In this document: one piece after another, positions 1 through 64,000 of the stretch | Layout: each line of letters opens with the position of its first letter | Numbering within the stretch: the stretch's first letter is position 1 | IMG/VR virus record: IMGVR_UViG_3300046171_000231 | Location: 1-64,000 of that record | DNA: 64,000 nt | Direction: 5' to 3' (one strand) | The notes under the pieces: model-generated | What the model was told of the DNA's origin: nothing | Seen by the model: only the letters and a program-made list of their open reading frames with translations | Database searches by the model: none | Made by a program: the position numbers and the translations under genes

Positions 1-69
1 GATAGAAAACCTTCGCCACTCCCCGAGCTCTGAAATAATAACTGTAACCTTCTGTAATATTTGGGATGG

Positions 70-129
70 ATCTTATCGCAATCCAGCTGCCCCGTCAACT
101 TAAGTTGTGCCACTTCGGATACTGTCCAC
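70..129 (-). promoter_or_regulatory. sigma70-type early promoter with upstream palindromic operator, firing off the left edge
   Basis: Minus strand TTGACG (93-98), 17 nt, TAAGAT (70-75); palindrome GTGCCACT-N6-ACTGTCCAC at 107-129. Confidence 0.6.
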
Positions 130-357
130 TGGCACCCCGTTCTCTAGCAATTTCGTGTTAGAATGGATGAACTCATCGGGAAAGAGGTTAATGCTCTTCG
201 CCCAATCAATCTTTTCGACCTTCAGGTCATCCCAACATTCTATGTCTAGCGTGACTGTGTACACACGCTTATGCATGATAATGTGTATCTCGAAGTGTAT
301 GTACATATGATAGCACACATCTAGATGACGTGTCAAGTATATGAGTATATGCACACA

Positions 358-538
358 TCTCGACTAGATGATATGATGTGCGGGTGTCTCGACTAGATTC
401 ATATTCACATACAGTATATGAGATAATGAATGATGATGAGAGTCTCGACTAGACTTATTATATGTGTGATATATCTCGACTAGCTTCTATGAGAATTATG
501 AGTATCTCGACTAGAAAATCTTATAAGTTCTCGACTAG
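358..538. repeat. Six exact direct repeats of TCTCGACTAG in a non-coding region
   Basis: Copies start at 358, 387, 443, 474, 505, 529. Confidence 0.95.
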
Positions 539-663
539 TTTTTATGTCAGGATTTCCAGAAATTTATGCCCGTGATGTTGACAAATCGCCCGTTCGATGC
601 TACGCTCGCTAAGTCCACAATACCCTAGCACATTACTTACAGATTCACTACACATTCTATATG

Positions 664-811
664 GATTCTATACAGATTCTCAAACGCAATAAATTACTGT
701 TTTATATTTAAAAAACCTTTTATTAATTAAAATCAAAGGTATTCTGTATCATTCAATACATTATAGAGGTATGCAAGAGTATTTTCTTTCCTGAGAGATT
801 CTATACAGATT
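664..811. repeat. 15-nt direct repeat GATTCTATACAGATT flanking an AT-rich tract
   Basis: Exact copies at 664-678 and 797-811. Confidence 0.8.
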
Positions 812-1135
812 ATAGGGGTAAAAACATTGATTTATTGTATCATTCTTGCTGTATATTGTATGACTTATATCACTTTACTCTACAATCTTATATACGCTCT
901 CATTCTCATCTTGCGACACTTAATTCTCTCTACATTCTACGACTCTTCGTGTGTGTTTATACCTTCGCTCTTACATCCCTTTAAAAATATCTACAGTTCA
1001 TCGAACAACCATAACAGAGTTATGTATAAGTCTTATGATTTAGGGGTAAAAAAAATCCGCTTGAACCCCTCGATAGACCACTCTATAAAATTCAGCGATT
1101 CTCTCTGATATGCGAGAGGGATAAACATAAAGGTC

Positions 1136-1456
1136 TTACTGTATATCTGCGTATCTACCTTCTTGCGAGTGATACATCTGAACATCTATACTATCTCTAC
1201 GATTTGTGATATACTCTAATTGATTCCAGTTATGATGATAGCATAGTAAGAGTACATGACTCTTCTTATGTAATGATGTTTTTGATTGTTCGGGTGGCAT
1301 ATCCCGAACTCCAAGTTCAATGGTTATATAATGGTCTGTCTGTGGGAAACCTTTTTTCTTTGGTGTGTAGTTGCATTTAAAATAAACCCAACCTTCGTGA
1401 ACCATACCGAGTGCTGTAGTCCACTTGACGTAATCATCGACTTGTGGTTCGTACAT
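1136..1456 (-). CDS. hypothetical phage protein (106 aa)
   Basis: ATG start, stop/start overlap with upstream ORF, phage-like composition. Confidence 0.75.
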   Translation of the reverse strand: MYEPQVDDYVKWTTALGMVHEGWVYFKCNYTPKKKGFPQTDHYITIELGVRDMPPEQSKTSLHKKSHVLLLCYHHNWNQLEYITNRRDSIDVQMYHSQEGRYADIQ

Positions 1457-1614
1457 TAATCGGGAATTGCTCTGAGTTCATCTGGGTTGACACCCTCATT
1501 CATTAATTCTTCTAATATTTTCTTTGCTCCATCTTTGGATAGTTTAAATGAAGTTTCGCTTACTAAACCCCATCCTGTAGTAAACTTTTGCTCAACTCTG
1601 TACTTGCGACTCAT
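1456..1614 (-). CDS. small hypothetical protein (52 aa, MSRKYRVEQKF...), missed by ORF track
   Basis: Read manually; TAATG overlap at 1454-1458. Confidence 0.7.
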   Translation of the reverse strand: MSRKYRVEQKFTTGWGLVSETSFKLSKDGAKKILEELMNEGVNPDELRAIPD

Positions 1615-1625
1615 TGTGTAACTCC

Positions 1626-1808
1626 TTAAGTAAATTCTGATAGGTAATAGTCATAAGAGACATTATGCAATTTTGCTTGACTCTTGTAGTATAGTTGTTT
1701 ATACTTGCGTGTAGATTCTCTTCTGAGATAATTCATTTCCTCTACGTCTGCGTGTTGCATAAACGACTTCAAAGTAGTTATAAAGGTTTTGATTTCATCA
1801 TCTGACAT
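1626..1808 (-). CDS. hypothetical early protein (60 aa)
   Basis: Tiles with neighbours on the minus strand. Confidence 0.7.
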   Translation of the reverse strand: MSDDEIKTFITTLKSFMQHADVEEMNYLRRESTRKYKQLYYKSQAKLHNVSYDYYLSEFT

Positions 1809-1839
1809 TGTAACTACTCTGTTTGTGCTGTATTATATA

Positions 1840-1983
1840 TCAGTTGGTTTGACCTCCACATTCACATACATCATCCAAGTTCTTTATCTTTTCAAGGATG
1901 CTGACAACAAGTGGATGAGTGTCTCCCATCAGGTAAAATTCAATCTTCCTTAACTCTTCCTTTGATAGATTAATAAGTGGCAT
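1840..1983 (-). CDS. small hypothetical protein (47 aa, MPLINLSKEE...), missed by ORF track
   Basis: Read manually; overlaps upstream stop at 1983. Confidence 0.65.
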   Translation of the reverse strand: MPLINLSKEELRKIEFYLMGDTHPLVVSILEKIKNLDDVCECGGQTN

Positions 1984-2150
1984 TAGTTCATTCCTGATAA
2001 TAGTTTAAGTGCTTGATTTTCCTGTGCCTGATAGATTTTGTTCTCTATCTGCTCAATCATATACCTTTCGTGGTCATCATTGTATTCAAAGTCTTGGACT
2101 ATGAATTTAAGAAACTCTAACTGTTCATTGTTGAATGTAATCTTTTCCAT
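1983..2150 (-). CDS. hypothetical early protein (MEKITF..., 55 aa)
   Basis: TAATG overlap at 2148-2152 supports start at 2150 rather than 2177. Confidence 0.7.
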   Translation of the reverse strand: MEKITFNNEQLEFLKFIVQDFEYNDDHERYMIEQIENKIYQAQENQALKLLSGMN

Positions 2151-2344
2151 TAGTCCTCTGTCTCCAATAATACCCACTTGTTTGCTTCCTCTAAAACAGA
2201 TTGAACATCAAGTAAGTCCTCATTCTCATTTAGAATGTCCGAGTCCTGATAATCTATTGATGATTCAACAAGTGATTCAACCTTTTCATTGACAAGTTCG
2301 TATAGAGTGTCGAACTGCTCTTCTGTAAAATAAACTTTTCTCAT
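2150..2344 (-). CDS. hypothetical acidic early protein (64 aa)
   Basis: ORF tiling. Confidence 0.75.
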   Translation of the reverse strand: MRKVYFTEEQFDTLYELVNEKVESLVESSIDYQDSDILNENEDLLDVQSVLEEANKWVLLETED

Positions 2345-2350
2345 TTGATT

Positions 2351-2818
2351 TTAGTGGATAATCTGGGGTCTAATTTGTCTGTGATGCCTAAGTCTTTCCA
2401 TTTTGTCCTTCATTCTCTCCTCTCGGAAATCATCAAGGTTATTAATGATAAGACTGATTCTTGCGTTTGCTTCCTTCAGTTCTTCATTACTGATAAAGAG
2501 TGAACTGTTCAGTAACTTCATTGTGATAAGTGCTGTTGGAACTGCGACTGCAACTCCTGTCAAAAATGATGTAATCATTACTCCCTCCAATTCTAATTCA
2601 AAGTCTTCTGCAACTGAAAGGAATGTACCTTCATCCCAAGACTTCATTTCTTCAAATGCACCTTCCTGACCATAAGTATCCTCTCCTTCCTGTATCATTT
2701 CGTGTATATGGTCAGATACAATACTTTTGAGTTCTTCAATGTCCATTATATCAACTGTCTCTTTGACAAATTTTCTTGCAAAGGTAACATAATCTTTGCT
2801 GTTAAGTTCTGATTTCAT
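2351..2818 (-). CDS. hypothetical protein, possibly two genes fused by an indel
   Basis: Acidic N-half then hydrophobic C-half starting at internal Met preceded by GGAG-TAATG. Confidence 0.65.
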   Translation of the reverse strand: MKSELNSKDYVTFARKFVKETVDIMDIEELKSIVSDHIHEMIQEGEDTYGQEGAFEEMKSWDEGTFLSVAEDFELELEGVMITSFLTGVAVAVPTALITMKLLNSSLFISNEELKEANARISLIINNLDDFREERMKDKMERLRHHRQIRPQIIH

Positions 2819-2820
2819 TT

Positions 2821-3021
2821 TTATGCTCCTTGATAGTAGTTAACTGGTTCTTCTTCAGTAACGCTAATCAGTTCGTGTCCTTCTGTGAAGTCAGATACAT
2901 CATAGTACTGATAGTTTCCATTTTGAAACTGTAGTCTTGCATCTTCTTCATTCTCTGCATAGATTTCGACATTTGCATAAGAGATAAATTTCTCTTCAAA
3001 GATAAATTTTGTTTTAGTCAT
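2821..3021 (-). CDS. hypothetical early protein (MTKTKFIFEE..., 66 aa)
   Basis: GGAG RBS upstream of ATG at 3021. Confidence 0.75.
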   Translation of the reverse strand: MTKTKFIFEEKFISYANVEIYAENEEDARLQFQNGNYQYYDVSDFTEGHELISVTEEEPVNYYQGA

Positions 3022-3322
3022 TGTTTGTTCCTCCAAATGCTTTTGAATAATAACCAACTTTTACATAGTCTCTCTTGAGTACACACATTGTGAATACATA
3101 TCCGAATAAGTGAGAATAATCATCAGGTGTCAACTCTGTGAATGATTCCCAATCTGAAACTGCGATTGCATTGTCCATATCACAACCATCGCCAGTAGCG
3201 TATGATGGTGCTGACATAAAAACTGCATCTTCATCAATCCAGAAGTGCATACCTAATGTTTCTGATACTGTGAACAGTATTGCTGTTCCGTCATCAGGTA
3301 GGATTTCCATTTTTGCGGTCAT
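3014..3322 (-). CDS. hypothetical early protein (102 aa)
   Basis: Directly behind promoter/leader cassette. Confidence 0.8.
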   Translation of the reverse strand: MTAKMEILPDDGTAILFTVSETLGMHFWIDEDAVFMSAPSYATGDGCDMDNAIAVSDWESFTELTPDDYSHLFGYVFTMCVLKRDYVKVGYYSKAFGGTNND

Positions 3323-3403
3323 AGGGGTTTTTCCTTTGTATATACCTATTATAATCGAAATAGGTTGGTTTGCAACTATTGTTGTGACAGTAATTCAACT
3401 GTC
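3320..3403 (-). promoter_or_regulatory. early promoter cassette: operator, TTGCAA-16-TATAAT, conserved leader
   Basis: TATAAT 3348-3353; GACAGT-N6-ACTGTC 3386-3403; leader ACAAAGGAAAAACCCCTATG. Confidence 0.8.
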
Positions 3404-3582
3404 TCTTCTCCATAAGCTTCTACACCAAAATGATTTACAATAACATCTTCAAGGTGGTCAATCTGTTCGTCAAACATTATGTCCACCAGTTCCTCTATCA
3501 ATACTGGTGCTGTCTCTGGAAAATCTTTTACAAGTGATGCTAATTCATACACCATATTTGCTTTGCGTGATTCTAAATTCAT
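3376..3582 (-). CDS. hypothetical acidic protein (68 aa)
   Basis: ATGA overlap with upstream ORF. Confidence 0.7.
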   Translation of the reverse strand: MNLESRKANMVYELASLVKDFPETAPVLIEELVDIMFDEQIDHLEDVIVNHFGVEAYGEETVELLSQQ

Positions 3583-3782
3583 AGTGATTTGTCAATTACA
3601 TTGATTACATTTTTCTTAAGAGTCTCATCATAGACTCGAATTGATAGTTCTCCATCTGCATCTTTGAATCCATTGCGGTCAAGTGCATTACCGACTATCT
3701 CCCACACTTGATGTACTTCTTCATCGGTCATCATACTTGCAATACTATAGAAGTGGGGTCTTTTGTACTGTCTCTTTGCCAT
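3579..3782 (-). CDS. hypothetical protein (67 aa)
   Basis: ORF tiling. Confidence 0.7.
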   Translation of the reverse strand: MAKRQYKRPHFYSIASMMTDEEVHQVWEIVGNALDRNGFKDADGELSIRVYDETLKKNVINVIDKSL

Positions 3783-3874
3783 TAGTTCTTCTCCCTTGCA
3801 TCAAGGTATCTGGAAACACATATACCCCAAAAGGTAAATGCACCAAAACACGCTGTTCCGATTAGTAGTTCCAT
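3782..3874 (-). CDS. small membrane peptide (30 aa, MELLIGTACFGAFTFWGICV...)
   Basis: Read manually; TAATG overlaps at both ends; hydrophobic segment. Confidence 0.6.
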   Translation of the reverse strand: MELLIGTACFGAFTFWGICVSRYLDAREKN

Positions 3875-4062
3875 TAGAAAAATCCTGCGTTGACTTCTGC
3901 GTCTTGTAGTTTCTCAAACACTTCGACTTGTGTTTCTGATAACTCAAAGTCCATATCTCTCAATATGTCATAGAGTTTGATAGTTTCATACAGTTCATCG
4001 CCTGTAAAGGAAACTGATACATTAAGTTTCTCAATCATATCAAGTATTCTGTGAGATAACAT
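3874..4062 (-). CDS. hypothetical protein (62 aa)
   Basis: ORF tiling. Confidence 0.65.
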   Translation of the reverse strand: MLSHRILDMIEKLNVSVSFTGDELYETIKLYDILRDMDFELSETQVEVFEKLQDAEVNAGFF

Positions 4063-4225
4063 CCCAAGTAGAGATAAAGTCCTCTAACCAGTAGGATTGA
4101 TTTTGTGTAAGTCTGCCTTTAGTGTCAGCACCATAAAGAATCTCACTTGCACATCTATGTGGTAGTTTGTTCTTGGATAACCAAGCATCGTACACATCAC
4201 ATAAGAATAACATTTCTTTTGACAT
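4040..4225 (-). CDS. hypothetical early protein (61 aa)
   Basis: Behind promoter/leader cassette. Confidence 0.75.
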   Translation of the reverse strand: MSKEMLFLCDVYDAWLSKNKLPHRCASEILYGADTKGRLTQNQSYWLEDFISTWDVISQNT

Positions 4226-4311
4226 AAGGGGGTTCTCCTTTGTTTATACTATTATTATAGCAAGTCCAAGTCCTTGCGTCTGTGTGTAGTGGACACCTCT
4301 TCATCTGTCAC
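4223..4311 (-). promoter_or_regulatory. early promoter cassette (extended -10 TGCTATAAT, operator, leader)
   Basis: TATAAT 4254-4259; GACACC-N6-TCTGTC 4292-4309; leader ACAAAGGAGAACCCCCTTATG. Confidence 0.8.
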
Positions 4312-4683
4312 ACCCATACTATCTACAAGTGCATCAACTTTGCTACCATAGTCATCAAGGTCTTTACCCTCTGATAGACTATCAAGGTAATCTTCTCTCC
4401 TGTCCTTTTTGAAATCACAATCAGCATACTCTTCGATTTCTTCGATTACATCGTCAAATCCATCATCCCAGTAGTTTTTTGCTTCATTGATGAACTGTTC
4501 CTCTGGTAGATTCTCAAAATACTGGTCAAGGTCATCTGTGACATATTGAACTAAGTCCTGAGTTTCCATATTGTCCACCATTCTCTCAACCAAGAATGAT
4601 TTAAGTTCATTGATTAGTGCGGGTGTAAAATCTTTTTTTACTTGACTCATTTTATTATGAGAGTAATATTCAAATTGTGTCAT
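4255..4683 (-). CDS. hypothetical acidic protein
   Basis: ATG at 4683 (or 4650); the upstream extension overlaps the previous gene. Confidence 0.75.
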   Translation of the reverse strand: MTQFEYYSHNKMSQVKKDFTPALINELKSFLVERMVDNMETQDLVQYVTDDLDQYFENLPEEQFINEAKNYWDDGFDDVIEEIEEYADCDFKKDRREDYLDSLSEGKDLDDYGSKVDALVDSMGVTDEEVSTTHRRKDLDLL

Positions 4684-4684
4684 C

Positions 4685-4918
4685 TTAAATCTCCATAAAG
4701 ACTTCATCTTCATCAATACCACCAAGAAGTTGCTGTATTTCGTCATAGACTTCTCTACCACTACAACTCATTCTTTGGTAATCCCAACCTAAGTCATCTA
4801 TGAGACTATGTAATCTGTCTCCATATTCGTTGACTCGAAGTTCTTTTCCTTCAACTTTGATGAAAAACTCTCTTTTGTAGTTCAATCCAAATGTTTTGTC
4901 TTTGTTTTTTGTAGTCAT
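4685..4918 (-). CDS. hypothetical protein (77 aa)
   Basis: TAATG overlap. Confidence 0.75.
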   Translation of the reverse strand: MTTKNKDKTFGLNYKREFFIKVEGKELRVNEYGDRLHSLIDDLGWDYQRMSCSGREVYDEIQQLLGGIDEDEVFMEI

Positions 4919-5169
4919 TAGTTTCCCTCCCAGTTGTGGTAATTAAATTCAGATATGTCAAAGTATAATGGGTCGTGTAGTCTTGCAACTTGTTCTGGTG
5001 TTTCATCGTCAGGGACAAATACGAACTCCTCGCAAAAATACTCTGCACTTCCTATACCCACTTTTTCAATGTGTTCTAGGATTTCATCAATTGCATCTTT
5101 GTTATCGTCAAGTTGTTTCTTGAGATACTTGATGTCTCTCTTAAGTTGTTTGTCAGATGAGATTTTCAT
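4918..5169 (-). CDS. hypothetical early protein (83 aa)
   Basis: Behind promoter/leader cassette. Confidence 0.8.
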   Translation of the reverse strand: MKISSDKQLKRDIKYLKKQLDDNKDAIDEILEHIEKVGIGSAEYFCEEFVFVPDDETPEQVARLHDPLYFDISEFNYHNWEGN

Positions 5170-5252
5170 AGGGGTTCTCCTTTGTTATATTACTATTATA
5201 GTGGTAAAACTGCCATACTACCACTCTTAGTGGACACTTTCTTAGGTGGCAC
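5167..5252 (-). promoter_or_regulatory. early promoter cassette (operator, -10, leader)
   Basis: TATAAT 5195-5200; GACACT-N6-GGTGGC 5233-5250; leader ACAAAGGAGAACCCCTATG. Confidence 0.75.
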
Positions 5253-5771
5253 ATCCAGCTCCTCCATTACAATTTGTTTTGGTAGTATGTTATAGCAATA
5301 GTAACTACTACTAAAAGTTATCTTGTCATTGTCTCTACCATCAGGACTAATAAACTTCATTCTCTTATCAAACATAAGCAACTGCAAGTCCTTATCCTTG
5401 AATAATTGTTTTGGTGCTGAATCATTCAACCAAGTGTTTGTCATTATCAAGGCAAAAGGTTTGCCAAAAGATAATGCTCTCTCAAAGTATTTTCTCTTAT
5501 TTGTGAATGGTGGATTTGATACCATTACATCCCAGTAATCAGGTTCAAAGTCAAAGAAGTCAATACCCATACTAATATGAGTAGCGATAACTTTATTTTG
5601 CTTCGATATTTGTTTAGTGAACTCACTATCAATGGTATCAAAAGGACACCATACAGTAGCACCCTCTGGAATATACTTCAGTATAGGTTTAACACCATAA
5701 TCAGGTGTGTAACACTCATCGTTGTTACCACCTGAGAACATTAACTTACCACTATCTAATTCTTGTACCAT
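5196..5771 (-). CDS. DNA amino-methyltransferase (N6-adenine type)
   Basis: DECYTP, WCPFD (SAM-binding) and SNPPF (catalytic) motifs. Confidence 0.8.
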   Translation of the reverse strand: MVQELDSGKLMFSGGNNDECYTPDYGVKPILKYIPEGATVWCPFDTIDSEFTKQISKQNKVIATHISMGIDFFDFEPDYWDVMVSNPPFTNKRKYFERALSFGKPFALIMTNTWLNDSAPKQLFKDKDLQLLMFDKRMKFISPDGRDNDKITFSSSYYCYNILPKQIVMEELDVPPKKVSTKSGSMAVLPL

Positions 5772-6252
5772 ATTCCTTGATTTGTTTTGTACTGATACTT
5801 ACCCCTATTCTAGGGTCTTTTTTGTGTGATGTTCCTTCATTAAACTGTTTCTTAATCTTCGGTAATAAAATCTTTAGTACGTTGTTAGCATTTAACTTCC
5901 ATACCTCTGCAACTCTACCACCATCAAATCTTGCATAATAATGGTTTTCATACTTACCAATTTTATCCTCTATGATATACCTAGCTTGGTCTTCCCAATC
6001 ATCTTGAACACTTATACCATTATAAGTTCCATTGACACTCTTACCTATGGTGGATTTGTATTCACATCCACCATCTTCATCTATTGCATCTTCCCCAGAA
6101 TAATCATCTGCAACTTTATGACCAAGTAAACCTGCCATATAGATTTCTCTTGACCTTGCATAAGAGAATGGGTCTCCCCAACCCTGTTCGTCACATAGGT
6201 CATACATTTGTTCGTAGAGGTCACGATACTTTTCTTCGGGGGTCATAATCAT
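5752..6252 (-). CDS. putative PD-(D/E)xK restriction endonuclease
   Basis: E...GEDA-x6-EYK pattern; overlaps the downstream MTase. Confidence 0.55.
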   Translation of the reverse strand: MIMTPEEKYRDLYEQMYDLCDEQGWGDPFSYARSREIYMAGLLGHKVADDYSGEDAIDEDGGCEYKSTIGKSVNGTYNGISVQDDWEDQARYIIEDKIGKYENHYYARFDGGRVAEVWKLNANNVLKILLPKIKKQFNEGTSHKKDPRIGVSISTKQIKEYGTRIR

Positions 6253-6267
6253 TTCGTAATTACTATT

Positions 6268-6322
6268 ATTATAGCAAAGATTTTACCATATATCAATGTG
6301 GTGTGACAGTAATTTAACTGTC
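6268..6322 (-). promoter_or_regulatory. sigma70 early promoter TTGATA-17-TATAAT (extended -10) with operator palindrome
   Basis: -35 6291-6296, -10 6268-6273, GACAGT-aattta-ACTGTC 6305-6322. Confidence 0.85.
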
Positions 6323-6490
6323 CTATCCACACTCACTTTCATAATTTGCCTGTGATATTATAATGCTATCCACTTTTTCTCTTACTAAATTACACCACTC
6401 AATATCTTCCTCATCAAGATTTGGATTTTCTTTAAGGTAATACTTTAATGCGTAATCTATAGTTGTTAGTTCATAATTGTCTAAATTCAT
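6323..6490 (-). CDS. hypothetical protein (MNLDNYEL..., 55 aa)
   Basis: ATGA overlap at 6487-6490 supports this start over 6553. Confidence 0.7.
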   Translation of the reverse strand: MNLDNYELTTIDYALKYYLKENPNLDEEDIEWCNLVREKVDSIIISQANYESECG

Positions 6491-6654
6491 AATAATCTCC
6501 ATTGATTTTTTTCTACCATAGCACCACACTCTTGACAACTGAGTGCTGACCAACTAAAGTGATATACTGTGGCAACTTTGTTACAATCAGGGCAAACTAT
6601 CTGTTTACCCCACATCCCTGCTCTGGTATGCTTATTTACTGTTTGTATTACCAT
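6487..6654 (-). CDS. small zinc-ribbon protein (55 aa), missed by ORF track
   Basis: MVIQTVNKHTRAGMWGKQIVCPDC...CQECGAMV...; two CxxC pairs. Confidence 0.7.
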   Translation of the reverse strand: MVIQTVNKHTRAGMWGKQIVCPDCNKVATVYHFSWSALSCQECGAMVEKNQWRLL

Positions 6655-6875
6655 TCTCCCTCTGGTTGTTTTGCTCTTGCCTTTTCAATCTTATTGTAAA
6701 ACTTATCAACAGTTGTTTCCAACTCTTTGAAAATTTCATCAATTTCTTCTACTAACTCTTCATCATCGTTACCTTGCACATAACCCTCTAAACAATAGAG
6801 AATAGTGCTTATCTGTTCTTCTCTCAAGGTCAACTTGAGAGGTGTCTGTGGAAATTCACTTCTAATTTTTGTCAT
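6648..6875 (-). CDS. hypothetical protein (75 aa)
   Basis: ORF tiling. Confidence 0.75.
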   Translation of the reverse strand: MTKIRSEFPQTPLKLTLREEQISTILYCLEGYVQGNDDEELVEEIDEIFKELETTVDKFYNKIEKARAKQPEGEW

Positions 6876-6876
6876 C

Positions 6877-7251
6877 TTACTCTCCTACAAACTTGTAGTT
6901 GTACTCTTCAAGTAGAATGTCTCTGACTCTTTCTCTGTCAAGTGAGTCTCCGTCTCCCCAAGTGCAATTTGTAACTCTCTCATCACTACATTGTGAAAGA
7001 TAGAATTGAGTAGCACTATAGATGTCAACTGTGTTGAGTGGTTGACCTGTCTCTTTACTCATCATAGGATAGAGTGGGTCAACAACACCATAGAATGAAT
7101 CTACATACTTCACGAAATCTGTGAGCATATCATTGAGTGCTGTTGATGGTATTCCTGAGTTCATAGTAAGGGATTTCTTGATTACTTCTCTATTATAGGG
7201 CATTTTATAACCTATGCGTGGTAGGTTGTGACACATATTTAACTGTCCCAA
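6877..7251 (-). CDS. hypothetical protein
   Basis: ORF; true start may be an internal Met. Confidence 0.7.
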   Translation of the reverse strand: MGQLNMCHNLPRIGYKMPYNREVIKKSLTMNSGIPSTALNDMLTDFVKYVDSFYGVVDPLYPMMSKETGQPLNTVDIYSATQFYLSQCSDERVTNCTWGDGDSLDRERVRDILLEEYNYKFVGE

Positions 7252-8156
7252 GCTCCACTTGTAAGGAAGTTTAATCTGCTAAACTCATCCCTATCAACTA
7301 ATTTGTATATACCCCACCTATTCCACATTACATAACCTTCGCCATCTATTTCGCCATCGTCATTAAATGTTGACCACCAAGCATTGTGTTCACATCTTTT
7401 GAGTGCATCCATTTTGATTGACTTGACTAACTTCCAAAGTCTCATCAAGTTAGGGTCAATATTATGTGAGTGTGATATAGTATCAATCACATCATCTGTC
7501 ATTCTTGTTCCAAGACGAATACAATGATTAATAGTTTTCTTTAATTCTTGTGCTTTTTTATTGTCAACAAACTGAACCATAGTTGCCATTTGTTTTGCAA
7601 ACTGACATCTATCATATACAAATTCTTGAAACTTAGCGATTGCATCACATTGAACATACAATACTTTATCAAGGTCAGTTTCAAGTGTATGGTCTAATGG
7701 TACTGCGTGTGTCTCAACTAAGGTGTTACCTGTAGCGATATACTCTGTGTGTGGTGCAATAATAATATTATGGTCTATCTTAAATGGAAATAGATAACCT
7801 ATTGTATTCGGTTGGTAATAGTCATCGCCACCGATACCAAGTAAGTCTCCCTGATATATTGTATCTGTTCTGATTAGATTATCAAAACAAGAGTGTAATT
7901 TATTTGCCAAGTCTGGTTTTTCAGCATATAATATATCAATCTCTTCGTGAGAGTGACATACCATCTTCTTGACTTTATTGAATACTGATTTAGTTCCTAC
8001 GAAAAATTTATCATTTTCGGGATTAGTTCCCCATACAATAGCAGGGCAACCATCTATTTTAAGAGATACCTTTCCCTGTAAAGTAAACCAGTTAATTGCT
8101 GATAAGTCTCCAGTAAGAATAGTATCTTCGGGATGTTCAATGTGTTTGAGTTGCAT
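7239..8156 (-). CDS. conserved cyanophage-type protein with ligase-like nucleotidyltransferase motifs
   Basis: KIDG, YQGD, EGYV, YKLV in ligase motif order. Confidence 0.6.
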   Translation of the reverse strand: MQLKHIEHPEDTILTGDLSAINWFTLQGKVSLKIDGCPAIVWGTNPENDKFFVGTKSVFNKVKKMVCHSHEEIDILYAEKPDLANKLHSCFDNLIRTDTIYQGDLLGIGGDDYYQPNTIGYLFPFKIDHNIIIAPHTEYIATGNTLVETHAVPLDHTLETDLDKVLYVQCDAIAKFQEFVYDRCQFAKQMATMVQFVDNKKAQELKKTINHCIRLGTRMTDDVIDTISHSHNIDPNLMRLWKLVKSIKMDALKRCEHNAWWSTFNDDGEIDGEGYVMWNRWGIYKLVDRDEFSRLNFLTSGAWDS

Positions 8157-8243
8157 TTGTTTGAGTGATAGTAGTTTGCTTAAACTAATATTATTCTCTC
8201 TCTATTGACCTTATATTAACACATACGAGATTATATAGTAAAA

Positions 8244-8384
8244 TTATAACCCAAATGGTAATAATCTGACACCATTTTTTAACAAGAATGTGTCAATAAT
8301 TAGGTTTGCTATATTAGTTCCCCAATGTAGCATCCATAGAAATGAAACAATAAAAATTAGTTTTTCTTTGATTGATAATTTCAT
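8244..8384 (-). CDS. small membrane protein (46 aa, MKLSIKEKLIFIVSFLWMLHW...)
   Basis: Read manually; starts 2 nt after the upstream stop. Confidence 0.6.
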   Translation of the reverse strand: MKLSIKEKLIFIVSFLWMLHWGTNIANLIIDTFLLKNGVRLLPFGL

Positions 8385-8385
8385 T

Positions 8386-8865
8386 TTACCTTAAGTATAA
8401 GTATCCACCCGCCCATCCTACACATCTAGGGTCAGTTAGAAATAACATATCCTTTTTATTACAAAAGCTATATCTAATGTGTTTTGCGGGTGCTTTCCAA
8501 GATGCAGGTTTGAATACATCCCCAGTTTTTTTATCTACAAATGAGTGAACTGTAGTATCTCTCCAATAACCAGTTTTTTCGTTATACTCTTCTCTGGTCA
8601 CTTTTAAATACTTCTTACCTTCACTATATCTAAATCTGTCTAGGTTTGCTTTACCTTGCATAATTTTAACAAGTTGATTTGCTGAATAAGTGCAATCAGG
8701 GTCACGTTGTAAGTTATGCTCAAGACTTCTAATTGTGTCCTGTTTGTAATTCTCATTGAGTGCTTTACAGTAGTCATCAACGTATCTGTTTAGAAATACT
8801 TGATTTGTTCTCTCTACTGATGCTCCGATTACTTTTTCCATAGGGGTGTTTCTTTGTTTATACAT
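8386..8865 (-). CDS. hypothetical phage protein (VHSFVDKKTGDVFKPASWKAP motif); likely start at 8841
   Basis: Leader cassette ACAAAGAAACACCCCTATG precedes MEKVIG. Confidence 0.8.
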   Translation of the reverse strand: MYKQRNTPMEKVIGASVERTNQVFLNRYVDDYCKALNENYKQDTIRSLEHNLQRDPDCTYSANQLVKIMQGKANLDRFRYSEGKKYLKVTREEYNEKTGYWRDTTVHSFVDKKTGDVFKPASWKAPAKHIRYSFCNKKDMLFLTDPRCVGWAGGYLYLR

Positions 8866-8923
8866 TCATTATAGCAATAAAAAAGGGGGTTGACCACCCC
8901 CTTGTGACACTTATTCAACTGTC
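8839..8923 (-). promoter_or_regulatory. early promoter cassette with operator and nested terminator
   Basis: TGCTATAAT (-10 8868-8873); GACACT-N6-ACTGTC 8906-8923. Confidence 0.8.
8879..8901 (-). terminator. intrinsic terminator
   Basis: GGGGGT/ACCCCC stem, 5-nt loop, U6 on minus strand. Confidence 0.8.
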
Positions 8924-9354
8924 TGCTTTTTTGGGATTTCTACCTCCTTGACAATTACTCTGGTAATCTTACTATAATCTTCATTAAACTTTTGTTCGGT
9001 AGAGTATGCTACCCATCTGTCTGTGACAAACACATAAGAAAACTCTTGCCAACAATCTATTCGTGTGAACTCATCAAAGTTCTTACTTAATACTGGTTCT
9101 TCATTATCCCCACCATAATAACTAGGTTTTGGGTCAGCGATAGGTGTGAACTCTCCTGTTTCTACATTAAACTTACTATCAGAATAGCAATTACTCATAT
9201 TGCCACCATCTATAAGTTCAGTAACTTTCTCATAAGTGTTGTAGTGTTCTACAAGTTTAACACCTAATCCCTCTGGGTATCCATCAAAGTGATGATATAC
9301 TGAAAGGATTGAATCATCAGGTAATTGAATACCTATTCTTGCTCTGGTTGACAT
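8911..9354 (-). CDS. conserved phage hypothetical protein (MSTRARIGI...YHHFDGYPEGLG)
   Basis: Recognisable phage-type N-terminal motif. Confidence 0.85.
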   Translation of the reverse strand: MSTRARIGIQLPDDSILSVYHHFDGYPEGLGVKLVEHYNTYEKVTELIDGGNMSNCYSDSKFNVETGEFTPIADPKPSYYGGDNEEPVLSKNFDEFTRIDCWQEFSYVFVTDRWVAYSTEQKFNEDYSKITRVIVKEVEIPKKQTVE

Positions 9355-9376
9355 AAGAGTTGTTTGTTAATAAGGT

Positions 9377-9478
9377 GCGAGAAACAAAAATACGGACTTA
9401 CACTCAATGATTTCCCTTATCCTTTCGGAGATAGTTAGGACTTGCACCTAACCCATTGGATGCCGATTTTGTTTCCCC
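9377..9478 (-). ncRNA. candidate structured RNA / cis-element with T-loop-like hairpin
   Basis: Closing stem GAAACAAAA/TTTTGTTTC; CGG/CCG; CAATG/CATTG; GTTAGG-TGCAAGT-CCTAAC; TCC-GAAA-GGA. Confidence 0.6.
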
Positions 9479-9482
9479 ACTA

Positions 9483-10040
9483 TTAATATAGCACTTCTAC
9501 AAGAGGATTCAACTTCTCTTGTGACACTTCAATTACTGGCATATAAAGGGTTCCATATTTACCGAATATTCGTCTAAACTTACCAAGTCTATCGCCAAGA
9601 TAAACTATTGCTGATTGAAATGGAGCTGCACCTTTTCCATTTCCAAATTTTAATCTTTTATTAATTGCTAGAAATGGATAGGTTGATATTGACTTCCACC
9701 ATCTTGTCGATACATCCATCTTAATCAACAGGACTAACTCTTTTGCGTGTCCTAGTTGATACTGTGATACTGCATAGGGTATCCACTCTTTACTATTACT
9801 ATATGGATGATTCATAAACACACTCTCGGCAACCCAATTTTGTGCTAAACCATTTATTTTCTCGTCAAAAAGTTTTTTAGCGGGTACATTGGGATTCTCG
9901 ATGTCATTACAACAGGGGTCTAAATCTAGTTTGTTATCGAAAAATTCTAGTACATCCCCTACAAACTCTGGTGGGGTGTTCCAACAATCAGTTCGAGTTC
10001 CTGTTGTTGCTGTTAAAGCTTTTAATGCTGTTGATGCCAT
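9483..10040 (-). CDS. phage Dam-like N6-adenine DNA methyltransferase (orphan)
   Basis: DCWNTP, LDLDPC and FMNHPY (NPPY variant) motifs. Confidence 0.8.
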   Translation of the reverse strand: MASTALKALTATTGTRTDCWNTPPEFVGDVLEFFDNKLDLDPCCNDIENPNVPAKKLFDEKINGLAQNWVAESVFMNHPYSNSKEWIPYAVSQYQLGHAKELVLLIKMDVSTRWWKSISTYPFLAINKRLKFGNGKGAAPFQSAIVYLGDRLGKFRRIFGKYGTLYMPVIEVSQEKLNPLVEVLY

Positions 10041-10046
10041 ACAGAT

Positions 10047-10075
10047 ATTATATCACACTTTCGGTATAATGTCCA
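10047..10075 (-). promoter_or_regulatory. sigma70 promoter TGGACA-17-TATAAT, extended -10, probably leaderless
   Basis: -10 10047-10052, -35 10070-10075, ATG at 10040. Confidence 0.7.
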
Positions 10076-10104
10076 CACTAAATATTTACAGTTCGGTTAT
10101 CCGT

Positions 10105-10347
10105 ATGAAATTAATTGATGGTTGCCACTCTTTAAAACTAGAATGTGCATTAAGGGAATTAGGTTTTGTAGATGTTGGTTGGAAATGTGTTGCCAACGCA
10201 GGTATATTTCTAGTTTTGCCTTTCGGTTTACCCGAAAAACCAGAGGGGGATTTGCTCGGATTTCAAGTTGTTAAATCTAGTAGGGTAATAAGATTATCCG
10301 AGAGTGCCAAAAAAGCTTTGGACTTTGCTATTGAAATGTCTGGTTAG
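10105..10347 (+). CDS. hypothetical protein (MKLIDGCHSLKLE..., 80 aa) behind a late-type TAAATA
   Basis: CTAAATA at 10078-10084; ATG at 10105; fills the gap between minus-strand genes. Confidence 0.6.
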   Translation: MKLIDGCHSLKLECALRELGFVDVGWKCVANAGIFLVLPFGLPEKPEGDLLGFQVVKSSRVIRLSESAKKALDFAIEMSG

Positions 10348-10571
10348 TCGTCATACACTAGACACTCTGGTTCATCAGGGTGCAAGTCGCAAAATAATTC
10401 TAGAGCATTTGGGTCGTGATGGTCGCCAGCTTTTATCTCTTCTGTGTGATGTCCGACATACTCTTGTAGTTCTTGAAGTTCCTCTTTGTAGTGTCTTCTA
10501 GCTGCTGAAGATACTGTTGGGTCTTCAATCTTCTTTTTATCGAACTCGATATGGTCTTCTATTGATTTCAT
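10344..10571 (-). CDS. cp12: CP12 Calvin-cycle inhibitor (cyanophage AMG)
   Basis: C-terminal LELFCDLHPDEPECLVYDD CP12 signature. Confidence 0.9.
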   Translation of the reverse strand: MKSIEDHIEFDKKKIEDPTVSSAARRHYKEELQELQEYVGHHTEEIKAGDHHDPNALELFCDLHPDEPECLVYDD

Positions 10572-10619
10572 AATGTGTTTTTCGTTTGTGTTAATACTAT
10601 TTAGGTTTTTAATGTTATT

Positions 10620-10796
10620 TTAATGTTCGGTCAAATCCCAATGCCATCTGATAGATTTGATAAAATCAAAGGTATCATCCATATAACTTCTATCATTATT
10701 GTCATATTTCCATTCACACAAGTAATTTCTCATTTCCTGTAGTGTCTGGAAATCTCCCTTATGGTCATAATTTTCGTCATACAAATGATACTTCAT
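10620..10796 (-). CDS. small hypothetical protein (58 aa, MKYHLYDENY...)
   Basis: Read manually; tiles after the 10799 stop. Confidence 0.65.
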   Translation of the reverse strand: MKYHLYDENYDHKGDFQTLQEMRNYLCEWKYDNNDRSYMDDTFDFIKSIRWHWDLTEH

Positions 10797-10798
10797 AA

Positions 10799-11032
10799 CT
10801 ATGGTAAATCGTGATTGAAAAATGTACCAAACATACCACTATCCCCATCCTTCCTCTGTTCTATTTGGTCTAAGACTTCACTTGCATCAATTACATTTTC
10901 AATCTGTGCTATCATATCAGCAATATTTTTACTGATAAATGGTTTCTCTGTTCTGGCTGCACACGCAAGAGCATTTTTTAAATCTTCTTGTGCATCCCTT
11001 AAAGATGACTTGACAGTTTCAGATAATGCCAT
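10799..11032 (-). CDS. hypothetical cyanophage protein (77 aa)
   Basis: TAATG overlap. Confidence 0.75.
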   Translation of the reverse strand: MALSETVKSSLRDAQEDLKNALACAARTEKPFISKNIADMIAQIENVIDASEVLDQIEQRKDGDSGMFGTFFNHDLP

Positions 11033-11418
11033 TATGCTTTAACCCATCCTGTATCGGTCAGTTGATAACCATTTGCTATCAACTCATCTTCATCTAACAA
11101 CCCTGTATTCTCTGGTTCAGTTTGTACCTTACCACTATCTGGTAATTCAGTATAATCTATCCATTTTTTCGGGTCTGTAAGATAATCATCATCCAACGCA
11201 CCCGCATTGATTTCAACTACATTGTTTTTCTTGTCCACACCATATAATAAATCCAAGACTTCCTTACTGTGCCTTGCACATACACGATGGTATTGTGAAT
11301 TTCTTTTCAATGTCAACATAATACAATCCAGTATATCCTGTGGGGATTCAACTGTGAGTGCATCCTCGATAGAGTCCTTTAAATTATTAAGTGATGGGCT
11401 AGAAAATTCGTCTATCAT
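11032..11418 (-). CDS. hypothetical protein (128 aa)
   Basis: ORF tiling. Confidence 0.75.
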   Translation of the reverse strand: MIDEFSSPSLNNLKDSIEDALTVESPQDILDCIMLTLKRNSQYHRVCARHSKEVLDLLYGVDKKNNVVEINAGALDDDYLTDPKKWIDYTELPDSGKVQTEPENTGLLDEDELIANGYQLTDTGWVKA

Positions 11419-11729
11419 TTGTTCTTATCCAAGTGAATTGCTTTCTCCATGATACCTTGAATTTCTTTGGATGTCAAGTTGTTCATCCAACTCCATTCGG
11501 GGTCTTGTTTATCCCATTCGACAGTAAAACTACCGTCTTTATTTTGATTGATTTTCAGAGATTGGTTGCTCATTACTGGAAAGTTTTAAAGTTCGTTTAA
11601 TTAGTCTTGCGTATTTCACTTCCGTATCGGTATATAATTCTGGGTTTGCTTTTGCTCTCTTAATCAATATCTTTGCTGCCTTCTTATCCTTCATCAAGTT
11701 TTAAGTTATATTAAGAATTATTTAGTATA

Positions 11730-12050
11730 TCAGGAATTAAAGATATTCTTGATGTCTCCTGATACCGATGAACTATCCTTTTTAATCTTAACTCTTGTCT
11801 TAAATCTATCATCGTGTTCTGATAATCTCATCTGAACATTTATCATTTCATCCTGTAATCTTTCTATCCTTTCATTCTGAGATTGTATAATTTCTTCCAT
11901 CATATATTGTTCCCCACTCATAGGGTCTTTCACTCTAACTTCAAACTGTTCTTCTGGTGTTAGTCTATTTCTGTATGGATATAACCAATCAGCAATTTCG
12001 TCTGCGACCATCCACGCAAACTCTCTAATTTTAAATAATACTTTCATCAT
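11730..12050 (-). CDS. hypothetical coiled-coil protein (106 aa)
   Basis: ORF tiling. Confidence 0.7.
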   Translation of the reverse strand: MMKVLFKIREFAWMVADEIADWLYPYRNRLTPEEQFEVRVKDPMSGEQYMMEEIIQSQNERIERLQDEMINVQMRLSEHDDRFKTRVKIKKDSSSVSGDIKNIFNS

Positions 12051-12207
12051 CTATCCCCATAATTGACATAATTGATAGTAGTGTATCATAAGGTATCCAA
12101 GCAGGCTCCTCATCGCCAAATCTAACTTCGACTTCCTTAATATTTTTCTGGTAAAATCTGCTATAAACAGTTCTTACGTTTTGAACGTATCTCAAAGGAC
12201 TAAACAT
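12031..12207 (-). CDS. hypothetical protein (MFSPLRY...)
   Basis: The TTG at 12225 lies in the -10 box, so the downstream ATG is preferred. Confidence 0.6.
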   Translation of the reverse strand: MFSPLRYVQNVRTVYSRFYQKNIKEVEVRFGDEEPAWIPYDTLLSIMSIMGIDDESII

Positions 12208-12224
12208 AATATATTGTTTCTCCA

Positions 12225-12259
12225 ATTATAAACCCCCTGACTTAAAAAGTCAAGGGGTT
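12225..12259 (-). promoter_or_regulatory. sigma70 promoter TTGACT-17-TATAAT with -35 inside an inverted repeat
   Basis: -10 12225-12230; -35 12248-12253; AACCCCCTGACTT/AAGTCAAGGGGTT arms. Confidence 0.75.
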
Positions 12260-12327
12260 GTTTTTTATTCTATTTTACTTAAGGTGGATGGTAGAATTGA
12301 TACATTTGCTAACTCGGTAAACTACAA

Positions 12328-12471
12328 TTAACGAATTAAAACCTCCTTACATATTCTCTTACATTCTGATTGTCTATCATCACATTCGATTAAGCACTCG
12401 TAATATTCTGTGATTAAATCGTTATCATCATTATAACCGTTGAGTTGATTTAGTGGAATTAAGTTGTGCAT
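12328..12471 (-). CDS. small Cys-rich protein (47 aa, ...YYECLIECDDRQSECKRICKEVL), cyanobacterial-type
   Basis: Read manually; CxxxC-x6-CxxxC pattern. Confidence 0.7.
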   Translation of the reverse strand: MHNLIPLNQLNGYNDDNDLITEYYECLIECDDRQSECKRICKEVLIR

Positions 12472-12624
12472 TTTATCGAATAATAGTTGAATATTTGAAC
12501 CATAATACAGGAGTTTTAGTGCATCTTGTTTTCTCCAACTCTATACTATTATGTATGCAAATCCACACCGTATTTTCCGATACAATTTAACAAAAATTTA
12601 TGCCTACGCACATATACCTAGTGT

Positions 12625-12924
12625 CTAATCTCTTTGTCTCCAATCGTCTGACCTGTCAGGTTTGAACCAATCAACAATCTCATCTGGACTATTAAAACCC
12701 CTTTTGTGATTACTTGAATCGGGGTCTCCAATATTCAAGTTATTCAAAAAAGAATCATTCGGATTCCTTGATATTTTCCTTGCTTTGTTTAACATTCCTC
12801 TAGCACTTGTATTCGCCTTTCCCAATTTGTTTGCCCATATCATATCTTCTAATGAAACTTCTGTTCCCGAAGCAATGTCCTTGCAAATAGCTTCTAATCT
12901 TAGTCGGTATTGGGTAGATAACAT
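12625..12924 (-). CDS. conserved cyanophage hypothetical protein (99 aa)
   Basis: MLSTQYRLRLEAICKDI...DWRQRD. Confidence 0.8.
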   Translation of the reverse strand: MLSTQYRLRLEAICKDIASGTEVSLEDMIWANKLGKANTSARGMLNKARKISRNPNDSFLNNLNIGDPDSSNHKRGFNSPDEIVDWFKPDRSDDWRQRD

Positions 12925-13043
12925 AAGGTAATTTTATAGTTCACATTATTTATTTTAATAGATTTACCCTAGTATTAATGTATTAGTATGAACACATTAC
13001 CGCCATTTTGTAAATGGTTTTGTATCAACAGCAATCCTATCTT

Positions 13044-13316
13044 TCACTTCATCCTATCTTTCACTTCAATTAACTTTGCTGTCTCTAATTCATCACTCTC
13101 ATCTGCATAGGTATGATGTGTGACTTCCTTCAATGTTTTAAGGTATTCTAAAACGTGTTCTCTTATTTCCATCAGGTCATCATAACAACCTTGATTATAT
13201 GCACAACCACGCAAATCAGCATCAGGTTTCATTACTGACTCCGTAAATAAATCCAACGCTCGCTGATATTTTTCAGCAGAAGTTTCATTCTTATCAGATG
13301 AGTTTTGATCGTGCAT
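13044..13316 (-). CDS. hypothetical protein (90 aa)
   Basis: ORF tiling. Confidence 0.75.
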   Translation of the reverse strand: MHDQNSSDKNETSAEKYQRALDLFTESVMKPDADLRGCAYNQGCYDDLMEIREHVLEYLKTLKEVTHHTYADESDELETAKLIEVKDRMK

Positions 13317-13548
13317 TTTTCTTCTCCTTTTTAATTCCTTTTTGTATGTATATCATAGCACATTCAAAATTCTTTGAGAAGTGTTCAATGATACCATTAT
13401 GAACAATGGCAAATTTTCTTCCATCAGACGGAACTGCAGCCCACGAACCATCCTTTGTTACATAACCAGTTGGTTGACCAACTTTGGCATCTAACAAAGA
13501 GGGGAGTGTGGTAGGGTAAAAAGTTTGATAATTAACTTTTCTTGCCAT
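13294..13548 (-). CDS. hypothetical protein (84 aa)
   Basis: ORF tiling. Confidence 0.7.
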   Translation of the reverse strand: MARKVNYQTFYPTTLPSLLDAKVGQPTGYVTKDGSWAAVPSDGRKFAIVHNGIIEHFSKNFECAMIYIQKGIKKEKKNARSKLI

Positions 13549-13812
13549 TAATATACTGCTGTTACACTTATAATCCTAGCGTTAGGATTTCTTGCAAGTG
13601 CTACTTGTCTTGCTTCCTGATAGTCAACTGCTCTAACTTCTTCGTTGAACACTTGACCTGCAACATACAGTTGTACTTTAACTCTCATTAGAATAATCTC
13701 CCTTTAGTTACGAAATTTACGATTGCCATTGATGAACCAATACAAAATGTCATCAATGCAAATGTGAGTACGAATCCTTCAATCATTTGTCTTTCTTTTG
13801 TTTACTCTTCTA

Positions 13813-14775
13813 TTATATAATATCTAAGATGTTAATGCAAGTCTCTTGTGCCACTTCTTGAACTGGTTTATATTCTTGCACTCTCTTCTGAATTAAGTTA
13901 CCATAATCTTCGTGTAGTTCGCACCCAATATAATCTCTGCCAAGTGCCTTTGCGACTGCAGCTGTAGTTCCAGAACCCATAAAAGGGTCAAGTATTATAT
14001 CTCCTATCTCACTCCCTGCAAGTATGCAAGGTTCAATCAAGTCAGGTGGATATGTAGCAAAATGAGCTTCACGATATGGTTTATTTGTTACTGTCCAGAC
14101 AGAGCGTTTATTCTTTGTTGGATATGATTTTGTAAGTCCGCTATGTGGTTGGAGTCCTGTTCCTTCGTTGTGATATTTTCCATTTGTTCTGTCTCTTGTT
14201 CCCCAATCTTTTGCGGGTTCTTTGATTGCTTCATTATTGTAGTAATACTTTTTGTTTTTACTGAATAAAAATATATATTCGTGTGCCTTCGTACACCTGT
14301 CTCTCACACTTTCTGGCATTGGATTTGGTTTATGCCATATTATATCTTGACGTAAATGCCATCCATCATTTCTCATTGCAAATGCGAACATCCACGGAAT
14401 ACCTATCAAATCCTTTTCTTTAAGTCCTTCTAATTTATTTGCTCTCTTCGCACATTTATCTGGTAGGTCTTGTTTCGTTTTAGATACTGATTGTTTGACA
14501 AGTGCTTGACCTTTACCAGGTCGATAGTTATAGTAACTATCCCCAAGATTAACCCAACAAGTTCCATCATCAGTAAGAACATTTTTTACCTCTCGGAATA
14601 CTGATACTAATTGTTCAATAAATTCCTCTGGAGTTTGTTCCTGACCGATTTGTTTATCCTCTCCACCATAATCTCTAAGTCCATAATAAGGTGGGGATGT
14701 GATGCAAGTCCTTGCCTGTTCATCAAACTCTTTGAGTGTCTCACGACAATCTCCAAATAAAATTGTGTCTCTCAT
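13813..14775 (-). CDS. beta-class N4-cytosine/N6-adenine DNA methyltransferase
   Basis: TSPPY catalytic motif near N-terminus, DPFMGSGTT SAM motif near C-terminus. Confidence 0.92.
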   Translation of the reverse strand: MRDTILFGDCRETLKEFDEQARTCITSPPYYGLRDYGGEDKQIGQEQTPEEFIEQLVSVFREVKNVLTDDGTCWVNLGDSYYNYRPGKGQALVKQSVSKTKQDLPDKCAKRANKLEGLKEKDLIGIPWMFAFAMRNDGWHLRQDIIWHKPNPMPESVRDRCTKAHEYIFLFSKNKKYYYNNEAIKEPAKDWGTRDRTNGKYHNEGTGLQPHSGLTKSYPTKNKRSVWTVTNKPYREAHFATYPPDLIEPCILAGSEIGDIILDPFMGSGTTAAVAKALGRDYIGCELHEDYGNLIQKRVQEYKPVQEVAQETCINILDII

Positions 14776-15458
14776 TTAATAATCTCCTTAACAAATAATT
14801 TGTCCAAATGACTACCTTTCATACGAAATGCTGTTCCTCTGTCTCTAATACTCAAACCTTTATTATACTGTGTATAGAACCTAAAGTCAATGGATATAAT
14901 ATCATCTATAATTAACTGTTTGAACAGTTCTTTACTGGTTCCTGTAAGAATATATGCTTCGTTGAACCAGAAGTATATTTTATCTCCTTCTCTTTTTTCT
15001 TCTCCATATACTTTAATAGCTCTAGGAAATTTCTTGACAAACTGTGATGTTAGTGATTTCCAAGACCATTGACATAATATAGTATCATTCAATCTAACAT
15101 ACAATTTATCTGTTGTGTCTAACCATAGTTGTCTTTTATTTGGTGTTCTAGTTATTGTGGATTGTATTGTCTTTTCTCCTTTGTGTGTTGCGTGTTCCCA
15201 TCCATAATCATTTACTACCCTCTTTTGTGGTATTATCCACTCAGGAGATTTGTTGAACAAGGTCATTTTTGATTTTGTTCGCTTACTCTGAACTTTTATC
15301 TCATGCCCATCTATATCAGGAGCATCTATATTGTTCTCAGTTAAACCAAGTAAATCTTCAAAGGTATTACCAAATTTACCATCGCCTTTTCTTGTAATTT
15401 CAATAAAACCCTCTGATTTAATTTGTTTGTATCTTGGTATAAATTCTTGTATGTTCAT
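14772..15458 (-). CDS. MvaI/BcnI-family restriction endonuclease
   Basis: GxxFExLLGxxENNxxxPD-x4-EIK...TLF signature; ATGA overlap with MTase. Confidence 0.8.
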   Translation of the reverse strand: MNIQEFIPRYKQIKSEGFIEITRKGDGKFGNTFEDLLGLTENNIDAPDIDGHEIKVQSKRTKSKMTLFNKSPEWIIPQKRVVNDYGWEHATHKGEKTIQSTITRTPNKRQLWLDTTDKLYVRLNDTILCQWSWKSLTSQFVKKFPRAIKVYGEEKREGDKIYFWFNEAYILTGTSKELFKQLIIDDIISIDFRFYTQYNKGLSIRDRGTAFRMKGSHLDKLFVKEIIK

Positions 15459-15459
15459 A

Positions 15460-15897
15460 TTACCTCTTCAAAAACTCATTTAAAATCCAACTACTACTAT
15501 TCATCTTATTATCGCCACCGACACCCCACTCAAAGACAACTCTTTCATTATCTTTAAATTTAAGATATTCTGGAACATTGGTGTCAACTCTATCTCCTCC
15601 ATTACAGAATATCACTCTATCATACATTTGTAAACACTTATGGATTGCCATACAAGATGTATTATCTGTATCATCATAAGTAATCGTCAAGTCAACTGGT
15701 TTAAGTTCTTTGACTATTAATCTTCTTTCTGCCATTGGTAAGAAATACTTTCCTTTCTTACGAATTAACCACTCATCAGAATTTAAACCGACACACAATG
15801 GTACGCTAGGGTTAAACTCTTTAGCATCCCTAAAATATGCGATGTGACCACTATGTATGGGGTCAAATCCACCTGTAACTAAAATAATTGCACTCAT
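15460..15897 (-). CDS. cytidylyltransferase-like (HIGH superfamily) protein
   Basis: TGGFDPIHSGH, GLNSD, NGGDR, SSS motifs. Confidence 0.88.
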   Translation of the reverse strand: MSAIILVTGGFDPIHSGHIAYFRDAKEFNPSVPLCVGLNSDEWLIRKKGKYFLPMAERRLIVKELKPVDLTITYDDTDNTSCMAIHKCLQMYDRVIFCNGGDRVDTNVPEYLKFKDNERVVFEWGVGGDNKMNSSSWILNEFLKR

Positions 15898-17073
15898 CTT
15901 GTAATAACTGTTGTAGCTGCTTGACCTTTGTTGAAGATAGTATCGACTACTGCTTCAACCTTTCTTGCGGTAGTAATACCAACATTAGAGTAAACTGGTA
16001 CGCATACAAGACCGAATACTTTGTCTGCATTACCCTTACGAATAACCCTACCAATAGTCTGACTAATACCTATGTAATCCATAGAACGCATAAACAATAC
16101 TGCTTCAAGTCCATTGACATTGATACCCTCTGAGAGTATGCTGTGATGAAGTACAACAAACTTCTTTCCGTTTCTACCCCACTCATTAAGAGTGTTAAAG
16201 AAAGTCTCTCTATCGACCTTCTCCCCATCAATCATAGCACCTGTCTTTGCTGTGATAAACATATAAGAGTAACCACGAATTGCTAACTGTTGTACGAAAT
16301 CAGTTTGAGAAATAAGTGAAACAATTTGTCTTGTTGACTTGGCACAAATTAATACTTTGTCCTTGTCAAGATTATCTATAGCACCAATCATTTGCTCATT
16401 ATCTCTGTCTGCAACTAACTCATCTTTCTTGAGTATTCTTGAACGATACACCTTAACTTTAGGTGGTAAAATATAACCTTGCTTGACTAACTTTGGTGCA
16501 GGTACTTGACATATCACACCACCATAAACCTCTGTCCAGTTCATACCTGGTCTTTACAGAGTCCTAGAGTGCTTTGGTGTTGCTGTAAAGAAGTAGCATC
16601 TATCAGCATACTGATGAGAAGTAATCAGTAGCAGGGTAAAAGTTTTTCTGTACTGAGTTGTGTGCTTCATCAAAGTAGATAGTATCAACATTGATACCAC
16701 TCTCTTCAATCCTGTGTAGTGAATGATAAGTTGTAAATATAATTCTTCTGCCACCCAAGTTCTGCTCAACAAACTGCTGTATTTGAAATGGATTAGTGCT
16801 ACTGAACACACCTTTGATTTTACCACTATGAACGTGCATTACATCTACATCATTGTACTTCTCATCAATGATTTCCATAAATTCGTGTGATAGTTGCTCT
16901 GCAAGTAGTATGCGTGGTGCAACTACAACAATCGTGCCATAATCTTCCAACTGCTTGACAGCATCCATAATCATACAGATGGTCTTACCACCACCAGTAG
17001 GAACAATGACTTGTCCTTTGTCATTGTCTAACATTGATTGGATTGCTTGCTCTTGATGGGGTCTTAGTTGCAT
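15894..17073 (-). CDS. SF2 (DEAD/H-like) helicase, broken by a frameshift (~16625) and an in-frame stop (16554)
   Basis: LRPHQ, PTGGGKT, DEAH, FTATP, LSEGIN, QTIGRVIR motifs spread over three ORF pieces. Confidence 0.85.
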
Positions 17074-17094
17074 TAGTGTTCTTTAGATGTCTTT

Positions 17095-17149
17095 ATTATA
17101 GCATTAAAAAACCCCTTGTGCAGGGGCTTGTGACAGTTTTAGGACTGTT
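17095..17149 (-). promoter_or_regulatory. early promoter with operator and nested terminator
   Basis: TGCTATAAT (-10 17095-17100); GACAGT-N6-ACTGTT 17132-17149. Confidence 0.75.
17106..17126 (-). terminator. intrinsic terminator
   Basis: CCCCT/AGGGG stem, 5-nt loop, U6 on minus strand. Confidence 0.7.
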
Positions 17150-17762
17150 TCTCCTTACATCCAAAGAAATGTGTTATGGCATATCTACCATATCCATCAT
17201 AATAATCTGAATCTTTTATAGAAACCTCACTTACTCCATGTTCTACCCAAGCTGGCATCATAATTAATGAATTATGGTCACAACTAAACTTATAATCATA
17301 CTTTGGGAAAATTAAATTACCTCCATCAAACTTCTTTGGTTCTTTATGAAAGTATGAAAATGCTAAAAATTCATAAAATGTATCAGTATGTGGTTTGTAG
17401 TAATCTCCATTATGATAATATCTAACTTTTGTAACATCATAGTTCGCTGATTTTGCAAAAGTGCAAGAATCATTCAACTTTGAAAATGGTTCTAACACTT
17501 GTTTATCAAAGACTTTTCTTGATACATTTAAGATGTTAGATATTTTTCTATTTTTTCCTGTGTAAACTGAGTCTAAATGTAATGCTTTTGCTTTAGTATA
17601 TCCAACTACTCCCTGATAATCCTCTACATCAAATAACTTATCTGGTTTTGTATAAAAATTTAATTCCTCCCATATAAGAGTCAACTCTTCTTCATCATAA
17701 AAATTATGAAAAATAAAGTGTGGGAATGGTTCTAGATAGGCATCAGCAGAGATGTTTTGCAT
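17139..17762 (-). CDS. 2OG-Fe(II) oxygenase (prolyl-hydroxylase-like)
   Basis: PHTD, GGNL, EHGV, GRY motifs. Confidence 0.85.
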   Translation of the reverse strand: MQNISADAYLEPFPHFIFHNFYDEEELTLIWEELNFYTKPDKLFDVEDYQGVVGYTKAKALHLDSVYTGKNRKISNILNVSRKVFDKQVLEPFSKLNDSCTFAKSANYDVTKVRYYHNGDYYKPHTDTFYEFLAFSYFHKEPKKFDGGNLIFPKYDYKFSCDHNSLIMMPAWVEHGVSEVSIKDSDYYDGYGRYAITHFFGCKEKQS

Positions 17763-17790
17763 TACTAGATAGTTGTGTTATAATAGAATT

Positions 17791-18072
17791 ATGAGAAATA
17801 TTTTTAAGGAATCCAAATATCACTTAGAAGTAGAAACTGGATGGACTTATTGGTTTCATCTGAAACATTCTCTTATAAACTCATATAAATTGATAAAAAT
17901 ATCATTTAAGAGTCTAGTTCATGGGTTACTACCATTTATGTGGAAATCAGATGCACCCAAAGGTGTAATCATATTATACCACGAAATTATGAAAATACAA
18001 CATATACAAAAACTTGATAAACTCCGAAAATATCCAAAAAATGAACGATACATATCTAACGATACTGAATAG
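17791..18072 (+). CDS. small hydrophobic hypothetical protein, probably leaderless
   Basis: TGTTATAAT ends 17784, ATG at 17791. Confidence 0.7.
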   Translation: MRNIFKESKYHLEVETGWTYWFHLKHSLINSYKLIKISFKSLVHGLLPFMWKSDAPKGVIILYHEIMKIQHIQKLDKLRKYPKNERYISNDTE

Positions 18073-18610
18073 TTACGGAGATATAGTTGAACTTAACTAT
18101 CAATTTGATGTACCATCTATCATAGATGAATTAAAGTCTGTTGATAAGTGGATAGATGGTTCTAATAATAAAAAAGGATTAACTCTTACTGGTAGTGTTG
18201 ATGACTTAGAATTGACACAAAGAAATGATAGTAGTATAAATGATAATCTTAAAAAATGTCCATCACTCCTTGATTTTTTTAAATTATGGAACAGCCTTGC
18301 TAAATGTCACGCAGTCAATATGAATAGTGGTAGTTTTTTTCGATTACATCGTGACGCATATAAAACAACCCAACAAATGAGAATATTCATACCACTTAAT
18401 AAAACAGAATTACACGAATTTGCATTTATATACGATAAGAATATAGTCGAACTCAAAGCTGGTAGAGCATACTTATTAAATACTAAAAAACAACACGGTT
18501 CATTTGCTATGGTTGATGACATTTATCATATTTTAATAGGAGTTTATATCAATCCTCACAACTTCAAAGTTGTTACAAATTTATTACCAAATTGCATAGA
18601 CCACGAATGA
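18041..18610 (+). CDS. Asp/Asn beta-hydroxylase-like cupin oxygenase
   Basis: LHRD...RIFIPL...GRAYLLNTKKQH pattern. Confidence 0.75.
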   Translation: MNDTYLTILNSYGDIVELNYQFDVPSIIDELKSVDKWIDGSNNKKGLTLTGSVDDLELTQRNDSSINDNLKKCPSLLDFFKLWNSLAKCHAVNMNSGSFFRLHRDAYKTTQQMRIFIPLNKTELHEFAFIYDKNIVELKAGRAYLLNTKKQHGSFAMVDDIYHILIGVYINPHNFKVVTNLLPNCIDHE

Positions 18611-19776
18611 AAATCTGTATTATTGGTGGTGGTACAACTGGTTGGTGGTGTGCATCATATATGCAGAAATTTCTTGATGCAGATATTACACTCATAGAAA
18701 GTGATGAGATTCCAATAAGTGGTGTTGGAGAATCAACTTTACCACAAATCAAAACATTTTTTGACGAGTTAGAAATACCTGAGAGTGAGTGGATGAAAGA
18801 ATGTAATGCGATTCATAAGTATGGAAATATAAAATATGATTGGAATCACATAGGTTCTAAACCCTTCTATACAACTTTTTGGCAGAATAATCCTAAAGGA
18901 TTATTTGATGAGTGGTATCAAGCATATCAAGATGGAACTTTACTGAAAGAAGACCACGTTGAATTATATAATAACGAATACATTGGTTATCACTTAGATG
19001 CAACCTTGATAAACAATTTTATGAGAAATTATTGTAAAGATGTTAAACATATTGTAGATACAATCACAGAATTACCACAAGGTTATGATTTATATGTTGA
19101 CGCTACTGGATTTGAAAGAAGATTTACAAAAGATAATGAAGAGATAGAATTAAATCATCATCTTGTGAATAGTGCGTGGGTATATTCTCTTGAATATGAT
19201 GGTATAAACCCATTTACAAAATCTATAGCAAGAACAAACGGGTGGCAATTTGAAATTGATTTACAAAATCGAACTGGAACGGGTTACGTTTTTAGTGATA
19301 AATTTACTAATGACGATGATGCACTTAAAGAATTAAAATCTTGGACTACTCGTAAAATTATTACTGAACCAAAATTAATTAAATGGAAACCTAGTGTATT
19401 AAAAAATGCTTGGAGTGATAATGTTGTTACAGTTGGTCTTGGTCAAGGATTTATTGACCCATTGGAATCAAACGGGTTATATATGGTTGTCTATAGTATA
19501 ACTCTCTTGGTGAAATGTATTTTAAAAGGTTCGTCACCTCAAGCATATAATCGAACTATGTCAAAAGTTCATCGAGATAATTCTAATTACATATTACACC
19601 ATTATATGCTCTCACAAAGAGATGATACTGATTTTTGGAAATACTATAAAAAGTTTGACGCAACAAAAACAGTATGGGATGAGTATTTAAAGAAAACAAA
19701 TGAATACACAAATCTATATCCCGATGCAATATGGGCTCAATTAGGATTATATTTCGATGCTCCTAAACCTTCGTAA
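18607..19776 (+). CDS. flavin-dependent tryptophan halogenase-like protein
   Basis: GGGTTG, GVGEST, conserved Lys in AIHKYG, YVDATG, GFIDPLES. Confidence 0.88.
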   Translation: MKICIIGGGTTGWWCASYMQKFLDADITLIESDEIPISGVGESTLPQIKTFFDELEIPESEWMKECNAIHKYGNIKYDWNHIGSKPFYTTFWQNNPKGLFDEWYQAYQDGTLLKEDHVELYNNEYIGYHLDATLINNFMRNYCKDVKHIVDTITELPQGYDLYVDATGFERRFTKDNEEIELNHHLVNSAWVYSLEYDGINPFTKSIARTNGWQFEIDLQNRTGTGYVFSDKFTNDDDALKELKSWTTRKIITEPKLIKWKPSVLKNAWSDNVVTVGLGQGFIDPLESNGLYMVVYSITLLVKCILKGSSPQAYNRTMSKVHRDNSNYILHHYMLSQRDDTDFWKYYKKFDATKTVWDEYLKKTNEYTNLYPDAIWAQLGLYFDAPKPS

Positions 19777-20236
19777 ATAAGGCAACAACACCTTCATTTA
19801 ATTCTACATCATATACTTTATCAGTTGATAGGTCTGCATAATCAAACTGAACTAATCTCCTGTTATTGATAAATGGATTTCCATCTAAACATATAATTAC
19901 TGACTCATTTTCAACTTTGAGCTCTTCATCTTTTAATAACCTACCATTCCAATCTTCATCTTTATTTTGAATATTGAATCCGAACATATAAAAATCATCT
20001 AATGCTTCATACATTCTAGGTGAATAAAGATAATCTTTCATCGAAAAGAAATCACCTGTTTTAACTTCAATAAATTCTGACTCGAAAGGTCTTGCAATTT
20101 TTGCTGAACCATTAAAAACATATTGATATATTGCACAACTCTCAGAATCTGGTTCGACCTCTATCAATCCCTTATCTGCCTTCAATGCACAAACTGAAAA
20201 GTTATCTAATTTTTTAAAATAATGTTGGCAACTCAT
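19763..20236 (-). CDS. hypothetical protein (157 aa)
   Basis: ATGA overlap with upstream gene. Confidence 0.75.
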   Translation of the reverse strand: MSCQHYFKKLDNFSVCALKADKGLIEVEPDSESCAIYQYVFNGSAKIARPFESEFIEVKTGDFFSMKDYLYSPRMYEALDDFYMFGFNIQNKDEDWNGRLLKDEELKVENESVIICLDGNPFINNRRLVQFDYADLSTDKVYDVELNEGVVALFTKV

Positions 20237-20580
20237 AATTCAATCTTCCTCATACTTATTGGTTTTTTTCTCCAATCATCTACTTTTCCTATAACGACTT
20301 TGCCAACCATACTTTTTAAGTCTAATTCACCAGACATCTTGATTGGTTTATTTTCATCTAATATATCTTGTTTTTCATCTTGCCTTTCTATGAATCTAGA
20401 TGCACTTCTTTTCATTAAACTATCAACAAAACAGTCTGTGTCTCTCAAATCTAGAAGGTTACAATCTACAATTTTTGCAGAAGTTTCATCTATTGGTATG
20501 TGAGAATGTAATCTACAAATTTTGACTACAATACTATTTCTATCTTGTAGATATTCTTCTATTTTAAAAATTGCTTTCAT
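20233..20580 (-). CDS. hypothetical protein (115 aa)
   Basis: ATGA overlaps. Confidence 0.75.
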   Translation of the reverse strand: MKAIFKIEEYLQDRNSIVVKICRLHSHIPIDETSAKIVDCNLLDLRDTDCFVDSLMKRSASRFIERQDEKQDILDENKPIKMSGELDLKSMVGKVVIGKVDDWRKKPISMRKIEL

Positions 20581-21119
20581 TCTTTTTCAAAATTAATTGA
20601 TAATGATATTCTCTTTTCATCTGACATATTTCTAGTTACGAAATGGTCAAGATAACCAGGAAAAATATAATATACACCTCTCTCTGGTTTAAACTTTGAA
20701 GTGTATGCAGAGTTATCATATTGATTTATTCGAGGTCTGAATACAATACTACCAGAACCATTTGGTATTTGTACATATACTACAGCAGAAACATATGAAT
20801 CATTATGATTATGTAGGGTAGCACTCATATTTTTTTCATGAATATGTCCCCAGTAAGTTTTAGGAATTATCTTTTCTTGTGTGACTGCAAAAAAATCAGT
20901 CTTAATCTCCTCAATAATTTCATTGACATAATCATTTGGTGGGCAAATAGAGTCTTCATAAAATGTACTATCAATATCACAATCAAATTTATTTTCATAA
21001 TTATCAAGTAATATTTTTGACAAAGAATCTAAATTTGTTTTTGTAAATCCTTTTATTAAATCAATCCTTGCCAAATTGATAAGTTCAACATTTCTATTCA
21101 TTCCTGCATATGTCCCCAA
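20577..21119 (-). CDS. putative 2OG-Fe(II) oxygenase
   Basis: HNH...SAVVYV...IFPGYLDH...RISLSIN pattern. Confidence 0.8.
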   Translation of the reverse strand: MGTYAGMNRNVELINLARIDLIKGFTKTNLDSLSKILLDNYENKFDCDIDSTFYEDSICPPNDYVNEIIEEIKTDFFAVTQEKIIPKTYWGHIHEKNMSATLHNHNDSYVSAVVYVQIPNGSGSIVFRPRINQYDNSAYTSKFKPERGVYYIFPGYLDHFVTRNMSDEKRISLSINFEKE

Positions 21120-21670
21120 GATGTTATGAGATACTTATGACCTCCTATTGGTGGATTACCACGATGTGTATGTGTGAATCCTGCAGGAAAAATTAAAACA
21201 TCACCTGCAATAGCTTCTTCTCTTCTATTTTGATATAAAAATTCTGTTTCCCCTCCTTCAAAGTCATCATTAACATATAATTGTACTACAAAAACTCGAT
21301 GGCAATTTTCTATTCCACCAGTTTCAAAATGCCAAGAATGAAATCCACCACCCATTGGTATTTTTTTTACTTTGATGTCATACATTAAAAACTTATAATC
21401 ATTCAATATACTAAATGCTTCTAAGTACTCATCAACACAAGGTTTGAAATGTGGTAGCACTAAGTTTGACATCTTAGAACTAGCAGTTTCATCCATATCC
21501 CAATCATGTGCTACATTAACCGTTATATGGTCTGTGTTGTGTAGAGATTTTTTATCATAAAACATCAAACTATGTTCTTCAAAATAGTTGATGTGAGATA
21601 TTATATTCTTACATTGTTCCTTTGTAAATGCTCCACGATATCTTCTTATTAAATCTGAATCAGTTGCCAT
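21098..21670 (-). CDS. 2OG-Fe(II) oxygenase
   Basis: GFHSWHFE, LYVND, GGETEF, THTHRGNPP..KY. Confidence 0.88.
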   Translation of the reverse strand: MATDSDLIRRYRGAFTKEQCKNIISHINYFEEHSLMFYDKKSLHNTDHITVNVAHDWDMDETASSKMSNLVLPHFKPCVDEYLEAFSILNDYKFLMYDIKVKKIPMGGGFHSWHFETGGIENCHRVFVVQLYVNDDFEGGETEFLYQNRREEAIAGDVLIFPAGFTHTHRGNPPIGGHKYLITSWGHMQE

Positions 21671-21692
21671 ATACTCACAAACAATATTATCT

Positions 21693-21721
21693 ATTATACC
21701 ACTAAAAATCTAGTTTGTAAA
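21693..21721 (-). promoter_or_regulatory. sigma70 promoter TTTACA-17-TATAAT (extended -10)
   Basis: -10 21693-21698, -35 21716-21721. Confidence 0.7.
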
Positions 21722-21722
21722 G

Positions 21723-22703
21723 TTAGGATACTCCCGTTGCATTTTGATCACCTTGAATTGTTCCACTATTGTTTATCGTAACACTAAATCCAGAGTTTCG
21801 TCTAATTGCTGCACCATCTCCTCCACCAGATCCACCCCCAGCTTGAGAACTACCTCCTCCATTTGCTGCTTCTCCGAATTGTCCACCTTCTCCACCACTC
21901 GCACCATATGCTTGGTTTCCATTATTACCACCGCCACCACCGTCTCCAGCAGTAGTTTCATTACCACTTGACCCAGAACTTCCATTCGCACAACCATTAC
22001 CAGGTTGACCTCCATTTCCTGCAGGGAATCCAGCACCACCACCGCCTCCTCCACCAGAAGCTCTTCTGTCTGAACCCTTGTCAGTTTGGCGACCACCGCC
22101 ACCGCCACCGCCTCCTCCGAAGCCAGCACGAATGATTCCACCACTTAAAACATTTACTGTGACACCATTATGATCTATACCTAATCCACTTGTACCTGAA
22201 CCACCTGGTTGACCACCACCTAGACAAACACCTCCTTGTCCACCGTCTCCTCCAGCACCTAAAATTTGTCCTTCACCTCCAACATCTACTTGTATTGATG
22301 ATGATGAGTTCCAAGATCCTGTCCTTACAGCACAATTATTAACACTACTTTTATCTGAACCAAACTTTTTATTAACGTGTACTATGATTTTACTACCATC
22401 TTCTTTTTTACTTCTAAAACCACCAATCACTGTTAAATTATTATTATTCCACTTATCATTCTTCGCACTCTGACGAAATTCATCTCCACCAGAGTGCATA
22501 TCAACAATTATATTAAGTCTTTTACTATAAAAATCACTAAATTTTATCTGACCTGAAGTGGGAATACCAGAGTCTAAAGGTAAATTTGATAATTCACCAA
22601 CACTCTGTGATGTACGATAATCTCCAAGTGACCTCTCGCCATTTTGTCCAAACTCGTTCTCTATCTGAGAAAAAGATATTTGTCCAGAACCTTGTAATGC
22701 CAT
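21723..22703 (-). CDS. glycine-rich tail fibre tip / gp38-like adhesin
   Basis: Repeated polyglycine motifs, C-terminal GGDGAAI...INNSGTI. Confidence 0.65.
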   Translation of the reverse strand: MALQGSGQISFSQIENEFGQNGERSLGDYRTSQSVGELSNLPLDSGIPTSGQIKFSDFYSKRLNIIVDMHSGGDEFRQSAKNDKWNNNNLTVIGGFRSKKEDGSKIIVHVNKKFGSDKSSVNNCAVRTGSWNSSSSIQVDVGGEGQILGAGGDGGQGGVCLGGGQPGGSGTSGLGIDHNGVTVNVLSGGIIRAGFGGGGGGGGGRQTDKGSDRRASGGGGGGGAGFPAGNGGQPGNGCANGSSGSSGNETTAGDGGGGGNNGNQAYGASGGEGGQFGEAANGGGSSQAGGGSGGGDGAAIRRNSGFSVTINNSGTIQGDQNATGVS

Positions 22704-22707
22704 AAAT

Positions 22708-24867
22708 TTAGGTGAAACAATCCTTCCAAGTTGACCCGTTGAATACTTGTAGTCTATTTACTGATGTATTATATACCATTGCACCTGCAATAACTCCAGA
22801 TAAGTTACCTCTTTGAGTCGTAGTGACTTTAGGTGGAATCATAAATCTTCGTGTTGCATCAGGACCTGCATTTTTAAAGTCAGCAGCACCAACAATAACA
22901 GTCGAACCAACTCCAATACCATCAACAACTATGCTTGATGAACTCGCATTGATTGTAACATTTTCTAATTCAGTTGAAGTTTTGATACCAATGCTACCTG
23001 ACCCAGTTACAAAAAATTGTTCAGCACCACTATTGACATAGAATGGTGTATCAAGTTCTTCGTCAGTACCAATACCAACGATATCTGTGAAAATCCTTCC
23101 ACCTACAGTAGCGACTCCTGAAACTGTTAGGTTATTTAATGTTGATATACCAACTGTTGTATTAGAGTTTCCATCAAGTGTTCCAGCTACGTTTCCAGTT
23201 AATGTTCCTTGTACATTACCAAGTAATGCTCCACCAACAGTTAGATTATTACCGACACTTACATTTCCACTAAATGAACCTCCACCTTCAACTTGTAAGT
23301 TTGTTGATGGTTGAGTAACACCAATACCAAGTGAACCTCCAATACCAGTTAATGTCATCAACCTTGCAGAGTTTGCACCACGATGCCAATGGAAGTCTCC
23401 TTTTATTCCACTTGAATTGCTTGCACTTATGTAATAGTTAAAGTTACCAGTTCCATAATTTAATACATCGAGAGATGTATCAGAACTATAAGGATAACCT
23501 AATCCACCACCATATCTGATTGCTCCATTATTTGTGTTTGTATTTCCTGTATCTCTACCAACTGATACCGCTGCAATACCAGTTTCACTTGTTACACGAA
23601 TCTCAGCATTACCAGACTTTCTAACTTGAATTTCATTTACAGGTGCTTCAGTTGTTCCAACTCCCATCTTTGCACCAAATGAAGTTGAAGATGCACCAAC
23701 AAAACCAACATTAATATTGTTATTGAATGTTGAGATACCTGTCACGATTAAGTTAGATATTGTTGCAACACCTACGTTATATCTTTCAGTTCCTGTACCT
23801 ACAACTCCGAATAAATCTTTATTAACTAATTCATACCAGTTATTTGCATGAGCATAGTATCCTCTTCCTGTACTATGAACGTGTGCGAACATTCCGTGAT
23901 AATCAGAAGCACTAGGTAAGTTGCTTTGATTCATATACAATGATGGAATCTTGTTCATTCCAGCAGGTGCTTCAATTACACCACTAAAGGTGGTTACTCC
24001 TGATACTGCAAATTGGTCATCAATCGTGACTGTTCCACCAGCAGAGTCAATTGTTAGATTTCCAGTAGATGTATCAATCTCGTTATCATTTGTTATACCA
24101 ATCTGAATATTATCAATCGTTGCTCCACCATCTACATCTAGTTCACCAGTTAAGTCTAGATTACCCTGTGCAACAATATTACTTGCAAATGTAGAAACAC
24201 CTGACACACTCATATTATCAATGTGAGTATGTCCATCAAAATCTACATCACCATTTACATCTAAAGTTATAAATGTCGATACACCTGCTGAATTGATATT
24301 TCCTACAACGTCACCTGTAATTCTTCCTGCTACATCACCTGTAACAGCACCTATGAAACTTGATGCTGTAACAATACCAGTCATATTGATATTGCCGACT
24401 GAACTGATACCTACACCTTTTTCTCCAGCATCAGCGTTATTACCAACTTGGAAGGTCGAACGGGGATCTTCGGTCCCCACACCCACGTTTCCTCCTGTGT
24501 TGTATATACTTGTGAATCCTAAACCAACATCCTTATCTTCCCATTGTGAAGTTGGCATACCTTGTAGATTTCTAGCATCACCAAAGTACGTTAATATACC
24601 AGCACCTTGTGCTGTAACAATTCCACTTAAAACACTAAGACCAGCACCAACAATTTGATTTGGAACAAATGTTGTTACTGTTAATACTCCTATTTGTGCA
24701 GTGCTTGAGCTAGTAAAACCAGTTACAACAATATTTCCTCTGACATCAAGAGCCTCATTTGGAATGGTGGTCCCGATACCCACCAGACCAGTATCAGTTA
24801 CTAACAGGTTGTCGTCATCAACCTGAACACCGTTACGAAAATTAAAATTCTTCTTGATATTTGCCAT
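22708..24867 (-). CDS. virion structural / tail fibre-like protein (719 aa)
   Basis: GIGT, GIVTA, GVSTF beta-repeat motifs. Confidence 0.8.
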   Translation of the reverse strand: MANIKKNFNFRNGVQVDDDNLLVTDTGLVGIGTTIPNEALDVRGNIVVTGFTSSSTAQIGVLTVTTFVPNQIVGAGLSVLSGIVTAQGAGILTYFGDARNLQGMPTSQWEDKDVGLGFTSIYNTGGNVGVGTEDPRSTFQVGNNADAGEKGVGISSVGNINMTGIVTASSFIGAVTGDVAGRITGDVVGNINSAGVSTFITLDVNGDVDFDGHTHIDNMSVSGVSTFASNIVAQGNLDLTGELDVDGGATIDNIQIGITNDNEIDTSTGNLTIDSAGGTVTIDDQFAVSGVTTFSGVIEAPAGMNKIPSLYMNQSNLPSASDYHGMFAHVHSTGRGYYAHANNWYELVNKDLFGVVGTGTERYNVGVATISNLIVTGISTFNNNINVGFVGASSTSFGAKMGVGTTEAPVNEIQVRKSGNAEIRVTSETGIAAVSVGRDTGNTNTNNGAIRYGGGLGYPYSSDTSLDVLNYGTGNFNYYISASNSSGIKGDFHWHRGANSARLMTLTGIGGSLGIGVTQPSTNLQVEGGGSFSGNVSVGNNLTVGGALLGNVQGTLTGNVAGTLDGNSNTTVGISTLNNLTVSGVATVGGRIFTDIVGIGTDEELDTPFYVNSGAEQFFVTGSGSIGIKTSTELENVTINASSSSIVVDGIGVGSTVIVGAADFKNAGPDATRRFMIPPKVTTTQRGNLSGVIAGAMVYNTSVNRLQVFNGSTWKDCFT

Positions 24868-24882
24868 CAGTTATATTTTTAG

Positions 24883-27800
24883 TTATTTATTTGATTCAAG
24901 AGAGTTAACTTTAGCAGAAAGTTCTTTGACTGCTTCAATTAAAACTGGAATTAATCTATCATAACGAACACCGAGTGTACCATCGCCTCTTCTCTTGGAA
25001 ATACCTGGTAAATTAAGTGCTTCAACTTCTTGAGCGATAATACCAGTATCCATACCAGAGTTACCAAAGATACCTGCTTCTGGTTTCCAAGCAAATGTGT
25101 TTCCACTCAATGAGTTAATCAACCCAAGTGCATCTTCAATAGGTGATATGTCTTCTTTAAGTGTCATATCAGATGAACTGAATGCAACCACATCTCCACC
25201 TGCATTAATATTGCCACTTGCAACAATATTACCACCATTGTAGATGTTACCTTCAACCCCAAGTCCACCTGCGGTTAGAATCAACGCACCTGTGTCCTTA
25301 CTTGATGAATTTGTACTTGAATCAACATTCAATGTTCCATCTACTTCTGCATTTGCAGTGATGTGAACTTTGTTGTTTGATGAATCTAAAATTAAATCAC
25401 CAGTTGCGGTGTTGATTGTTGTACCAGCAGTCAATCCAAGTGTTATATTGTTTGCCCTAATATTATTAGTACAATTAAGTTGAGTTCCATTAAATGTTAA
25501 ACCAGCAGATGTCTCACCATTATTAGAACCATTCTTAAATACAACTTGATTGGCAGATCCAAAACTTAAATTAGCAGATGTTGATGAAGAAGTTGCATTT
25601 CCACTTAATGCACCAGAAAATGTCGTACAAGATAAAGTGTTAGTAGCAAAATTAAATGTTAAATCACTATCTGTTTTAGCAGTAATCATTGTGCCACTAC
25701 TTAAATCAGTGAGGACAACTCTTTCACTACCAGACGTAGCAGATGATAATGCAGCACCAGTATTAGTTAGTTGAGCACCGTTACCAATAAAGTTTGTTGC
25801 GGTGACATTATTAAATCCAGATAGATTTGATGCAGTATCACCAACTATATTTCCACCTATTTGAAGATCTTTAGCAAGACCCAGACCACCATCCATCACA
25901 ACTGAACCATTTGTGGGTGCAGTTGAGTTAGTTGTATTTCTAAACTTCGCATCTTGTGCACGAAGTGATGCTTCAGTAATAAGTTGCTTAGTGCTATCTG
26001 ATAATCTTAAATCACTGTTGAATGTAACAGGACCATCAAACTGTGATAGAATCTGTTTCGATGCTCCACCTTCAACTAAGAGTCTTTCTTTAACAACAAC
26101 TTCATCAAATACAGCACTCAAGCGATTTGGATCTTCACCTGTAACTGTTGCAACTGGAATATCAAATGTAGTTTGTTGTCCACTCGCAGATGCAATCTTG
26201 GTGTTTCCAATATAGAAATCACCTTTATCATTCATACCAGTGTAAACTACGTTACCACAAGATGTTTCTTGTGCTTGATTTAGGAACTCCTCTCTTTCTG
26301 TAAGTGATCTATTCTGTAACTGTGGTAAAGCAGTTGAATAGTTACCTGGACCAAAACCAACATATTCAAATGTATGTCCTGATGATCTAAGTATAGATGG
26401 TCTACGAAGTTCAACTGGTAATGGTTTGACCTTTTTAATTCTAGAATTAATAAGATGAGTTGATGTATTTGTTCCAAGTGAACCACGAATAACAGTTATC
26501 TCATCTCCACCTCCACCAGAAAGTGAGCTTGATGCGATACGCATAATCTCACCACCAATCTGAATGTATGAACCAAGTGGGAAACGATTAACGATTGATG
26601 TTGCAGTTGTTGTTCCATCAGGAAGTTTTACTTTAAATGATGCATCACCAGTTCCTACTGCTTCATTTAAAATTAGTGTTTCGTGGTCAAATATATTAAA
26701 TCCTCTTACATCTATATTTTCTCCAGCAACTCCTGAAATTGATTCATTGTCTGATAAACCATGTTTCAGAATGTATTTTGGATCTGCGATATTACCTGTT
26801 GTTTTAACAGAAAATTGTGTAATTCCAACAACTGATGTAACAACAAAATCACCGAGATTTGTATCACTGGTGTTTAATAATCTAAGTTGATTACCAACTG
26901 CGAGTCCGTGGTCTACAGATGTAGTAAATGTTGTGACTCCTGCAGTATTATCGGTTGTTGCAGATCCAACCGCAACCCAAGGACCCATATCATGAATCTG
27001 TTGTCCATCAAGTAAAGTATCAGCAGCAGATTTAGCAACAGTAATTTGTTTTGTACTATTAATACTTGAAATACGATGATAAGAGTCAGTTCCAGTTGTA
27101 ATACCAGTTACTTGAATATAATTTCCAGTTGCTGATGAAATACCAGCAGTTGCAATCGTAAGACTTGCATTTGGTGAACCACCAATACCACCCAAGGCTA
27201 CTGATTGACTATCAAAGAATAATGTCTCACCATTTGTATATGCAGAACCACCGTCAGTAATCTCAACTGAAGTTACAGCATTACTTGATACAACAACTTT
27301 TGCAGTCGCACCATCCCAAGGAGCAGTCGCTGGAGTTGCGTTAGTATTCAATAATCTTACATTATAATATGTTCCATCAGTATGACCTGAACCACCATTT
27401 AAAGTATTATGATACTTAAGTGAATCAAAACTATGTTCTTCATCAAGATTGATAACAGCGTTAGTACTATTATTTGTAACTGAAGTAATACCAATTGAAC
27501 CATCAAAATTCTTTAAGAATTGGTTTGTTGTTTCTCTAGTAATACTTTTCTTTAAATCATTGGTTATAACATCACCAATTGGGAATCTTTTTGCATAAGA
27601 TACCGCTGCTGGAGGGTTAGCATTTACATTATCACGATCATACTCAGGGAATAAGTTAACAATATTTTGATTATACTTTAATTCAGAAAATTCATTTGAT
27701 GGTTCATCCATCGCATTATTACTATTCAATACAAATAGATGGAAAACACCATCTTGAACATCCTGAATGTAAGGTGTAATAGTTTCAGTTCTGTATATAA

Positions 27801-30663
27801 AGAAGTTACCGCTATTATTATTACGATCAAATCGTGGTAATAATGTTGAACGGGTTTGTGTATTATTCGTAAATGTACCAGTGGTGTGTGTTACACCAGA
27901 TGTATCAGTTGGTGAATATCTAAATTCTTTATCATTAGTAATCTCAGAAACCAAGAATGTTCCATTATATCCTTTATCGTCAAGTGCTGTTGAGTTTGTT
28001 GAACTCTGAACATTCCTAACAACAATTTGATCGCCAACACCTAAGTTATGTGGTTTATCAGAACGTATTTTGGCTAATTGCTCAGTGGAATCAAAACTTG
28101 CCTGTGAAATAAATCTAGTATTACGGTCAAAACCATAATCATTTGATCCTATGGTAGTCTTACTAAAATCAGTATTTGCTAGAACATTAGTTGAACTTGA
28201 ATCTTGTAAAACAAATCCATCTGTTGGATCTCTACCATTTACTAATTCTTTTGGTACAACATATCTCAATTTGTATATTTTCTCATCTAAACTTCTATCA
28301 TCATCCTTTCTAAGAACGTATGTTATATCATCATCAGTTGCATTTGCATATATTGAAGAACCATTATGTATAGTATTACCAGCAGCTAAAGTATGAACAA
28401 ACCATTGACCAGCACTTGTGTCATATTGTATTGGATGTCCAGCATCGTTTGGTTTCTTATCAGATACTCTACTTACAATTCTAAACTTATCTGTTACATT
28501 ACTTGCTACAGTTTTAACAAAAACTGGGACTGCTAAATCAGCGTTTGTTTTTGATGATGCAATACGAATTTGATTTGCAGCTAAAGCAGAATCTTGTGCA
28601 CTTGTAATTGCGAAGTAAACTGTATGAGGGTCAATATTTTCTGGTAAATCACCATTATTCGCAATAATTCGTATTGATTCACCATTTGCAAGTTCGTGAC
28701 CTGCATTGATTGTGAATACTGATTTAGTTGATGCACTTGCATCTGAATGTATAGCTTCGTAATTCTTCTCACCAACATTTGTAGTTCCAGATGCACCATT
28801 TGGCATTACAATTGATGCAGAAAAAGTGCTTCCACCGTTATCAATATATAATTTTTCATCAAACCTTGCACCGATTCTAAAACCTTGGGAAATGTGTGCT
28901 GGAGGTAAACTTAATGTTGGTTGTGCAAATAAGAACAACTTTGTTGCTGTTGTTTCTGAGACATCAATCTGTAAATATTCAATTTGTTGCTCTGCAGATA
29001 CAACTGAACGAGGAGTAATAACAGATGTAATGAATCCTTTATTATCTTTTGCAAATGCTTCTTTTTTAAATCCTTCTGCGAGTAATGAGAATGTACCAAA
29101 GTTAGAGTTTGAGTTTGTAATTGATGCGTCAGCACCGTTTATCATCTCAAAGTGTGCGTGGAATCCAATCGCAAACACTGACACAATCTGTACAACAGCA
29201 TCATTACTTACTTTAATATGTGTAGTTCTAAATCCTTTTCTATAATTTGCTTCTTGGTCTAAGTGGAATACCGTCTCTGGATTTGTTGATGATGATTCAG
29301 ATGATAATAAAGCTCCTGTTTGTTTTGAAAAAGAAATACCACTATATCTTCTATTTGTTTTATCATATTTTACAAATGCTCTATCATCTTTTTGAAGTGA
29401 AACTGCAGTAAACTGTGCAGTAACCATTGATTTAAAACCAGTTGCTTTTGCACCATCTGCGTGTAAACCCTGCATACCAAATACAGAACGCATTGAGCAG
29501 TTAAAGACATATGGTGAAGCACCCGATACTGTATCAGTCTCAACTTGCACCTGCCCGTTTGCTGAACTTAAACCTCCAGCAGATCCTGCTGGTAAGTTAG
29601 GTCTAACAAATTCTAGAGAATATTGAAATCTTGTTGCATCAATAACATTTGATACTTTAGTTGATATATTATAGTCTGCTACGTTTACACCACGAATCTT
29701 AATAGGAGTTCCACCTGTGAGATTATGATCTACTGAAGTGGTAACTGTAACAACCTGACCTGGTGTTGCTCCATCACCTGATTCAATATTTGAAATATTG
29801 AGTGGGTCAGTTGCAAATGCACCAACAATTTCAAATTCTGGTCTTTGTGGAGAAAAACCTTTCGGTGCTGATGGATATTTTTGGTCTATCTCACGATTAG
29901 ATGCTCTATTAAATGCGTTAGTAAGTTTACTATAATAAATGTCTAAATCAGTTAAATTACTAAAATTATCAAGTGTATTGACACCATCTGCATATTCAAA
30001 TGCAGTTATTTTATGGTGAGAGAATGTTGGTTTTGACTGATTATTTGCACTAAAGTCTGATGGATCTGTATATACTAAACCTGATTCATCTCCATCAAAG
30101 AATGTGAACTGCCAGAAATAACAAGCACCAGTGATTCTGAATATAGCACTGCTTGGTGCATTATCATCTGTTGGGTTTGGAACATATAATGGTCTTATTC
30201 TTGTCTTCCTTAAATCAAGTCCAACTATTGATGTACCTCTTGGAACTACGATACCACCATTGACACTATTAAATTTGTAGAGAATATTATCTTCTTGTGT
30301 TAAATCAAAGTTAGAATTTAAGGTAAGTGTTAAAGTATTTTGTGCACCTGTTGCTGAACCACTTGGACTTATTGCTTTTGCGATACCTGATTCATTACGA
30401 ATACCAAAACCAGGTCTATTATCAATTATATGATCGCCTGGAAAAAGTAATATTGTTGTTCTTTCTACTAAGTCGTTATCATTTCCACGAAGATATGAGA
30501 ATCTAGCAGCCTCTATCAGTGCTCTCTGAATCGTTTTGAAGGGTTTGGTTAATGAATTACCTTGATTTTCAATACCATCAGTGGAATCAAGATCATTTGG
30601 ATTTACATAAAGAACACGACCCTCTGTATTCTTTATAAAATTCTCTAACTTATTAAGAGGCAT
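24883..30663 (-). CDS. large virion structural protein (1926 aa) with C-terminal peptidase S74-type intramolecular chaperone
   Basis: C-terminal SDxxLKEDI...W...AQEV...YDRLIPVLIEAVKEL; N-terminal beta-helix-like region. Confidence 0.85.
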   Translation of the reverse strand: MPLNKLENFIKNTEGRVLYVNPNDLDSTDGIENQGNSLTKPFKTIQRALIEAARFSYLRGNDNDLVERTTILLFPGDHIIDNRPGFGIRNESGIAKAISPSGSATGAQNTLTLTLNSNFDLTQEDNILYKFNSVNGGIVVPRGTSIVGLDLRKTRIRPLYVPNPTDDNAPSSAIFRITGACYFWQFTFFDGDESGLVYTDPSDFSANNQSKPTFSHHKITAFEYADGVNTLDNFSNLTDLDIYYSKLTNAFNRASNREIDQKYPSAPKGFSPQRPEFEIVGAFATDPLNISNIESGDGATPGQVVTVTTSVDHNLTGGTPIKIRGVNVADYNISTKVSNVIDATRFQYSLEFVRPNLPAGSAGGLSSANGQVQVETDTVSGASPYVFNCSMRSVFGMQGLHADGAKATGFKSMVTAQFTAVSLQKDDRAFVKYDKTNRRYSGISFSKQTGALLSSESSSTNPETVFHLDQEANYRKGFRTTHIKVSNDAVVQIVSVFAIGFHAHFEMINGADASITNSNSNFGTFSLLAEGFKKEAFAKDNKGFITSVITPRSVVSAEQQIEYLQIDVSETTATKLFLFAQPTLSLPPAHISQGFRIGARFDEKLYIDNGGSTFSASIVMPNGASGTTNVGEKNYEAIHSDASASTKSVFTINAGHELANGESIRIIANNGDLPENIDPHTVYFAITSAQDSALAANQIRIASSKTNADLAVPVFVKTVASNVTDKFRIVSRVSDKKPNDAGHPIQYDTSAGQWFVHTLAAGNTIHNGSSIYANATDDDITYVLRKDDDRSLDEKIYKLRYVVPKELVNGRDPTDGFVLQDSSSTNVLANTDFSKTTIGSNDYGFDRNTRFISQASFDSTEQLAKIRSDKPHNLGVGDQIVVRNVQSSTNSTALDDKGYNGTFLVSEITNDKEFRYSPTDTSGVTHTTGTFTNNTQTRSTLLPRFDRNNNSGNFFIYRTETITPYIQDVQDGVFHLFVLNSNNAMDEPSNEFSELKYNQNIVNLFPEYDRDNVNANPPAAVSYAKRFPIGDVITNDLKKSITRETTNQFLKNFDGSIGITSVTNNSTNAVINLDEEHSFDSLKYHNTLNGGSGHTDGTYYNVRLLNTNATPATAPWDGATAKVVVSSNAVTSVEITDGGSAYTNGETLFFDSQSVALGGIGGSPNASLTIATAGISSATGNYIQVTGITTGTDSYHRISSINSTKQITVAKSAADTLLDGQQIHDMGPWVAVGSATTDNTAGVTTFTTSVDHGLAVGNQLRLLNTSDTNLGDFVVTSVVGITQFSVKTTGNIADPKYILKHGLSDNESISGVAGENIDVRGFNIFDHETLILNEAVGTGDASFKVKLPDGTTTATSIVNRFPLGSYIQIGGEIMRIASSSLSGGGGDEITVIRGSLGTNTSTHLINSRIKKVKPLPVELRRPSILRSSGHTFEYVGFGPGNYSTALPQLQNRSLTEREEFLNQAQETSCGNVVYTGMNDKGDFYIGNTKIASASGQQTTFDIPVATVTGEDPNRLSAVFDEVVVKERLLVEGGASKQILSQFDGPVTFNSDLRLSDSTKQLITEASLRAQDAKFRNTTNSTAPTNGSVVMDGGLGLAKDLQIGGNIVGDTASNLSGFNNVTATNFIGNGAQLTNTGAALSSATSGSERVVLTDLSSGTMITAKTDSDLTFNFATNTLSCTTFSGALSGNATSSSTSANLSFGSANQVVFKNGSNNGETSAGLTFNGTQLNCTNNIRANNITLGLTAGTTINTATGDLILDSSNNKVHITANAEVDGTLNVDSSTNSSSKDTGALILTAGGLGVEGNIYNGGNIVASGNINAGGDVVAFSSSDMTLKEDISPIEDALGLINSLSGNTFAWKPEAGIFGNSGMDTGIIAQEVEALNLPGISKRRGDGTLGVRYDRLIPVLIEAVKELSAKVNSLESNK

Positions 30664-30724
30664 CTTTTTTAACTACTATAAAATGTGATCGAATAGACCG
30701 TGCATACTAGGTTTATTTAGCTGG

Positions 30725-31021
30725 TTACTCCTCCGTGTCTATATGAATTGAGATATCATCTGGCAATTCTTCTGGGTTCTCTAAATCAATTGGGAACAAA
30801 CACGGGTGTAATTCTTCTTCTACAAGATATCCATAATATTGGTACATCTCATCATCATTAAATGTAGGATGCTTATCTGCTTCTTTGATTAACTCTTGAT
30901 CTTCTAAATGACTATCAGGTAATTCGTCAAAGGTAAAAGGCATTCCGTTGATGAAATACATTTTGACAATTATACTTCTACCACGAAACCAACAGAAATG
31001 AGTGGTTATCTTGTATTTCAT
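30725..31021 (-). CDS. conserved cyanophage hypothetical protein (98 aa)
   Basis: MYFINGMPFTFDE motif; late TAAATA upstream. Confidence 0.75.
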   Translation of the reverse strand: MKYKITTHFCWFRGRSIIVKMYFINGMPFTFDELPDSHLEDQELIKEADKHPTFNDDEMYQYYGYLVEEELHPCLFPIDLENPEELPDDISIHIDTEE

Positions 31022-31231
31022 TTATTTATCTGAGGTTATTGCCAAATCTGCATAAACAACCATTTCTGGTTCAAGCATTTTGTCACAAACTTCCAAAACT
31101 CTCATAAACTCATCACTATCTTCACAGGCAATTATCTTATTATCTCCGTTGTCGCTTTTTAATTTAAAGGTTCTAGAACAGATGTCTACTACAACCTCGA
31201 ATACGAAATCATCCATACCTTGATAATACAT
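31022..31231 (-). CDS. hypothetical protein (69 aa) behind a sigma70 promoter
   Basis: TTGACT(31261-66)-16-TATAAT(31239-44). Confidence 0.75.
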   Translation of the reverse strand: MYYQGMDDFVFEVVVDICSRTFKLKSDNGDNKIIACEDSDEFMRVLEVCDKMLEPEMVVYADLAITSDK

Positions 31232-31266
31232 TATTCTTATTATAGCATATGTATAAAATCAGTCAA

Positions 31267-31479
31267 CTATGATAGTGTCAAACTTGTACTCCCAATACCA
31301 GCGACAGTGAATGTGAGTGTTGAACCAACCACACTTATCTCAACACCATTATAAGACTGAGCATAGGTATTACCATATATGAAAACGTCTTCTGTAAATT
31401 CAGTTGTATCGTTTATATAATTTACATTTCCACTATCATAATCTGGTGTAGGAACTCCACCATTCTTAAAATCACTCAC
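31267..31479 (-). CDS. small structural-region hypothetical protein (70 aa)
   Basis: Overlap with upstream stop. Confidence 0.7.
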   Translation of the reverse strand: MSDFKNGGVPTPDYDSGNVNYINDTTEFTEDVFIYGNTYAQSYNGVEISVVGSTLTFTVAGIGSTSLTLS

Positions 31480-32117
31480 TAGAATAATCCTCCAAGTTGA
31501 TTTTGTAAATCACCTGCTACATCCTGTAATTGACCTGCAGCTTGTTTAGCAGCATCTTGTATTTGACTTTTATCAAGATTATCAGCAATATTTTTTATTT
31601 GTCCACTGAATTGACTTGGATCAATAGTAGTTCCTTTGAAGACTGTTCCACTCCAACTTACATCACGAACAGTTATTTTTCCTCTTGGTGCACTTATGTA
31701 ACACTCATTTGATTTCATCGTGATTTTATTTGCTTTAACTGAGAAATTTGAACCTGCATTTACTGTTAAATCTTTTGCTGCATCTAACATAATGTTAGTT
31801 CCAGTCACTCTGACATCGCCATTACTCAATGCAGTTATCCAAACATCACCACTTGAACCTACAATATTTAAACATACACCACCACCTCCAACTTTTTTAC
31901 CACCAACTATCTCTATACATTGATCATTGTAAATATGAAATAATCCACCCTCTGTCATTCCATATGAACTTTGATTTCCATCTTTGGAACTAGCCAACAT
32001 ATTATAAACAATAGGTCCACTAAACCCCTCTTGAGGATTATTGCAGTCTAATTTAACGTTAGGAGTAAATGCCTCATAACTTCTCTCTTGCCAATTTTCG
32101 TTTGGTTTTGTTCCCAT
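31479..32117 (-). CDS. baseplate-region protein, possibly gp5 C-terminal-like beta-repeat
   Basis: Follows gp5; beta-strand repeats. Confidence 0.6.
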   Translation of the reverse strand: MGTKPNENWQERSYEAFTPNVKLDCNNPQEGFSGPIVYNMLASSKDGNQSSYGMTEGGLFHIYNDQCIEIVGGKKVGGGGVCLNIVGSSGDVWITALSNGDVRVTGTNIMLDAAKDLTVNAGSNFSVKANKITMKSNECYISAPRGKITVRDVSWSGTVFKGTTIDPSQFSGQIKNIADNLDKSQIQDAAKQAAGQLQDVAGDLQNQLGGLF

Positions 32118-32133
32118 ATTTTTTTACCTTTAT

Positions 32134-34689
32134 TTAGTATCCTCCTCCATATCCACCGCCACCTGACGATCCACCCCCACCTGATCCCGAAGACCCGCTA
32201 CTACCAGTATTGTTATTATTAGGAGGAGTGTAACTCGGTTGAGTCGTTTGTTGACTTGGTGTATCAGCCATTGTAGTTGAAGTATCGCTGCTTGGGATAG
32301 CTTGTATTGTGGTGTCGGAAACATTTTCTTGAATTTCTAGTGATGAAACTGTGGTTACAGATGACATTGATGCCATCATACCCCTTGATGTTCGACTTTC
32401 TTGGGGTGTATCATATATTATAAGATCACTATCTGAGTGTTTAGCACCTGTCATTTTTATACCATTAGACATAACGTGAAATACTCCATAATATGGTTCT
32501 CCATTCACAAAACCAACAATGCCATCACGAGGTGTAATACAATCTATGACCTGTTTTATCTCTCCCTGATACTCAGGTCTTGGAGTTAGTTGTGCTGATA
32601 ATATTGCACCAAATCCTGTAGTTGATTCACCATTAGGTCCTGTTATACTCAAGACTGGAAATTCTGTAACTTCCTTAACATTGTTTGTCGCAGGATTTGG
32701 AGGAATTACATTCAAGAGTTTACCATTTGAATCAATAAACTTCGTATAAACATTTCCCTGTTGGTCAGTGATAATATCTTCTTCTTTATAACCCTCACCA
32801 GGATTTACTACAACTACGTGATCGACTGTATAAGTATCATCATTTGTTTCAATGATTGGATAATTCTCTCCACCATTTACAACATATATGTCCGTGACTT
32901 GTCCATAAGTTGGTGATGTCTTATCATAATCTATAACTGCTCTTGCTAACCCACCATAACCTTGATTACAATTATCTACTATTTCAACAAATGGTGGTGT
33001 AGTATATCCTGAACCCATACTAGTCATTTTAACACCAATCAAACTCCCTGTCAATTCTGCTGCGGAATCTCCAACTAAACCACCTAAGATCGCTTGACCT
33101 GCTGCACCCTCACCATCTCCTCCAAAAACATTTACTTTTATACCAGAGCAATTAGTAGGTGTTCCAGTAAAACAATCACCTAAACCACTTCGATAACCAG
33201 GTGTATTTACCAGAGGAGACATGAAATCAAAAGCACCAAGACTCCCTGCTAAACTACCAATCGCACCAGCGATAGGAGGTATTTGAATATTTGGTAAATT
33301 TAAATTTACACCACTAAGTAAGTTATTTAAGACTCCAGTTCCACCCGCTGCTTCCTTCAATGATTCAGCTGCATTTGCCACACTCATAAGAGAACCTGAT
33401 AAATCTTCAAGTGATTTGACTGTAATACTTTTCGGTCCTTTACCAAGTGTCCATTGATTTGTTTTTTGTCCAATTATTGATGATGCGGTTGGTAAATCAC
33501 AACCACCTAACGCATCTGACAAACCAAGTAAACCATCTGCCTTATCTCTTAACATACCTCCAATGTCACCAGGAAAAATGTCAGAAACATCACCCATCAA
33601 AGGTCCTAATGCTCCATCTATACTTCCAATAATACTATTCATTATACCTGCATTAAATTGATCTCCTATACAGTCATTAAAGTTTTGAACATTATCTAAT
33701 AATGGAGCTAATAAATTTGAAATATTACCCTCTAACTTATCTGTTACATTTTTCATCATACAAGGTATGGCATTTTCGATGTTTAAGATTGAAGGCACTT
33801 TTGCTTTTTGTGCTAAACTAGCAGCTTTCTTTGCTAGTGCTATATTACCTGTTTTCTTTAAAACTTCACCATACTTATCTTTATAAAGTTTATGTAATCC
33901 CTGATTCATCTTAGGTGCCATCTCTGAGAAAGTTGAAGATATCATACCTGCTGACATACCAGTAGATAAACTTGCAATTGATTTTGAAGCATCACTCAAT
34001 ATCTTATTTTTCATCATCGGTGTGGCTGATTTAAAATTTTTCACTGCATTTGAAACTTCACCATTTATCTTATTTACTGCTGCTCTTGCTCCATTTGCAT
34101 CACCTGCAGTAATTGTCATTCCAACAATTGAACTCGCTGATTTTGTAACTTGTCCTGTTGCTTCCTCAATCTTTTTCGCAGTTTCGGCATCAACTTGTCT
34201 ATTAGTTGGACTTGAAAGTTTGTTTTGATCACCTGCTTCACTTTGAGCAATATTATCATTTGGTTTGACTTTACTTGTATATCCTGTAAATGGAGTAAAT
34301 GGTTGAGAGTATGATTTATCTTTTGACTTTGCAGCAGCAGGGGATGAACTTGAAAAAACCCCAAGTATAACTGGTTGTTGTGCATTATCACCATCTAAGA
34401 AAAATCCAAGAACTGTATCACCTGGTGATATCTTTGGTGGTTTACCTCTTCCAGCTCTACCTGAACCAGCCTCTGGAGATTTTAATACGTGTGCCCAAGG
34501 TAGTTCTTCATTTTTAAGTTCAACATCATCTTCTGGATGATATCCTAAAATTCTTACTTTAACTCTATCTCCCCATCCACCACCATTAATCTGCGAACCT
34601 TGTGCATCTTCTGGTGCGACTTGTCCTACCCACCAGCGAAAACCATCTCTACCAATGAAATTACTTTGTATTAAAGAATTTTCAATCAT
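32134..34689 (-). CDS. gp5: T4 gp5-like baseplate hub subunit (N-terminal OB fold; no lysozyme domain evident)
   Basis: FIGRDGFRWWVGQV...RVKVRILGYH...LPWAHV...VLGFFLDG..QQPVILG. Confidence 0.88.
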   Translation of the reverse strand: MIENSLIQSNFIGRDGFRWWVGQVAPEDAQGSQINGGGWGDRVKVRILGYHPEDDVELKNEELPWAHVLKSPEAGSGRAGRGKPPKISPGDTVLGFFLDGDNAQQPVILGVFSSSSPAAAKSKDKSYSQPFTPFTGYTSKVKPNDNIAQSEAGDQNKLSSPTNRQVDAETAKKIEEATGQVTKSASSIVGMTITAGDANGARAAVNKINGEVSNAVKNFKSATPMMKNKILSDASKSIASLSTGMSAGMISSTFSEMAPKMNQGLHKLYKDKYGEVLKKTGNIALAKKAASLAQKAKVPSILNIENAIPCMMKNVTDKLEGNISNLLAPLLDNVQNFNDCIGDQFNAGIMNSIIGSIDGALGPLMGDVSDIFPGDIGGMLRDKADGLLGLSDALGGCDLPTASSIIGQKTNQWTLGKGPKSITVKSLEDLSGSLMSVANAAESLKEAAGGTGVLNNLLSGVNLNLPNIQIPPIAGAIGSLAGSLGAFDFMSPLVNTPGYRSGLGDCFTGTPTNCSGIKVNVFGGDGEGAAGQAILGGLVGDSAAELTGSLIGVKMTSMGSGYTTPPFVEIVDNCNQGYGGLARAVIDYDKTSPTYGQVTDIYVVNGGENYPIIETNDDTYTVDHVVVVNPGEGYKEEDIITDQQGNVYTKFIDSNGKLLNVIPPNPATNNVKEVTEFPVLSITGPNGESTTGFGAILSAQLTPRPEYQGEIKQVIDCITPRDGIVGFVNGEPYYGVFHVMSNGIKMTGAKHSDSDLIIYDTPQESRTSRGMMASMSSVTTVSSLEIQENVSDTTIQAIPSSDTSTTMADTPSQQTTQPSYTPPNNNNTGSSGSSGSGGGGSSGGGGYGGGY

Positions 34690-35999
34690 TTTGCTTTCCT
34701 CCCATCAGTATCTCTACAAAGTTGAAGTTTGGTGTAAGAACCTGTAGAATTAAAAAAATGAGTTAATTTTTTAATCAAGTACAAACCACTTTGTTCTTGG
34801 TCAGGTTCTTTTCTCTTTTCAACGTCAATTCTTGGAAATTCACATTCAAGTATATCACCTGCCATCAAATTTGTATTTAAAGGAATAGTCATAGTTAATA
34901 TTTGAGTGAACAGTGTATTATACCTCATCATTGCTTGTGAGTGTATTCTAGCAGGATCAGCATTACCTAATTCAGATACTTTTGAATCAGTTGTACCTAT
35001 ATCTAGTATGCCACAAACATAACGACTCGGTACTGACGCTAATGTTCTATTATCTTTTTGACTTAGTTGTGGCAAGACTATATCTATATCTGCACCTAAA
35101 TTTTCTATCTTACCTGAATAATCTTCTAATTTAAAAACTCTCTGTGATGCTGTTGTATATTCAAATGTAAGAGGGTTCATATAAATTCGATGACTGCAAT
35201 ATGCACCTCTTTCTAGATTTTCTAGTAAATTTTGATTTTTTGATGTTGAAAATTCTAAAATTTTAAAATCTTTTGTTGTATCATTACCATCTATAATACC
35301 TGGTGCGTAAGTATATTTTTGTTCATAAGGATCATTTCTTATGAGGGAATCTATAGACTTAAATCTAAATCCCTGTTGTGTTTCAAAGAAGAAATATCCT
35401 GCTGTTGCATCTCTACCAGAAACATTACCAGGCACTGATTTAGATGCTAACATTGTCATAACTGTGAATGGTTTTCTCATATTACCGTAAAATCCATACG
35501 GATTTTCAGTTTCATCAACATCATATAATTTATCTGTACTTAAATAATTTTTACATATATCATCAACACTATCTGAAATTTTAGTAGTTGGTAAAAATCT
35601 CTTCCCAACTCTTACAGTTTCATTTGTAATCGCTTCTCTGGATACAAGTTTAAGTGTAAACATCTCTCTTTCAGCATCTATCATTACATTTTCAATTGAT
35701 GCAACAAACATATTCTCTAATTCTAATCCTTTATTATCTGCAGAATTACCAGCAATTTTGATTGTCATTCTCTCACCACCCCTTAACGGAAATCCATTAT
35801 ATAATGATTGCATTTTACCGTCATCACCTTCAATAACGTTACCAGTATTAACAACAACTACCATTGCAGTTATCATAGGAGAATATACATCTTCATAGTA
35901 GTTAAAACTAACTACACCAGCAGATATATTGGCAGATTTAGAACCATCTACAGCCTCTAATTCAAATTTTTCGTACAGTGATTTATCTATTGCAGCCAT
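34686..35999 (-). CDS. putative baseplate hub subunit (gp27-like)
   Basis: Position before gp5; YYEDVYSP, YFFFET..GF.FKSID, GxYLI motifs. Confidence 0.6.
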   Translation of the reverse strand: MAAIDKSLYEKFELEAVDGSKSANISAGVVSFNYYEDVYSPMITAMVVVVNTGNVIEGDDGKMQSLYNGFPLRGGERMTIKIAGNSADNKGLELENMFVASIENVMIDAEREMFTLKLVSREAITNETVRVGKRFLPTTKISDSVDDICKNYLSTDKLYDVDETENPYGFYGNMRKPFTVMTMLASKSVPGNVSGRDATAGYFFFETQQGFRFKSIDSLIRNDPYEQKYTYAPGIIDGNDTTKDFKILEFSTSKNQNLLENLERGAYCSHRIYMNPLTFEYTTASQRVFKLEDYSGKIENLGADIDIVLPQLSQKDNRTLASVPSRYVCGILDIGTTDSKVSELGNADPARIHSQAMMRYNTLFTQILTMTIPLNTNLMAGDILECEFPRIDVEKRKEPDQEQSGLYLIKKLTHFFNSTGSYTKLQLCRDTDGRKAK

Positions 36000-37381
36000 T
36001 ACGTATACTTAAGAGTTGATGAACTTTGCAGTTTCATTAATGTTTTTTCATCTTCAACTGCTGAAGATGTAAGTTTAGTTCCACCGCCACCACCTGATGC
36101 CATAGCGACAGACGGTGAAGACATATCAACTGGTTTTTCCATTATCATTACAGTTCTAGTTGGTTTTCTACTTGTTTTAACATCAACATCTTTTTTAGTT
36201 GGTGTAACAAGTGATGATAAATTAACCTTTCTACTTCCTCCTTGACCACTTTCAAAGTCAGCATTATACTCGTCAACAGAAGCAAGCATTGTACTCTCTG
36301 TAGGAGTGACACTTTCATTTATGTTTGCAACACTATTTGGTGTTCCTAAAAATGATGATTTTCTTCTGTCATTTCTATTTTTTGTTTTTTGATTTCTTTT
36401 AATTGATTCATCTTGTTTCTTTTTCAATACCTCTCTCGGATCTTCTATAGATGATGAAGCAGTTGCAGGTGCTGATTTTGCTCCTCCACCTCTCTGAGGT
36501 GTTACACCACCTGTATCTGTTTCAACTCCCTCTATACTATCAGATTCACCCTCAATTGAGACGGGATCTTCACCCTTACTTTCTACTGATTTACCAATGT
36601 CATTAACAACACCCTCTATTTCTCTTTTCTCTCCTTCATTACCATCAACAGAAGTAGGTTCTGCACCTGCGTCAGATACATTAGAAGTTTCTTTACTTTT
36701 CTGTTCTTGAGGGGTGTCAACTTCAAAACCAGGTGGATTTTCTAATCCAAAATTTTCAGGATCTGAAAATAAATTTGCAGACTCAGCTAACTCTCTCTGT
36801 GTTTTTTGTACATTTCCCTGAGTGCCTTCTAATTCTTTATCAATTTTACTTTTATTTGAAATAAAATCAAAATTTAATAATTTACCAAGTGTAGCACCAA
36901 TTATCGAACCGATTCCAAGCACAACATCTTTCACACCATTTACAAAGAATCCTAATATTCCTCCAACTCTTTTAATATTATTAATTAAAGTATTAATACC
37001 CATCAAAATTTTTGGAAGGTTTGTTGCTGCCCATCCTAATAACAATATACCTAAAAAGTCCAGTATTCTTCCTAAAAATCCTCTGGTACTCTTAGCAAGC
37101 AGAGAACCTTGTCTTTTGGATGTTCCAGTGACTGATGATGCTTCAAGTTCATCTTCTCTATCTTTTCTCCTTATATTTTCTTGTCTTCTTCTAAAAAATA
37201 TATTATCTTTACGAATCAAATTTCTTTTAAATTGATTTGTCTCTCTTAATTGTTTTTGTATATCTTGTGAACTACTTCGAGCACTTGATAATGATTTTGA
37301 AAATTTTGCAGCAGTGTTTGATATCGATTTAATGCTTATCGATGATTTAAGTGCAGAATTCCTTCTTGAAGAAATGGACAT
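35999..37381 (-). CDS. baseplate/tail-region structural protein (460 aa)
   Basis: Coiled-coil plus hydrophobic N-half, low-complexity C-half; TAATG overlaps. Confidence 0.75.
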   Translation of the reverse strand: MSISSRRNSALKSSISIKSISNTAAKFSKSLSSARSSSQDIQKQLRETNQFKRNLIRKDNIFFRRRQENIRRKDREDELEASSVTGTSKRQGSLLAKSTRGFLGRILDFLGILLLGWAATNLPKILMGINTLINNIKRVGGILGFFVNGVKDVVLGIGSIIGATLGKLLNFDFISNKSKIDKELEGTQGNVQKTQRELAESANLFSDPENFGLENPPGFEVDTPQEQKSKETSNVSDAGAEPTSVDGNEGEKREIEGVVNDIGKSVESKGEDPVSIEGESDSIEGVETDTGGVTPQRGGGAKSAPATASSSIEDPREVLKKKQDESIKRNQKTKNRNDRRKSSFLGTPNSVANINESVTPTESTMLASVDEYNADFESGQGGSRKVNLSSLVTPTKKDVDVKTSRKPTRTVMIMEKPVDMSSPSVAMASGGGGGTKLTSSAVEDEKTLMKLQSSSTLKYT

Positions 37382-39070
37382 TATGCACTAGCTCCATAAG
37401 TTGATGTAGCATACATCGTATGAATATTATTATTATCAAATCCTATCTGTGGTAATCTATTTGTATCATCGTCTGGGGGTGCAACTCCACCACCTCCACC
37501 AGCATCTCCACCACCTCCACCTTGATTGGGAAAGTAATAACTTGTGGTGCTCCTTCTTCCATTGTTGATATAGTTTGTGCGATTTCTGAATTATTCTTAC
37601 TTCTTGGTGTAATTGATGAAATTAAAAGATTTGAACTTTGTGCTGCTATCAATTCCCTATTTTTCTTACCTATCTCAGAGAGAGGTCCGTATACAGTATT
37701 ATTTGATCCTCCATCAATTGAAATAGGATTAGCACCTACACTTTCTACCACCTTATCATCACTGAGAACCGCCTCCCCTGTTAAATCAATAGAATTGTCT
37801 GTTGGTCCTTCATCTTCTTGTTCATTACCAACTTTAAATCCAAACAGTGCTTTTATACCTTTAAATATACCCTTAAATGCTTCTTCACCAAGGAAACCAC
37901 CGATAATTCCACCAATAAGAGCACCTGGTGCAGCACCTATACCACCAACCTAATGCACCTAAAGTTGCTCCTAATGCTGCACCTGCTTTTGCTCCAGCAA
38001 AGAATCCTGCTGCTGCAGCGGCTTGCTGCACCCTACTCCCTCACCTCTAATAAAGTAAAGACAAATGAGAATAATGGTCCACCAACTTTACTTATAAACC
38101 TACTACCTTTTTTTATAAATCCTTTTATACCTGTATCTATAATTGGTTTGTAATCTTTTGCAGTATTTTTTGCAGTTTCCTTTGCTACTTTATCTGCAAT
38201 TGCTTTCTTTGGAAACTTTGTGTCTAAGAAATTTAAAATTTTACTAAATTGAGTTTTAACGAAACTAGTTCCAGCTATGGCAGCTGGTACAACCACTGCT
38301 CCAACCACTGCGTCTCCCACTGGTCCGCCTGTAGGAGATATTGCTTTCGCACCTTTTAATAATAATGTTCCAGCAGCGATACCAGCAGCTATTTTTGCAA
38401 ATGGAGTTCTAAGAAGTCCTCCTCTTGCAATTCTTAATGCACTTGTACTAAGAAAACCTAATCCAGTTAATATACCCTTAAAACCAACAGTCAACGCTGC
38501 GATTGTCGCACCTGCAATTATTAACTGTCTTTGAAATGTTGATTTTAATTGAGTGAATAAATCAGTGTTTTTATCTGCACCTGCATTGATTACATTGATT
38601 AGACTATTAGTTAACCACCCTAGTGTTAAAAAAGTAAAGAAAGAACCTAGATTTGCTAATCCACCTTGTACTTTCTGTGCCACTCTTCTAACTGGCATTG
38701 TAAGTGCTTGTTGTATGCGTGACTCTACTTGACTTTCTTTTCCTTCTCTTAATCCTTGCTCTGCTAAAATTCTTTCACGATTTTGTTTTGCTGCTTCTCT
38801 TTGCCTAGCTAAAGAATCACTTACTGCTAAATTTTCTTTGATTGATGCTAATGATCCACTTAAACCTGCAACTTGTGCATTTATATTTGTTAACTGTGCT
38901 GAAACGTTATTGAGTGCTAATGAATTTTGTTGTAGTAAATTAGTTGTTTGAGGATCTGGTTGAGCCTGAACAGGTGCACGACCACCACCAAGGACACTAG
39001 AAGATAAAGTTCTTCTAATACCTCTTAAACCTCCTGCAAGTGGCGATGCTAATCCTTGTTCCTCATCCAT
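37381..39070 (-). CDS. baseplate/tail-region structural protein, frameshifted near 38040, 37950 and 37520
   Basis: Pieces 38033-39070 and 37443-37751 join via other frames to end ...TMYATSTYGASA* at 37381. Confidence 0.65.
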
Positions 39071-39242
39071 TATTTTCTTGTTGTGCTTTTAGATTTTCTT
39101 CTTCAACATACTGTTGTAATAATGAAACATAGATTTCTCTCTCCCAAGGCATCATATTTTCTAACTCAGTTAAGCTATATTTATGATGCTGCATCAAGGC
39201 AAAATTTAATTTGTAGTATGACGCAAGATCTTCATGAGCCAT
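39063..39242 (-). CDS. gp51: T4 gp51-like baseplate hub assembly protein (59 aa), missed by ORF track
   Basis: YYKLNFALMQHHKYSLTELENMMPWEREIY signature. Confidence 0.88.
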   Translation of the reverse strand: MAHEDLASYYKLNFALMQHHKYSLTELENMMPWEREIYVSLLQQYVEEENLKAQQENNG

Positions 39243-39244
39243 AC

Positions 39245-39967
39245 TTACCCGAAAAAATTCTGTAGCCCCTCTAGCACAATCTTGTTTTCCTTTTTAGTAT
39301 TTGGATTGATTACAGTCACAGTATGTGATAACTTTGGCATAGTCTCAAAGAACTTTTCAATCATTTTAAATTGTTTTGAATCTAATTGTTCTAAAAAGTC
39401 TTTTAATTCTTTTTTAGTACAATCAGCAGAACTCCAAGATTCTTCTTCAGAATATACTTGTTCAATACAAGATGCAATTAAATCGAATGTATCATCTACA
39501 TTCATATCATCAACAGCTCCAGCAAAGTTACTTTTGATAAATTCATTCAGTGATGGATACTTCATTCTTAATGTATAAGTATCGTCAAGTTTGATATCAC
39601 TTTCGTGATCTTCACTTTTTTGAACTTTAATGGAATCAATATTAATTAAAGCGGGAACTTGTGTTTTTCCATCATCTGGACAAGTAACCATAACTTCAAT
39701 ATCCTCTCCAACAGACTTTCCACGAATATTTAAAAACAAATACTCAATATCAAATGTTGATAATTTGTCAACTTTTATACCTCTGGTTAGTATACAGTGA
39801 GTGATAACATTTTTGACTGCATTAGCAATCTGCTTTGTATCTTGGGATTCCATTGCAAGAATGAGAATCTTCTCTTCTTTAACTAAAAAAGGTCTAAATT
39901 TTATTTTTCTGTTTGACGAAGGTAACACCAACTCATAAGTCGGTGTTGCAATTTTTGGTAAAGGCAT
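39245..39967 (-). CDS. gp26: T4 gp26-like baseplate hub subunit
   Basis: MPLPKI..P.YEL.LPS....IKFRPFLVKEEKIL; LNIRGKSVGE. Confidence 0.92.
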   Translation of the reverse strand: MPLPKIATPTYELVLPSSNRKIKFRPFLVKEEKILILAMESQDTKQIANAVKNVITHCILTRGIKVDKLSTFDIEYLFLNIRGKSVGEDIEVMVTCPDDGKTQVPALINIDSIKVQKSEDHESDIKLDDTYTLRMKYPSLNEFIKSNFAGAVDDMNVDDTFDLIASCIEQVYSEEESWSSADCTKKELKDFLEQLDSKQFKMIEKFFETMPKLSHTVTVINPNTKKENKIVLEGLQNFFG

Positions 39968-40028
39968 AATAACTATTACACTTCAGTAAAATTATTTATA
40001 GTGGTTTTGTAAACTTATTATAGCACAA

Positions 40029-40865
40029 TTATGGAGATATGCCAGGTGCTGTAGATGGATAATTAGCTTGAACAGTAACTGGAGAGAAACCACCCTTAGT
40101 CAATTGTCCATATTCACCTCTTGGATTATCCTGATTTAAATATCTACCCATTGATTGATAAGCAAGTGCATTTAATTGGTCATCTTTAAGAGATAGTCCA
40201 TCTCTATTTGGATTTCCACGACCAAATCCAAGATCATTGAATGCTCTTCTTAAATCTCTTGCTAATGAAGATGACTCACCAGAAATATATCTATCATAGC
40301 TAAATGATGCAGTTGCTTTAAGCACCTGTGAGTTACCATATTGAACTCTTGTTGAATTTAATGATAGTGGAAATAATCCTATAAATCTATATTCTAAGAA
40401 TTTTTTGTGATCTCTTTCAAACTTTACAATTGTTGTATCATTTGATTTATAATTCTTTGGATAATTAAGTTGGAAAAAATACGTATCACTACTAGGATCA
40501 ACTTGATTTCCTCCTGTGATATATTCCATCCAATGTTCTAAAAATTTAAGAGATTTATATTCATTATCTACATAAAATTCAAAATTTATTTGAGTAAAAT
40601 TACGAGTATGTGCAAATCTTTCAACAACTCCTTGATAATCTCCAGTAATATTTTGTGATGCCATTGCACTGCCTGGTAATACAGCATCATAACATAATAA
40701 TCCTACATTATCTGCAATGAATCTTGAATCAATACCTTTTCTTCTAAGATGATTTCTTAATCCACTAGGTGGTAAGGCAAATCTGACAAAATAATTTGAT
40801 GTCTGAGCTACATTCTGTAACTTAGGCAGTATATCTGATATCCCTCTTGGTCTTGGTGCTGGCAC
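40029..40865 (-). CDS. tail tube-like protein (gp54/gp19 family)
   Basis: LLC..A.LPG, ERFAH.R, FYVD..Y...KF.E.W.EYI, LFP motifs; divergent from gp4. Confidence 0.65.
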   Translation of the reverse strand: MPAPRPRGISDILPKLQNVAQTSNYFVRFALPPSGLRNHLRRKGIDSRFIADNVGLLCYDAVLPGSAMASQNITGDYQGVVERFAHTRNFTQINFEFYVDNEYKSLKFLEHWMEYITGGNQVDPSSDTYFFQLNYPKNYKSNDTTIVKFERDHKKFLEYRFIGLFPLSLNSTRVQYGNSQVLKATASFSYDRYISGESSSLARDLRRAFNDLGFGRGNPNRDGLSLKDDQLNALAYQSMGRYLNQDNPRGEYGQLTKGGFSPVTVQANYPSTAPGISP

Positions 40866-40895
40866 TCTAAATACTTCTATAGTATAGTTATTTAG

Positions 40896-41330
40896 ATGGC
40901 TTATAGGGGAAAATACTATCCGTCATATCCTAAAAAGTACAAGGGTGATCCGACCAATATAATTTACAGGTCACTTTGGGAAAGAAAGTTTATGGTGTAC
41001 TGTGACAAGAATACTAAAATTCTTGAGTGGGGAAGTGAAGAGATTGCTCTCCCATATATCTCACCTCACGATAGTCGAGTACACAGATACTTCCCAGACT
41101 TTTATATTAAGGTTCAAGAGAACACAGGTAAAATAAAAAGATACCTGATTGAAGTGAAGCCACTTAAACAAACAACAAAACCAAAAAGACCAAAAAGACA
41201 AACCAAAGGTTACATTCGTGAAGCATTTGAATATGCAAGGAATCAAGCAAAGTGGAAAGCAGCAAGAGAGTATTGTGCTGACCGAATGTGGGAGTTTAAA
41301 GTAATTACAGAAAAAGAGTTAGACATATGA
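40896..41330 (+). CDS. gp4: T4 gp4-like head completion nuclease
   Basis: KYKGDPTNIIYRSLWERKFM..CD...W.SEE...YFPDF...EVKP...NQAKW. Confidence 0.93.
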   Translation: MAYRGKYYPSYPKKYKGDPTNIIYRSLWERKFMVYCDKNTKILEWGSEEIALPYISPHDSRVHRYFPDFYIKVQENTGKIKRYLIEVKPLKQTTKPKRPKRQTKGYIREAFEYARNQAKWKAAREYCADRMWEFKVITEKELDI

Positions 41331-41674
41331 GTCGTATAGATCCTATAATGAAAAGATTCATCGGTAATGAAAGTGCTGATGATTTAGCAACAGATATACT
41401 CGAAGTGTTGACTGAGGGAAGTAATGTTCCTCAAGCAGGTAATTTTTATGTCTTTGTATACAACGCAAAAACACCTGGTATTGCGTATGACTCACACCCA
41501 CTTGTTGCTGTGACTGATGTTTTTCAATGGGGATTCAAGGGATTGAACTATCATTGGGGTGAAATGAGACAATATACCTTCCCAGAAGTGGTTGGTGGGT
41601 TGTATCAAGTAGATGAAATGGAACTAAGAGACTTAAGAACTTTACCTTTTGTCAAAATCCTACTAAATAGTTAA
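41327..41674 (+). CDS. gp2: T4 gp2-like DNA end protector (short cyanophage form)
   Basis: G.FY.FVY.AKT....YD.HPLV...F.GLNYH. Confidence 0.8.
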   Translation: MSRIDPIMKRFIGNESADDLATDILEVLTEGSNVPQAGNFYVFVYNAKTPGIAYDSHPLVAVTDVFQWGFKGLNYHWGEMRQYTFPEVVGGLYQVDEMELRDLRTLPFVKILLNS

Positions 41675-41688
41675 AAAATTAGGTCGAT

Positions 41689-42948
41689 ATGTCGAGTAAT
41701 CGTAGAGCAAATGCTTCTAGAAGAAGAAAAGGAATCTACACAAGGCAAGAATTAATAAAAAAACACGGGTTAGCAACTTTTCATCCTGACCCTGAAGAAA
41801 ACCGCAAGCTTCAAGAAACTAAAGGAAAGAGTATAGATTTTACAGGTAACTATACAAACTCAGATGGAACTCAAGTAAAAAAGTCGAAATTTGCTAATGA
41901 TACTAAGACCACTGGATCAACTGCAAAAAAGAACTTACAAGTTAGAAAGTCAAATATAAAAACAAGATTAGGATATCCTCTTGCAAGAGGTCCAGGTGAA
42001 TTTACTGGAGATACGCTTATGATTAAGTGTATGGAATATGTTGCACCAAAAAATGGAACAGGACTTGGAATAAATTTTGATAGAACAACTCAAAAAGTTG
42101 CACAAGGTGGAGTATTAAATGGTAGGACATATAAAGCTGGTGATACTTATACAAAGTATTCTAATATTAGAATGAATGCAAATGATGCGAACAGTCGAAT
42201 GAGTCGGAATCAAAAAATAAAATATTATGTTGAGTTACCAATTCCTCAAGAAGTAAATGATTCCAATATTGTTACTTGGGGTGACGATACAATGAATATA
42301 TTTCAATTAGCAGGAGTTGCTGCTGCAACAGCAATACAGAATAATCCAAATAAAAGTTTTCAAAATGTACTAGATGTACTGCAAGGAGATATTCAATTAG
42401 ATAAATTATCACCCGATTTACAAAGAGCAATTCGTGCAGGATTTAGTGGTGCTGCGATTAATGCTTTAGGTGGTAATGTCAATCGTGCAGGATTAATTTC
42501 AAGAGCAACAGGTCAGGTTCTTAACTCTAACTTAGAATTACTATTTGGTGGAGTAAATCTAAGAACATTCCCATTCAGTATCACATTCACACCTAGATAT
42601 TATGAAGAAATGCTTGAGGTGAAGAGAATAATAAGACAATTTAAAATGGCGATGGCAGCAAAAGCAGGTCAAATGAATGGTGGTTCTGCATCAGGTATTT
42701 TTCTTCAAGCACCAGATGTATTTTCACTTCGTTATTTACATAATGGTCAAGACCATCCATTCTTAAACAGTTTTAAAATGTGTGCTCTTACTGGTATGAA
42801 TGTAAACTATACAAATGCTGGTGCATATGCAAGTTATGAAGATGGTTCTCCAGTTAGTATCAGAATGAATTTAACATTTAAAGAACTTAATCCAATTTAC
42901 TCTGAGGATTATGATGGTATGAGTGATGAACAGGGAGTCGGATTCTAA
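41689..42948 (+). CDS. gp48: T4 gp48-like baseplate tail tube cap
   Basis: ELPIP, LELLF.G..LR.F.F...F.PR, CAL....VNYT, L.F.EL.PI. Confidence 0.88.
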   Translation: MSSNRRANASRRRKGIYTRQELIKKHGLATFHPDPEENRKLQETKGKSIDFTGNYTNSDGTQVKKSKFANDTKTTGSTAKKNLQVRKSNIKTRLGYPLARGPGEFTGDTLMIKCMEYVAPKNGTGLGINFDRTTQKVAQGGVLNGRTYKAGDTYTKYSNIRMNANDANSRMSRNQKIKYYVELPIPQEVNDSNIVTWGDDTMNIFQLAGVAAATAIQNNPNKSFQNVLDVLQGDIQLDKLSPDLQRAIRAGFSGAAINALGGNVNRAGLISRATGQVLNSNLELLFGGVNLRTFPFSITFTPRYYEEMLEVKRIIRQFKMAMAAKAGQMNGGSASGIFLQAPDVFSLRYLHNGQDHPFLNSFKMCALTGMNVNYTNAGAYASYEDGSPVSIRMNLTFKELNPIYSEDYDGMSDEQGVGF

Positions 42949-43673
42949 TGGGATATTTTAGAGAATTACCTAATATTGCTTATCAGTCTCCGTTGACTCA
43001 TAAAAACTCATCGAGAGATTATATATTAATCAAGAATTTATTTCGTAGAACAAAACTCTTTGATTTTCTAAAAGATAATGTTTCATTATTAAATAAATTT
43101 ACAATTGGTGACGGTGATCGTCCTGATATGATTGCAGAAGAATTATATGGAGATCCAACACTTGACTACATTGTTGTATTAGTTGCTGGAATTATTAATA
43201 TAAATCACGAATGGCCACTACAAGATTATAAAGTATATGATTTTGCTTTAGAAAAATATGGTTCAGAAACAGAGATGAATGCAAATCATCATTATGAAAC
43301 TTTTGAAATAAGAGATGATCAGAATCGTCTTATACTTCCACCTAATTTAATTGTTGATGTTGATTTTAAAATTGATGGTACTGCTCATAAATTTCCAGAA
43401 ACAACATACACATTGAGATCTCAATCAGGATATACAATGTTAGATGATAAAGATGAATTTGGAGTTCTCACTGATAATATTGCCCGTGCGGTGACAAATT
43501 TAGAATACGAATATAATGAAAACGAAAAGAAAAGAGAAATTGATATTTTGATACCTGGTTATATACAAACCTTTATAAATGATTTAAGAGATGTAGTAAG
43601 ATATGATAAGAGCTCAAGTTATATTGCCAAGAATCTAGCATCTACAGAAAATACTGAAGTAGTTAATCCATAA
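42948..43673 (+). CDS. gp53: T4 gp53-like baseplate wedge subunit
   Basis: GYF.ELPN..Y, GDRPD.IA..LYGD, WPL, HHYET, NE.KREI. Confidence 0.9.
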   Translation: MGYFRELPNIAYQSPLTHKNSSRDYILIKNLFRRTKLFDFLKDNVSLLNKFTIGDGDRPDMIAEELYGDPTLDYIVVLVAGIININHEWPLQDYKVYDFALEKYGSETEMNANHHYETFEIRDDQNRLILPPNLIVDVDFKIDGTAHKFPETTYTLRSQSGYTMLDDKDEFGVLTDNIARAVTNLEYEYNENEKKREIDILIPGYIQTFINDLRDVVRYDKSSSYIAKNLASTENTEVVNP

Positions 43674-43696
43674 AAAAAGGGGGTCGTTTGACCCCC
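43672..43696 (-). terminator. intrinsic terminator between convergent gp53 and gp32
   Basis: GGGGGTC/GACCCCC stem, 4-nt loop, U7 on minus strand. Confidence 0.85.
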
Positions 43697-43714
43697 TACA
43701 CAATTACTTTGTAA

Positions 43715-44602
43715 TTATTCTTCTGCGAGTTTCGCAAAGTATGATAGTGCATCATCCTCTTCTTCTGCAACAGCAGGAGTTGGTTTTGATACAGCAGCAG
43801 TTACTAACTCTTCTGCTTGACCACGATCATTATCTTCCTCTTCAAACTGTGGTGCAGCGGACTTCTTATTTCCAAGAACATAATCTAGACGAGTCTTTAA
43901 CTCATCATATGTCTTGAACTGGTCTGGTGCAACAATCTCAGATAGTGAGAACTGTTTTTTCCAGAGTGTTTCCATTGCATCATCGTCATCAAGTAGAGGA
44001 CTTTGTGCTGCAAATTCAGAACTATCATAGTTTCTGTATCCTGCAACATTCTTTGCTTTTAACTTGAAGTTTGCACCTTGCCAGAAATCGAATGGATCGA
44101 TTGCTTCCTCGTCCTCAAACTCAGGTTGCATCGCTGCAGTAAGTTTGTCAAAGATTTTCTTTCCATACTTGTATAGAAATACTTTACCTTCGTTCTCAGG
44201 ATTCGCAGGGTCTTTTACAACATAAATGTTGCTAACATAAGTTAACTTACGCTTCTGCTTTCTTGCTGTTTCTTTTCCAGCGTCAGTTCCGTTGTTCCAG
44301 AGTAATGAGTTATACTCAGAAACAGGGTCTTTCTGTCCAAGAGTAGTGAGTGAGTTCTCAATGAACCATCCACCAGGTCCTTGGAATGCGTGTGAATATA
44401 GTTTTACAAATGGTAAATCTTCACCTTCGGGTGCAGGTAGGAATCTGATAACAGCATAACCGTTACCTCCTTTGTCTACATCTAGCTTCCAGATACGGTC
44501 ATCAGCGTTACCGCCCGTGTTGTTCATCTTCTCAACTTCTTTAACTAGTTTTGCTGTTAAAGAGCCAAGTTTAGACTGCTTTTTAAGGTCTTTAAAAGAC
44601 AT
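43715..44602 (-). CDS. gp32: T4 gp32-like single-stranded DNA-binding protein
   Basis: D.R.WK..VDK.GNG.AVIRFLPA, YGKKIFDK, NFKLK, NYD.SEF, acidic tail. Confidence 0.96.
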   Translation of the reverse strand: MSFKDLKKQSKLGSLTAKLVKEVEKMNNTGGNADDRIWKLDVDKGGNGYAVIRFLPAPEGEDLPFVKLYSHAFQGPGGWFIENSLTTLGQKDPVSEYNSLLWNNGTDAGKETARKQKRKLTYVSNIYVVKDPANPENEGKVFLYKYGKKIFDKLTAAMQPEFEDEEAIDPFDFWQGANFKLKAKNVAGYRNYDSSEFAAQSPLLDDDDAMETLWKKQFSLSEIVAPDQFKTYDELKTRLDYVLGNKKSAAPQFEEEDNDRGQAEELVTAAVSKPTPAVAEEEDDALSYFAKLAEE

Positions 44603-44659
44603 TTAGATACCTCGGATAAATTGGATATTTTGGATAATTAGATTATAACAGATTAATAA

Positions 44660-44992
44660 TTAATTGTCAATAGAGTTCTTAAGATTCTCGATAGTATTTG
44701 ACATACCACTGAATAATAGCAACATATCAGTTCCTTCTGGGAAACCCATAAGTTCAACTGATTTTTGCAAATGATTCTTAAGATCGATTGCTTCTTTATC
44801 ATCAGAAAGACTGATGCGAGTATACATTACTCGTTGCCTCTCTAATAATTCAGTAAGTTTTTCAATGTGGTCAACTTTGTCTTCACGACTAAAAGTTCCA
44901 AACTTCATTGCATTCTTGTAAATAGACAACTGCAATTCGTTTATCTCTTGTAGTTCTTCACGAACTATGTCTGAATCAAAAAATTCACTCAT
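44660..44992 (-). CDS. conserved cyanophage helical protein (DUF1825-like)
   Basis: FFDS.IV..EL.EI..LQ motif; usual position between gp59 and gp32. Confidence 0.7.
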   Translation of the reverse strand: MSEFFDSDIVREELQEINELQLSIYKNAMKFGTFSREDKVDHIEKLTELLERQRVMYTRISLSDDKEAIDLKNHLQKSVELMGFPEGTDMLLLFSGMSNTIENLKNSIDN

Positions 44993-45675
44993 AAATTTAA
45001 GTTGAATACATTATTATTTAGGTCTGTTGTGCCTACAACATCACCTTTTGATGTGAAATGACGACGTTTTGATATCTGAACTAATTGACTCCAAGACCTT
45101 TCAACATCATCACCAATATAAGCTTTATGTGGTACACAAGAGTTGTAGATAGTTATTGTATTTTTCACTGCAGGTGCTGTTCCCATATACTCAAATCCAT
45201 AAGATTCTACTTTAGATATTTCCCATTGTTGCCAAGAAGTTTCCCATTGATCCAATAGTTCTTCTGGTCTGGGAAAGTCAAATCTATCATGTTTCCAATT
45301 ATCTTTATAATTATAAAACTGAGTTCCTCTTGAACCTTCGGGATGTTCACTCAACCATAAATTACCAACCCAACCTGGAAAGTCAACGTGAGGTACATGA
45401 TGATATTTGTGATAATAATAATTTGACCTATCAAAGTAATTTCCCCAAGGGAGAACTCTTGATATATCTGTGCCATCGGGTACAACTAATTCTTTCACAG
45501 TATTTTCTATAAATTTCTCAACTTTATCATCAATCTTCCATCCAATGAACGGATTGTACTGACCTACAATATGATCTATCTTGATAGGTAAATATTCACC
45601 AATATCCTCTACGTTGACAGTCCAGTAACCAAAATCATTTTTTAGGTTTGTATACTTAACTTCACCAATTCTCAT
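44989..45675 (-). CDS. hypothetical protein, possible Fe-oxygenase-like (PHxD...H)
   Basis: VPHVD, W..NLWL, GTQFY, PH motifs. Confidence 0.6.
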   Translation of the reverse strand: MRIGEVKYTNLKNDFGYWTVNVEDIGEYLPIKIDHIVGQYNPFIGWKIDDKVEKFIENTVKELVVPDGTDISRVLPWGNYFDRSNYYYHKYHHVPHVDFPGWVGNLWLSEHPEGSRGTQFYNYKDNWKHDRFDFPRPEELLDQWETSWQQWEISKVESYGFEYMGTAPAVKNTITIYNSCVPHKAYIGDDVERSWSQLVQISKRRHFTSKGDVVGTTDLNNNVFNLNL

Positions 45676-46283
45676 ACTTCAACTATTTCTCGTAATATTT
45701 TTTTGAATTGAAATACGTTTATACTAAGGAATGGTTTATATTTTCTTATTTTTAAACTTACGGTTTCCCATACAGGGTCAAGTAGCTTTTCATCAAACTT
45801 ATCTGAAAACGAGAATATGATATCAAAGATGACAAATGTTTCAAGTGATATGTCACCACCTAAGAATCTTTTCAATATAATAGGATGTCCTTTCCCACAT
45901 TCAAACAATTCTTCTAACTTATTTTCTTCTAACAATTTACTTGATTCTTCTTTGAATAAGTAAGAAATACTCTGTTGTCTTCTTGTCCAGTCTGCATAAG
46001 TTCTTTCACCAGAATTAATAATCTCACCTATCCACAAGTTCTTTGGATTATCTGTAGTCACAAAGTTTGCTAATAGAAAATCAACAATCTGATCATCAGA
46101 ATATTTTCTCGATGTTTTCTCGAACCAATACTTATCTTTCCTTTTATTAAAGGATGTCATAGTTGCACGAGATTTACCACCATACCTAAAAAAGTCATAC
46201 TTACGGTTCGTAAAATGACTTTTCATTGATAGATATGACTGGTAGGTTTCAAATGGAGTCACTTTCATCTTCTTCCTCTTCAC
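45672..46283 (-). CDS. gp59: T4 gp59-like helicase loader
   Basis: YLSMK.HF....YDFF.Y.GK, ISLETF, KI.KY.PFL. Confidence 0.92.
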   Translation of the reverse strand: MKRKKMKVTPFETYQSYLSMKSHFTNRKYDFFRYGGKSRATMTSFNKRKDKYWFEKTSRKYSDDQIVDFLLANFVTTDNPKNLWIGEIINSGERTYADWTRRQQSISYLFKEESSKLLEENKLEELFECGKGHPIILKRFLGGDISLETFVIFDIIFSFSDKFDEKLLDPVWETVSLKIRKYKPFLSINVFQFKKILREIVEV

Positions 46284-46452
46284 TATCTAATTCTGTAATT
46301 GAGTCAACAGGTACTTCTGCTTCTCCTATTTTATACCAGTGTTGGTCAACACCAATACTATCAGGTCTGACACCCAAGTATTTTAAGTCAGGGAAAGAAT
46401 GCTCACGAAGCATCGCTTGCAATCTCCAATGAATCAATTCTGATTTTTTCAT
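46249..46452 (-). CDS. conserved cyanophage hypothetical protein (67 aa)
   Basis: ORF between gp33 and gp59. Confidence 0.75.
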   Translation of the reverse strand: MKKSELIHWRLQAMLREHSFPDLKYLGVRPDSIGVDQHWYKIGEAEVPVDSITELDSEEEEDESDSI

Positions 46453-46715
46453 TATAAAGGCAATTTTGCTCTTGATGTAGGTTTCATAAAGTTAAGACGG
46501 GTTGCATCCCATTTTAATCTTTCTTTTAAAGGTTTGGATATTAACTTCGATACTGATTCTACCTCAATATTGTTAGTTTCGCAATAGTAGCAGATTGCAT
46601 CAATATAATTGAAGTCTTCTTCTGCTGCGACAATCTTTTCGATTTCGATTGCAAATTTAGATGGTGTCAAGAATTTATTCTCGATTGCCTGTTCTAGTTC
46701 TTTATTCGGTTCCAT
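46452..46715 (-). CDS. gp33: T4 gp33-like late transcription coactivator (87 aa)
   Basis: F..EIE.IV......YIDAI..YC....IE.E.V.KLI...LK.K/R; start at MEPNKEL. Confidence 0.85.
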   Translation of the reverse strand: MEPNKELEQAIENKFLTPSKFAIEIEKIVAAEEDFNYIDAICYYCETNNIEVESVSKLISKPLKERLKWDATRLNFMKPTSRAKLPL

Positions 46716-47385
46716 AGATTTCCAGTTTATCTTGAACAAATTTGTTAATGTATTCTCCGAGGAGTTTGATGTACTTTGCTTTGTTGTATTCTTCATAGAC
46801 GATGCATTCTCCATTTTCACAGGACATAATAATTACTAATTTTTTAACAGATATACCCGTTAATTCATACAACATACAACCGTATGCCATACACTGGACG
46901 AAGTAATGTTCTATCCAGTCTCTTGGTTTTGGTTTCTTAGAAGTCTTAAAGTCTATTATCGCTAACTCGTCCTCGTATTCTGCAATACAATCAACAGTTC
47001 CAGCAATTCCTAGTTGCCTACTGTAGAGCGAACCCTCTAAAGCGTAAATATTATTTATATTACCAATTTTTTGTTTCGCCACACTGAACAGAAAATTAGA
47101 AATCGGAGGAACTTTTGGAAGTTTCTCATCATTCAATAAATGATGTTCAGTTAGAGTGTGAAAATCAGTACCACGGGTGGTAGCTGCCTTAGTAACACGG
47201 TTTGCTTCTTCATCACCTACTCTTTTTCGCCATTTAACAAATATTTCTTTATTAAAATGACTTGTAACAGATGTGATTGAAACTAATTTTATTAATTCAT
47301 CTTCGTCAGGAACAGAATAGTAGCGTACACCATCTATCGTTTCCCTTGTTAGTTTTGGAAGATCAATATCAACATGATTAAACAT
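46702..47385 (-). CDS. PD-(D/E)xK exonuclease
   Basis: SITSV, RGT.FH, AGTVDCIAEY...IIDFKTS, QCMAY. Confidence 0.9.
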   Translation of the reverse strand: MFNHVDIDLPKLTRETIDGVRYYSVPDEDELIKLVSITSVTSHFNKEIFVKWRKRVGDEEANRVTKAATTRGTDFHTLTEHHLLNDEKLPKVPPISNFLFSVAKQKIGNINNIYALEGSLYSRQLGIAGTVDCIAEYEDELAIIDFKTSKKPKPRDWIEHYFVQCMAYGCMLYELTGISVKKLVIIMSCENGECIVYEEYNKAKYIKLLGEYINKFVQDKLEIYGTE

Positions 47386-48142
47386 TAAAGACCAATATCA
47401 AGTTTTGCAATAATATATTCTTTGACAAGTCCAGAACGAACTATATCATTGATACCAAACTCTATTATATCAAAGGATGGCATTTTACGCAAGATGTTAA
47501 GAAAGTCGTGTATGCCATTCCTGTCATTAGTTTTAACTAAATCAGTTTGACTAGCATCACCACAAAAAATAATCCTACTATTTTCACCAATACGAGTGAT
47601 GATTGAATCTAATTCGTGAAATTAAGATTCTGAAACTCATCAACAATTACAATCGCATTATCTAATGTAGTTCCTCTTATAAAAGAAGTACTCCAAAATT
47701 TTATACTTTCTTGTGCTTTCAAATTACCATATAACATTTCAAAGTCAGCATCAGTTGGCATTTGAAACATATATTTTACCATATTTTTATATGGTATCTG
47801 GTAAATATCAGCTTTATCTTCGTGGTCACCAGGTAAAAAACCAATCTCACGAGTTGAAACTAAAGAACGAACAAGATATATTCTTTCGTATGGTGTTGTT
47901 TCATCAAGAATATCTGCAAGAGCATTATATAATGAAATAAATGTTTTACCTGTACCTGCAGTGCCATATGCAACTAGATGTTTATCTTGAGCATATGCAT
48001 CAAAAAGTTTCTTTTGATTATCTGTGATAGGTTCAATATCAAGAAGGTAAGTATTTCCAATCGGTTTCTTACGTTTCATTTGTTTCGTAGTTAATCCGAT
48101 ACCTATGGGTTGATCCCCATTAGTCTTCTTTTTTCTTGGCAT
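47385..48142 (-). CDS. phoH: PhoH-family ATPase, frameshift near 47620
   Basis: GTAGTGKT, IGFLPG, FIRGTTLD, DEFQNLN then (other frame) FHELDSIITR.G...GD..Q.DL. Confidence 0.93.
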
Positions 48143-48146
48143 TTGA

Positions 48147-48395
48147 TTAAAGTGGTTTTACTCTAGAACCTGGTGATTTTTGTGCTTTTTTAAGCACATC
48201 GTTCCAACCTGGTTTACTCTTTCTTAACTTATCTTTCCATTCTCCGACTTCACCAACACCTGGCATTGTTGAAGGATCAGAATAATCTCTCAACCAATCA
48301 GGATTATCTTTACACCACTGATCCCATTTTGTGATACTCATCATCACTTCTTTCTGTTCACCAGTTTTTGTATTTACTACAGGGTATGTTGCCAT
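48147..48395 (-). CDS. conserved cyanophage hypothetical protein (82 aa)
   Basis: MATYPVVN..TGE.KE; usual phoH-thyX linker gene. Confidence 0.8.
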   Translation of the reverse strand: MATYPVVNTKTGEQKEVMMSITKWDQWCKDNPDWLRDYSDPSTMPGVGEVGEWKDKLRKSKPGWNDVLKKAQKSPGSRVKPL

Positions 48396-48419
48396 AATAT
48401 TATAAAGTAGTATAGTTAT

Positions 48420-49055
48420 TTAGACCCATTCCAGAGCCGCAGATACAGTCGGAAACTGTTCGGTAAATAAAGACTTACAAGCATTTGCAATATCCATATG
48501 TTCTTTTTGTGTTCCGTGACCAGAACGTAAATCGATATAATGCACCCAAGAACGAACACTCCCAGACATATAAAGTCGAGTTGGTGTTGCTAATGGAAGA
48601 ACAAATCTCGCACATTCTTTTGCGATGCCTTCTCTCAATAGTTCATTATATAAGTCCATTCCTTCATTAAAATATAATTGAATTCTATCTTGTAAGAATT
48701 TAATTTGTTTTTCTGGTATATCATCAATACTATTCTGACGATTCTTTGTATCTTGCCTTCTCAATTCTGGTAGTGGTATACTTGCATCTAATAAATTTGT
48801 ATCAGCATATCTCTGACTAAACTCTTGGAATGTAAAAGAACGATGTCTTAAAATCTGTGCAGCAAGTCCTCTTGTAGTATTAATTTCAAGAGTCATAAAT
48901 GCTTGCTCAAAAATTGACCAATGCTGATGTTTGATGCAGTATTTTAAAAGACCTGCATAATTATCATTTTCCTGATTATTAGGATTGCTCACACGAGCAC
49001 AGTATGCCATGTGTTTTTCAGAATCTGGTGATACGCTAATTAATTTAACTTCCAT
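48420..49055 (-). CDS. thyX: FAD-dependent thymidylate synthase ThyX
   Basis: H.S.FE, QILRHRSFTFQEFSQRY, ARFVLP motifs. Confidence 0.97.
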   Translation of the reverse strand: MEVKLISVSPDSEKHMAYCARVSNPNNQENDNYAGLLKYCIKHQHWSIFEQAFMTLEINTTRGLAAQILRHRSFTFQEFSQRYADTNLLDASIPLPELRRQDTKNRQNSIDDIPEKQIKFLQDRIQLYFNEGMDLYNELLREGIAKECARFVLPLATPTRLYMSGSVRSWVHYIDLRSGHGTQKEHMDIANACKSLFTEQFPTVSAALEWV

Positions 49056-49580
49056 TTAATTACTAAAACGTGATAAGTAAACAATGTCTCCTGATAGTAA
49101 TGTTCTACCATTTTTGATTGCAGGAGGAACCCAATGTGTGAAAAGACTTGGAAAAATTACCAATTGACCTTCTTTTATCCAATGTTTTTGATCATTAATA
49201 ATCAAAGGTGCACTTTCTTGTGGTGCATTTACATAATATGCAAAAGATAAAGCATGTGGAAAATGATTATGGGGTTCTATCCAAGAATTTATTGGATATG
49301 TTAAACCCCAATATGCGTCAATCTTAAAATTTTTTGTATTTCCTCTAGGGTTACTATTATACAGTGAATTACTGAAACGTGCAAGTTCAATTGCTGCGTC
49401 AGTTGTAATACTTTCAATCCAGTCAAATAATTTTTTTATCTCTGGAATATGTATATCAATATAATCATTTGTTTTATATGCTTTACCACCTTGAACAGCG
49501 AAGAATTCTTGAGTATTCAACCAAGAAAGGATATTTTCTTTTATATCAAGTGAGAATGGACAATCTAAAATTTCAATCAT
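49056..49580 (-). CDS. putative 2OG-Fe(II) oxygenase
   Basis: PHNH...SFAYYV...IFPS...HWV...R motifs. Confidence 0.8.
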   Translation of the reverse strand: MIEILDCPFSLDIKENILSWLNTQEFFAVQGGKAYKTNDYIDIHIPEIKKLFDWIESITTDAAIELARFSNSLYNSNPRGNTKNFKIDAYWGLTYPINSWIEPHNHFPHALSFAYYVNAPQESAPLIINDQKHWIKEGQLVIFPSLFTHWVPPAIKNGRTLLSGDIVYLSRFSN

Positions 49581-49924
49581 TTAAATCCTTTTGATGTTTG
49601 TTCTTGAATTCTTGCTAATTCATTTTTAGCAACTTCTAGTTGTTCACGAATTAATTTATTTTGTTCCTCATCGTACAAATAAGGTTGTTTGACTAATCTT
49701 TCTAAGCATTTTAACTAATCTTTTTACTCTGCTAATCGGGGTAGCCATCGTCGTCCTCTAATATTTCATCATAATCTTGAGATATAGAAGGAGGTGGAGC
49801 AACATAAGATTCCACATCAGAAAAGACCTCTGCTTTATGTCATCTACCAATAATTCTAAGTTACGAACCATTAGTTTGAGTTTGTCTCTGTCCATAGTTA
49901 TTATTGTTTCAACTATTATAGCAC

Positions 49925-49950
49925 AAAAAAAGGAGGGTAACAACCCCTCC
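49925..49950 (-). terminator. intrinsic terminator adjoining an extended -10 promoter
   Basis: GGAGGG/CCCTCC stem, U7; TGCTATAAT with -10 at 49915-49920. Confidence 0.8.
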
Positions 49951-49958
49951 TTATAATT

Positions 49959-50050
49959 TAGAACTTGTATCCATACAAGAATCTAGCTTCAGCGTAAATG
50001 ATAGTTAGAAATATAGCAGATGCTGCTAAAATTTCTGTTGTTACTAACAT
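49959..50050 (-). CDS. small membrane peptide (MLVTTEILAASAIFLTIIYAEARFLYGYKF)
   Basis: Read manually; TAATG overlap with upstream ORF; 3' end approximate. Confidence 0.55.
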
Positions 50051-50157
50051 TACTTAGCGTGAGCGATGCCACGATATGTGAGTTCGACCTCTTTTGTTTG
50101 CTGAGCTTTTTTGTTGTTGGTGTCGTAAACAACACCACGATAAGTGACTTTTGCCAT
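50050..50157 (-). CDS. DUF4278-like peptide (35 aa, MAKVTYRGVVY...LTYRG)
   Basis: Two TYRG motifs; AGGAG RBS; directly downstream of riboswitch. Confidence 0.8.
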   Translation of the reverse strand: MAKVTYRGVVYDTNNKKAQQTKEVELTYRGIAHAK

Positions 50158-50194
50158 TGGTTTTCTCCTAAAGTAATTGGATGTTTTTAATATC

Positions 50195-50237
50195 CGTTCC
50201 TTCAGTCAACTTGTGCGTCTCCCGTGAGAGATGAACG
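50195..50237 (-). ncRNA. glutamine riboswitch (Downstream-peptide/glnA-type) aptamer, compact copy
   Basis: CGUUCA-UCUC[ucacgg]GAGA-CGCACAAGUUGACUGAAG-GAACG. Confidence 0.8.
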
Positions 50238-50241
50238 AACC

Positions 50242-50471
50242 CGTTCCGAGTCGGCTTACTTGCGTCTTATGTCTCTGATGAATTACAAGCTTCTTCTACT
50301 TTATACTTGAAGTGGTTGATTAAACCCAACTTACTTGCATCATCAAGATATGGATCTTGTTTGATTTCATAAGCGAGTTCCATCCACCTATCACACTTAA
50401 TAGTCCAATGGACTGGTTCGTGACTAGCAATAAGAGTTAAAGCTGATAATAGGATGCCCATAAGATGAACG
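50242..50471 (-). ncRNA. glutamine riboswitch-type aptamer with a whole ORF in its P2 loop
   Basis: CGUUCA-UCUUAUG[187 nt]CAUAAGA-CGCAAGUAAGCCGACUCG-GAACG. Confidence 0.7.
50267..50461 (-). CDS. small protein (64 aa), hydrophobic N-terminus, nested in riboswitch loop
   Basis: ATG in 5' strand and TAA in 3' strand of the P2 helix. Confidence 0.7.
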   Translation of the reverse strand: MGILLSALTLIASHEPVHWTIKCDRWMELAYEIKQDPYLDDASKLGLINHFKYKVEEACNSSET

Positions 50472-50515
50472 TTGTGTTAATAGTAACACATTCACTCTAT
50501 ATATGCAAGTAGTTT

Positions 50516-50531
50516 TGTAATTTACGATACA
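50516..50531. promoter_or_regulatory. NtcA-type site TGTA-N8-TACA upstream of the riboswitches
   Basis: TGTAatttacgaTACA. Confidence 0.5.
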
Positions 50532-50617
50532 TTTTTATATATTCTTTACATTTAACTGATTTTTAACCTGTTTTTAATCTAAATAATTGGTTTTGTTTCG
50601 TGAAAACCCTACAGGAC

Positions 50618-50647
50618 AAAAAAAATGGCGGGATTTTTTCCCGCCAT
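50618..50647 (-). terminator. intrinsic terminator
   Basis: ATGGCGGGA/TCCCGCCAT 9-bp stem followed by a U-run on the minus strand. Confidence 0.85.
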
Positions 50648-50656
50648 ATTTGAAAA

Positions 50657-51025
50657 CTACTTCCGTTTTTTCTTTTTGGGTGCTGCTTCACCACTGTATC
50701 CCCATAAGGATGGTTTAATCATTCCTTGTCCGTAGTCAATACGTTTGAGATTCGTAAACTTATCATAATACATATCAAACAACTTGACTCTAGGACCTCT
50801 AGTTAAATCTTGATGCTCTTTACCATCAACAGTATAGGTTACGATAGACGCATCAGTTGGTGCATCTTTTGTCCGTACATCAGCAGGAGAACCATTTTCA
50901 ACTAATATTTCTGTACCATATGATTCTTTAAGAGATTCTTTTTCAGTTGAAGTCCAATATGTTTCTCTCTTTTCTGGTTTCTCTGATTTTTCAGATTGTG
51001 ATAATTCACCTAGTGGTTTAGTCAT
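50657..51025 (-). CDS. conserved cyanophage hypothetical protein (MTKPLGE...)
   Basis: ATGA overlap at 51022-51025. Confidence 0.75.
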   Translation of the reverse strand: MTKPLGELSQSEKSEKPEKRETYWTSTEKESLKESYGTEILVENGSPADVRTKDAPTDASIVTYTVDGKEHQDLTRGPRVKLFDMYYDKFTNLKRIDYGQGMIKPSLWGYSGEAAPKKKKRK

Positions 51026-51602
51026 GAACGTCCTCCCCAAGTAATTTGTGGATATGCAGCAGATACAATATCCTTTGTAATTTTATATCTATCAGTTAAT
51101 TTTTTATCTTTAACCAAAACAAGTATCTCTGCTTCAAGAGGATGTAATCCTTCAAGAATATTGATGAACATTGTCTCTCTACGGAGTCCAGAAAGTCCAC
51201 TGTTACCCTCCTTTTAAGAAGTTATAGAACTTTGTATACTCTCCACGAATTGATGCCTTCCCTTGGTCTTGAGACCCCAATGATGCTGAACCTGATTCTC
51301 TCATCATACCGACTGCATCATTAATTTTATCAGATAAAGAACCAGTCACACTATTATCTTCTCTTGTATTACCATAAGGAACTTCACCCTCTGGAAGTAA
51401 TGATACTATTGATTCATCAAAATTCCAAATCAATACTGCCATTATAGAATCGTGTGCATATGTTTTTAGAACTTCAATTTTCTTTGCTTTAGTTCTTTGT
51501 TTTGATGCAGCTTCCAATACCTCATAACAAAATGGAATGTTAGGTAACTTTTGGAATTGCTGTTGTTTTTGCTTTTACCACTTTTGGTTTAGTCGTCGTC
51601 AT
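51022..51602 (-). CDS. conserved T4-like hypothetical protein, frameshifted near 51540 and 51210
   Basis: Pieces join ...EVL...FYNFLKGG / RRETMFINILEGLHP.EAEILV..KDK.L. Confidence 0.7.
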
Positions 51603-51810
51603 CTTCGTCGTTGTTGTCATGATTTTCAAATCGGAATGCTACTATTTCGTCAGGAACTATATTACCATTTCTATCATACATCTCTGGATGAATTTTTTCA
51701 ACCTCTTGATAATTCATCATGTAATCCCTTGCAACCCATCCACCTATTACTCCTACGATTAGAAACAATATAAACAGAAATGCTGCGAACACAATGCTTA
51801 CTGCTAACAT
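51589..51810 (-). CDS. small membrane protein (73 aa)
   Basis: N-terminal TM helix, HPEMYD..GN motif. Confidence 0.75.
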   Translation of the reverse strand: MLAVSIVFAAFLFILFLIVGVIGGWVARDYMMNYQEVEKIHPEMYDRNGNIVPDEIVAFRFENHDNNDEDDDD

Positions 51811-51998
51811 AATTCTCCTGAGATTATTTTTTGGTTTTTACATTCACATAAAAGTCTAAGTGAATGTTTATGTCCTTGTTAAAAAAAGAGATCATCTTAT
51901 CTAACAATAGACGAAATGTTTTAGGTCTCTTTGTTTTACCTCCTGAGAGAATCAACTCAAAACCACGATCAATGTGGTCAGTTGATTTATTTATGTCG

Positions 51999-52238
51999 TT
52001 ATTTTGCGATTTCGTTTTCTCGCAAGAATTGGATTGTGTCAGAACAACCTCCTAGTTTTTTACCATCAACCACCACTTGTGGGAAAGTTGATCCTTGACC
52101 AAATTCATCCTCAAATGAATTACGATCAAAGTGTTCATTTAAATTATACACTACATAACTGGTTTTTGTCAAGTCTAAGACTTGTTTTATCTTTTCACAA
52201 TATGGGCAACTCTCTTTTGAATAAACTGCGAAGTTCAT
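51999..52238 (-). CDS. nrdC: glutaredoxin (NrdC-like)
   Basis: CPYC, TFPQV, LGGC motifs. Confidence 0.93.
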   Translation of the reverse strand: MNFAVYSKESCPYCEKIKQVLDLTKTSYVVYNLNEHFDRNSFEDEFGQGSTFPQVVVDGKKLGGCSDTIQFLRENEIAK

Positions 52239-52305
52239 ATGTCTTGTTAAATAATGATTTATAAATTTAATGTTTTCTTATTATATCACACTATTAAATT
52301 TTTAG

Positions 52306-55300
52306 TTATGAACCTTCTAGAGCTTCTATTCTTGTAACTGCCTCTTGTAAAGCTGCGACAAGTAAAGGTACAAGTCTACTTTGATCTATTCCTTGATATT
52401 TTGGATCGCCAGATTTGATGTTCTTATTAGGTTCATCTTCTGAATATACTTCATCTTTTGTTCCTGTAATTGCTTCTGGTACTGCTGTTACTTCATGTGC
52501 TATAAATCCATCACGAGTGCTACTTATATCTCCTATCCAATTAAATCTTGAAGGTTTTAAAGTTTTTAATCTTGCAATACCATCAGATATTGGTACTATA
52601 TTTTCTTTTAATCTATAGTCAGATGATGTGTTATAAGTAACACTGTTAGTTGCAATATCAATGGTTCCACCAGCACCCCAACCTTTTCTAAATTCAACTA
52701 TATCTCCATCAGTACCATTTCTGTTGAGTAGGATTGGATTACCACTAATTCTTGAAACTATAACTTGTGGACCTCCACTTAAAGATGAACCATAGATTGT
52801 TGCACCTGAATTACCAAATAAAGTTCCATAATTACCAATACGTATATCACCACTATCCTCGATTCTCATCGCCTCAGTAAATGAAGTTCCTGAGTTAGGT
52901 TTCACATAAAATCTTGTATTACCAGATCTTCCATCTAACATTATTGAAGAACTATGAAGTGATGATATAGGAGTTGCATCGTTACCATTTGCATCAAATT
53001 TATGATTAACACCTAGAATTGTATATAATCCATTAGAATCATCCCAAGTAGATTGTGTATAAGATGAATCAGAATAATGTCCATCAATACCAAATCTTGG
53101 AACCGCAGACCTCTCTGCTTTAATTGATAGCATTGTCGCTGGTTGACTTTTGTTAATGCCAACTCGACCATTATGATCAATTCTGACTCTTTCTACAGTT
53201 ACGGCTGGATTTGTATCATCAGGACTAGTTAAGAGTCTTATAGATGATCCATGAGGATTTGCACCAACACTTGCAATGTCAAGCATTCTACGATATCTGT
53301 CACCACCTGCTGTTGTTCTTGCAGTATAGTGAGTTAAAAACGCACCTTCACTTTGATATGAAAGAGTAGTATTTGTTTGTTGCGTTCCATTATCTCTTAC
53401 AAATAGATAACCCTCTGATGTGATGCGAAGTCTTTCTGCACCAGAAGTTCCAGAGGTAATATAAACTTCCGTTCCTTCTGCACCTATAGTTGCACGACCA
53501 TATCCACCAGTAGTATTATCTAAAAAGGAAATTGCTGCTTTAGCATCTGATGAACGAGCAACAATAACAGTATTTTGTGTTCCACCATCAACTTCTAAAG
53601 CATATGTTGGAGAGGTGCTATTAATACCAATTTTACCTGCTGATGTGATGCGAAGTCTTTCTGTACCCTGTGTTGCAAATGATACTGGAGTACCAGTTCT
53701 GTAACACCAAAAATCAAATCTTTCATTAGTTGCACCTCCATTAACAAGACCAACTCTTCCTTCAAGACCTGTATTGCTACCATCATTTGCTTCATTACCA
53801 TTCCAAAATGTCATGTATGGCGTTGCAGTAGCATTTGTATTGGTATCCTTGATCATGAACATTCCACGCCAAGGATCGTTGGTTCCTGCTACAGCTAGTC
53901 TCGTACCAGACACTGTATTAATGTTCAACCTAGTAGAGACAGTTGATACACCAGCGACATTTACATTGTCTAAGTTTGTATGACCATCTACATCTAAATC
54001 ATTATTAATACTTACATTACCACTTGAGTTGATGCGAAGTCTTTCACTACCAGCAGTTTCAAATGAAATTGTATCATTACTGGGGAATCTTATTTTTGTA
54101 TTTGCATCATCCCTATGAATTATTGAATCATTGAGTGTTACATCACCATAAACATTGAGTCCTGAATCATATGTGCCTATTTGAAGAACATTATTATGAT
54201 AAAGATTTGCTCCTCCACCATTAGTTCCTCTAAAATATAATTTTGAAAGATCAGCATTACCAATATCAACTCTTGTTGCACCACCAATTTTTAAATCGCC
54301 TGTTCCAGTATCTGTAATATAAGAGTGGCTGCCATTGTGATATATTTTTAGATCTTCTGAATCTCCAACTGATATCCTGTTACTACTACCACCACCATCA
54401 GGAACTCTAATACCTTGTCTTGCAGTTATAATTCCAACAGCAGAAACACCAGCACCAACGTGAATATCTTTTTGTGCTGTTATAATGCCAACTGAATCTA
54501 CGTTAGTTACATCTTCATATGTCAATACACCACCGACTGATAGATTCCCAGTAAATGTTGCAGATGTTCCTACTATATTACCTGAAAAACCACCACTAAA
54601 AGTAGATGCTGTAACAATTCCAGATGCGTTTATATTTCTAGGTGTAATATCTCCAGTGGTAATGTGGTCTGATGCACCTAATACAACGTTACCTGTACGT
54701 CCATAGAAACCACTTACATCCCCTGTTGCTGCTCCAGAGAATCCAAGATGTCTAACTTGTATTCAATCACTAAGGACTTGGAGGTGGTGAACTAAATTCA
54801 ATTACTGTATCTGCAAGGATTCGATATGCTCTGGTTGTATCTTTATCACTTGGGTGTTGTACCACACCATCAAGTGTAACCATAACACTTTGATTATTTG
54901 GTACTTCTCTTGATAATGTAAACTGAGTCGTAGTACCATCACCAGTAAATTGGTCAATTTTTAAATCAGATATATCAAAAGTCTCAATCGTATTTGCAAT
55001 TATGTTTCCCCAGAAAATATCATCTGCAGTTGGTGCGGTTTTGAATTGAATTTTACGACTGTCAACAACTAAAAAACCCTCAGTATATGAGGAGTCTAGA
55101 TTTGCTTTTTGTATTACATTATTGATTGCTATTTGGAGTTGAGCTGAATTAACTATGTCAGCAGAAGATCCTCCACCATGAGTTATCTTGAAAGGTTGTA
55201 TTAACACCGTCAAATGCAGCAGTTAATGTATGTGATGAACCAGAACCTACAGATGATAAATTTATATTTGTATTATTATTTGCGTTTGCTAAACTTGTTG

Positions 55301-55568
55301 CTAACTTAAATGTATTAGCAGTATCAAAAGTTACAAAATATGCTGTTCCACTTGTTAATCCACCAATATTTCCACCACCACCATTTGAATATGTTACTCT
55401 CTGTCCTTGAATAAAACGATGCTCTGGTATTCTGATTGTCTCGTCAGCAGTTGATACAATAGTCGCTGATGATCCATTAAAGGTCGCAGTATAAGATGAG
55501 ATGTCATCTAACACTTTGAAATTGCTGGTATGATCACCTGCTATATGATTTCGACCAATATAAGGCAT
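52306..55568 (-). CDS. long tail fibre with C-terminal peptidase S74 chaperone; frameshifts near 55193 and 54780-54750
   Basis: Pieces 55158-55568, 54770-55213 and 52306-54525+; SDYRLKEN...W...IAHEV...QSRLVPLLVAALQE; ERLRI repeats. Confidence 0.85.
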
Positions 55569-55572
55569 TTAT

Positions 55573-55929
55573 TTACGATGGTTTAGTTGGCCAAGATGGA
55601 TTTCTTGGATCAGTTGTATTTGCTGGTAAATCTCTTAAGGCTTGACGATATGTTTGCCACTCTGTTTTCTTTGAAGTTGATAAAGGACTATCATTTCCTA
55701 GTGTCCAATCACATCTACCTAACCTAACATCTCTTGAAGTTCGTAACTTATCCCAATCAGCACTCGTAATGCTATCATCAGGTTTAGTTAAAACACCATC
55801 AACAAGTGTCCAGTCTCTAGAAACTGAATCATCATCACAATCCATCCAAGTGAAACTTGAATGAACCTCAAAAGAAGCATCATGTATGTCAACTACTTCA
55901 TTATTAAAAATAAGAACTTTTTTTGCCAT
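55573..55929 (-). CDS. tail fibre assembly chaperone
   Basis: LR..RD..L...DWT...DSP.....W..YRQALRDLP....WP..P. Confidence 0.85.
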   Translation of the reverse strand: MAKKVLIFNNEVVDIHDASFEVHSSFTWMDCDDDSVSRDWTLVDGVLTKPDDSITSADWDKLRTSRDVRLGRCDWTLGNDSPLSTSKKTEWQTYRQALRDLPANTTDPRNPSWPTKPS

Positions 55930-58900
55930 TATGCGTATTCCTCCACTACGACTATGCCATTTTTACCACTTGAACCTTGGTTATTAGTGCTGGCATGAGT
56001 TCCAGCACCTCCAGCACCTGGTGCTCCATCGGTGCCTCTGTTTCCCCAAACTGAACCACCATATGGTCCTCCACCCCAGTAACTTGAACCTCCTGTTCCA
56101 CCAGATTCTTCATTAGCTTGTCCATCAATGTTACCAGAGACTCCACCACCACCTCTAAAATTTAAATTACCACCAGATCCTACACCACCATTTCCACCGA
56201 CTGCCCAAGTGCTAGGTCCACTACCACCACTTGCAGAACAATATGAACCAAATGATGAAGTTCCTCCTCCACCCGCACCAGCAGAGTTGTTTCCAGAAGC
56301 ACCTACACCACCAGCTCCAACAGCGACTGTTACAGATGATACACTTGAAACATCAATCAATTCAATTGCAGTACCACCAGCACCACCTCCACCTTGAGCA
56401 TCATCACCGTTGTGAGCACCACCACCAGCACCTCCTCCTGTTACAATAACTCTAACTTTTGTGATTCCAGATGGTTTAGTCCAAGTAAAGTTTCCACTTG
56501 AAGTGAAATATTGAACTGATTGAAGACCGCCTCCAACACCAGTTAGTGCAGAACCATCAATAGCTGGTAATGCACCTGTAAGTCTTCCTGCTATAATTTG
56601 ACCAGAACTATTTACGATTGTATTGCCATCTGTATCAAAACCTCCATCAGCCCTCATTAATAGAGGGGTATAAACTCCACTAGTAAATTCAGAATTATTA
56701 TTTAATCTTAACCATCCGTCATTGTTAGCTGTTGAAAGTGCTGTTCTACTATTAAAAGCTATCCCTCTATTATTATTCGTTGAGTTATGTGAAAAGTTTA
56801 TAATATCTTGTGAACTTGAACTAAAAGTATAATCTCCAGACATTGTATCACTTGCATCAGACCTTACAAAAGAAGTTGAGTCAACACCATCTAAAGTGTC
56901 CGCATCTAGTCCACTGCCAGAACCGTCATTTCCAGCATGCCAAACAGTTCTTTCATTACCACCTTCAGTAAATGTTAATCCATTTGCTCCACTTGCAATT
57001 CTTAAATATTCACCACTTTCTTCATTTACCAATTGTAAATATCCAGAATCCTCCCATTGAATATATGCTTTATCTGTAGTCCCTTCTCTAAATCTTATAT
57101 AAGGATCATTTGAACCTTGTAGAACTATTTTTGCATCAGCACTACCATTAATTGTTAAAGGATAGTTACTTGAAGAAGTAAGAGTTATAACTCCACTTGC
57201 AGTGTCATTAGCATCTGATCTTAAGAAAGAACCAGAATCAAGGGAATCTAATGTTGTTGCATTAACATTAGTAATATTTGCACCATTACCAGAAAATGAT
57301 GTTGCAGTTACAACTCCTGCATTACCAAGATGAATATTACTACCTACACTTATAAAGTCATCAATATCAGCATAAGGTGAAATTACACCACTTCTCGCTG
57401 TTACAACTCCAACTGAATCTATATTAGTTACGTCTTCATATGTTAATGTTCCACCGATTGATACGTTACCAGGAACTGTTAAAGAACCACCGATACTCAC
57501 ACCAGTCGAAGTTGTGGTTAAACGAAGAACATCATCTTGATATAATTCAACCGCACCATCGACAGTCGCTTTGATCATCTCTTCACCATCACTCTTCTGG
57601 ATGATGATACTTCCTGCACTTGCTTGTATTTTTAAATCACCAGCACCATTTTCTGCGATGTATGAATGGTTTGAGTCATGATATATTTGTAAATCTTCCG
57701 AACTTCCGAAACGTGCTCTGTCACCATCTAATAAATTAACGTTACCGTGGAATGTTGAAACACCTGCAACATTTAATTGTTTTGTAAAATGTGTGGTTCC
57801 AGTAACAGTAGAAATACCTGCAACTGTGAAATTACCAGATACAGAACTTAATGCTAGTTATTTCAGTATCAACATAAGTCTTAACTGCTTTCTGTGTTGG
57901 AACTTTTGTATCACTATTCTGAGAAAGAGTTCCATCTGTTGAGAACTCACCAACAGCAGCACCAATCAAACCACCAACAGAACCAAGTCTTAATGATTCA
58001 AGACCTGATAAGTTAAATGCTGATGCATCCAATGTAACGTTACCTGTTGCTTGGTCTACTTTAAATTGGTCTCCAACATAAAAGTTACCTAGTTCATCGG
58101 TAGCAGTATAGTAAACTCGTCCTGGGTCAGTGGAGTTTGTAACAACTTGGTCTGCCTGACTTGGATTTTGTGATGGATTGTTTGGCCAGTTTGTAGTATC
58201 AGTTCCACCTGTTCCAACTTGTAGGAAGTCATGACCTGTCAATCTGACAAGACTAAATTCTTTTCTGACAATAACACCAACGTTAGCAGCAACTGGAGTT
58301 GCTCTTGATGTTGAAAATACTAATACATGATATGCAACACTGTTTGCAGTAACTGAACTGACTGATTGGATTTGAAATGCATTACCATCAGTCGTTGCAA
58401 ATTGAAGAGAGTCACCAGCATCAGGTGATGTGGAGAATGTTGTTACAAGTATTCTTCCAGATTGATTAGTTTCAAATGAACCACCAGCAGCAAGAGTCGC
58501 AGTTGCACCTGATGAACCACCAGTTACAGTTTCAGTTGCTTGGAATGTACCAGACTTTTGAACAATATATAATACCTTTGGTTCTGACTGAACGTTTATA
58601 ACATAAGCAGTCGCACCAGATGTTCCACCTGTAATCTGTTCACCATTCGTAAATGAGGTTGTAAGAACATTAGTATAGGTAAGCATTGTACCTTTAATAG
58701 TTCCTGTATTTGCAGTTTCACCTGCATCAAATCCTGCAGAGTACACAGCATATTCACCATATGCGTTACTTGAGTTTAGTGAACGTATCTTGGAACCACC
58801 TATACATGCAAAACCAACTGTACAATAATAAGTAAACGATGAAATCATTTCAGCGTTAGCATTACCTTTTAGAAATACTCCTAATCCATCACTGTGAACA

Positions 58901-59745
58901 GCAGTGTATGTATGGAATAACATACTACGATTACCAGATGCGTGAAGTGCACCATCAAGGAGTGCACCTGTTGCTCCATTTCCAAATGATGTACAGTTGT
59001 AAATGTATGGTGATTTTCCAAGTATTGGGCTAACAGCACTAAAACCAAGATATACTCCACCAATTGTTGCACTCTCAGGTTTATAAGCAGGACTTCCTGG
59101 TGTATAACCACCCATTCCATCCATCACAAGATCCTGCAATACACTTGCATTACTCATTTTGAATAGAGTTGAACGATTATTTTGTATCGAACCACCTGAA
59201 TCTAATCCAGATGCTGGTTTAACTATTGTTGCTCTTAAACTATCACCTGCAACAGTTGTATGTGCAGGAACTACAATCGGCAATTGTGCTTCTTCATATA
59301 CACCTGCTTTTACAAATATAATCGCAGGTGCTGTTGCTGATGGTGTGCCAATATTAGCAACTGCATATTTGATGGATCTAAATGGTCTGTCTATTGCAGA
59401 ACCAAAACCACTTGCATCAGTTCCACTTGTAGAAACATAATATACATTTGCTATTGAACCAGTATCACCATATACTAAATCAGAACCATTTGATTTTAAT
59501 ACCTTTCCAGACGCACCTAAACTTAATTTTTGTATTGTTCCACTTGCATTATAAAATAATATATCTCCTCTTGTACCTGTATTTAAATTCGTACCACCTT
59601 GTAAATTTAATTGTGCTCCAGTTGATAATGTAGTAATACCTGTCAAGTTTAAACCACTTCCAGTCAAATCTAGAGTATCAGTTGCTGCTAACTCTTGGAT
59701 TTGATTGGAATTGCTATTCAGTATTAACGGAAATCTATTCGCCAT
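55929..59745 (-). CDS. long tail fibre with glycine-rich tip; frameshift near 57850
   Basis: 57832-59745 continues in the frame leading to 55929-57578; MANRFPLI N-terminus; polyglycine C-terminus. Confidence 0.8.
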
Positions 59746-59770
59746 TATATCGTTAAAGCTTTCTTTTTAT

Positions 59771-60169
59771 TTATGTGAGGTTGAAACCGATAGTATGTTT
59801 AGTACCACTACGATCTTGTACAGACATAGTTCTTCCATGTAAATCAAGAGTTTGTGCTCCTGATCTTGCACCCACCGTTAGAGTTTTTAATGGTGTTGTA
59901 TTTGTCGTGGCGAGAACTACACAAAAAAAGTTAGCACCAGACTGTGGTGCTGATGCAAAAGTTATTTGGTCATCATTAATCGTAAATGAAGTGAGTGGTT
60001 CTTGAATAACACCACCTAATGATACAAGCAAAGTATATGGATTACCAGGAAAAAATGCCTGACCACCAATCGTCAAGTTAAAGATAGTTTTACTATTATT
60101 AAATTGTAAACTTACATCATCAAGTTTCGCAAACGCACCTGACGATTGTTGACGACCAATATATGCCAT
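59771..60169 (-). CDS. virion structural protein (MAYIGR... fibre/baseplate anchor type, 132 aa)
   Basis: Shares YIGR...LDDIS..F and LGGVIQ.P motifs with the 55568 fibre N-terminus. Confidence 0.75.
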   Translation of the reverse strand: MAYIGRQQSSGAFAKLDDVSLQFNNSKTIFNLTIGGQAFFPGNPYTLLVSLGGVIQEPLTSFTINDDQITFASAPQSGANFFCVVLATTNTTPLKTLTVGARSGAQTLDLHGRTMSVQDRSGTKHTIGFNLT

Positions 60170-60199
60170 CTAAATTTTAATCTTTTTTTCTATTTATAA

Positions 60200-60412
60200 T
60201 CAAGATTCAACTGGTTCTGCAGGAGCAACCTCTGGTGCTTCCTCTGTAGGCAATTCTACACCAGTTTGTTGTAGATATTCAATGATACCTTGAAGTTTCA
60301 AAAGCATATCTCTTTTTGATTTTGCTTGTCCTTCAAGTTGATTTATTTCATTCACAAGACCTTGTGCTTGCTCTGTTACAGACTTTAAATGATTTTGTTG
60401 ATCAGTTGCCAT
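60200..60412 (-). CDS. small coiled-coil protein (70 aa)
   Basis: Directly behind a consensus sigma70 promoter. Confidence 0.75.
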   Translation of the reverse strand: MATDQQNHLKSVTEQAQGLVNEINQLEGQAKSKRDMLLKLQGIIEYLQQTGVELPTEEAPEVAPAEPVES

Positions 60413-60434
60413 TACTAAAAATATATTTGACTTT

Positions 60435-60463
60435 ATTATATATCAGAGTTTTCAAAGTGTCAA
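60435..60463 (-). promoter_or_regulatory. perfect sigma70 promoter TTGACA-17-TATAAT
   Basis: -35 60458-60463, -10 60435-60440. Confidence 0.85.
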
Positions 60464-60470
60464 GTGACGG

Positions 60471-60992
60471 TTAACCTGATACTTCCATAACAGTTAATGT
60501 TGAAATTGTATTCCAAGTAGAATCACCAGGTAATCTATTAATCCAAAGAGTTCCAGAATTAGTAAATCCAGTAACTTTATATGTGATTGCACTAGTGGTT
60601 GCAGGACTGTCTAAAACATTCATTGATGCTGGAATACCCATAGAAGTGTTATTAGAATTATAAAAAACAGTTCCACCCATTCTACTATCAGAGTTAGCAG
60701 CAGTTAGTGTTATATCAGTTGAATCTCTGTAAATACGGAAAGTATTGGCAGCATTACCAGTAGTACCATGACATCCGATATGCATTTGAACTAAAAATTT
60801 ACTATCAGATCTTGTAGGTGTGATTGAAACACTAAGTCCCGTAATGTCAACAACCCAAGTATATGGTGAACCTTGAGAAGCAATTGATTGAGTATCATTT
60901 TTTATAGCATATTTTATTTGAATGATACCACCAGAACTACCAGAAGGCAATCCATCTCTTGGAACGATTCGATTAGTTCTTAATTCTGACAT
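60471..60992 (-). CDS. small fibre-like beta protein (paralog array)
   Basis: MSELRTNRIVP...GGIIQ...LDSPATTSAITY...MEV; TAATG overlap supports start at 60992. Confidence 0.8.
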   Translation of the reverse strand: MSELRTNRIVPRDGLPSGSSGGIIQIKYAIKNDTQSIASQGSPYTWVVDITGLSVSITPTRSDSKFLVQMHIGCHGTTGNAANTFRIYRDSTDITLTAANSDSRMGGTVFYNSNNTSMGIPASMNVLDSPATTSAITYKVTGFTNSGTLWINRLPGDSTWNTISTLTVMEVSG

Positions 60993-61459
60993 TATGCTGA
61001 TACCTCCATTACAGTTAAAAAAGAAGTACAAGGCCCAGAACCATAGTAATTATTAATCACATAATTACCAGTATTACAGGCAGTTTGTACACCATAAGTA
61101 ACTGCACTAGTCGTTGCAGGTGAGTCTAGATATGAAAAAGTACAATAACCACCGTGAGCAGAGTCTCCTCTAAATCCACCTTTATTATTAAACATCGCTG
61201 TTCCATTCCTTGTCAATTCAATACCAATTATATTTGAAGATCTACATTCAACAGATATATTCACAGTAACCAACATTTTACTTGTATTAAATTTTGGTGT
61301 CATAACAACAGTCCATCCACTAATTGCAGCCATTGTTGTATTACTCAAAGATGGATGAGTGTTGTATGATGATTGCTTTATCTGTATAATGCCTCCACCA
61401 CCACCAGTGGGAACACCATCGGTTGGAACTATTTTATCTACTCTTAATTCTGATGCCAT
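60992..61459 (-). CDS. small fibre-like beta protein (paralog array)
   Basis: MASELRVDKIVP...GGIIQ...LDSPATTSAVTY...MEV. Confidence 0.8.
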   Translation of the reverse strand: MASELRVDKIVPTDGVPTGGGGGIIQIKQSSYNTHPSLSNTTMAAISGWTVVMTPKFNTSKMLVTVNISVECRSSNIIGIELTRNGTAMFNNKGGFRGDSAHGGYCTFSYLDSPATTSAVTYGVQTACNTGNYVINNYYGSGPCTSFLTVMEVSA

Positions 61460-61481
61460 AATATTTTTCTTTTATTTATAG

Positions 61482-61997
61482 TTACTGTTTAATTTCTGTA
61501 ATCTCAAAAATACTAGTAGTAGCATTGCCATAAGTATGCCACCATACCACTGCACTACCTCCATCATTCTTATATCCTTGAAGTTTATATGTATATGTGC
61601 TGGTATTACCTTGAACCCACTGATGTGACCAAGCAAATCGACTTGGTAATGCATCTGCAGTATCAGGTTGTACTTGTTTACCAGTCCTTTCAATTTCAGT
61701 ATCACTACCACCACTTGGTTGATAAGCATATCTGAAATAAAAATGAGCACCAGATTGTGCACCAACCGAGTAATTCATGTACATATTGATTATCGAGTTT
61801 GAATATAATGGTGTGAAAGATACTGTATTCACATCATCCCAACCACCATTTGAATTTCGGGATATATCAGTTGTACCTGCGTTACCACCTCTTTCAACCT
61901 TAACTCTTTGAATTACAGCACCTTTACAACCACTACCTTCGGGTAGTGTTAATTTTGAACCAGTTATTGTTCCATCTGCGTGAAATGTGATTGACAT
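61482..61997 (-). CDS. small fibre-like beta protein (paralog array)
   Basis: GAVIQ...SFTP..S.I...TY.LQ...I.EI. Confidence 0.75.
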   Translation of the reverse strand: MSITFHADGTITGSKLTLPEGSGCKGAVIQRVKVERGGNAGTTDISRNSNGGWDDVNTVSFTPLYSNSIINMYMNYSVGAQSGAHFYFRYAYQPSGGSDTEIERTGKQVQPDTADALPSRFAWSHQWVQGNTSTYTYKLQGYKNDGGSAVVWWHTYGNATTSIFEITEIKQ

Positions 61998-62004
61998 AAT
62001 TCTC

Positions 62005-62301
62005 CTATACGATTACCCAAGTACCGTCAAGGGTCATCACTGTGTTAAGTGATACAGGTCCTGCATTCAATGCATTTACACCAGTAGTTATATAATAACC
62101 ACCCGAACGACTTAAATTATTACTGAATAATAATGAACCATCACCAATATACAAACCGACTAATGAACTTGCAGCACCGACTAAAGTGGTGTTCAATTCT
62201 AAATCGTTGGTTGCAATACCGACTGTTCCTTTATTATCTACAACAAGTCCATCTCCTGTGGAGTTAAGGTGTTGTACTTTGTTTACTTTTAATGTGCTCA
62301 T
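62005..62301 (-). CDS. small structural protein ending NA..AGP.....W.IV
   Basis: Same C-terminal motif as the ORF at 63613. Confidence 0.75.
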   Translation of the reverse strand: MSTLKVNKVQHLNSTGDGLVVDNKGTVGIATNDLELNTTLVGAASSLVGLYIGDGSLLFSNNLSRSGGYYITTGVNALNAGPVSLNTVMTLDGTWVIV

Positions 62302-62982
62302 GATTAACTTGTGCTGTATGCAGTAAAACTGTAACGACCAGTTGCAAAATTAACTCCTGCCCATCCATAAAATCTAATGGTAGTTAGATTATTTCCAGAT
62401 AAGTCCAAAGCACACATTGCTTTTAAGTAACCTGTTTGAGTGCGTCTATGTGAATCTATCTGAACTATCCAGTAGTTAGTAGCAGAAGAAGACTCAAAAG
62501 AAGCAAATACTTCTCCTGTGTCACTGGAGGCATTTAAATTATAATATCCAAATCGTATTTCATTCTGAGCAGTTTGATATCTTCCTGCAGTACTACCCCC
62601 ATATGAAACTTCAGTAAAATTATATTTACCACCAGAGGTAATCATTCCAGCAGTTGTTCCTACCTGAAAAGAAGGAGTTCCACTGGCACTCATTGATATA
62701 TTATGTCCAACAAAATCAACTTTATAACAATTAGCTGGTAATGTAAAGTCATAAGAACTACCACCACTAATATCAGCATTAACGGATCTTGTTACTATTA
62801 AATTACCTTGCGTATTTGAAACTGAGGCAAAACTAAGTGCACCACTGCCATCCGTGACCATAGCTTGCCCAGAAGCTCCCGTCGGCACCAGGTAACTTGA
62901 AAGTTTTACTTGCAGCTAAAGTATCAGGTGTTGTTAACTTGACCTTATTACCATTTGAATGTGTAAGATTTAGTTCGCTCAT
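62298..62982 (-). CDS. small fibre-like protein, frameshift near 62880
   Basis: MSELNLTHSNG...LP continues into the 62304-62888 frame. Confidence 0.65.
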
Positions 62983-63590
62983 CCTTTAACCTCCATGGCT
63001 GTAATGTAACTTATATGACTGTTATCATTATCCCCATTTTCATTACCGTTTTGTTGACGATTTAAAGCTATAGAAGTGTTAGTAGCCATCGCAGTAATTT
63101 TATAAGTATGCGAACTTGTATCACCAGCCGTTTCCATATAAAAAACTGGAGTAGTTTGAGTATCCCAAGCACTTCTACCACAAGAAAGTCCAGATGTAGA
63201 CCTTGTAGCACTACCTACGGATTGACCAATAGCACCTGAAAGAACACTACCATCTTTATAAAGAAATACATGAACGTCACCTCCACTACCTTCTCCAATA
63301 CTAATAGTACCCATTATAAGTATTTTATTACTAGCACTAGATGCTTGTATAGCTACTTCTGGTCCACTAGTAAATTGATCGGCAAGTTTTTGTTCTTGAC
63401 TGTTTTCTATACCGCCTTGTACTTGAATTATTGAACCAGAGGGCAATGCAGAAGACGTTATCGCACCACTTGATAACTTTGCACTTGTTACTGCATTTGA
63501 TGCTAATGTATCTGCATCCACAGATCCATCTGGCAGTCCACCGACTGCTAATCCTGTTATACTTCCGTCTCCGTTAATAGTTACTGGCAT
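62979..63590 (-). CDS. small fibre-like beta protein (paralog array, 203 aa)
   Basis: MPVTINGDGSITG...GSIIQV...SNKIL...TYK...MEV. Confidence 0.8.
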   Translation of the reverse strand: MPVTINGDGSITGLAVGGLPDGSVDADTLASNAVTSAKLSSGAITSSALPSGSIIQVQGGIENSQEQKLADQFTSGPEVAIQASSASNKILIMGTISIGEGSGGDVHVFLYKDGSVLSGAIGQSVGSATRSTSGLSCGRSAWDTQTTPVFYMETAGDTSSHTYKITAMATNTSIALNRQQNGNENGDNDNSHISYITAMEVKG

Positions 63591-63612
63591 AAGATTATTT
63601 CCTCATCAATAT

Positions 63613-64000
63613 TTATACGATAGTCCAAGAACATCCTGATGGAACAGTGACTGCAATTCCAGCATTAATTGCAATTGGTCCTGCACTCATCGCATTCTTT
63701 GTTGAAGTAACTTGATAGTTGACTGCCACTGCCTTATCATTTTCAAAGAAGACCGTGTTTGTTGATGCACCACCAACAGGAGCACCAGCAGGTAGATTTG
63801 ATAAACTTGAACCATCACCACTGAAAGATGTTGCAGTTAATATTCCAGTTACGACAGCTCCCGTTTGTGTGGTTTCAAATTTCTTGGCATTATCCCAGTA
63901 CAATTCTACACCACTGTCAGGTAATACTTTTAATCCAACATCGGTATCTTTGGGCTTTATAATTATAGGTACTGCACCATTACTCTGTAAAATATTCTCA
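63613..64000 (-). CDS. tail fibre-type protein, 3' part (5' end outside window)
   Basis: KKFET...G..VTGILTATSFSGDGS.L; VFFEND...NAMSAGP...W.IV. Confidence 0.75.
   Translation of the reverse strand, partial: ENILQSNGAVPIIIKPKDTDVGLKVLPDSGVELYWDNAKKFETTQTGAVVTGILTATSFSGDGSSLSNLPAGAPVGGASTNTVFFENDKAVAVNYQVTSTKNAMSAGPIAINAGIAVTVPSGCSWTIV

What the first reader, a model, noticed from the sequence alone, without database searches (positions are those of the whole stretch)
13813..15458. Complete MvaI/BcnI-type restriction-modification pair in a lytic phage
Seen: an endonuclease with the MvaI/BcnI signature overlaps (ATGA) an SPPY-type beta-class MTase; both look intact. Established: MvaI (CCWGG) and BcnI (CCSGG) pair with N4-cytosine MTases. 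Phages usually carry orphan MTases rather than paired REases. CCWGG is present in this window (e.g. 16546-16550); I noticed no CCGG but did not count exhaustively. Inference: host-DNA degradation, exclusion of co-infecting phage, or a selfish addiction module.
Basis: partly seen in the sequence, partly recalled or inferred. Interest (0 to 1): 0.65.

Follow-up and report, generated by a model that had tools for sequence, protein, structure and literature searches.

The report
MvaI-type restriction-modification pair in cyanophage
A T4-like marine cyanophage carries an intact MvaI-family restriction enzyme gene fused by a 4-base overlap to the cytosine methylase that most of its relatives carry alone; the nuclease is an optional gene that some wild strains have and close relatives lack.

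Summary
ORF 14772-15458(-) is a full-length MvaI/BcnI-family endonuclease: Pfam E 2e-40, all four catalytic residues present, and an AF2 model that matches the MvaI-DNA complex at TM 0.81. It overlaps by ATGA ORF 13813-14775(-), a beta-class TSPPY methyltransferase (PF01555, E 2e-58). The genome is a 236-kb T4-like cyanomyovirus.

New findings:
- The methylase is the conserved cyanomyovirus 'T4-GC 38' gene. It stands without this nuclease in P-SSM2/3/4/7, P-HM2 and others.
- The nuclease is rare: it hit 1 of 50,697 phage records. In all 17 loci with downstream sequence it sits directly upstream of this methylase, in at least five gene contexts.
- The nuclease and methylase trees disagree. A recombination breakpoint lies inside the methylase gene. 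A P-HM2-like contig differs from P-HM2 by a clean 683-nt nuclease-sized indel.
- Contigs from all four sequencing runs examined join the flanks without the nuclease.
- The residues that read the central base pair resemble MvaI, not BcnI.
- The genome has 148 CCWGG sites and no CCSGG. The CCGG avoidance is lineage-wide and unrelated to this pair.

Most likely this is a CC^WGG / m4C system that cuts unmethylated host and competitor DNA. Specificity and activity are untested.

The parts
14772..15458 (-). Restriction endonuclease gene, 228 aa, MvaI/BcnI (MutH-like PD-(D/E)XK) family. Catalytic residues are E34, D48, E53 and K55. Residues at the DNA-reading positions are D191, R193 and R205-D-R207.
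   Evidence: Pfam PF15515 E 2.4e-40. PDB sequence hits to MvaI and BcnI. The catalytic residues are invariant in 18- and 31-sequence alignments. AF2 pLDDT 90.9; Foldseek top hit 2oaa (MvaI-DNA complex), TM 0.81, E 1e-18. dN/dS 0.10-0.30.
13813..14775 (-). Beta-class DNA methyltransferase gene, 320 aa. Motif IV is TSPPY (residues 26-30) and motif I is DPFMGSGTT (263-271). It is the ortholog of the cyanomyovirus 'T4-GC 38' methylase and is the predicted N4-cytosine enzyme that protects CCWGG.
   Evidence: PF01555 E 1.8e-58. 76-88% aa identity to the methylases of P-SSM7, P-SSM2, P-SSM4, P-HM2, S-SSM4 and others. It is the only PF01555 gene, and there is no C5 methylase gene, in the genome. dN/dS 0.06-0.14.
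14772..14775 (-). ATGA overlap: the methylase start codon (14775-14773) overlaps the nuclease stop codon (14774-14772). This arrangement allows translational coupling.
   Evidence: Read directly from the sequence. The same 4-nt overlap (ATGA, TTGA or GTGA) occurs in the related loci.
14784..14789 (-). Shine-Dalgarno sequence AAGGAG for the methylase, 8 nt before its ATG. It is encoded by the conserved K-E codons at the nuclease C-terminus.
   Evidence: A GGAG core (AAGGAG in seven) is present in all nine nuclease genes compared.
14862..14890 (-). Sigma-70-like promoter candidate (TTGACT, 17 nt, TATAAT; 11 of 12 matches) inside the 3' part of the nuclease gene, about 90 nt upstream of the methylase start. 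It may give the methylase a promoter of its own. Confidence is low.
   Evidence: Best match in the scan, although the scan as a whole found no more sites than chance. Both hexamers are conserved at the nucleotide level in 7 of 9 nuclease genes, down to 52% aa identity. Eco29kI is a precedent for a methylase promoter inside an upstream overlapping R gene (PMC3113576).
15460..15897 (-). Cytidylyltransferase-like gene, 145 aa, directly upstream. Its stop codon lies 1 nt before the nuclease ATG, so it belongs to the same tightly packed gene string.
   Evidence: PF01467 E 1.9e-8; phrog_7878. The same neighbour occurs in L004, L007 and L017.
15894..17073 (-). Superfamily-2 helicase ('T4-GC 36'), split here into two ORFs (16603-17073 and 15894-16544). 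It is the first gene of the string helicase - cytidylyltransferase - R - M.
   Evidence: ResIII/DEAD and Helicase_C hits. Relatives have an intact protein of 392-395 aa. Most of the contig depth in run X1 has one base fewer at 16614.
14516..14520 (.). First CCWGG site of the genome record, inside the methylase gene. It is one of 148 predicted target sites that would need methylation.

Best explanation
This is a working Type IIP restriction-modification operon of the MvaI kind, carried by a lytic T4-like cyanomyovirus.

Shown here:
- The nuclease gene is intact, belongs to the family by profile, residues and fold, and is under purifying selection.
- It is translationally coupled to a TSPPY beta-class methylase.
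- That methylase is the lineage's resident, widely conserved gene. The nuclease is an optional gene always placed directly upstream of it.
- The nuclease is exchanged between phage backgrounds by homologous recombination.
- In nature the nuclease is present in a minority of close relatives.

Inferred:
- The nuclease acts as a monomer that nicks both strands in turn at CC^WGG.
- The methylase makes N4-methylcytosine at the inner C of CCWGG, which blocks MvaI-type cleavage even on one strand. The phage's 148 sites are therefore protected in the virion DNA and after replication.
- In the infected cell every unmethylated CCWGG is cut. That includes the host chromosome and the DNA of co-infecting phages that lack this methylase.
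- The result would be host shut-off, nucleotide supply and exclusion of competitors.
- The methylase kept by nuclease-less relatives makes them immune to nuclease-bearing strains.
For: Family membership: Pfam, PDB and fold results.

Catalytic residues: E34/D48/E53/K55 align with MvaI E36/D50/E55/K57 and are invariant in the clade.

Selection: dN/dS is 0.10-0.30 for R and 0.06-0.14 for M.

Central-base readers:
- MvaI D207 and R209 (R209 contacts the central T) correspond to D191 and R193 here. BcnI has Cys at the R209 position.
- BcnI D32, H77 and H219 are Gly, Asn and Ala here, against Gly, Thr and Ala in MvaI.

Target sites: the genome has 148 CCWGG and 0 CCSGG.

Linkage: the nuclease is followed at once by this methylase in 17 of 17 loci with downstream sequence, across at least five gene contexts. 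That linkage is only needed if the phage genome carries target sites.

Methylases in the genome: one N4C-type methylase, one Dam-like D12 methylase, and no C5 methylase.

Published methylomes: marine Myoviridae-like viral MAGs share m4C motifs that include CCWGG (PMC8919816). [quoted passage not shown]

Optional, mobile nuclease:
- The methylase tree mixes paired and orphan genes; well-supported branches force at least 3 changes.
- The R and M trees are incongruent.
- L007 and L017 are 100% identical in nucleotides across R and the first ~330 nt of M, then drop to ~77%.
- L005 differs from P-HM2 by a clean 683-nt indel, with 98% and 90% identical flanks.
- Contigs that skip 14776-15469 occur in all four runs laid, and summed contig depth (no copy number) over R is 5-20 times lower than over the flanks.
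Against: - No cleavage or methylation has been measured. The specificity rests on a few aligned residues at about 27% identity to MvaI. The HDH triplet that reads the CC half-site in MvaI is RDR here, and MvaI T29 is Gly as in BcnI.
- Because CCSGG is absent from the genome, a relaxed CCNGG specificity cannot be told from CCWGG.
- The methylase has been annotated as an adenine methylase in several genomes. Its target has not been determined for any ortholog.
- P-TIM68 has a weak PvuII-like ORF next to its ortholog, so orthologs might differ in target.
- Relatives without the nuclease infect the same hosts, so it is not required for infection.
- I could not count sites in a host genome.
- The RNA-library contig inside the gene does not prove transcription.
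Confidence: 0.62

Rival explanations
1. The molecular system is the same, but its selected role is only to degrade the host chromosome for nucleotide supply and host shut-off, as in chloroviruses. Exclusion of competitors would be irrelevant.
For: Chlorovirus R-M systems degrade host DNA (PMC7253447). Any 1.7-2.5 Mb cyanobacterial genome is expected to hold hundreds to thousands of CCWGG sites; this is an inference from base composition, not a count. The nuclease sits in a string with replication and nucleotide-sugar genes.
Against: Most close relatives lack the nuclease, and contigs joining its flanks without it occur in all four runs examined. It is therefore dispensable for productive infection. 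Marseillevirus R-M systems, which are also optional within their family, do not degrade host DNA but do cut competitor viruses.
Confidence: 0.25
2. The nuclease is BcnI-like (CCSGG) or has another specificity that is absent from the phage genome. Self-protection would then come from site avoidance, and the adjacent methylase would be functionally unrelated.
For: CCSGG occurs 0 times against 19-74 expected, and CCGG once against 79-211 expected. D26 and G27 match BcnI D33 and G34.
Against: The avoidance of CCGG, GCGC, CGCG and GGCC is lineage-wide in phages without the nuclease. All three BcnI readers of the central pair (D32, H77, H219) are replaced, while MvaI R209 is kept. The strict 17-of-17 adjacency and translational coupling to one methylase family, across different genomic sites, would be unexplained.
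Confidence: 0.1
3. The protein is not a restriction enzyme in vivo. It could be a decaying passenger, or a MutH-like strand-specific nickase used for recombination-dependent replication or for repair directed by hemimethylated sites.
For: The family is structurally related to MutH. T4-like phages rely on recombination-dependent replication (established knowledge). One gene context places the pair between uvsX and gp41.
Against: Purifying selection acts along the whole protein, both lobes are conserved, and the catalytic residues are invariant. No MutS or MutL partner was seen near it. The related enzymes MvaI and BcnI cut both strands (PMC5766183).
Confidence: 0.06

Closest known systems
MvaI restriction-modification system (R.MvaI CC^WGG with M.MvaI, m4C at the inner C) and its relative BcnI (CC^SGG)
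   Same: Same Pfam family, the same E-D-E-K active site, the same two-lobed fold (TM 0.81 to 2oaa, 0.77 to 2odi), similar length, and pairing with an SPPY-type methylase. The residues at the central-base positions follow MvaI.
   Different: Only about 27% identity to MvaI. The HDH reader of the CC half-site is RDR here. The pair is carried by a lytic T4-like cyanophage rather than a bacterium. Most cellular family members found here (38% identity or less) have no close homolog of this methylase next to them.
Chlorovirus R-M systems and the Marseilleviridae GATC R-M system (melbournevirus mel_015/mel_016)
   Same: A lytic virus encodes a complete Type II R-M pair with adjacent genes. The pair is present in only part of the virus family and is under purifying selection. 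The proposed roles are host-DNA degradation (chloroviruses) and exclusion of co-infecting viruses that lack the methylase (marseilleviruses). Orphan methylases in relatives are proposed to act as immunity (PMC7253447).
   Different: Those are eukaryotic giant viruses with unrelated enzyme families. There, M and R are gained or lost together. Here M is nearly universal in the lineage and only R varies.
Eco29kI R-M operon
   Same: The R gene precedes and overlaps the M gene. In Eco29kI a promoter inside R supplies enough methylase (PMC3113576). Here a conserved TTGACT-17-TATAAT lies inside the 3' end of R.
   Different: Eco29kI is plasmid-borne and bacterial, with unrelated enzymes. The promoter proposed here is only a consensus match.
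Free-standing homing endonuclease genes of T4-like phages (seg and mob genes)
   Same: An optional nuclease ORF is inserted exactly between conserved genes, at several different junctions (including uvsX-gp41). It is polymorphic in populations and flanked by recombination tracts.
   Different: The nuclease is not of the GIY-YIG or HNH type and has no long, specific homing site. Alleles without the nuclease still encode the protective methylase, so cleavage-driven homing into them is not expected.

Membership tests
MvaI/BcnI restriction endonuclease family (PF15515) | Full-length match to the family profile above the curated cut-off | tested here: met
   E 2.4e-40, 139.4 bits against a cut-off of 25; residues 9-222 match profile positions 3-227 of 227.
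MvaI/BcnI restriction endonuclease family (PF15515) | PD-(D/E)XK active site equivalent to MvaI Glu36, Asp50, Glu55 and Lys57 | tested here: met
   E34, D48, E53 and K55 align with these residues and are invariant in 31 clade members.
MvaI/BcnI restriction endonuclease family (PF15515) | Two-lobed MutH-like fold with a catalytic lobe and a recognition lobe | tested here: met
   AF2 model with pLDDT 90.9 and pTM 0.83. Foldseek gives 2oaa TM 0.81 (E 1e-18), 2odi TM 0.77, and MutH as a distant hit.
MvaI/BcnI restriction endonuclease family (PF15515) | Monomer that cuts both strands of CC^WGG (MvaI) or CC^SGG (BcnI) by sequential nicking | not testable with these tools
   Only indirect evidence is available. 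The central-base residues follow MvaI: R193 corresponds to R209, and Gly, Asn and Ala stand at BcnI D32, H77 and H219.
Beta-class N4-cytosine DNA methyltransferase (PF01555, M.MvaI/M.PvuII type) | Profile match, with motif IV N-terminal to motif I (beta order) | tested here: met
   PF01555 E 1.8e-58. TSPPY lies at residues 26-30 and DPFMGSGTT at 263-271.
Beta-class N4-cytosine DNA methyltransferase (PF01555, M.MvaI/M.PvuII type) | SPPY/SPPF form of motif IV, typical of N4C enzymes, rather than the DPPY/NPPY form of N6A enzymes | tested here: met
   TSPPY is present in all 21 orthologs examined. The reading of SPPY as a marker of N4C enzymes rests on established knowledge, not on a test made here.
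Beta-class N4-cytosine DNA methyltransferase (PF01555, M.MvaI/M.PvuII type) | Makes m4C at the inner cytosine of CCWGG | not testable with these tools
   Indirect support only. m4C at CCWGG is reported in marine Myoviridae-like viral MAGs (PMC8919816). This is the only cytosine-type methylase gene in a genome with 148 CCWGG sites and an adjacent MvaI-like nuclease.
Type II restriction-modification system | Adjacent, co-oriented R and M genes of matching specificity, with target sites in the carrier's own genome that need protection | tested here: inconclusive
   Adjacency and coupling are met, and linkage holds in 17 of 17 loci. There are 148 candidate sites. Matching specificity is inferred, not shown.
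Mobile homing-endonuclease-like gene | Precise presence/absence polymorphism at gene junctions, with recombination tracts | tested here: met
   A 683-nt indel against P-HM2; a 100%-identity tract that ends inside M; joints that skip R in four runs.
Mobile homing-endonuclease-like gene | The nuclease cleaves the nuclease-less allele and so drives its own copying into it | tested here: not met
   Nuclease-less alleles keep the orthologous methylase. Their DNA should therefore be protected, and no specific homing site is evident.

The most novel reading that the evidence does not exclude
The 'orphan' N4-cytosine methylase kept by most marine cyanomyoviruses is an antidote in phage-against-phage warfare. 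A minority of strains carry an MvaI-type nuclease that plugs in directly upstream of this methylase and moves between lineages by recombination. It destroys host DNA and the DNA of competitors that lack the methylase. Nuclease-less strains keep the methylase because it makes them immune.
Probability: 0.3. Interest if true: 0.75.

Novelty: new member of a known kind. Interest (0 to 1): 0.55.

Why it matters
- Cyanomyoviruses are among the most abundant viruses in the ocean. Their conserved methylase has been treated as an orphan 'adenine methylase' of unclear purpose.
- Here that methylase is the partner of an optional restriction enzyme that circulates in wild populations: the stretch is held in marine sequencing runs from 14 studies, 2017-2025.
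- This gives the methylase a concrete role that can be tested: self-protection and immunity.
- It also points to a nuclease that may shape host-DNA degradation and competition between co-infecting phages of Prochlorococcus and Synechococcus.
- P-HM2 and a wild contig that differs from it by exactly the nuclease gene form a natural near-isogenic pair for experiments.

Tried and rejected
I fetched DNA and counted by script instead.
- Relatives cannot be drawn for a virus record.
- I tried to reach a Prochlorococcus genome through psbA homologs in order to count host sites. The hits carried no usable genome labels, so host CCWGG counts were not obtained. Host site numbers in this report are inference only.
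- A link between CCGG/CCSGG avoidance and this R-M pair is rejected. The same avoidance is seen in P-SSM7, P-SSM2 and AG-345-P14, which lack the nuclease.
- The 226-aa ORF upstream of the P-RSM6 methylase is a gp45 sliding clamp, not a nuclease.
- The small ORF PSSM2_040, between the helicase and the methylase of P-SSM2, is not a nuclease remnant (hhalign probability 0.1%).
- P-SSM4 'restriction endonuclease II' (PSSM4_046) has no Pfam or PDB support and no similarity to this nuclease.
- The promoter scan as a whole found no more sites than chance (22 against 21.8), and no terminator was found. Only the one conserved site is reported, at low confidence.
- No paper in the searchable library reports an MvaI-type nuclease in a cyanophage.
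- The large representative-protein search and complex prediction were not used, because the family scans had already settled the identity.
Full report
OBSERVATION

Two intact ORFs lie on the minus strand: 14772-15458 (228 aa) and 13813-14775 (320 aa). They share the four bases 14772-14775, which read ATGA: the methylase start overlaps the nuclease stop.

The upstream ORF matches Pfam PF15515 (MvaI_BcnI) over its whole length (E 2.4e-40). It also matches the solved chains of R.MvaI (E 6e-18) and R.BcnI (E 1e-11). No PHROG family matches it.

The downstream ORF matches PF01555 (E 1.8e-58). It carries TSPPY near the N-terminus and DPFMGSGTT near the C-terminus, which is the beta-class motif order.

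The window is the first 64 kb of a 235,761-bp virus record that CheckV rates as complete (35% GC). It carries T4-type baseplate, tail and tail-fibre genes. The nearest named relatives are Prochlorococcus cyanomyoviruses of the Kyanoviridae.

THE NUCLEASE

- Catalytic residues. MvaI Glu36, Asp50, Glu55 and Lys57 (PMC1874612) align with E34, D48, E53 and K55 here. These are invariant in alignments of 18 and 31 marine relatives that go down to 48% identity.
- Fold. An AlphaFold2 model (pLDDT 90.9) finds the MvaI-DNA complex 2oaa first (TM 0.81, E 1e-18). BcnI-DNA 2odi follows (TM 0.77), with MutH far behind.
- Selection. Pairwise dN/dS is 0.10-0.30. The gene encodes a constrained, apparently active enzyme.

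WHICH SEQUENCE DOES IT CUT?

The published structures name the residues that read the central base pair.

- In MvaI, Arg209 donates a hydrogen bond to O4 of the central T, and Asp207 reads the neighbouring C. Here the aligned residues are R193 (Arg or Lys across the clade) and D191. BcnI has Cys at the Arg209 position.
- In BcnI, D32 (minor groove), H77 and H219 read the central C:G pair. Here these positions are Gly, Asn and Ala. MvaI has Gly, Thr and Ala.
- So all three BcnI readers are missing and the MvaI reader is kept.
- Two differences from MvaI remain. Its H223-D-H225 triplet, which reads the CC half-site, is R-D-R here. Its T29 is Gly here, as in BcnI.

A second argument comes from site counts.

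- The genome has 148 CCWGG sites (137-221 expected under Markov orders 0-2), no CCSGG and one CCGG.
- The loss of CCGG is not tied to this system. CCGG, GCGC, CGCG and GGCC are equally missing from P-SSM7, P-SSM2 and AG-345-P14, none of which has the nuclease.
- A CCSGG-specific nuclease would therefore need no methylase at all.
- Yet the nuclease is followed at once by this methylase in all 17 loci that extend downstream.
- That linkage makes sense only if the phage genome holds targets, which points to CCWGG. A relaxed CCNGG specificity cannot be told apart in these genomes.

Two further facts fit this reading.

- The genome has no other cytosine-type methylase. There is one PF01555 gene, one Dam-like D12 gene and no C5 methylase.
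- m4C at CCWGG has been reported as a motif shared by marine Myoviridae-like viral genomes (PMC8919816).

I put CCWGG at about 0.7.

THE METHYLASE IS THE LINEAGE'S OWN GENE

- The methylase is 76-88% identical in protein to genes of P-SSM7, P-SSM2, P-SSM3, P-SSM4, P-HM2, MED4-213, P-RSM4, P-RSM6, P-TIM68 and S-SSM4. This is the 'T4-GC 38' cluster, annotated variously as adenine or cytosine methylase.
- All 21 orthologs examined carry TSPPY.
- Sullivan et al. list an 'N6A-methylase' among genes shared by 14 of the 16 cyanomyovirus genomes compared (PMC3037559).
- About 39 phage records carry an ortholog at 60% identity or more.
- The nuclease finds one record among 50,697, the single-cell-associated virus AG-345-L05. 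It finds 13 contigs in IMG/VR.
- In raw metagenome proteins the nuclease clade is nevertheless populous: 43 clusters with hundreds of members.
- No cyanobacterial genome carries a relative. Cellular homologs are 38% identical or less, and most have no close homolog of this methylase beside them. The three closest 'MAG' hits carry the same phage cassette.

THE NUCLEASE IS AN OPTIONAL, RECOMBINING ADD-ON

The pair occurs in at least five gene contexts:
- helicase - cytidylyltransferase - R - M (the window, L004, L007, L017);
- helicase - R - M;
- 2OG-Fe(II) oxygenase - R - M;
- uvsX - R - M - gp41;
- R - M - helicase.

Four results show that the nuclease comes and goes independently of the methylase.

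- Trees. On the methylase tree, paired and orphan genes are interspersed, and well-supported branches force at least three changes. The nuclease tree disagrees with it. L007 and L017 have identical nucleases but methylases only 88% identical.
- Breakpoint. At the nucleotide level L007 and L017 are 100% identical from about 440 nt upstream of R through the first ~330 nt of M. Identity then falls to ~77%, so a recombination breakpoint lies inside the methylase gene.
- Clean indel. Contig L005 is 98% identical to P-HM2 across the upstream oxygenase gene and 90% identical across the methylase. It differs by a clean 683-nt indel that is exactly the nuclease ORF. TGAA microhomology lies at both junctions. 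In P-HM2 the ATGA junction joins the oxygenase directly to the methylase.
- Wild populations. The 3.7-kb stretch is held by runs of 14 studies of marine and viral metagenomes from 2017 to 2025.
  - On Logan contigs of four runs, the bins over the nuclease have 5-20 times less summed depth than the flanking genes. Summed contig depth is no copy number.
  - Contigs joining 14775 to 15470 (six other letters in between) occur in all four runs. Other joints run from 14775 to 15467 and from 14775 to 15912.
  - Contigs identical to the window across the whole nuclease gene occur in two DNA runs.
  - A 226-nt identical piece occurs in one RNA library, which does not prove transcription.
  - The joint sides are short (24-32 nt), so these are best read as haplotypes of related phages.

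GENE ANATOMY

- The genes helicase, cytidylyltransferase, R and M are packed with overlaps or gaps of 1-4 nt.
- The last codons of the nuclease (K-E) form AAGGAG eight bases before the methylase ATG; a GGAG core is kept in all nine nuclease genes compared.
- A TTGACT-17-TATAAT match lies at 14890-14862 inside the nuclease gene. Both hexamers are kept at the nucleotide level in 7 of 9 nuclease genes.
- In Eco29kI, which has the same R-before-M overlapping layout, a promoter inside R supplies the methylase (PMC3113576). For this phage the promoter is only a lead, because the scan as a whole was at chance level.

MECHANISM AND ROLE

Shown: the gene identities, the coupling, the conservation, the optional and mobile nature of R, and the site counts.

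Inferred:
- Virion DNA enters the cell methylated.
- The nuclease cuts unmethylated CCWGG in the host chromosome and in co-infecting phages that lack this methylase. For example, P-SSP7 has 35 sites in 45 kb.
- Hemimethylated daughter DNA stays protected, because m4C on either inner cytosine blocks MvaI-type cleavage.

The closest biological parallels are two groups of eukaryotic giant viruses (PMC7253447). In chloroviruses the R-M system degrades host DNA. In marseilleviruses an optional R-M pair cuts competitor viruses, and orphan methylases are proposed to act as immunity.

A homing-like drive into nuclease-less kin is unlikely, because those kin keep the methylase.

NOVELTY

The enzyme families and the idea of virus-borne R-M systems are known. 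I found no report of an MvaI-family nuclease in a cyanophage. P-SSM4 and P-SSM3 carry a gene annotated 'restriction endonuclease II' beside the same methylase, but the annotation has no profile support.

I file this as a new member of a known kind. Its interesting twist is that only the nuclease varies, while the methylase is lineage-wide.

LIMITS

- No host genome could be fetched, so host site counts are inference.
- All read evidence comes from short contigs, not raw reads.

Noticed in passing
window 15894-17073 (-): The helicase upstream of the R-M pair is split into two ORFs (16603-17073 and 15894-16544). Relatives have one intact ORF of 392-395 aa. In run X1 nearly all contig depth has one base fewer at 16614. 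The frameshift is therefore a minority variant or an assembly error rather than a lineage feature.
   Followed up: partly
whole genome G000 and loci L013-L016: GC-only 4-base palindromes are almost totally avoided: CCGG 1, GCGC 0, CGCG 0 and GGCC 24, against 40-211 expected. RGCY and AGCT are strongly depleted. The same is seen in P-SSM7, P-SSM2 and AG-345-P14, but much less in the podovirus P-SSP7.
   Followed up: partly
window 1-14515, continuing at G000:C1:234223-235761: A 16-kb run of small ORFs next to the R-M genes has no CCWGG at all. Local composition predicts 11-13 sites (Markov orders 1-3); 68 CCWG and 71 CWGG tetramers are present. GGWCC is also low there (1 against 6.7). A second empty stretch lies at 164282-174571 (0 against about 6). 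Small-ORF regions of relatives without the nuclease are also poor in sites but not empty. This is unexplained.
   Followed up: partly
G000:C1:231310-231903 (-) and G000:C1:155861-156586 (-), outside the window: A 197-aa ORF weakly matches only the catalytic N-terminal part of PF15515 (E 8e-5, 23 bits, below the cut-off) and has an E..D..ExK pattern. It may be a MutH/Sau3AI-like nuclease. The genome also has a D12 Dam-like methylase. GATC is under-represented here (446 against 742-1002 expected) but not in P-SSM7 or P-SSM2. This could be a second, GATC-directed pair.
   Followed up: partly
L085 (P-SSM4 40590-43188); L081 (P-SSM3): P-SSM4 and P-SSM3 carry genes annotated 'restriction endonuclease II' (PSSM4_046) and 'DNA methyltransferase' (PSSM4_047) directly upstream of the same T4-GC 38 methylase. 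Neither has a Pfam hit, and PSSM4_046 has no meaningful PDB sequence match. The neighbourhood of this methylase may be a hot spot for nuclease genes.
   Followed up: partly
L087:2445-2990 (P-TIM68, AIR93420.1): The 181-aa ORF directly downstream of the P-TIM68 methylase ortholog gives a weak Endonuc-PvuII match (E 0.002, 18.5 bits, below the cut-off).
   Followed up: no
L007 (IMGVR_UViG_3300020430_001548): This 7-kb contig, which also carries the R-M pair and a second PF01555 methylase, has 3 GATC against 21-24 expected.
   Followed up: no
window 17139-19776: The neighbourhood holds a 2OG-Fe(II) oxygenase (17139-17762) and a tryptophan-halogenase-like gene (18592-19776). These are typical cyanomyovirus accessory genes.
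   Followed up: no

What the first reader, a model, noticed from the sequence alone, without database searches (positions are those of the whole stretch)
50050..50237. Second tandem glutamine aptamer leading a DUF4278-like peptide and a membrane peptide
Seen: a compact aptamer (50237-50195) begins 4 nt after the first. It is followed by an AGGAG RBS, a 35-aa ORF with two TYRG motifs, a TAATG-coupled 30-aa hydrophobic peptide and a terminator. Established: Downstream-peptide riboswitches sit before DUF4278 peptides in marine picocyanobacteria, and a glutamine riboswitch controls the glutamine synthetase inhibitor gifB. Inference: the phage reads host nitrogen status through tandem aptamers and makes peptides that may act on glutamine synthetase.
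Basis: partly seen in the sequence, partly recalled or inferred. Interest (0 to 1): 0.62.

Follow-up and report, generated by a model that had tools for sequence, protein, structure and literature searches.

The report
Phage glutamine riboswitch before peptide genes
A marine cyanophage carries two back-to-back glutamine-sensing RNA switches ahead of two tiny conserved peptide genes, which is a known kind of element, but the first switch here (and either switch in related phages) has a whole small gene sitting inside one of its hairpin loops, which I found described nowhere.

Summary
On the minus strand, 50237-50194 is a compact glutamine-type aptamer. It scores 32.0 bits against Rfam RF01739, just under the cut-off of 35. 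A model built only from related phage aptamers gives 61.1 bits (E 3e-13). It starts 4 nt after the 3' end of a first aptamer. An AGGAG site follows, then a 35-aa ORF that passes Pfam DUF4278 (30.7 bits, cut-off 25.3). A TAATG-overlapped 30-aa hydrophobic ORF and a terminator complete the unit. All parts are conserved in hundreds of T4-like cyanophage contigs. P2 and a post-P1 hairpin show compensatory changes.

Tandem glutamine riboswitches, cyanophage copies and the aptamer-DUF4278 link are all published, so the finding is a member of a known kind. The proposed action on glutamine synthetase is not supported. DUF4278 is the N-terminal part of IF17, which is dispensable for GS inactivation.

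The unexpected part is aptamer 1 (50471-50241). It is split by a 64-aa ORF lying in its P2 loop. The start codon is in the 5' strand of P2 and the stop codon in the 3' strand. Across 75 complete tandem loci, either aptamer can be compact or ORF-bearing, in all four combinations, and the long-range P2 co-varies.

The parts
50480..50508 (-). Sigma-70-type promoter of the cassette: TTGCAT (50508-50503), 17-nt spacer, TACTAT (50485-50480). It ends about 8 nt before aptamer 1.
   Evidence: Read. It is homologous to TTGACT-17-TATAAT in S-PM2, TTGCAT-17-TAGAAT in P-TIM68 and TTGACT-17-TAATAT in L082/L045. The consensus scan did not list it. Promoter activity is inferred.
50459..50471 (-). Aptamer 1, 5' half: P1 strand CGUUC (50471-50467), A, then P2 strand UCUUAUG (50465-50459). 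The P2 strand contains the AUG of the 64-aa ORF.
   Evidence: The long-range P2 appears in both the MFE and the centroid fold.
50267..50461 (-). 64-aa ORF lying in the P2 loop of aptamer 1. It belongs to phrog_6471 and has invariant H14, H18, W19, C23, W26 and C59.
   Evidence: (2.6e-15). Third-codon-position bias is 0.50 over 46 loci. The AF2 model has pLDDT 82 and three helices. No fold match was found.
50241..50271 (-). Aptamer 1, 3' half: P2 strand CAUAAGA (50271-50265, containing the UAA stop at 50269-50267), CGCA (50264-50261), GGAACG (50247-50242) and the closing G (50241).
   Evidence: Model R1 finds it at 25.6 bits with P1 and P2 unpaired locally. The partner strands lie about 200 nt upstream.
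50194..50237 (-). Aptamer 2 (the finding): P1 50237-33/50199-95, P2 50231-27/50222-18, CGCA 50217-14, a 2-bp mini-P3 AG/CU, junction GAAG 50203-00, and closing G 50194 predicted to pair with C50215.
50179..50195 (-). Short hairpin attached to P1 (GGAU/AUCC). It uses the last G of P1 and the closing G, so it competes with the bound fold.
   Evidence: Its third pair covaries: AU 23, GC 14, GU 12, UA 6, CG 3 in 66 sequences. It is present in the MFE fold.
50168..50205 (-). Alternative helix CUGAAG (50205-50200) with CUUUAG (50173-50168). It encloses the short hairpin and covers the first two bases of the AGGAG site (50169-50165).
   Evidence: Present in the MFE and centroid folds. It is 97.6% paired in 66 sequences, but with one-sided changes only.
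50050..50157 (-). 35-aa DUF4278 peptide gene with two TYRG motifs.
   Evidence: Pfam 30.7 bits against a cut-off of 25.3. phrog_5049 at 4e-15. At least 523 relatives in IMG/VR. Third-position bias 0.47.
49958..50050 (-). 30-aa hydrophobic (single-helix) peptide gene. Its start overlaps the DUF4278 stop (TAATG).
   Evidence: It is conserved in 55 of 84 loci with ATGA, GTGA or TAATG overlaps. Third-position bias 0.49. No Pfam, PHROG or Atlas family.
49923..49952 (-). Intrinsic terminator ending the cassette.
   Evidence: The same hairpin plus T run is seen in relatives.

Best explanation
The site is the second aptamer of a tandem glutamine riboswitch in the leader of a small, self-contained early-promoter-to-terminator cassette of a T4-like cyanomyovirus. 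The cassette makes a 35-aa DUF4278 (IF17-N-terminus-like) peptide and, by translational coupling, a 30-aa membrane peptide.

The aptamer has the closed-P1 topology of the glnA (type 1) class. It carries the CGCA...GGAACGG core of the Downstream-peptide (type 2) class used by the host. In other words, the long-range G-C closing pair of type 1 is swapped to C-G.

Most likely mechanism (inferred):
- Without glutamine, the 3' part of the aptamer forms a short hairpin (GGAU/AUCC) and a helix CUGAAG/CUUUAG. Together these tie up the region just before and into the AGGAG site.
- Glutamine binding needs the junction GAAG, the last G of P1 and the closing G. Binding therefore melts both structures and frees the ribosome site. 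This makes it a translational ON switch, as shown experimentally for gifB and for a Prochlorococcus DUF4278 gene.
- The two aptamers, 4 nt apart, would sharpen the response.

Aptamer 1 additionally encloses a 64-aa gene. The start codon of that gene is buried in P2 when the aptamer folds. That gene would therefore be favoured at low glutamine and the peptides at high glutamine.
For: Shown:
- Aptamer identity and significance.
- Across 27 compact orthologues, P1, the CGCA and the closing G are invariant, while P2 covaries (CG/UA/GC; 20 cells changed on both sides against 4.5 in shuffles).
- The post-P1 hairpin covaries with all four Watson-Crick pair types.
- The alternative helix is 97.6% paired in 66 sequences and is the predicted ground state.
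- There is no terminator between the aptamer and the start codon.
- The peptide genes are kept open and show third-position bias.
- The peptide passes the DUF4278 cut-off.
- A host cell uses a Glutamine-II aptamer (59.6 bits) before its own 57-aa DUF4278 gene.
- A conserved sigma-70-type promoter lies directly before aptamer 1.

From the literature:
- ON regulation by both aptamer classes, and the model of a helix attached to P1 that melts on binding (PMC6212724).
- Tandem glutamine riboswitches as pseudo-cooperative systems (PMC9481103).

For the split aptamer 1:
- Own-partner P2 averages 5.5 bp against 4.2 bp for swapped partners (3 of 5000 permutations reach the observed value). For ORF-bearing aptamer 2 in relatives the values are 6.9 against 5.0 bp (0 of 5000).
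- Examples of compensation are UCUUAUG/CAUAAGA against UCCUAUG/CAUAGGA, and UCCUUA/UAAGGA against UCCUCA/UGAGGA.
Against: - No ligand binding or expression data exist for any phage copy.
- The Rfam scores are below both family cut-offs.
- The alternative helix shows only one-sided changes, and both of its strands are conserved for other reasons, so its support is weaker.
- That helix masks only 2 nt of the AGGAG site.
- The P-TIM68-like subgroup has a GAGGA site without an obvious CUUUAG partner.
- The MFE z-scores are not significant.
- The permutation controls do not remove phylogenetic relatedness.
Confidence: 0.7

Rival explanations
1. The aptamer is the same, but the switch is OFF. Glutamine binding melts the GGAU/AUCC hairpin, and the freed pyrimidine strand (AUCC) or the pyrimidine-rich 5' strand of P2 then pairs with the purine-rich ribosome site. 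The peptides would be made at low glutamine.
For: The 3' strand of the hairpin (UCC/CCC) and the 5' strand of P2 (UCUCU/UCCU) are complementary to GGA/GGAGA of the ribosome site. The direction of switching cannot be read from covariation.
Against: The UCC-GGA pairing is only 3 bp across a 10-nt loop. Both studied cyanobacterial glutamine riboswitches before DUF4278 genes turn expression ON with nitrogen excess (PMC6212724). The predicted ligand-free ground state already masks the site.
Confidence: 0.17
2. The functional units are circularly permuted aptamers lying between the genes: the 3' half of one, a short loop, then the 5' half of the next. On this reading the ORFs are ordinary genes separated by such units, and the aptamers do not enclose genes.
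For: GAACG of aptamer 1 and CGUUC of aptamer 2 are complementary across a 3-5 nt spacer. RNAfold draws that hairpin. GGA/UCC could close a 3-bp P2.
Against: The permuted P2 averages 2.1-3.3 bp. The cis long-range P2 averages 4.9-7.3 bp in every architecture class. The cis pairing co-varies. Compact standard-topology copies occupy the same two positions in 15 to 18 loci each. The first 5' half follows the promoter at the same distance whether or not an ORF is present.
Confidence: 0.06
3. The aptamers no longer sense a ligand. They persist as conserved flanks for recombinational exchange of small-gene cassettes, or as RNA processing or stability elements, and the peptides are made constitutively early in infection.
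For: All four presence/absence combinations occur among close relatives with peptide identity of 89-97%. The same ORF type appears in either aptamer position (L085, L110-L116). Both Rfam scores are sub-threshold.
Against: Every nucleotide of the known binding core is invariant over 55-66 diverged copies, while the helices covary. That is the signature of selection on the fold, not only on sequence homology.
Confidence: 0.07

Closest known systems
Type 1 glutamine riboswitch (glnA RNA, Rfam RF01739), e.g. the gifB leader of Synechocystis (PMC6212724)
   Same: P1 CGUUC/GAACG closes the aptamer. It has a P2 hairpin and a GAAG junction. A DUF4278-containing gene lies downstream. Control is translational, with a short helix attached to P1.
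   Different: The closing long-range pair is C-G instead of G-C: CGCA...GGAACGG against the consensus CGGA...GGAACGC. P3 is reduced to 2 bp. The score of 32.0 is below the cut-off of 35. The product is 35 aa and lacks the IF7-like GS-binding part.
Type 2 glutamine riboswitch (Downstream-peptide, RF01704) before short DUF4278 peptides of Prochlorococcus and Synechococcus (Yfr6, PMM1846)
   Same: It has the same CGUUCA...CGCA...GGAACGG core. The short peptides carry repeated YRG motifs. The host of a related phage has exactly this arrangement (59.6 bits plus a 57-aa peptide).
   Different: The host form is a single aptamer whose GGAACGG sits in the loop of a 3' hairpin (pseudoknot). The phage form aligns to that hairpin only through non-standard pairs (27.6 bits). 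The phage form is tandem. The phage peptides share a distinct MA[KQ]VTYRG start that was found only on phage contigs.
Tandem glutamine riboswitches (157 doublets catalogued, PMC9481103) and the S-PM2 cyanophage copy in the Rfam alignment (PMC6806525)
   Same: Two aptamers sit a few nt apart. S-PM2 has the same promoter, tandem pair and DUF4278 layout.
   Different: In the window and in most relatives, one or both aptamers carry a complete ORF in the P2 loop. I found no description of this in the papers searched.
ORFs housed in peripheral loops of structured RNAs, such as homing-endonuclease ORFs in group I intron loops (my own knowledge, not tested here)
   Same: A protein-coding insert is tolerated in a hairpin loop while the flanking strands still pair. 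Presence or absence is polymorphic between relatives.
   Different: There is no ribozyme, no endonuclease and no sign of splicing. Here the start and stop codons lie in or beside the closing helix, and some ORFs read through the aptamer core.

Membership tests
Glutamine riboswitch type 1 (RF01739) | Score at or above the Rfam gathering cut-off (35 bits) | tested here: not met
   32.0 bits. The orthologue in P-TIM68 scores 35.4 and S-PM2 scores 33.3.
Glutamine riboswitch type 1 (RF01739) | P1 CGUUC/GAACG closing a P2 hairpin, with a GAAG junction | tested here: met
   All are present. P1 is invariant and P2 covaries in 27 orthologues.
Glutamine riboswitch type 1 (RF01739) | Long-range G-C closing pair (G23-C60 of the crystal construct, PMC6212724) | tested here: not met
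   Both positions are swapped (C50215, G50194), which would keep a C-G pair as in the type 2 consensus. The position mapping is by alignment to the Rfam consensus and is inferred.
Glutamine riboswitch type 1 (RF01739) | Selective binding of L-glutamine | not testable with these tools
   Needs in-line probing or ITC.
Glutamine-II / Downstream-peptide (RF01704) | Gathering cut-off of 33 bits, and a 3' hairpin with GGAACGG in its loop | tested here: not met
   27.6 bits, with seven of the eight pairs of that hairpin flagged as non-standard. A different helix (CUGAAG/CUUUAG) does enclose GGAACGG, so the topology question stays open.
Glutamine-II / Downstream-peptide (RF01704) | Core CGUUCA - hairpin - CGCA ... 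GGAACGG, upstream of a short DUF4278 ORF | tested here: met
DUF4278 (PF14105) | Pfam gathering score | tested here: met
   30.7 bits against 25.3. Residues 3-32 match profile positions 2-32 of 57.
GS inactivating factor IF17/IF7 (GifB/GifA) | IF7-like C-terminal region with the arginines needed for GS binding (PMC6316151) | tested here: not met
   The peptide is 35 aa and matches only the N-terminal DUF4278 part. The complex prediction gave no verdict.
Tandem (pseudo-cooperative) riboswitch | Two aptamers of one class in one leader | tested here: met
   The spacer is 4 nt in the window and 3-5 nt in 75 loci. Only one classical expression platform is visible, after aptamer 2.

The most novel reading that the evidence does not exclude
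Glutamine aptamers of T4-like cyanophages act as gene-enclosing switches. A complete, conserved small ORF (phrog_6471 or phrog_504 type, 49-69 aa) sits in the P2 loop. Its start codon lies in or next to the 5' strand of P2, and its last codons or stop lie in the aptamer's 3' core. Folding of the aptamer at high glutamine would hide the enclosed gene's start while opening the downstream DUF4278 and membrane-peptide genes. Ribosomes on the enclosed gene would unfold the aptamer. One RNA would then give reciprocal, nitrogen-dependent expression of two gene sets. The conserved aptamer halves would also serve as portable flanks that let these small genes be swapped in and out between phages.
Probability: 0.35. 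Interest if true: 0.82.

Novelty: new variant of a known kind. Interest (0 to 1): 0.6.

Why it matters
Its modest value is in showing three things:
- The pairing is near-universal in a large group of marine T4-like cyanophages.
- It is driven by an early-type promoter.
- It uses a core that mixes features of the two described glutamine riboswitch classes, which explains why Rfam annotation misses most copies.

The larger point is the gene-in-aptamer architecture. If the split aptamers bind glutamine, they would be a natural example of a riboswitch whose ligand-stabilised helix spans about 200 nt of translated RNA. That would couple metabolite sensing, translation of an enclosed gene and translation of downstream genes. 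This is directly testable with existing isolates (P-HM2, P-SSM4, P-TIM68, S-PM2). It also bears on how phages read host nitrogen status.

Tried and rejected
- Rfam at gathering thresholds over the whole window found nothing.
- Complex prediction of the peptide with a Prochlorococcus glutamine synthetase monomer scored 0.00, 'no answer'. This is not evidence either way.
- Foldseek of the 64-aa ORF model against the PDB found no match at E <= 0.001.
- The ESM Atlas look-alikes for the hydrophobic peptide and the 64-aa ORF were only unnamed viral clusters.
- Pfam and PHROGs found nothing for the hydrophobic peptide.
- A weak aptamer-like hit at 53468-53558 (13-16 bits) lies in coding sequence, lacks CGCA, and is chance.
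- The genome-contig scan for the peptide found only phage contigs inside single-cell or binned assemblies, not host chromosomes.
- The papers by Ames and Breaker (2011) and Ren et al. (2015) are not held. What I say of them comes through PMC6212724.
- The circularly permuted reading of the aptamer halves was considered and scored lower.

Full report
**Context.** The window is the first 64 kb of a 235,761-bp IMG/VR virus record rated complete. Its nearest isolates are T4-like cyanomyoviruses of Prochlorococcus and Synechococcus: P-TIM68, P-HM1/2, P-SSM4 and S-PM2. ThyX and a 2OG-Fe(II) oxygenase gene lie just downstream on the same strand.

**Observation.**
- Aptamer 2 runs from C50237 to G50194.
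- Its P1 is CGUUC/GAACG. Its P2 has 5 pairs around a CACG loop. The core CGCA, the junction GAAG and a closing G are all present.
- It starts 4 nt after the GGAACG of a preceding aptamer.
- AGGAG (50169-50165) lies 7 nt before the ATG of a 35-aa ORF with two TYRG motifs.
- The stop of that ORF overlaps (TAATG) the start of a 30-aa hydrophobic ORF.
- A strong terminator follows.

Rfam finds nothing at its curated thresholds. A local scan gives RF01739 at 32.0 bits (cut-off 35) and RF01704 at 27.6 bits (cut-off 33). The 35-aa product passes Pfam DUF4278 (30.7 against 25.3).

**Is it more than chance?** I collected 80 IMG/VR loci through the peptide. At least 523 stretches there encode a relative. 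I added P-TIM68, P-HM2, P-SSM4 and S-PM2. A covariance model built from 55 distinct compact aptamers of these loci, without the window, scores aptamer 2 at 61.1 bits (E 3e-13). It finds no other full copy in the genome.

In 27 orthologous leaders, P1, CGCA and the closing G never vary. P2 shows CG/UA/GC exchanges, with 20 cells changed on both sides against 4.5 in shuffles, and 96.6% of cells are paired.

The sub-threshold Rfam scores have a simple cause. Relative to the type 1 consensus, the two partners of the long-range closing pair are swapped: CGGA to CGCA, and GGAACGC to GGAACGG. This is the type 2 arrangement. The 3' topology, however, is not that of type 2.

**Expression platform.** Two conserved structures follow or overlap the 3' part of the aptamer.
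- A hairpin GGAU/AUCC (50195-50179). Its third pair takes all four Watson-Crick forms: AU 23, GC 14, GU 12, UA 6, CG 3.
- A helix CUGAAG/CUUUAG (50205-00 with 50173-68). It encloses the hairpin and reaches 2 nt into AGGAG. It is 97.6% paired in 66 sequences, with one-sided changes only.

Both are in the predicted ligand-free minimum-energy and centroid folds. Both use nucleotides that the bound fold needs: the junction GAAG, the last G of P1 and the closing G.

This matches the published picture, in which glutamine binding forms the long-range pair and melts a short helix attached to P1, freeing a ribosome site. Both cyanobacterial classes turn DUF4278 genes ON under nitrogen excess (PMC6212724). 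I therefore favour a translational ON switch. The direction is inferred, not shown. There is no terminator between the aptamer and the start codon, so control by transcription termination is unlikely.

**The genes.**
- The DUF4278 peptide, the hydrophobic peptide and the ORFs described below all stay open across loci. They show excess third-position change: 0.47, 0.49 and 0.50/0.39.
- The hydrophobic peptide is present in 55 of 84 loci. Its start always overlaps or abuts the DUF4278 stop (TAATG, ATGA or GTGA), which indicates coupling.
- It is missing in subgroups with longer, Cys-containing DUF4278 variants, such as P-TIM68.
- It has no family in Pfam, PHROGs or the Atlas.
- A Prochlorococcus single-cell genome that also holds a related phage contig has its own 57-aa DUF4278 gene behind a textbook Glutamine-II aptamer (59.6 bits).
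- The phage peptide's N-terminal motif occurs only on phage contigs.

**Function of the peptide.** The GS-inhibitor idea rests on DUF4278 being part of IF17. But DUF4278 is the N-terminal moiety, which is reported to be dispensable for GS inactivation. The short picocyanobacterial homologues lack the GS-binding C-terminus (PMC6316151; PMC6212724). My one complex prediction gave no verdict. The target remains unknown.

**What the surroundings show.** The cassette starts at a conserved sigma-70-type promoter: TTGCAT-17-TACTAT at 50508-50480, which corresponds to TTGACT-17-TATAAT in S-PM2. This lies behind the terminator of the upstream gene (50647-50625).

Aptamer 1 begins about 8 nt after the -10 box, but it is split.
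- Its 5' half, CGUUCA plus UCUUAUG, is at 50471-50459.
- Its 3' half, CAUAAGA-CGCA...GGAACGG, is at 50271-50241.
- A 64-aa ORF (50461-50267) fills the P2 loop. Its AUG is in the 5' strand of P2 and its UAA is in the 3' strand.
- RNAfold draws this 7-bp long-range helix in the MFE and centroid folds.
- The phage model finds the 3' half alone, with its P1 and P2 partners missing locally.

P-TIM68 and S-PM2 have both aptamers compact. P-HM2 and P-SSM4 have an ORF in both. Over 75 loci with both aptamers complete, the four architectures number as follows (aptamer 1, aptamer 2; O = ORF-bearing, C = compact): 28 (O,O), 18 (O,C, as in the window), 15 (C,C) and 14 (C,O). All four types occur among phages whose peptide is 89-97% identical to the window's.

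**Is the long-range P2 real?** Own-partner strands pair better than swapped partners.
- Aptamer 1: 5.5 against 4.2 contiguous pairs; 3 of 5000 permutations reach the observed value.
- Aptamer 2: 6.9 against 5.0; 0 of 5000.
- Duplex energies agree.
- Clear compensations occur across 140-200 nt: UCUUAUG/CAUAAGA against UCCUAUG/CAUAGGA against UCCAAUG/CAUUGGA, and UCCUUA/UAAGGA against UCCUCA/UGAGGA.
- A circularly permuted reading (3' half of one aptamer with the 5' half of the next) gives only 2.1-3.3 pairs.

These controls do not remove shared ancestry, so I treat the fold as well supported but not proven.

**The enclosed ORFs.**
- They belong to phrog_6471 (aptamer 1 type; the window ORF scores 2.6e-15) and phrog_504 (aptamer 2 type). 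The two types look distantly alike.
- Many read through the aptamer core. One type ends ...IIGRK, encoded by GGA CGC AAG UAA. The other ends ...DAKAD, encoded by GAC GCA AAA GCC GAC UGA.
- The window type also occurs in the aptamer 2 position (L085, L110-L116).
- Of 80 loci found through the ORF itself, 77 carry the aptamer 3' half at the ORF end. Most of these carry the 5' half at the start codon. In several, the script over-extended the ORF through the 5' half. One group has AGUUCA in place of CGUUCA.
- Three distant homologues stand free of any aptamer.
- The family has invariant H14, H18, C23 and C59, and folds as three helices (pLDDT 82). No structural match was found.

**Comparison with what is known.**
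- Glutamine riboswitches in T4-like cyanophages are mentioned in genome papers (PMC9964418, PMC9602691).
- S-PM2 is in the Rfam family alignment (PMC6806525).
- Tandem glutamine riboswitches are catalogued, with 157 doublets (PMC9481103).
- The DUF4278 link and ON regulation are established in cyanobacteria (PMC6212724).

So the finding as written is a further member of a known kind. I found no description of ORFs inside glutamine or other riboswitch aptamers in the library searched. That is not proof of absence, and two key papers are not held.

**Verdict.** The element is a new variant of a known kind because of its mixed core and, above all, the gene-enclosing aptamer architecture seen at aptamer 1 here and at aptamer 2 in relatives.

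Noticed in passing
window 50241-50471 (minus strand): Aptamer 1 of the tandem pair is split by a conserved 64-aa ORF lying in its P2 loop. The start codon is in the 5' strand of P2 and the stop codon in the 3' strand. Relatives show all four compact/ORF-bearing combinations for the two aptamers.
   Followed up: yes
L003 820-1005 (P-SSM4): A manA RNA (184 bits) lies directly upstream of the tandem aptamers. It is overlapped by the annotated CDS PSSM4_169.1 (875-1048), which may therefore be a mis-call. The window has no manA RNA.
   Followed up: no
window 49915-49943 (minus strand): An extended -10 promoter (TGcTATAAT) for the next gene starts right after the cassette terminator, with a -35-like TTGTTA inside the terminator loop. 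The same terminator-then-TATAAT layout recurs in relatives.
   Followed up: partly
L100 and L101 (IMG/VR), about 560-640: An ORF-bearing aptamer whose 3' half has a full P3 hairpin (GUGGU...ACCAC) before GAAGGAACG. This is closer to the type 1 consensus, and it is followed directly by the platform hairpin rather than by a second aptamer.
   Followed up: partly
L022, L024, L025, L043, L045, L049, L063, L076 (leader between aptamer 2 and the start codon): A longer platform (60-62 nt instead of 30-38) with an extra conserved GNRA-capped hairpin inserted after GGAACGG. Its role is unknown.
   Followed up: no
alignment A5 (window 50270-50461 and 41 relatives): The enclosed-ORF family has invariant His14, His18, Cys23 and Cys59, plus Trp19 and Trp26. 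This could be a metal site or a disulfide. The N-terminus is a short hydrophobic helix.
   Followed up: partly
L165, L166, L168: Distant homologues (38-45% identity) of the enclosed-ORF family stand free, with neither aptamer half beside them. The protein family is therefore not confined to aptamer loops.
   Followed up: partly
L087-L092 (genome contigs): The phage peptide motif turns up in assemblies labelled Prochlorococcus, Dehalococcoidia, Rhodospirillaceae, Poseidoniales and Myxococcales. The best hit is a 189,106-bp contig of the same length as an IMG/VR viral contig (L010). These look like phage contigs inside single-cell or binned genomes.
   Followed up: partly
window 50233-50246 (minus strand): GAACG of aptamer 1 and CGUUC of aptamer 2 can pair with each other across GGUU, and RNAfold draws this hairpin. 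It would disable both P1 helices at once and could couple the two aptamers.
   Followed up: partly
window 53468-53558 (minus strand): There is a weak aptamer-like match (13-16 bits) inside a coding region. It has CGUUCA and GAAGGAACGG but no CGCA. I judged it to be chance.
   Followed up: yes

Follow-up and report, generated by a model that had tools for sequence, protein, structure and literature searches.

The window analyzed here is a stretch of 64,000 nucleotides, corresponding to positions 1 to 64,000 of the IMG/VR record IMGVR_UViG_3300046171_000231. The locus is read on the minus strand, on which all the features given below lie. An upstream gene (50657..51040) is followed by its intrinsic terminator at 50625..50647, in which a 9-bp GC-rich stem precedes a T run; this terminator is inferred, from sequence alone, to shield the operon from read-through. 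A promoter-like sequence, TTGCAT-17 nt-TACTAT, was found at 50480..50508, and its -10 element ends 8 nt before a CGUUCA motif (50471-50466). This motif opens the 5' half of a putative glutamine aptamer, designated aptamer 1 (50459..50471), which consists of the P1 strand CGUUC, a single A, and the P2 strand UCUUAUG (50465-50459), as assigned by sequence, fold, and pairing counts. A nested gene of 64 codons, encoding 64 amino acids, occupies 50267..50461 and was assigned to PHROG 6471 and the T4-GC 429 family. The 3' half of aptamer 1 (50241..50271), assigned by sequence and fold, comprises the P2 strand CAUAAGA (50271-50265), the core CGCAAGUAAGCCGACUC, and the P1 strand GGAACGG; CGCAAGUAAGCCGACUCGGAACGG lies directly after CAUAAGA and ends at 50241. 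Aptamer 2 (50191..50239) is uninterrupted and begins three nucleotides past the end of aptamer 1 (from 50241 to 50237), with CGUUCA at 50237-50232 and GGAACGG at 50200-50194. Next come CUUUAG and the Shine-Dalgarno sequence AGGAG (50165..50175), a leader element that rests on a ligand-free minimum free energy (MFE) fold and is only a prediction, and then the gene that it serves (50050..50157), which encodes a 35-aa DUF4278 peptide (IF17-like, YRG motif; Pfam PF14105, PHROG 5049). In the ORF list, a 30-aa hydrophobic ORF (49958..50050) overlaps the DUF4278 stop codon (TAATG); it had no family match in the Pfam and PHROG searches, and P-HM2 has a similar unannotated ORF. A predicted intrinsic terminator at 49930..49952 ends the operon.

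The two halves of aptamer 1 are 187 nt apart, with an interior of 50272-50458. The AUG (50461-50459) and the UAA (50269-50267) of the nested ORF lie on opposite strands of the closing 7-bp helix UCUUAUG/CAUAAGA. The unconstrained MFE fold of 50240-50473 (minus strand; -58.2 kcal/mol, z -1.85) closed exactly P1 (CGUUC/GAACG) and the 7-bp helix around the ORF. In aptamer 2 (50237-50194), the corresponding region reads CGUUCA-UCUC-UCACGG-GAGA-CGCA, in which a 4-bp helix closes a 6-nt loop or, if a U-G pair is counted, a 5-bp helix closes a 4-nt loop. A preliminary description of the locus had claimed the 187-nt separation, the positions of the two halves, and a 7-bp helix holding both AUG and UAA, all of which held on direct reading and folding. 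The claim that the ORF exactly fills the loop held for the window as well, but it generalises to only 7 of the 49 interrupted aptamer 1 copies described below, namely the window's subfamily. The neighbouring copy had been said to carry the same flanks closed by a 6-nt loop; the loop was confirmed, but its 3' core is similar, not identical, to that of aptamer 1.

A search of the whole window with Rfam at the gathering threshold yielded no match. In a permissive search with the full model, aptamer 2 scored 32.0 bits against RF01739 (cut-off, 35), with E-values of 6.8e-5 locally and 0.0054 when the whole window was searched. Against the Glutamine-II model RF01704, it scored 27.6 bits, which was below the 33-bit cut-off, and the relatives scored 25.2-32.5 bits, all likewise below 33. 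The 3' P2/pseudoknot hairpin of the RF01704 model was not found in the copies; CGCA and GGAACGG are common to glutamine-II and the copies. Aptamer 1 of the window could not be scored by a covariance model because its 187-nt insert exceeds the model tolerance. Its uninterrupted orthologues bearing the exact 3' core of the window (13 metagenomic loci) scored 28.7-36.6 bits against RF01739, the highest being L027 (36.6), and the aptamer 2 orthologues scored 34.2-37.7 bits, some reaching 35 and some not. In the Prochlorococcus phage P-TIM68, both aptamers are uninterrupted at the homologous site; copy 2 scored 35.4 bits against RF01739 and copy 1 scored 28.8 bits against RF01704. The preliminary description had proposed scoring the window copy with its loop deleted. 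When 50272-50458 was removed, aptamer 1 scored 47.4 bits against an nhmmer profile of 63 distinct natural uninterrupted copies, which is within the range of their own scores (36.9-54.3 bits). This comparison is partly circular, since the loci had been gathered through the core 17-mer. Both copies of the window have the core nucleotides CGUUCA ... CG(G/C)A ... GGAACG, as do 49/49 interrupted aptamer 1 copies and 15/15 phage isolates.

The genetic context was also considered. The DUF4278 product matched PF14105 with 30.7 bits (cut-off, 25.3) in addition to PHROG 5049. In the window, the DUF4278 ATG lies 37 nt after the last G of the aptamer 2 GGAACGG, and this distance was 29-39 nt in most related loci; the Y[RK]G motif was present in 100 of the 101 downstream peptides of related loci. 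DUF4278, or IF17-like, genes are the standard partner controlled by cyanobacterial glutamine riboswitches (PMC6212724; PMC2864571). The glutamine aptamer identity claimed in the preliminary description is therefore supported by the uninterrupted orthologues, by the score of the loop-deleted copy, and by the DUF4278 context. The window copies are very likely divergent glutamine aptamers that lie near the Rfam cut-off in a canonical genetic context, although glutamine binding is inferred and there are no binding data. Covariance-model searches miss the interrupted copies: two loci in which both aptamers are interrupted (L002 and L003) gave no Rfam glutamine match. Because Rfam reports none where both aptamers are interrupted, such copies are invisible to standard annotation.

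To survey the occurrence of this layout, viral contigs were searched for exact matches to the 17-nt core of aptamer 1, which returned at least 120 loci. As the locus set was collected by this 17-mer, conservation of the 17-mer itself is circular. In 123 related viral loci, the spacing between CGUUCA and the aptamer 1 core fell into two classes, 16-36 nt and 193-228 nt, without intermediates; the short loop was found in 74 loci and the long loop in 48 loci and the window. In 49/49 long loops, the CGTTCA at this greater distance upstream of the core was followed by an open frame across the loop. This frame, designated ORF1, was 60-69 codons long, and its AUG was located 10-13 nt after the first base of CGUUCA in every case (49/49). 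In 82 loci, an ORF of 49-67 codons (ORF2) interrupts aptamer 2, with AUG offsets of 9-12 nt except in L022, where the offset is 21 nt and the ORF comes with an AGGAGG of its own. This is the sole exception, and the AUG offset from CGUUCA was thus 9-13 nt in 130 of the 131 nested ORFs. Neither aptamer was interrupted in 22 loci, only aptamer 1 in 15 (the window type), only aptamer 2 in 49, and both in 33. One locus (L036) has three aptamers, with an ORF1-type gene inside the second.

A tblastn search with the P-HM2 nested homologue, which is independent of the RNA sequence, hit 54 phage records, and 15 isolates were retrieved: Syn9, P-SSM4, P-SSM3, P-RSM4, S-TIM5, S-TIM54, S-CAM1, S-CAM3, S-IOM18, Syn19, Sf-CH11, Sf-FR1, Sf-CH8, S-8S56, and Sf-FP1. 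In 15/15 isolates, both aptamers were interrupted and ORF1 was located between CGUUCA (AUG offset, 10-13 nt) and ACGCA...GGAACG; in the isolates retrieved, the nested family was found only in the aptamer context. In Syn9, the nested genes are gp196 and gp197, followed downstream by gp198. The split-aptamer layout recurs across marine cyanophages, including Syn9, P-SSM4, and P-HM2. The module is conserved across marine cyanomyoviruses and consists, in this order, of a sigma-70-type promoter, which is predicted, aptamers 1 and 2, which may or may not hold a nested gene (A and B, respectively), a Shine-Dalgarno sequence with the DUF4278 gene, and a terminator. What had been described as a single case is a conserved and widespread module.

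The nested ORFs are real genes under purifying selection. In profile HMM searches, PHROG 6471 was matched by the window ORF with an E-value of 2.6e-15 and by PHM2_179 of P-HM2 with an E-value of 5.5e-32; homologues are labelled T4-GC 429 (T4-like gene cluster 429) in the records of P-HM2 and P-SSM4. The ORF in aptamer 2 of P-HM2 belongs to PHROG 504, and both PHROG 6471 and PHROG 504 are of unknown function. In the 'HW' family of ORF1, the median pairwise dN/dS was 0.20, all the pairs (633/633) were below 1, and third positions were the most variable; the median dN/dS of the ORF2 family was 0.49. There are two nested families, ORF1 in aptamer 1 and ORF2 in aptamer 2. The two families are remote paralogues: their profile-profile alignment (hhalign) had a probability of 93.9% and an E-value of 1.6e-7 over 41 columns, with conserved Cys aligned to conserved Cys. 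Since the two nested families are remote paralogues, the aptamer and its nested gene have probably been duplicated as one unit.

An AlphaFold2 model of the window protein, made with 59 sequences, had a pLDDT of 80 and contained helices at residues 23-34 and 41-52. The predicted helical hairpin (residues 21-58; pLDDT, 83-98) follows a low-confidence hydrophobic N terminus and is flanked on one side by the invariant Cys23 and on the other by Cys59, a residue conserved in >=90% of the sequences. Pfam gave nothing significant for the nested ORFs, and a Foldseek search against PDB revealed no relative (best E-value, 3.4). A profile search of 1.84 billion representatives found only 89 members, nearly all of 50-110 aa. 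Three other candidate interpretations of the nested ORFs were rejected. A lipoprotein signal peptide (L-x-[ST]-C) in ORF2 was dismissed, as a charged n-region is lacking, the Cys comes after only about 10 residues, and it aligns with the invariant Cys of ORF1. With only one Gln codon, the window ORF did not, on inspection, qualify as an attenuation-like leader peptide, and a mobile element was ruled out by the occurrence of one copy per genome.

The frames of most nested genes extend into the aptamer itself. Thirty-six of the 49 ORF1 frames run through GGA CGC AAG and stop at the UAA of the conserved GCAAGUAAGCC, whereas 7, among them that of the window, end 3 nt short of the core and another 6 end 13-14 nt short of it. 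As for ORF2, 76 of the 82 frames read GAC GCA AAA GCC GAC and terminate at the UGA or UAA of GACUGAAGGAACGG. The C terminus of ORF2 is DAKAD or a close variant, and the core reading of ORF1 is GRK-stop. No synonymous variation was found at the core codons (GAC, 75/75; GCA, 75/75; GAC, 75/75), whereas Asp within the body of the same ORFs is encoded by GAT in 74%. The non-coding portions of the halves were kept in all interrupted copies; these are CGUUCA, which precedes the AUG, and GCCGACUCGGAACGG or AGGAACGG, which follows the stop codon. In addition, the 3' core of the window's aptamer 1 is identical to that of the uninterrupted copies of 74 loci.

Pairing of the P2 strands was counted by script over unique flank pairs. 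Pairs 1-3 form in 44/44 unique flank pairs of aptamer 1 and 68/68 of aptamer 2. Positions 3-5 show 3-5 pair types, indicating covariation, and the uninterrupted forms have many different helices of 4-8 bp. Over distances of roughly 160-215 nt, compensatory changes keep the P2 strands complementary. P1 (CGUUC/GAACG), being invariant, provides no covariation information. The mean flank duplex energies were -9.8 and -11.2 kcal/mol, versus -5.8 and -6.5 for shuffles. The start codon is always located in, or at the end of, the P2 5' strand. In interrupted aptamer 1, the AUG was fully paired in 34 of 44 unique copies versus 27% of shuffles, whereas no enrichment was found for interrupted aptamer 2 (25/68 versus 28% of shuffles). 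The earlier suggestion that folding would bury the start codon is supported by enriched pairing in aptamer 1 but not in aptamer 2. The preliminary description had also named three outcomes that would refute it, namely, failure of the loop-deleted sequence to score as a glutamine aptamer or to bind glutamine, lack of conservation of the 7-nt complementarity in relatives, and lack of coding conservation of the ORF. None of them was met: helix conservation and covariation held, as did coding conservation, and glutamine binding itself remains an inference.

The halves of the split aptamers are still selected as RNA, because the core codons are without synonymous variation. We infer, again from sequence alone, that a translating ribosome must unfold the aptamer. 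Ribosome transit and aptamer folding would be mutually exclusive because the frames share nucleotides with the RNA-selected aptamer halves. It is possible that the uniformity of starts and stops stems in part from a single ancestral insertion and duplication rather than from repeated selection.

Upstream of the module, a TTGACT-17-TAnnAT pattern scored >=8/12 in 97 of 119 unique upstream regions, compared with 9 of 115 control windows, and in most upstream regions the -10 element ends 7-8 nt before CGUUCA. The promoter-like site of the window is weak (7/12), though positionally homologous to this pattern. The transcript is predicted to start at or beside the 5' end of aptamer 1; no transcription start site data are available. 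If the predicted promoter is used, the ORF1 AUG would lie about 10-14 nt from the mRNA 5' end, without a Shine-Dalgarno sequence. Downstream, in the ligand-free MFE fold of aptamer 2 and the leader, the core CUGAAG pairs with CUUUAG beside the Shine-Dalgarno sequence, and CUGAAG/CUUUAG is a model-predicted candidate for an anti-Shine-Dalgarno helix. Such a pairing is in line with the ON-switch mechanism that has been put forward for the glutamine riboswitches of hosts (PMC6212724; PMC6698751). The CUGAAG element contains the stop codon of ORF2 in relatives.

On a tree of the aptamer 1 and ORF1 DNA of 39 loci, the state of aptamer 2 requires >=7 changes, of which >=2 are forced by well-supported branches. 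The window belongs to a clade of six loci that is well supported, and in none of the six is aptamer 2 interrupted. Two loci, L012 and L068, are near-identical through ORF1 and aptamer 1, but wholly divergent from CGUUCAUC of aptamer 2 onward. Because of this abrupt divergence, the conserved aptamer halves likely serve as recombination joints for cassette swapping. Such swapping fits the parking-site explanation considered below, but also a functional module being shuffled. A collection of 185,579 species genomes contained the phage-type aptamer 2 core in three contigs only, belonging to the Prochlorococcus single-cell assemblies AG-337-J18 and AG-418-C09 and to one Dehalococcoidia MAG; we take all three to be phage DNA. 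This collection gave no evidence of host versions, although hosts with other core sequences are not excluded.

As regards structure, aptamer 1 is very likely the first of two tandem glutamine aptamers in the leader of the DUF4278 operon, with a gene held in its P2 apical loop, and we are similarly confident that split glutamine aptamers enclosing real genes are conserved across cyanophages. The preliminary description had offered either a ligand/translation-coupled switch or a gene parked at a tolerant insertion site. Both are kept as readings, and the switch is preferred by inference. In this proposal, the transcript would begin beside CGUUCA. Because the 3' half emerges only about 190 nt later, the AUG would be exposed on the nascent RNA until then, which would leave a brief window for initiation. 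P1 and P2 would then zip around the nested gene, and glutamine would stabilise the closed fold and hide the nested AUG. The closed aptamer would free the DUF4278 Shine-Dalgarno sequence, as in the host riboswitches, and each ribosome crossing the nested gene would prevent or undo the aptamer fold. The nested proteins and the IF17-like peptide would then be expressed reciprocally, according to the glutamine level of the host. A large insert at the P2 loop is plausibly tolerated, since UUCG took the place of the equivalent stem-loop in crystallisation constructs and glutamine was still bound by a glutamine-II RNA made of two pieces (PMC6698751).

This glutamine/translation-coupled switch is the best reading of the split aptamers, but it is an untested inference. 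There is no experimental evidence that the split copies bind glutamine or that folding alters translation, and a helix spanning about 190 nt of translated RNA may form only rarely in vivo. The Rfam scores are borderline, with aptamer 2 of the window below the cut-off, and the promoter is predicted, unmapped, and weak in the window. Furthermore, AUG pairing is unenriched in aptamer 2, and the invariance of P1 leaves it without covariation evidence. For the whole statement, switch included, we lean only modestly towards acceptance, both the binding and the coupling being inferred.

The rival explanation that survives best is a parking site. It holds that the P2 loop takes any insert, that small genes have lodged there near a promoter with the aptamer halves as recombination arms, that the aptamers sense glutamine when untranslated, and that the nested genes are constitutive without selected coupling; taken jointly, this is possible. 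In its favour, the interrupted and uninterrupted states of the two aptamers are found in all four combinations, the aptamer 2 state changes >=7 times on the aptamer 1 and ORF1 tree, L012 and L068 are near-identical up to CGUUCAUC of aptamer 2 and then diverge, and L036 carries its ORF1-type gene in the second of three aptamers. Loop replacement is tolerated in vitro (PMC6698751), and AUG pairing in aptamer 2 is not enriched. However, a parking site would be expected to hold genes with their own ribosome-binding sites and variable spacers, and this was seen in only 1 of 131 nested ORFs (L022). The other AUGs are fixed 9-13 nt after CGUUCA and most stops are inside the core. Moreover, AUG pairing is enriched in aptamer 1, the nested family was found only in the aptamer context in 15/15 isolates, and even a parked gene would unavoidably unfold the aptamer when translated.

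A second explanation is that the interrupted copies are dead aptamers that bind no glutamine, their halves persisting merely as a start region and as C-terminal codons with a stop; in the window, only the uninterrupted aptamer 2 would then be a riboswitch. Part of the 3' core is indeed coding (GRK-stop, DAKAD-stop), which could explain some of the conservation, and interrupted copies are undetected by covariance-model searches. Nevertheless, this explanation is unlikely, both in itself and for the window. The non-coding CGUUCA and GCCGACUCGGAACGG or AGGAACGG are kept in every interrupted copy, the synonymous sites of the core codons never vary, and P2 complementarity is maintained by compensatory changes. 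Interrupted and uninterrupted cores are the same, and since most isolates have both aptamers interrupted, the DUF4278 gene would be left without a sensor. Chance resemblance, in which the flanks are no riboswitch and the 7-bp complementarity is accidental, could draw only on the score of the window aptamer 2 below the Rfam gathering level and on the lack of a window match at threshold, and it is all but excluded by the comparative data, including the uninterrupted P-TIM68 copies at the homologous site (RF01739, 35.4 bits).

The preferred reading, the coupled switch, can be carried further. In its bolder form, the ligand-binding fold would wrap around the gene it controls and share nucleotides with it, so that glutamine and the ribosome compete; low glutamine would favour the nested Cys-bracketed proteins and high glutamine the IF17-like peptide. 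By extension, ORF-interrupted aptamers may exist in other riboswitch classes and go unseen because covariance-model searches cannot span such inserts. Taken as one joint proposal, extension included, this bolder form is tentative, and on balance we would sooner expect some part of it to fail than all of it to hold.

It was already known that glutamine riboswitches exist, that they are arranged in tandem with DUF4278 partners, and that they are present in the genomes of T4-like cyanophages (PMC2864571, PMC6212724, PMC9964418). The known tandem riboswitches of picocyanobacteria and cyanophages (RF01739, RF01704) have the same CGUUCA ... CGCA ... GGAACG core, the same P1/P2 with a covarying P2, and the same tandem arrangement with a DUF4278 YRG-motif gene about 30-40 nt downstream. 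However, the described members have a short-loop hairpin, whereas the split aptamers carry a complete gene of 49-69 codons in the loop, with its start in a P2 strand and its stop usually in the ligand-binding core, such that the aptamer is partly translated. The preliminary description knew of no account of this architecture, and we found none either: no mention of protein-coding genes inside glutamine aptamers was found in the cited papers, in the motif notes of the discovery paper, or by full-text searches. A prior mention is not fully excluded, since the 2011 glutamine-binding paper and the Syn9 transcriptome paper were outside the search.

Several known systems share part of this logic. 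Group I introns, such as those of phage T4, likewise carry ORFs (homing endonucleases, maturases) in a peripheral loop dispensable for the fold, with a potential conflict of translation with RNA folding. In contrast to them, the split aptamers involve no ribozyme or splicing, their proteins are tiny, without nuclease motifs, single-copy, and not mobile, and the ORF overlaps conserved core nucleotides instead of lying free in the loop. In phage MS2, ribosomes can reach the start of the maturation gene only while the RNA is nascent and a long-range helix has yet to form, and the replicase start is opened by translation of the coat gene. The likeness lies in a start sequestered by distant downstream pairing, a nascent-chain window, and a structure opened by ribosome transit. 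MS2 has no ligand, whereas the long-range helices of the split aptamers are P1 and P2 of a metabolite-binding aptamer, and a small molecule could therefore set the equilibrium. RNAIII/hld and SgrS/SgrT combine a structured regulatory RNA and a small-protein mRNA in one transcript. These are trans-acting sRNAs with the ORF adjacent to the regulatory domain; in the split aptamers, a cis-acting ligand sensor contains the ORF and has nucleotides in common with it.

Riboswitch aptamers are usually viewed as compact non-coding units upstream of their target genes. The aptamers described here, which belong to a known class, repeatedly enclose a gene with which they share start, last codons, and stop, and their core is synonymously conserved. 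If the split aptamers bind glutamine, their arrangement would be new in regulatory terms, with the sensing of a metabolite physically interlocked with translation. The small conserved cyanophage genes T4-GC 429/430, Syn9 gp196/gp197, and PHM2_179/180, all of unknown function, can now be placed in a regulatory context linked to the nitrogen status of the host. The idea is directly testable in cultured phage-host pairs (Syn9, P-HM2, P-SSM4). Rfam-based counts of glutamine riboswitches in cyanophages are underestimates. The nested genes themselves were observed to be unannotated in several recent genome records.

Three tandem aptamers were found in the related viral locus L036 (at about 6500-6830 in locus coordinates), in which an uninterrupted aptamer was followed by one split by an ORF1-family gene and then by another uninterrupted one. 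The aptamer array is therefore modular. The nested ORF of a further related locus, L022 (about 2090-2330), was the only one that carried its own AGGAGG Shine-Dalgarno sequence and a 21-nt offset from CGUUCA, and the aptamer core of this locus was likewise atypical (GGACGCGCCGCCGAC).

The 66-codon gene nested in aptamer 1 was missing from the annotation of five deposited genomes, those of the cultured cyanophages Sf-CH11 (L135), Sf-FR1 (L138), Sf-CH8 (L139), S-8S56 (L140), and Sf-FP1 (L141), yet it was intact and conserved in all of them. In the profile search, the nested-ORF profile matched two long proteins, P0085 (270 aa) at 4 separate stretches and P0096 (1073 aa) at 7. Judged from the profile matches alone, these stretches may be repeats of the Cys-bracketed hairpin.

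Within a 739-aa structural-protein-like ORF, CGTTCATC and GGAACGG were observed on the minus strand of the window (53469-53556) with 80 nt between them. Since the Rfam search gave no match at 53469-53556, the pair was read as a chance occurrence rather than as an aptamer.

On the minus strand, a 30-codon hydrophobic ORF (49958-50050) overlaps the stop codon of the DUF4278 gene with its start (TAATG), and it had no family match. A comparable ORF lies 3' of PHM2_181 in P-HM2, where it was left unannotated. The operon is closely followed downstream, on the same strand and within 48420-49580, by a 211-aa ORF of the ThyX-like thymidylate synthase type and by a 174-aa ORF that resembles a 2OG-Fe(II) oxygenase, the latter matching PF13759 at 25.8 bits, slightly below the cut-off. 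Both neighbours are common to P-TIM68, P-HM2, and the window.

The window had no match to the manA RNA (RF01745) at E<=0.05. In two relatives, this RNA was observed shortly downstream of the glutamine-aptamer operon, at 2175-2374 in L002 (164 bits) and at 586-780 in L026 (189 bits).
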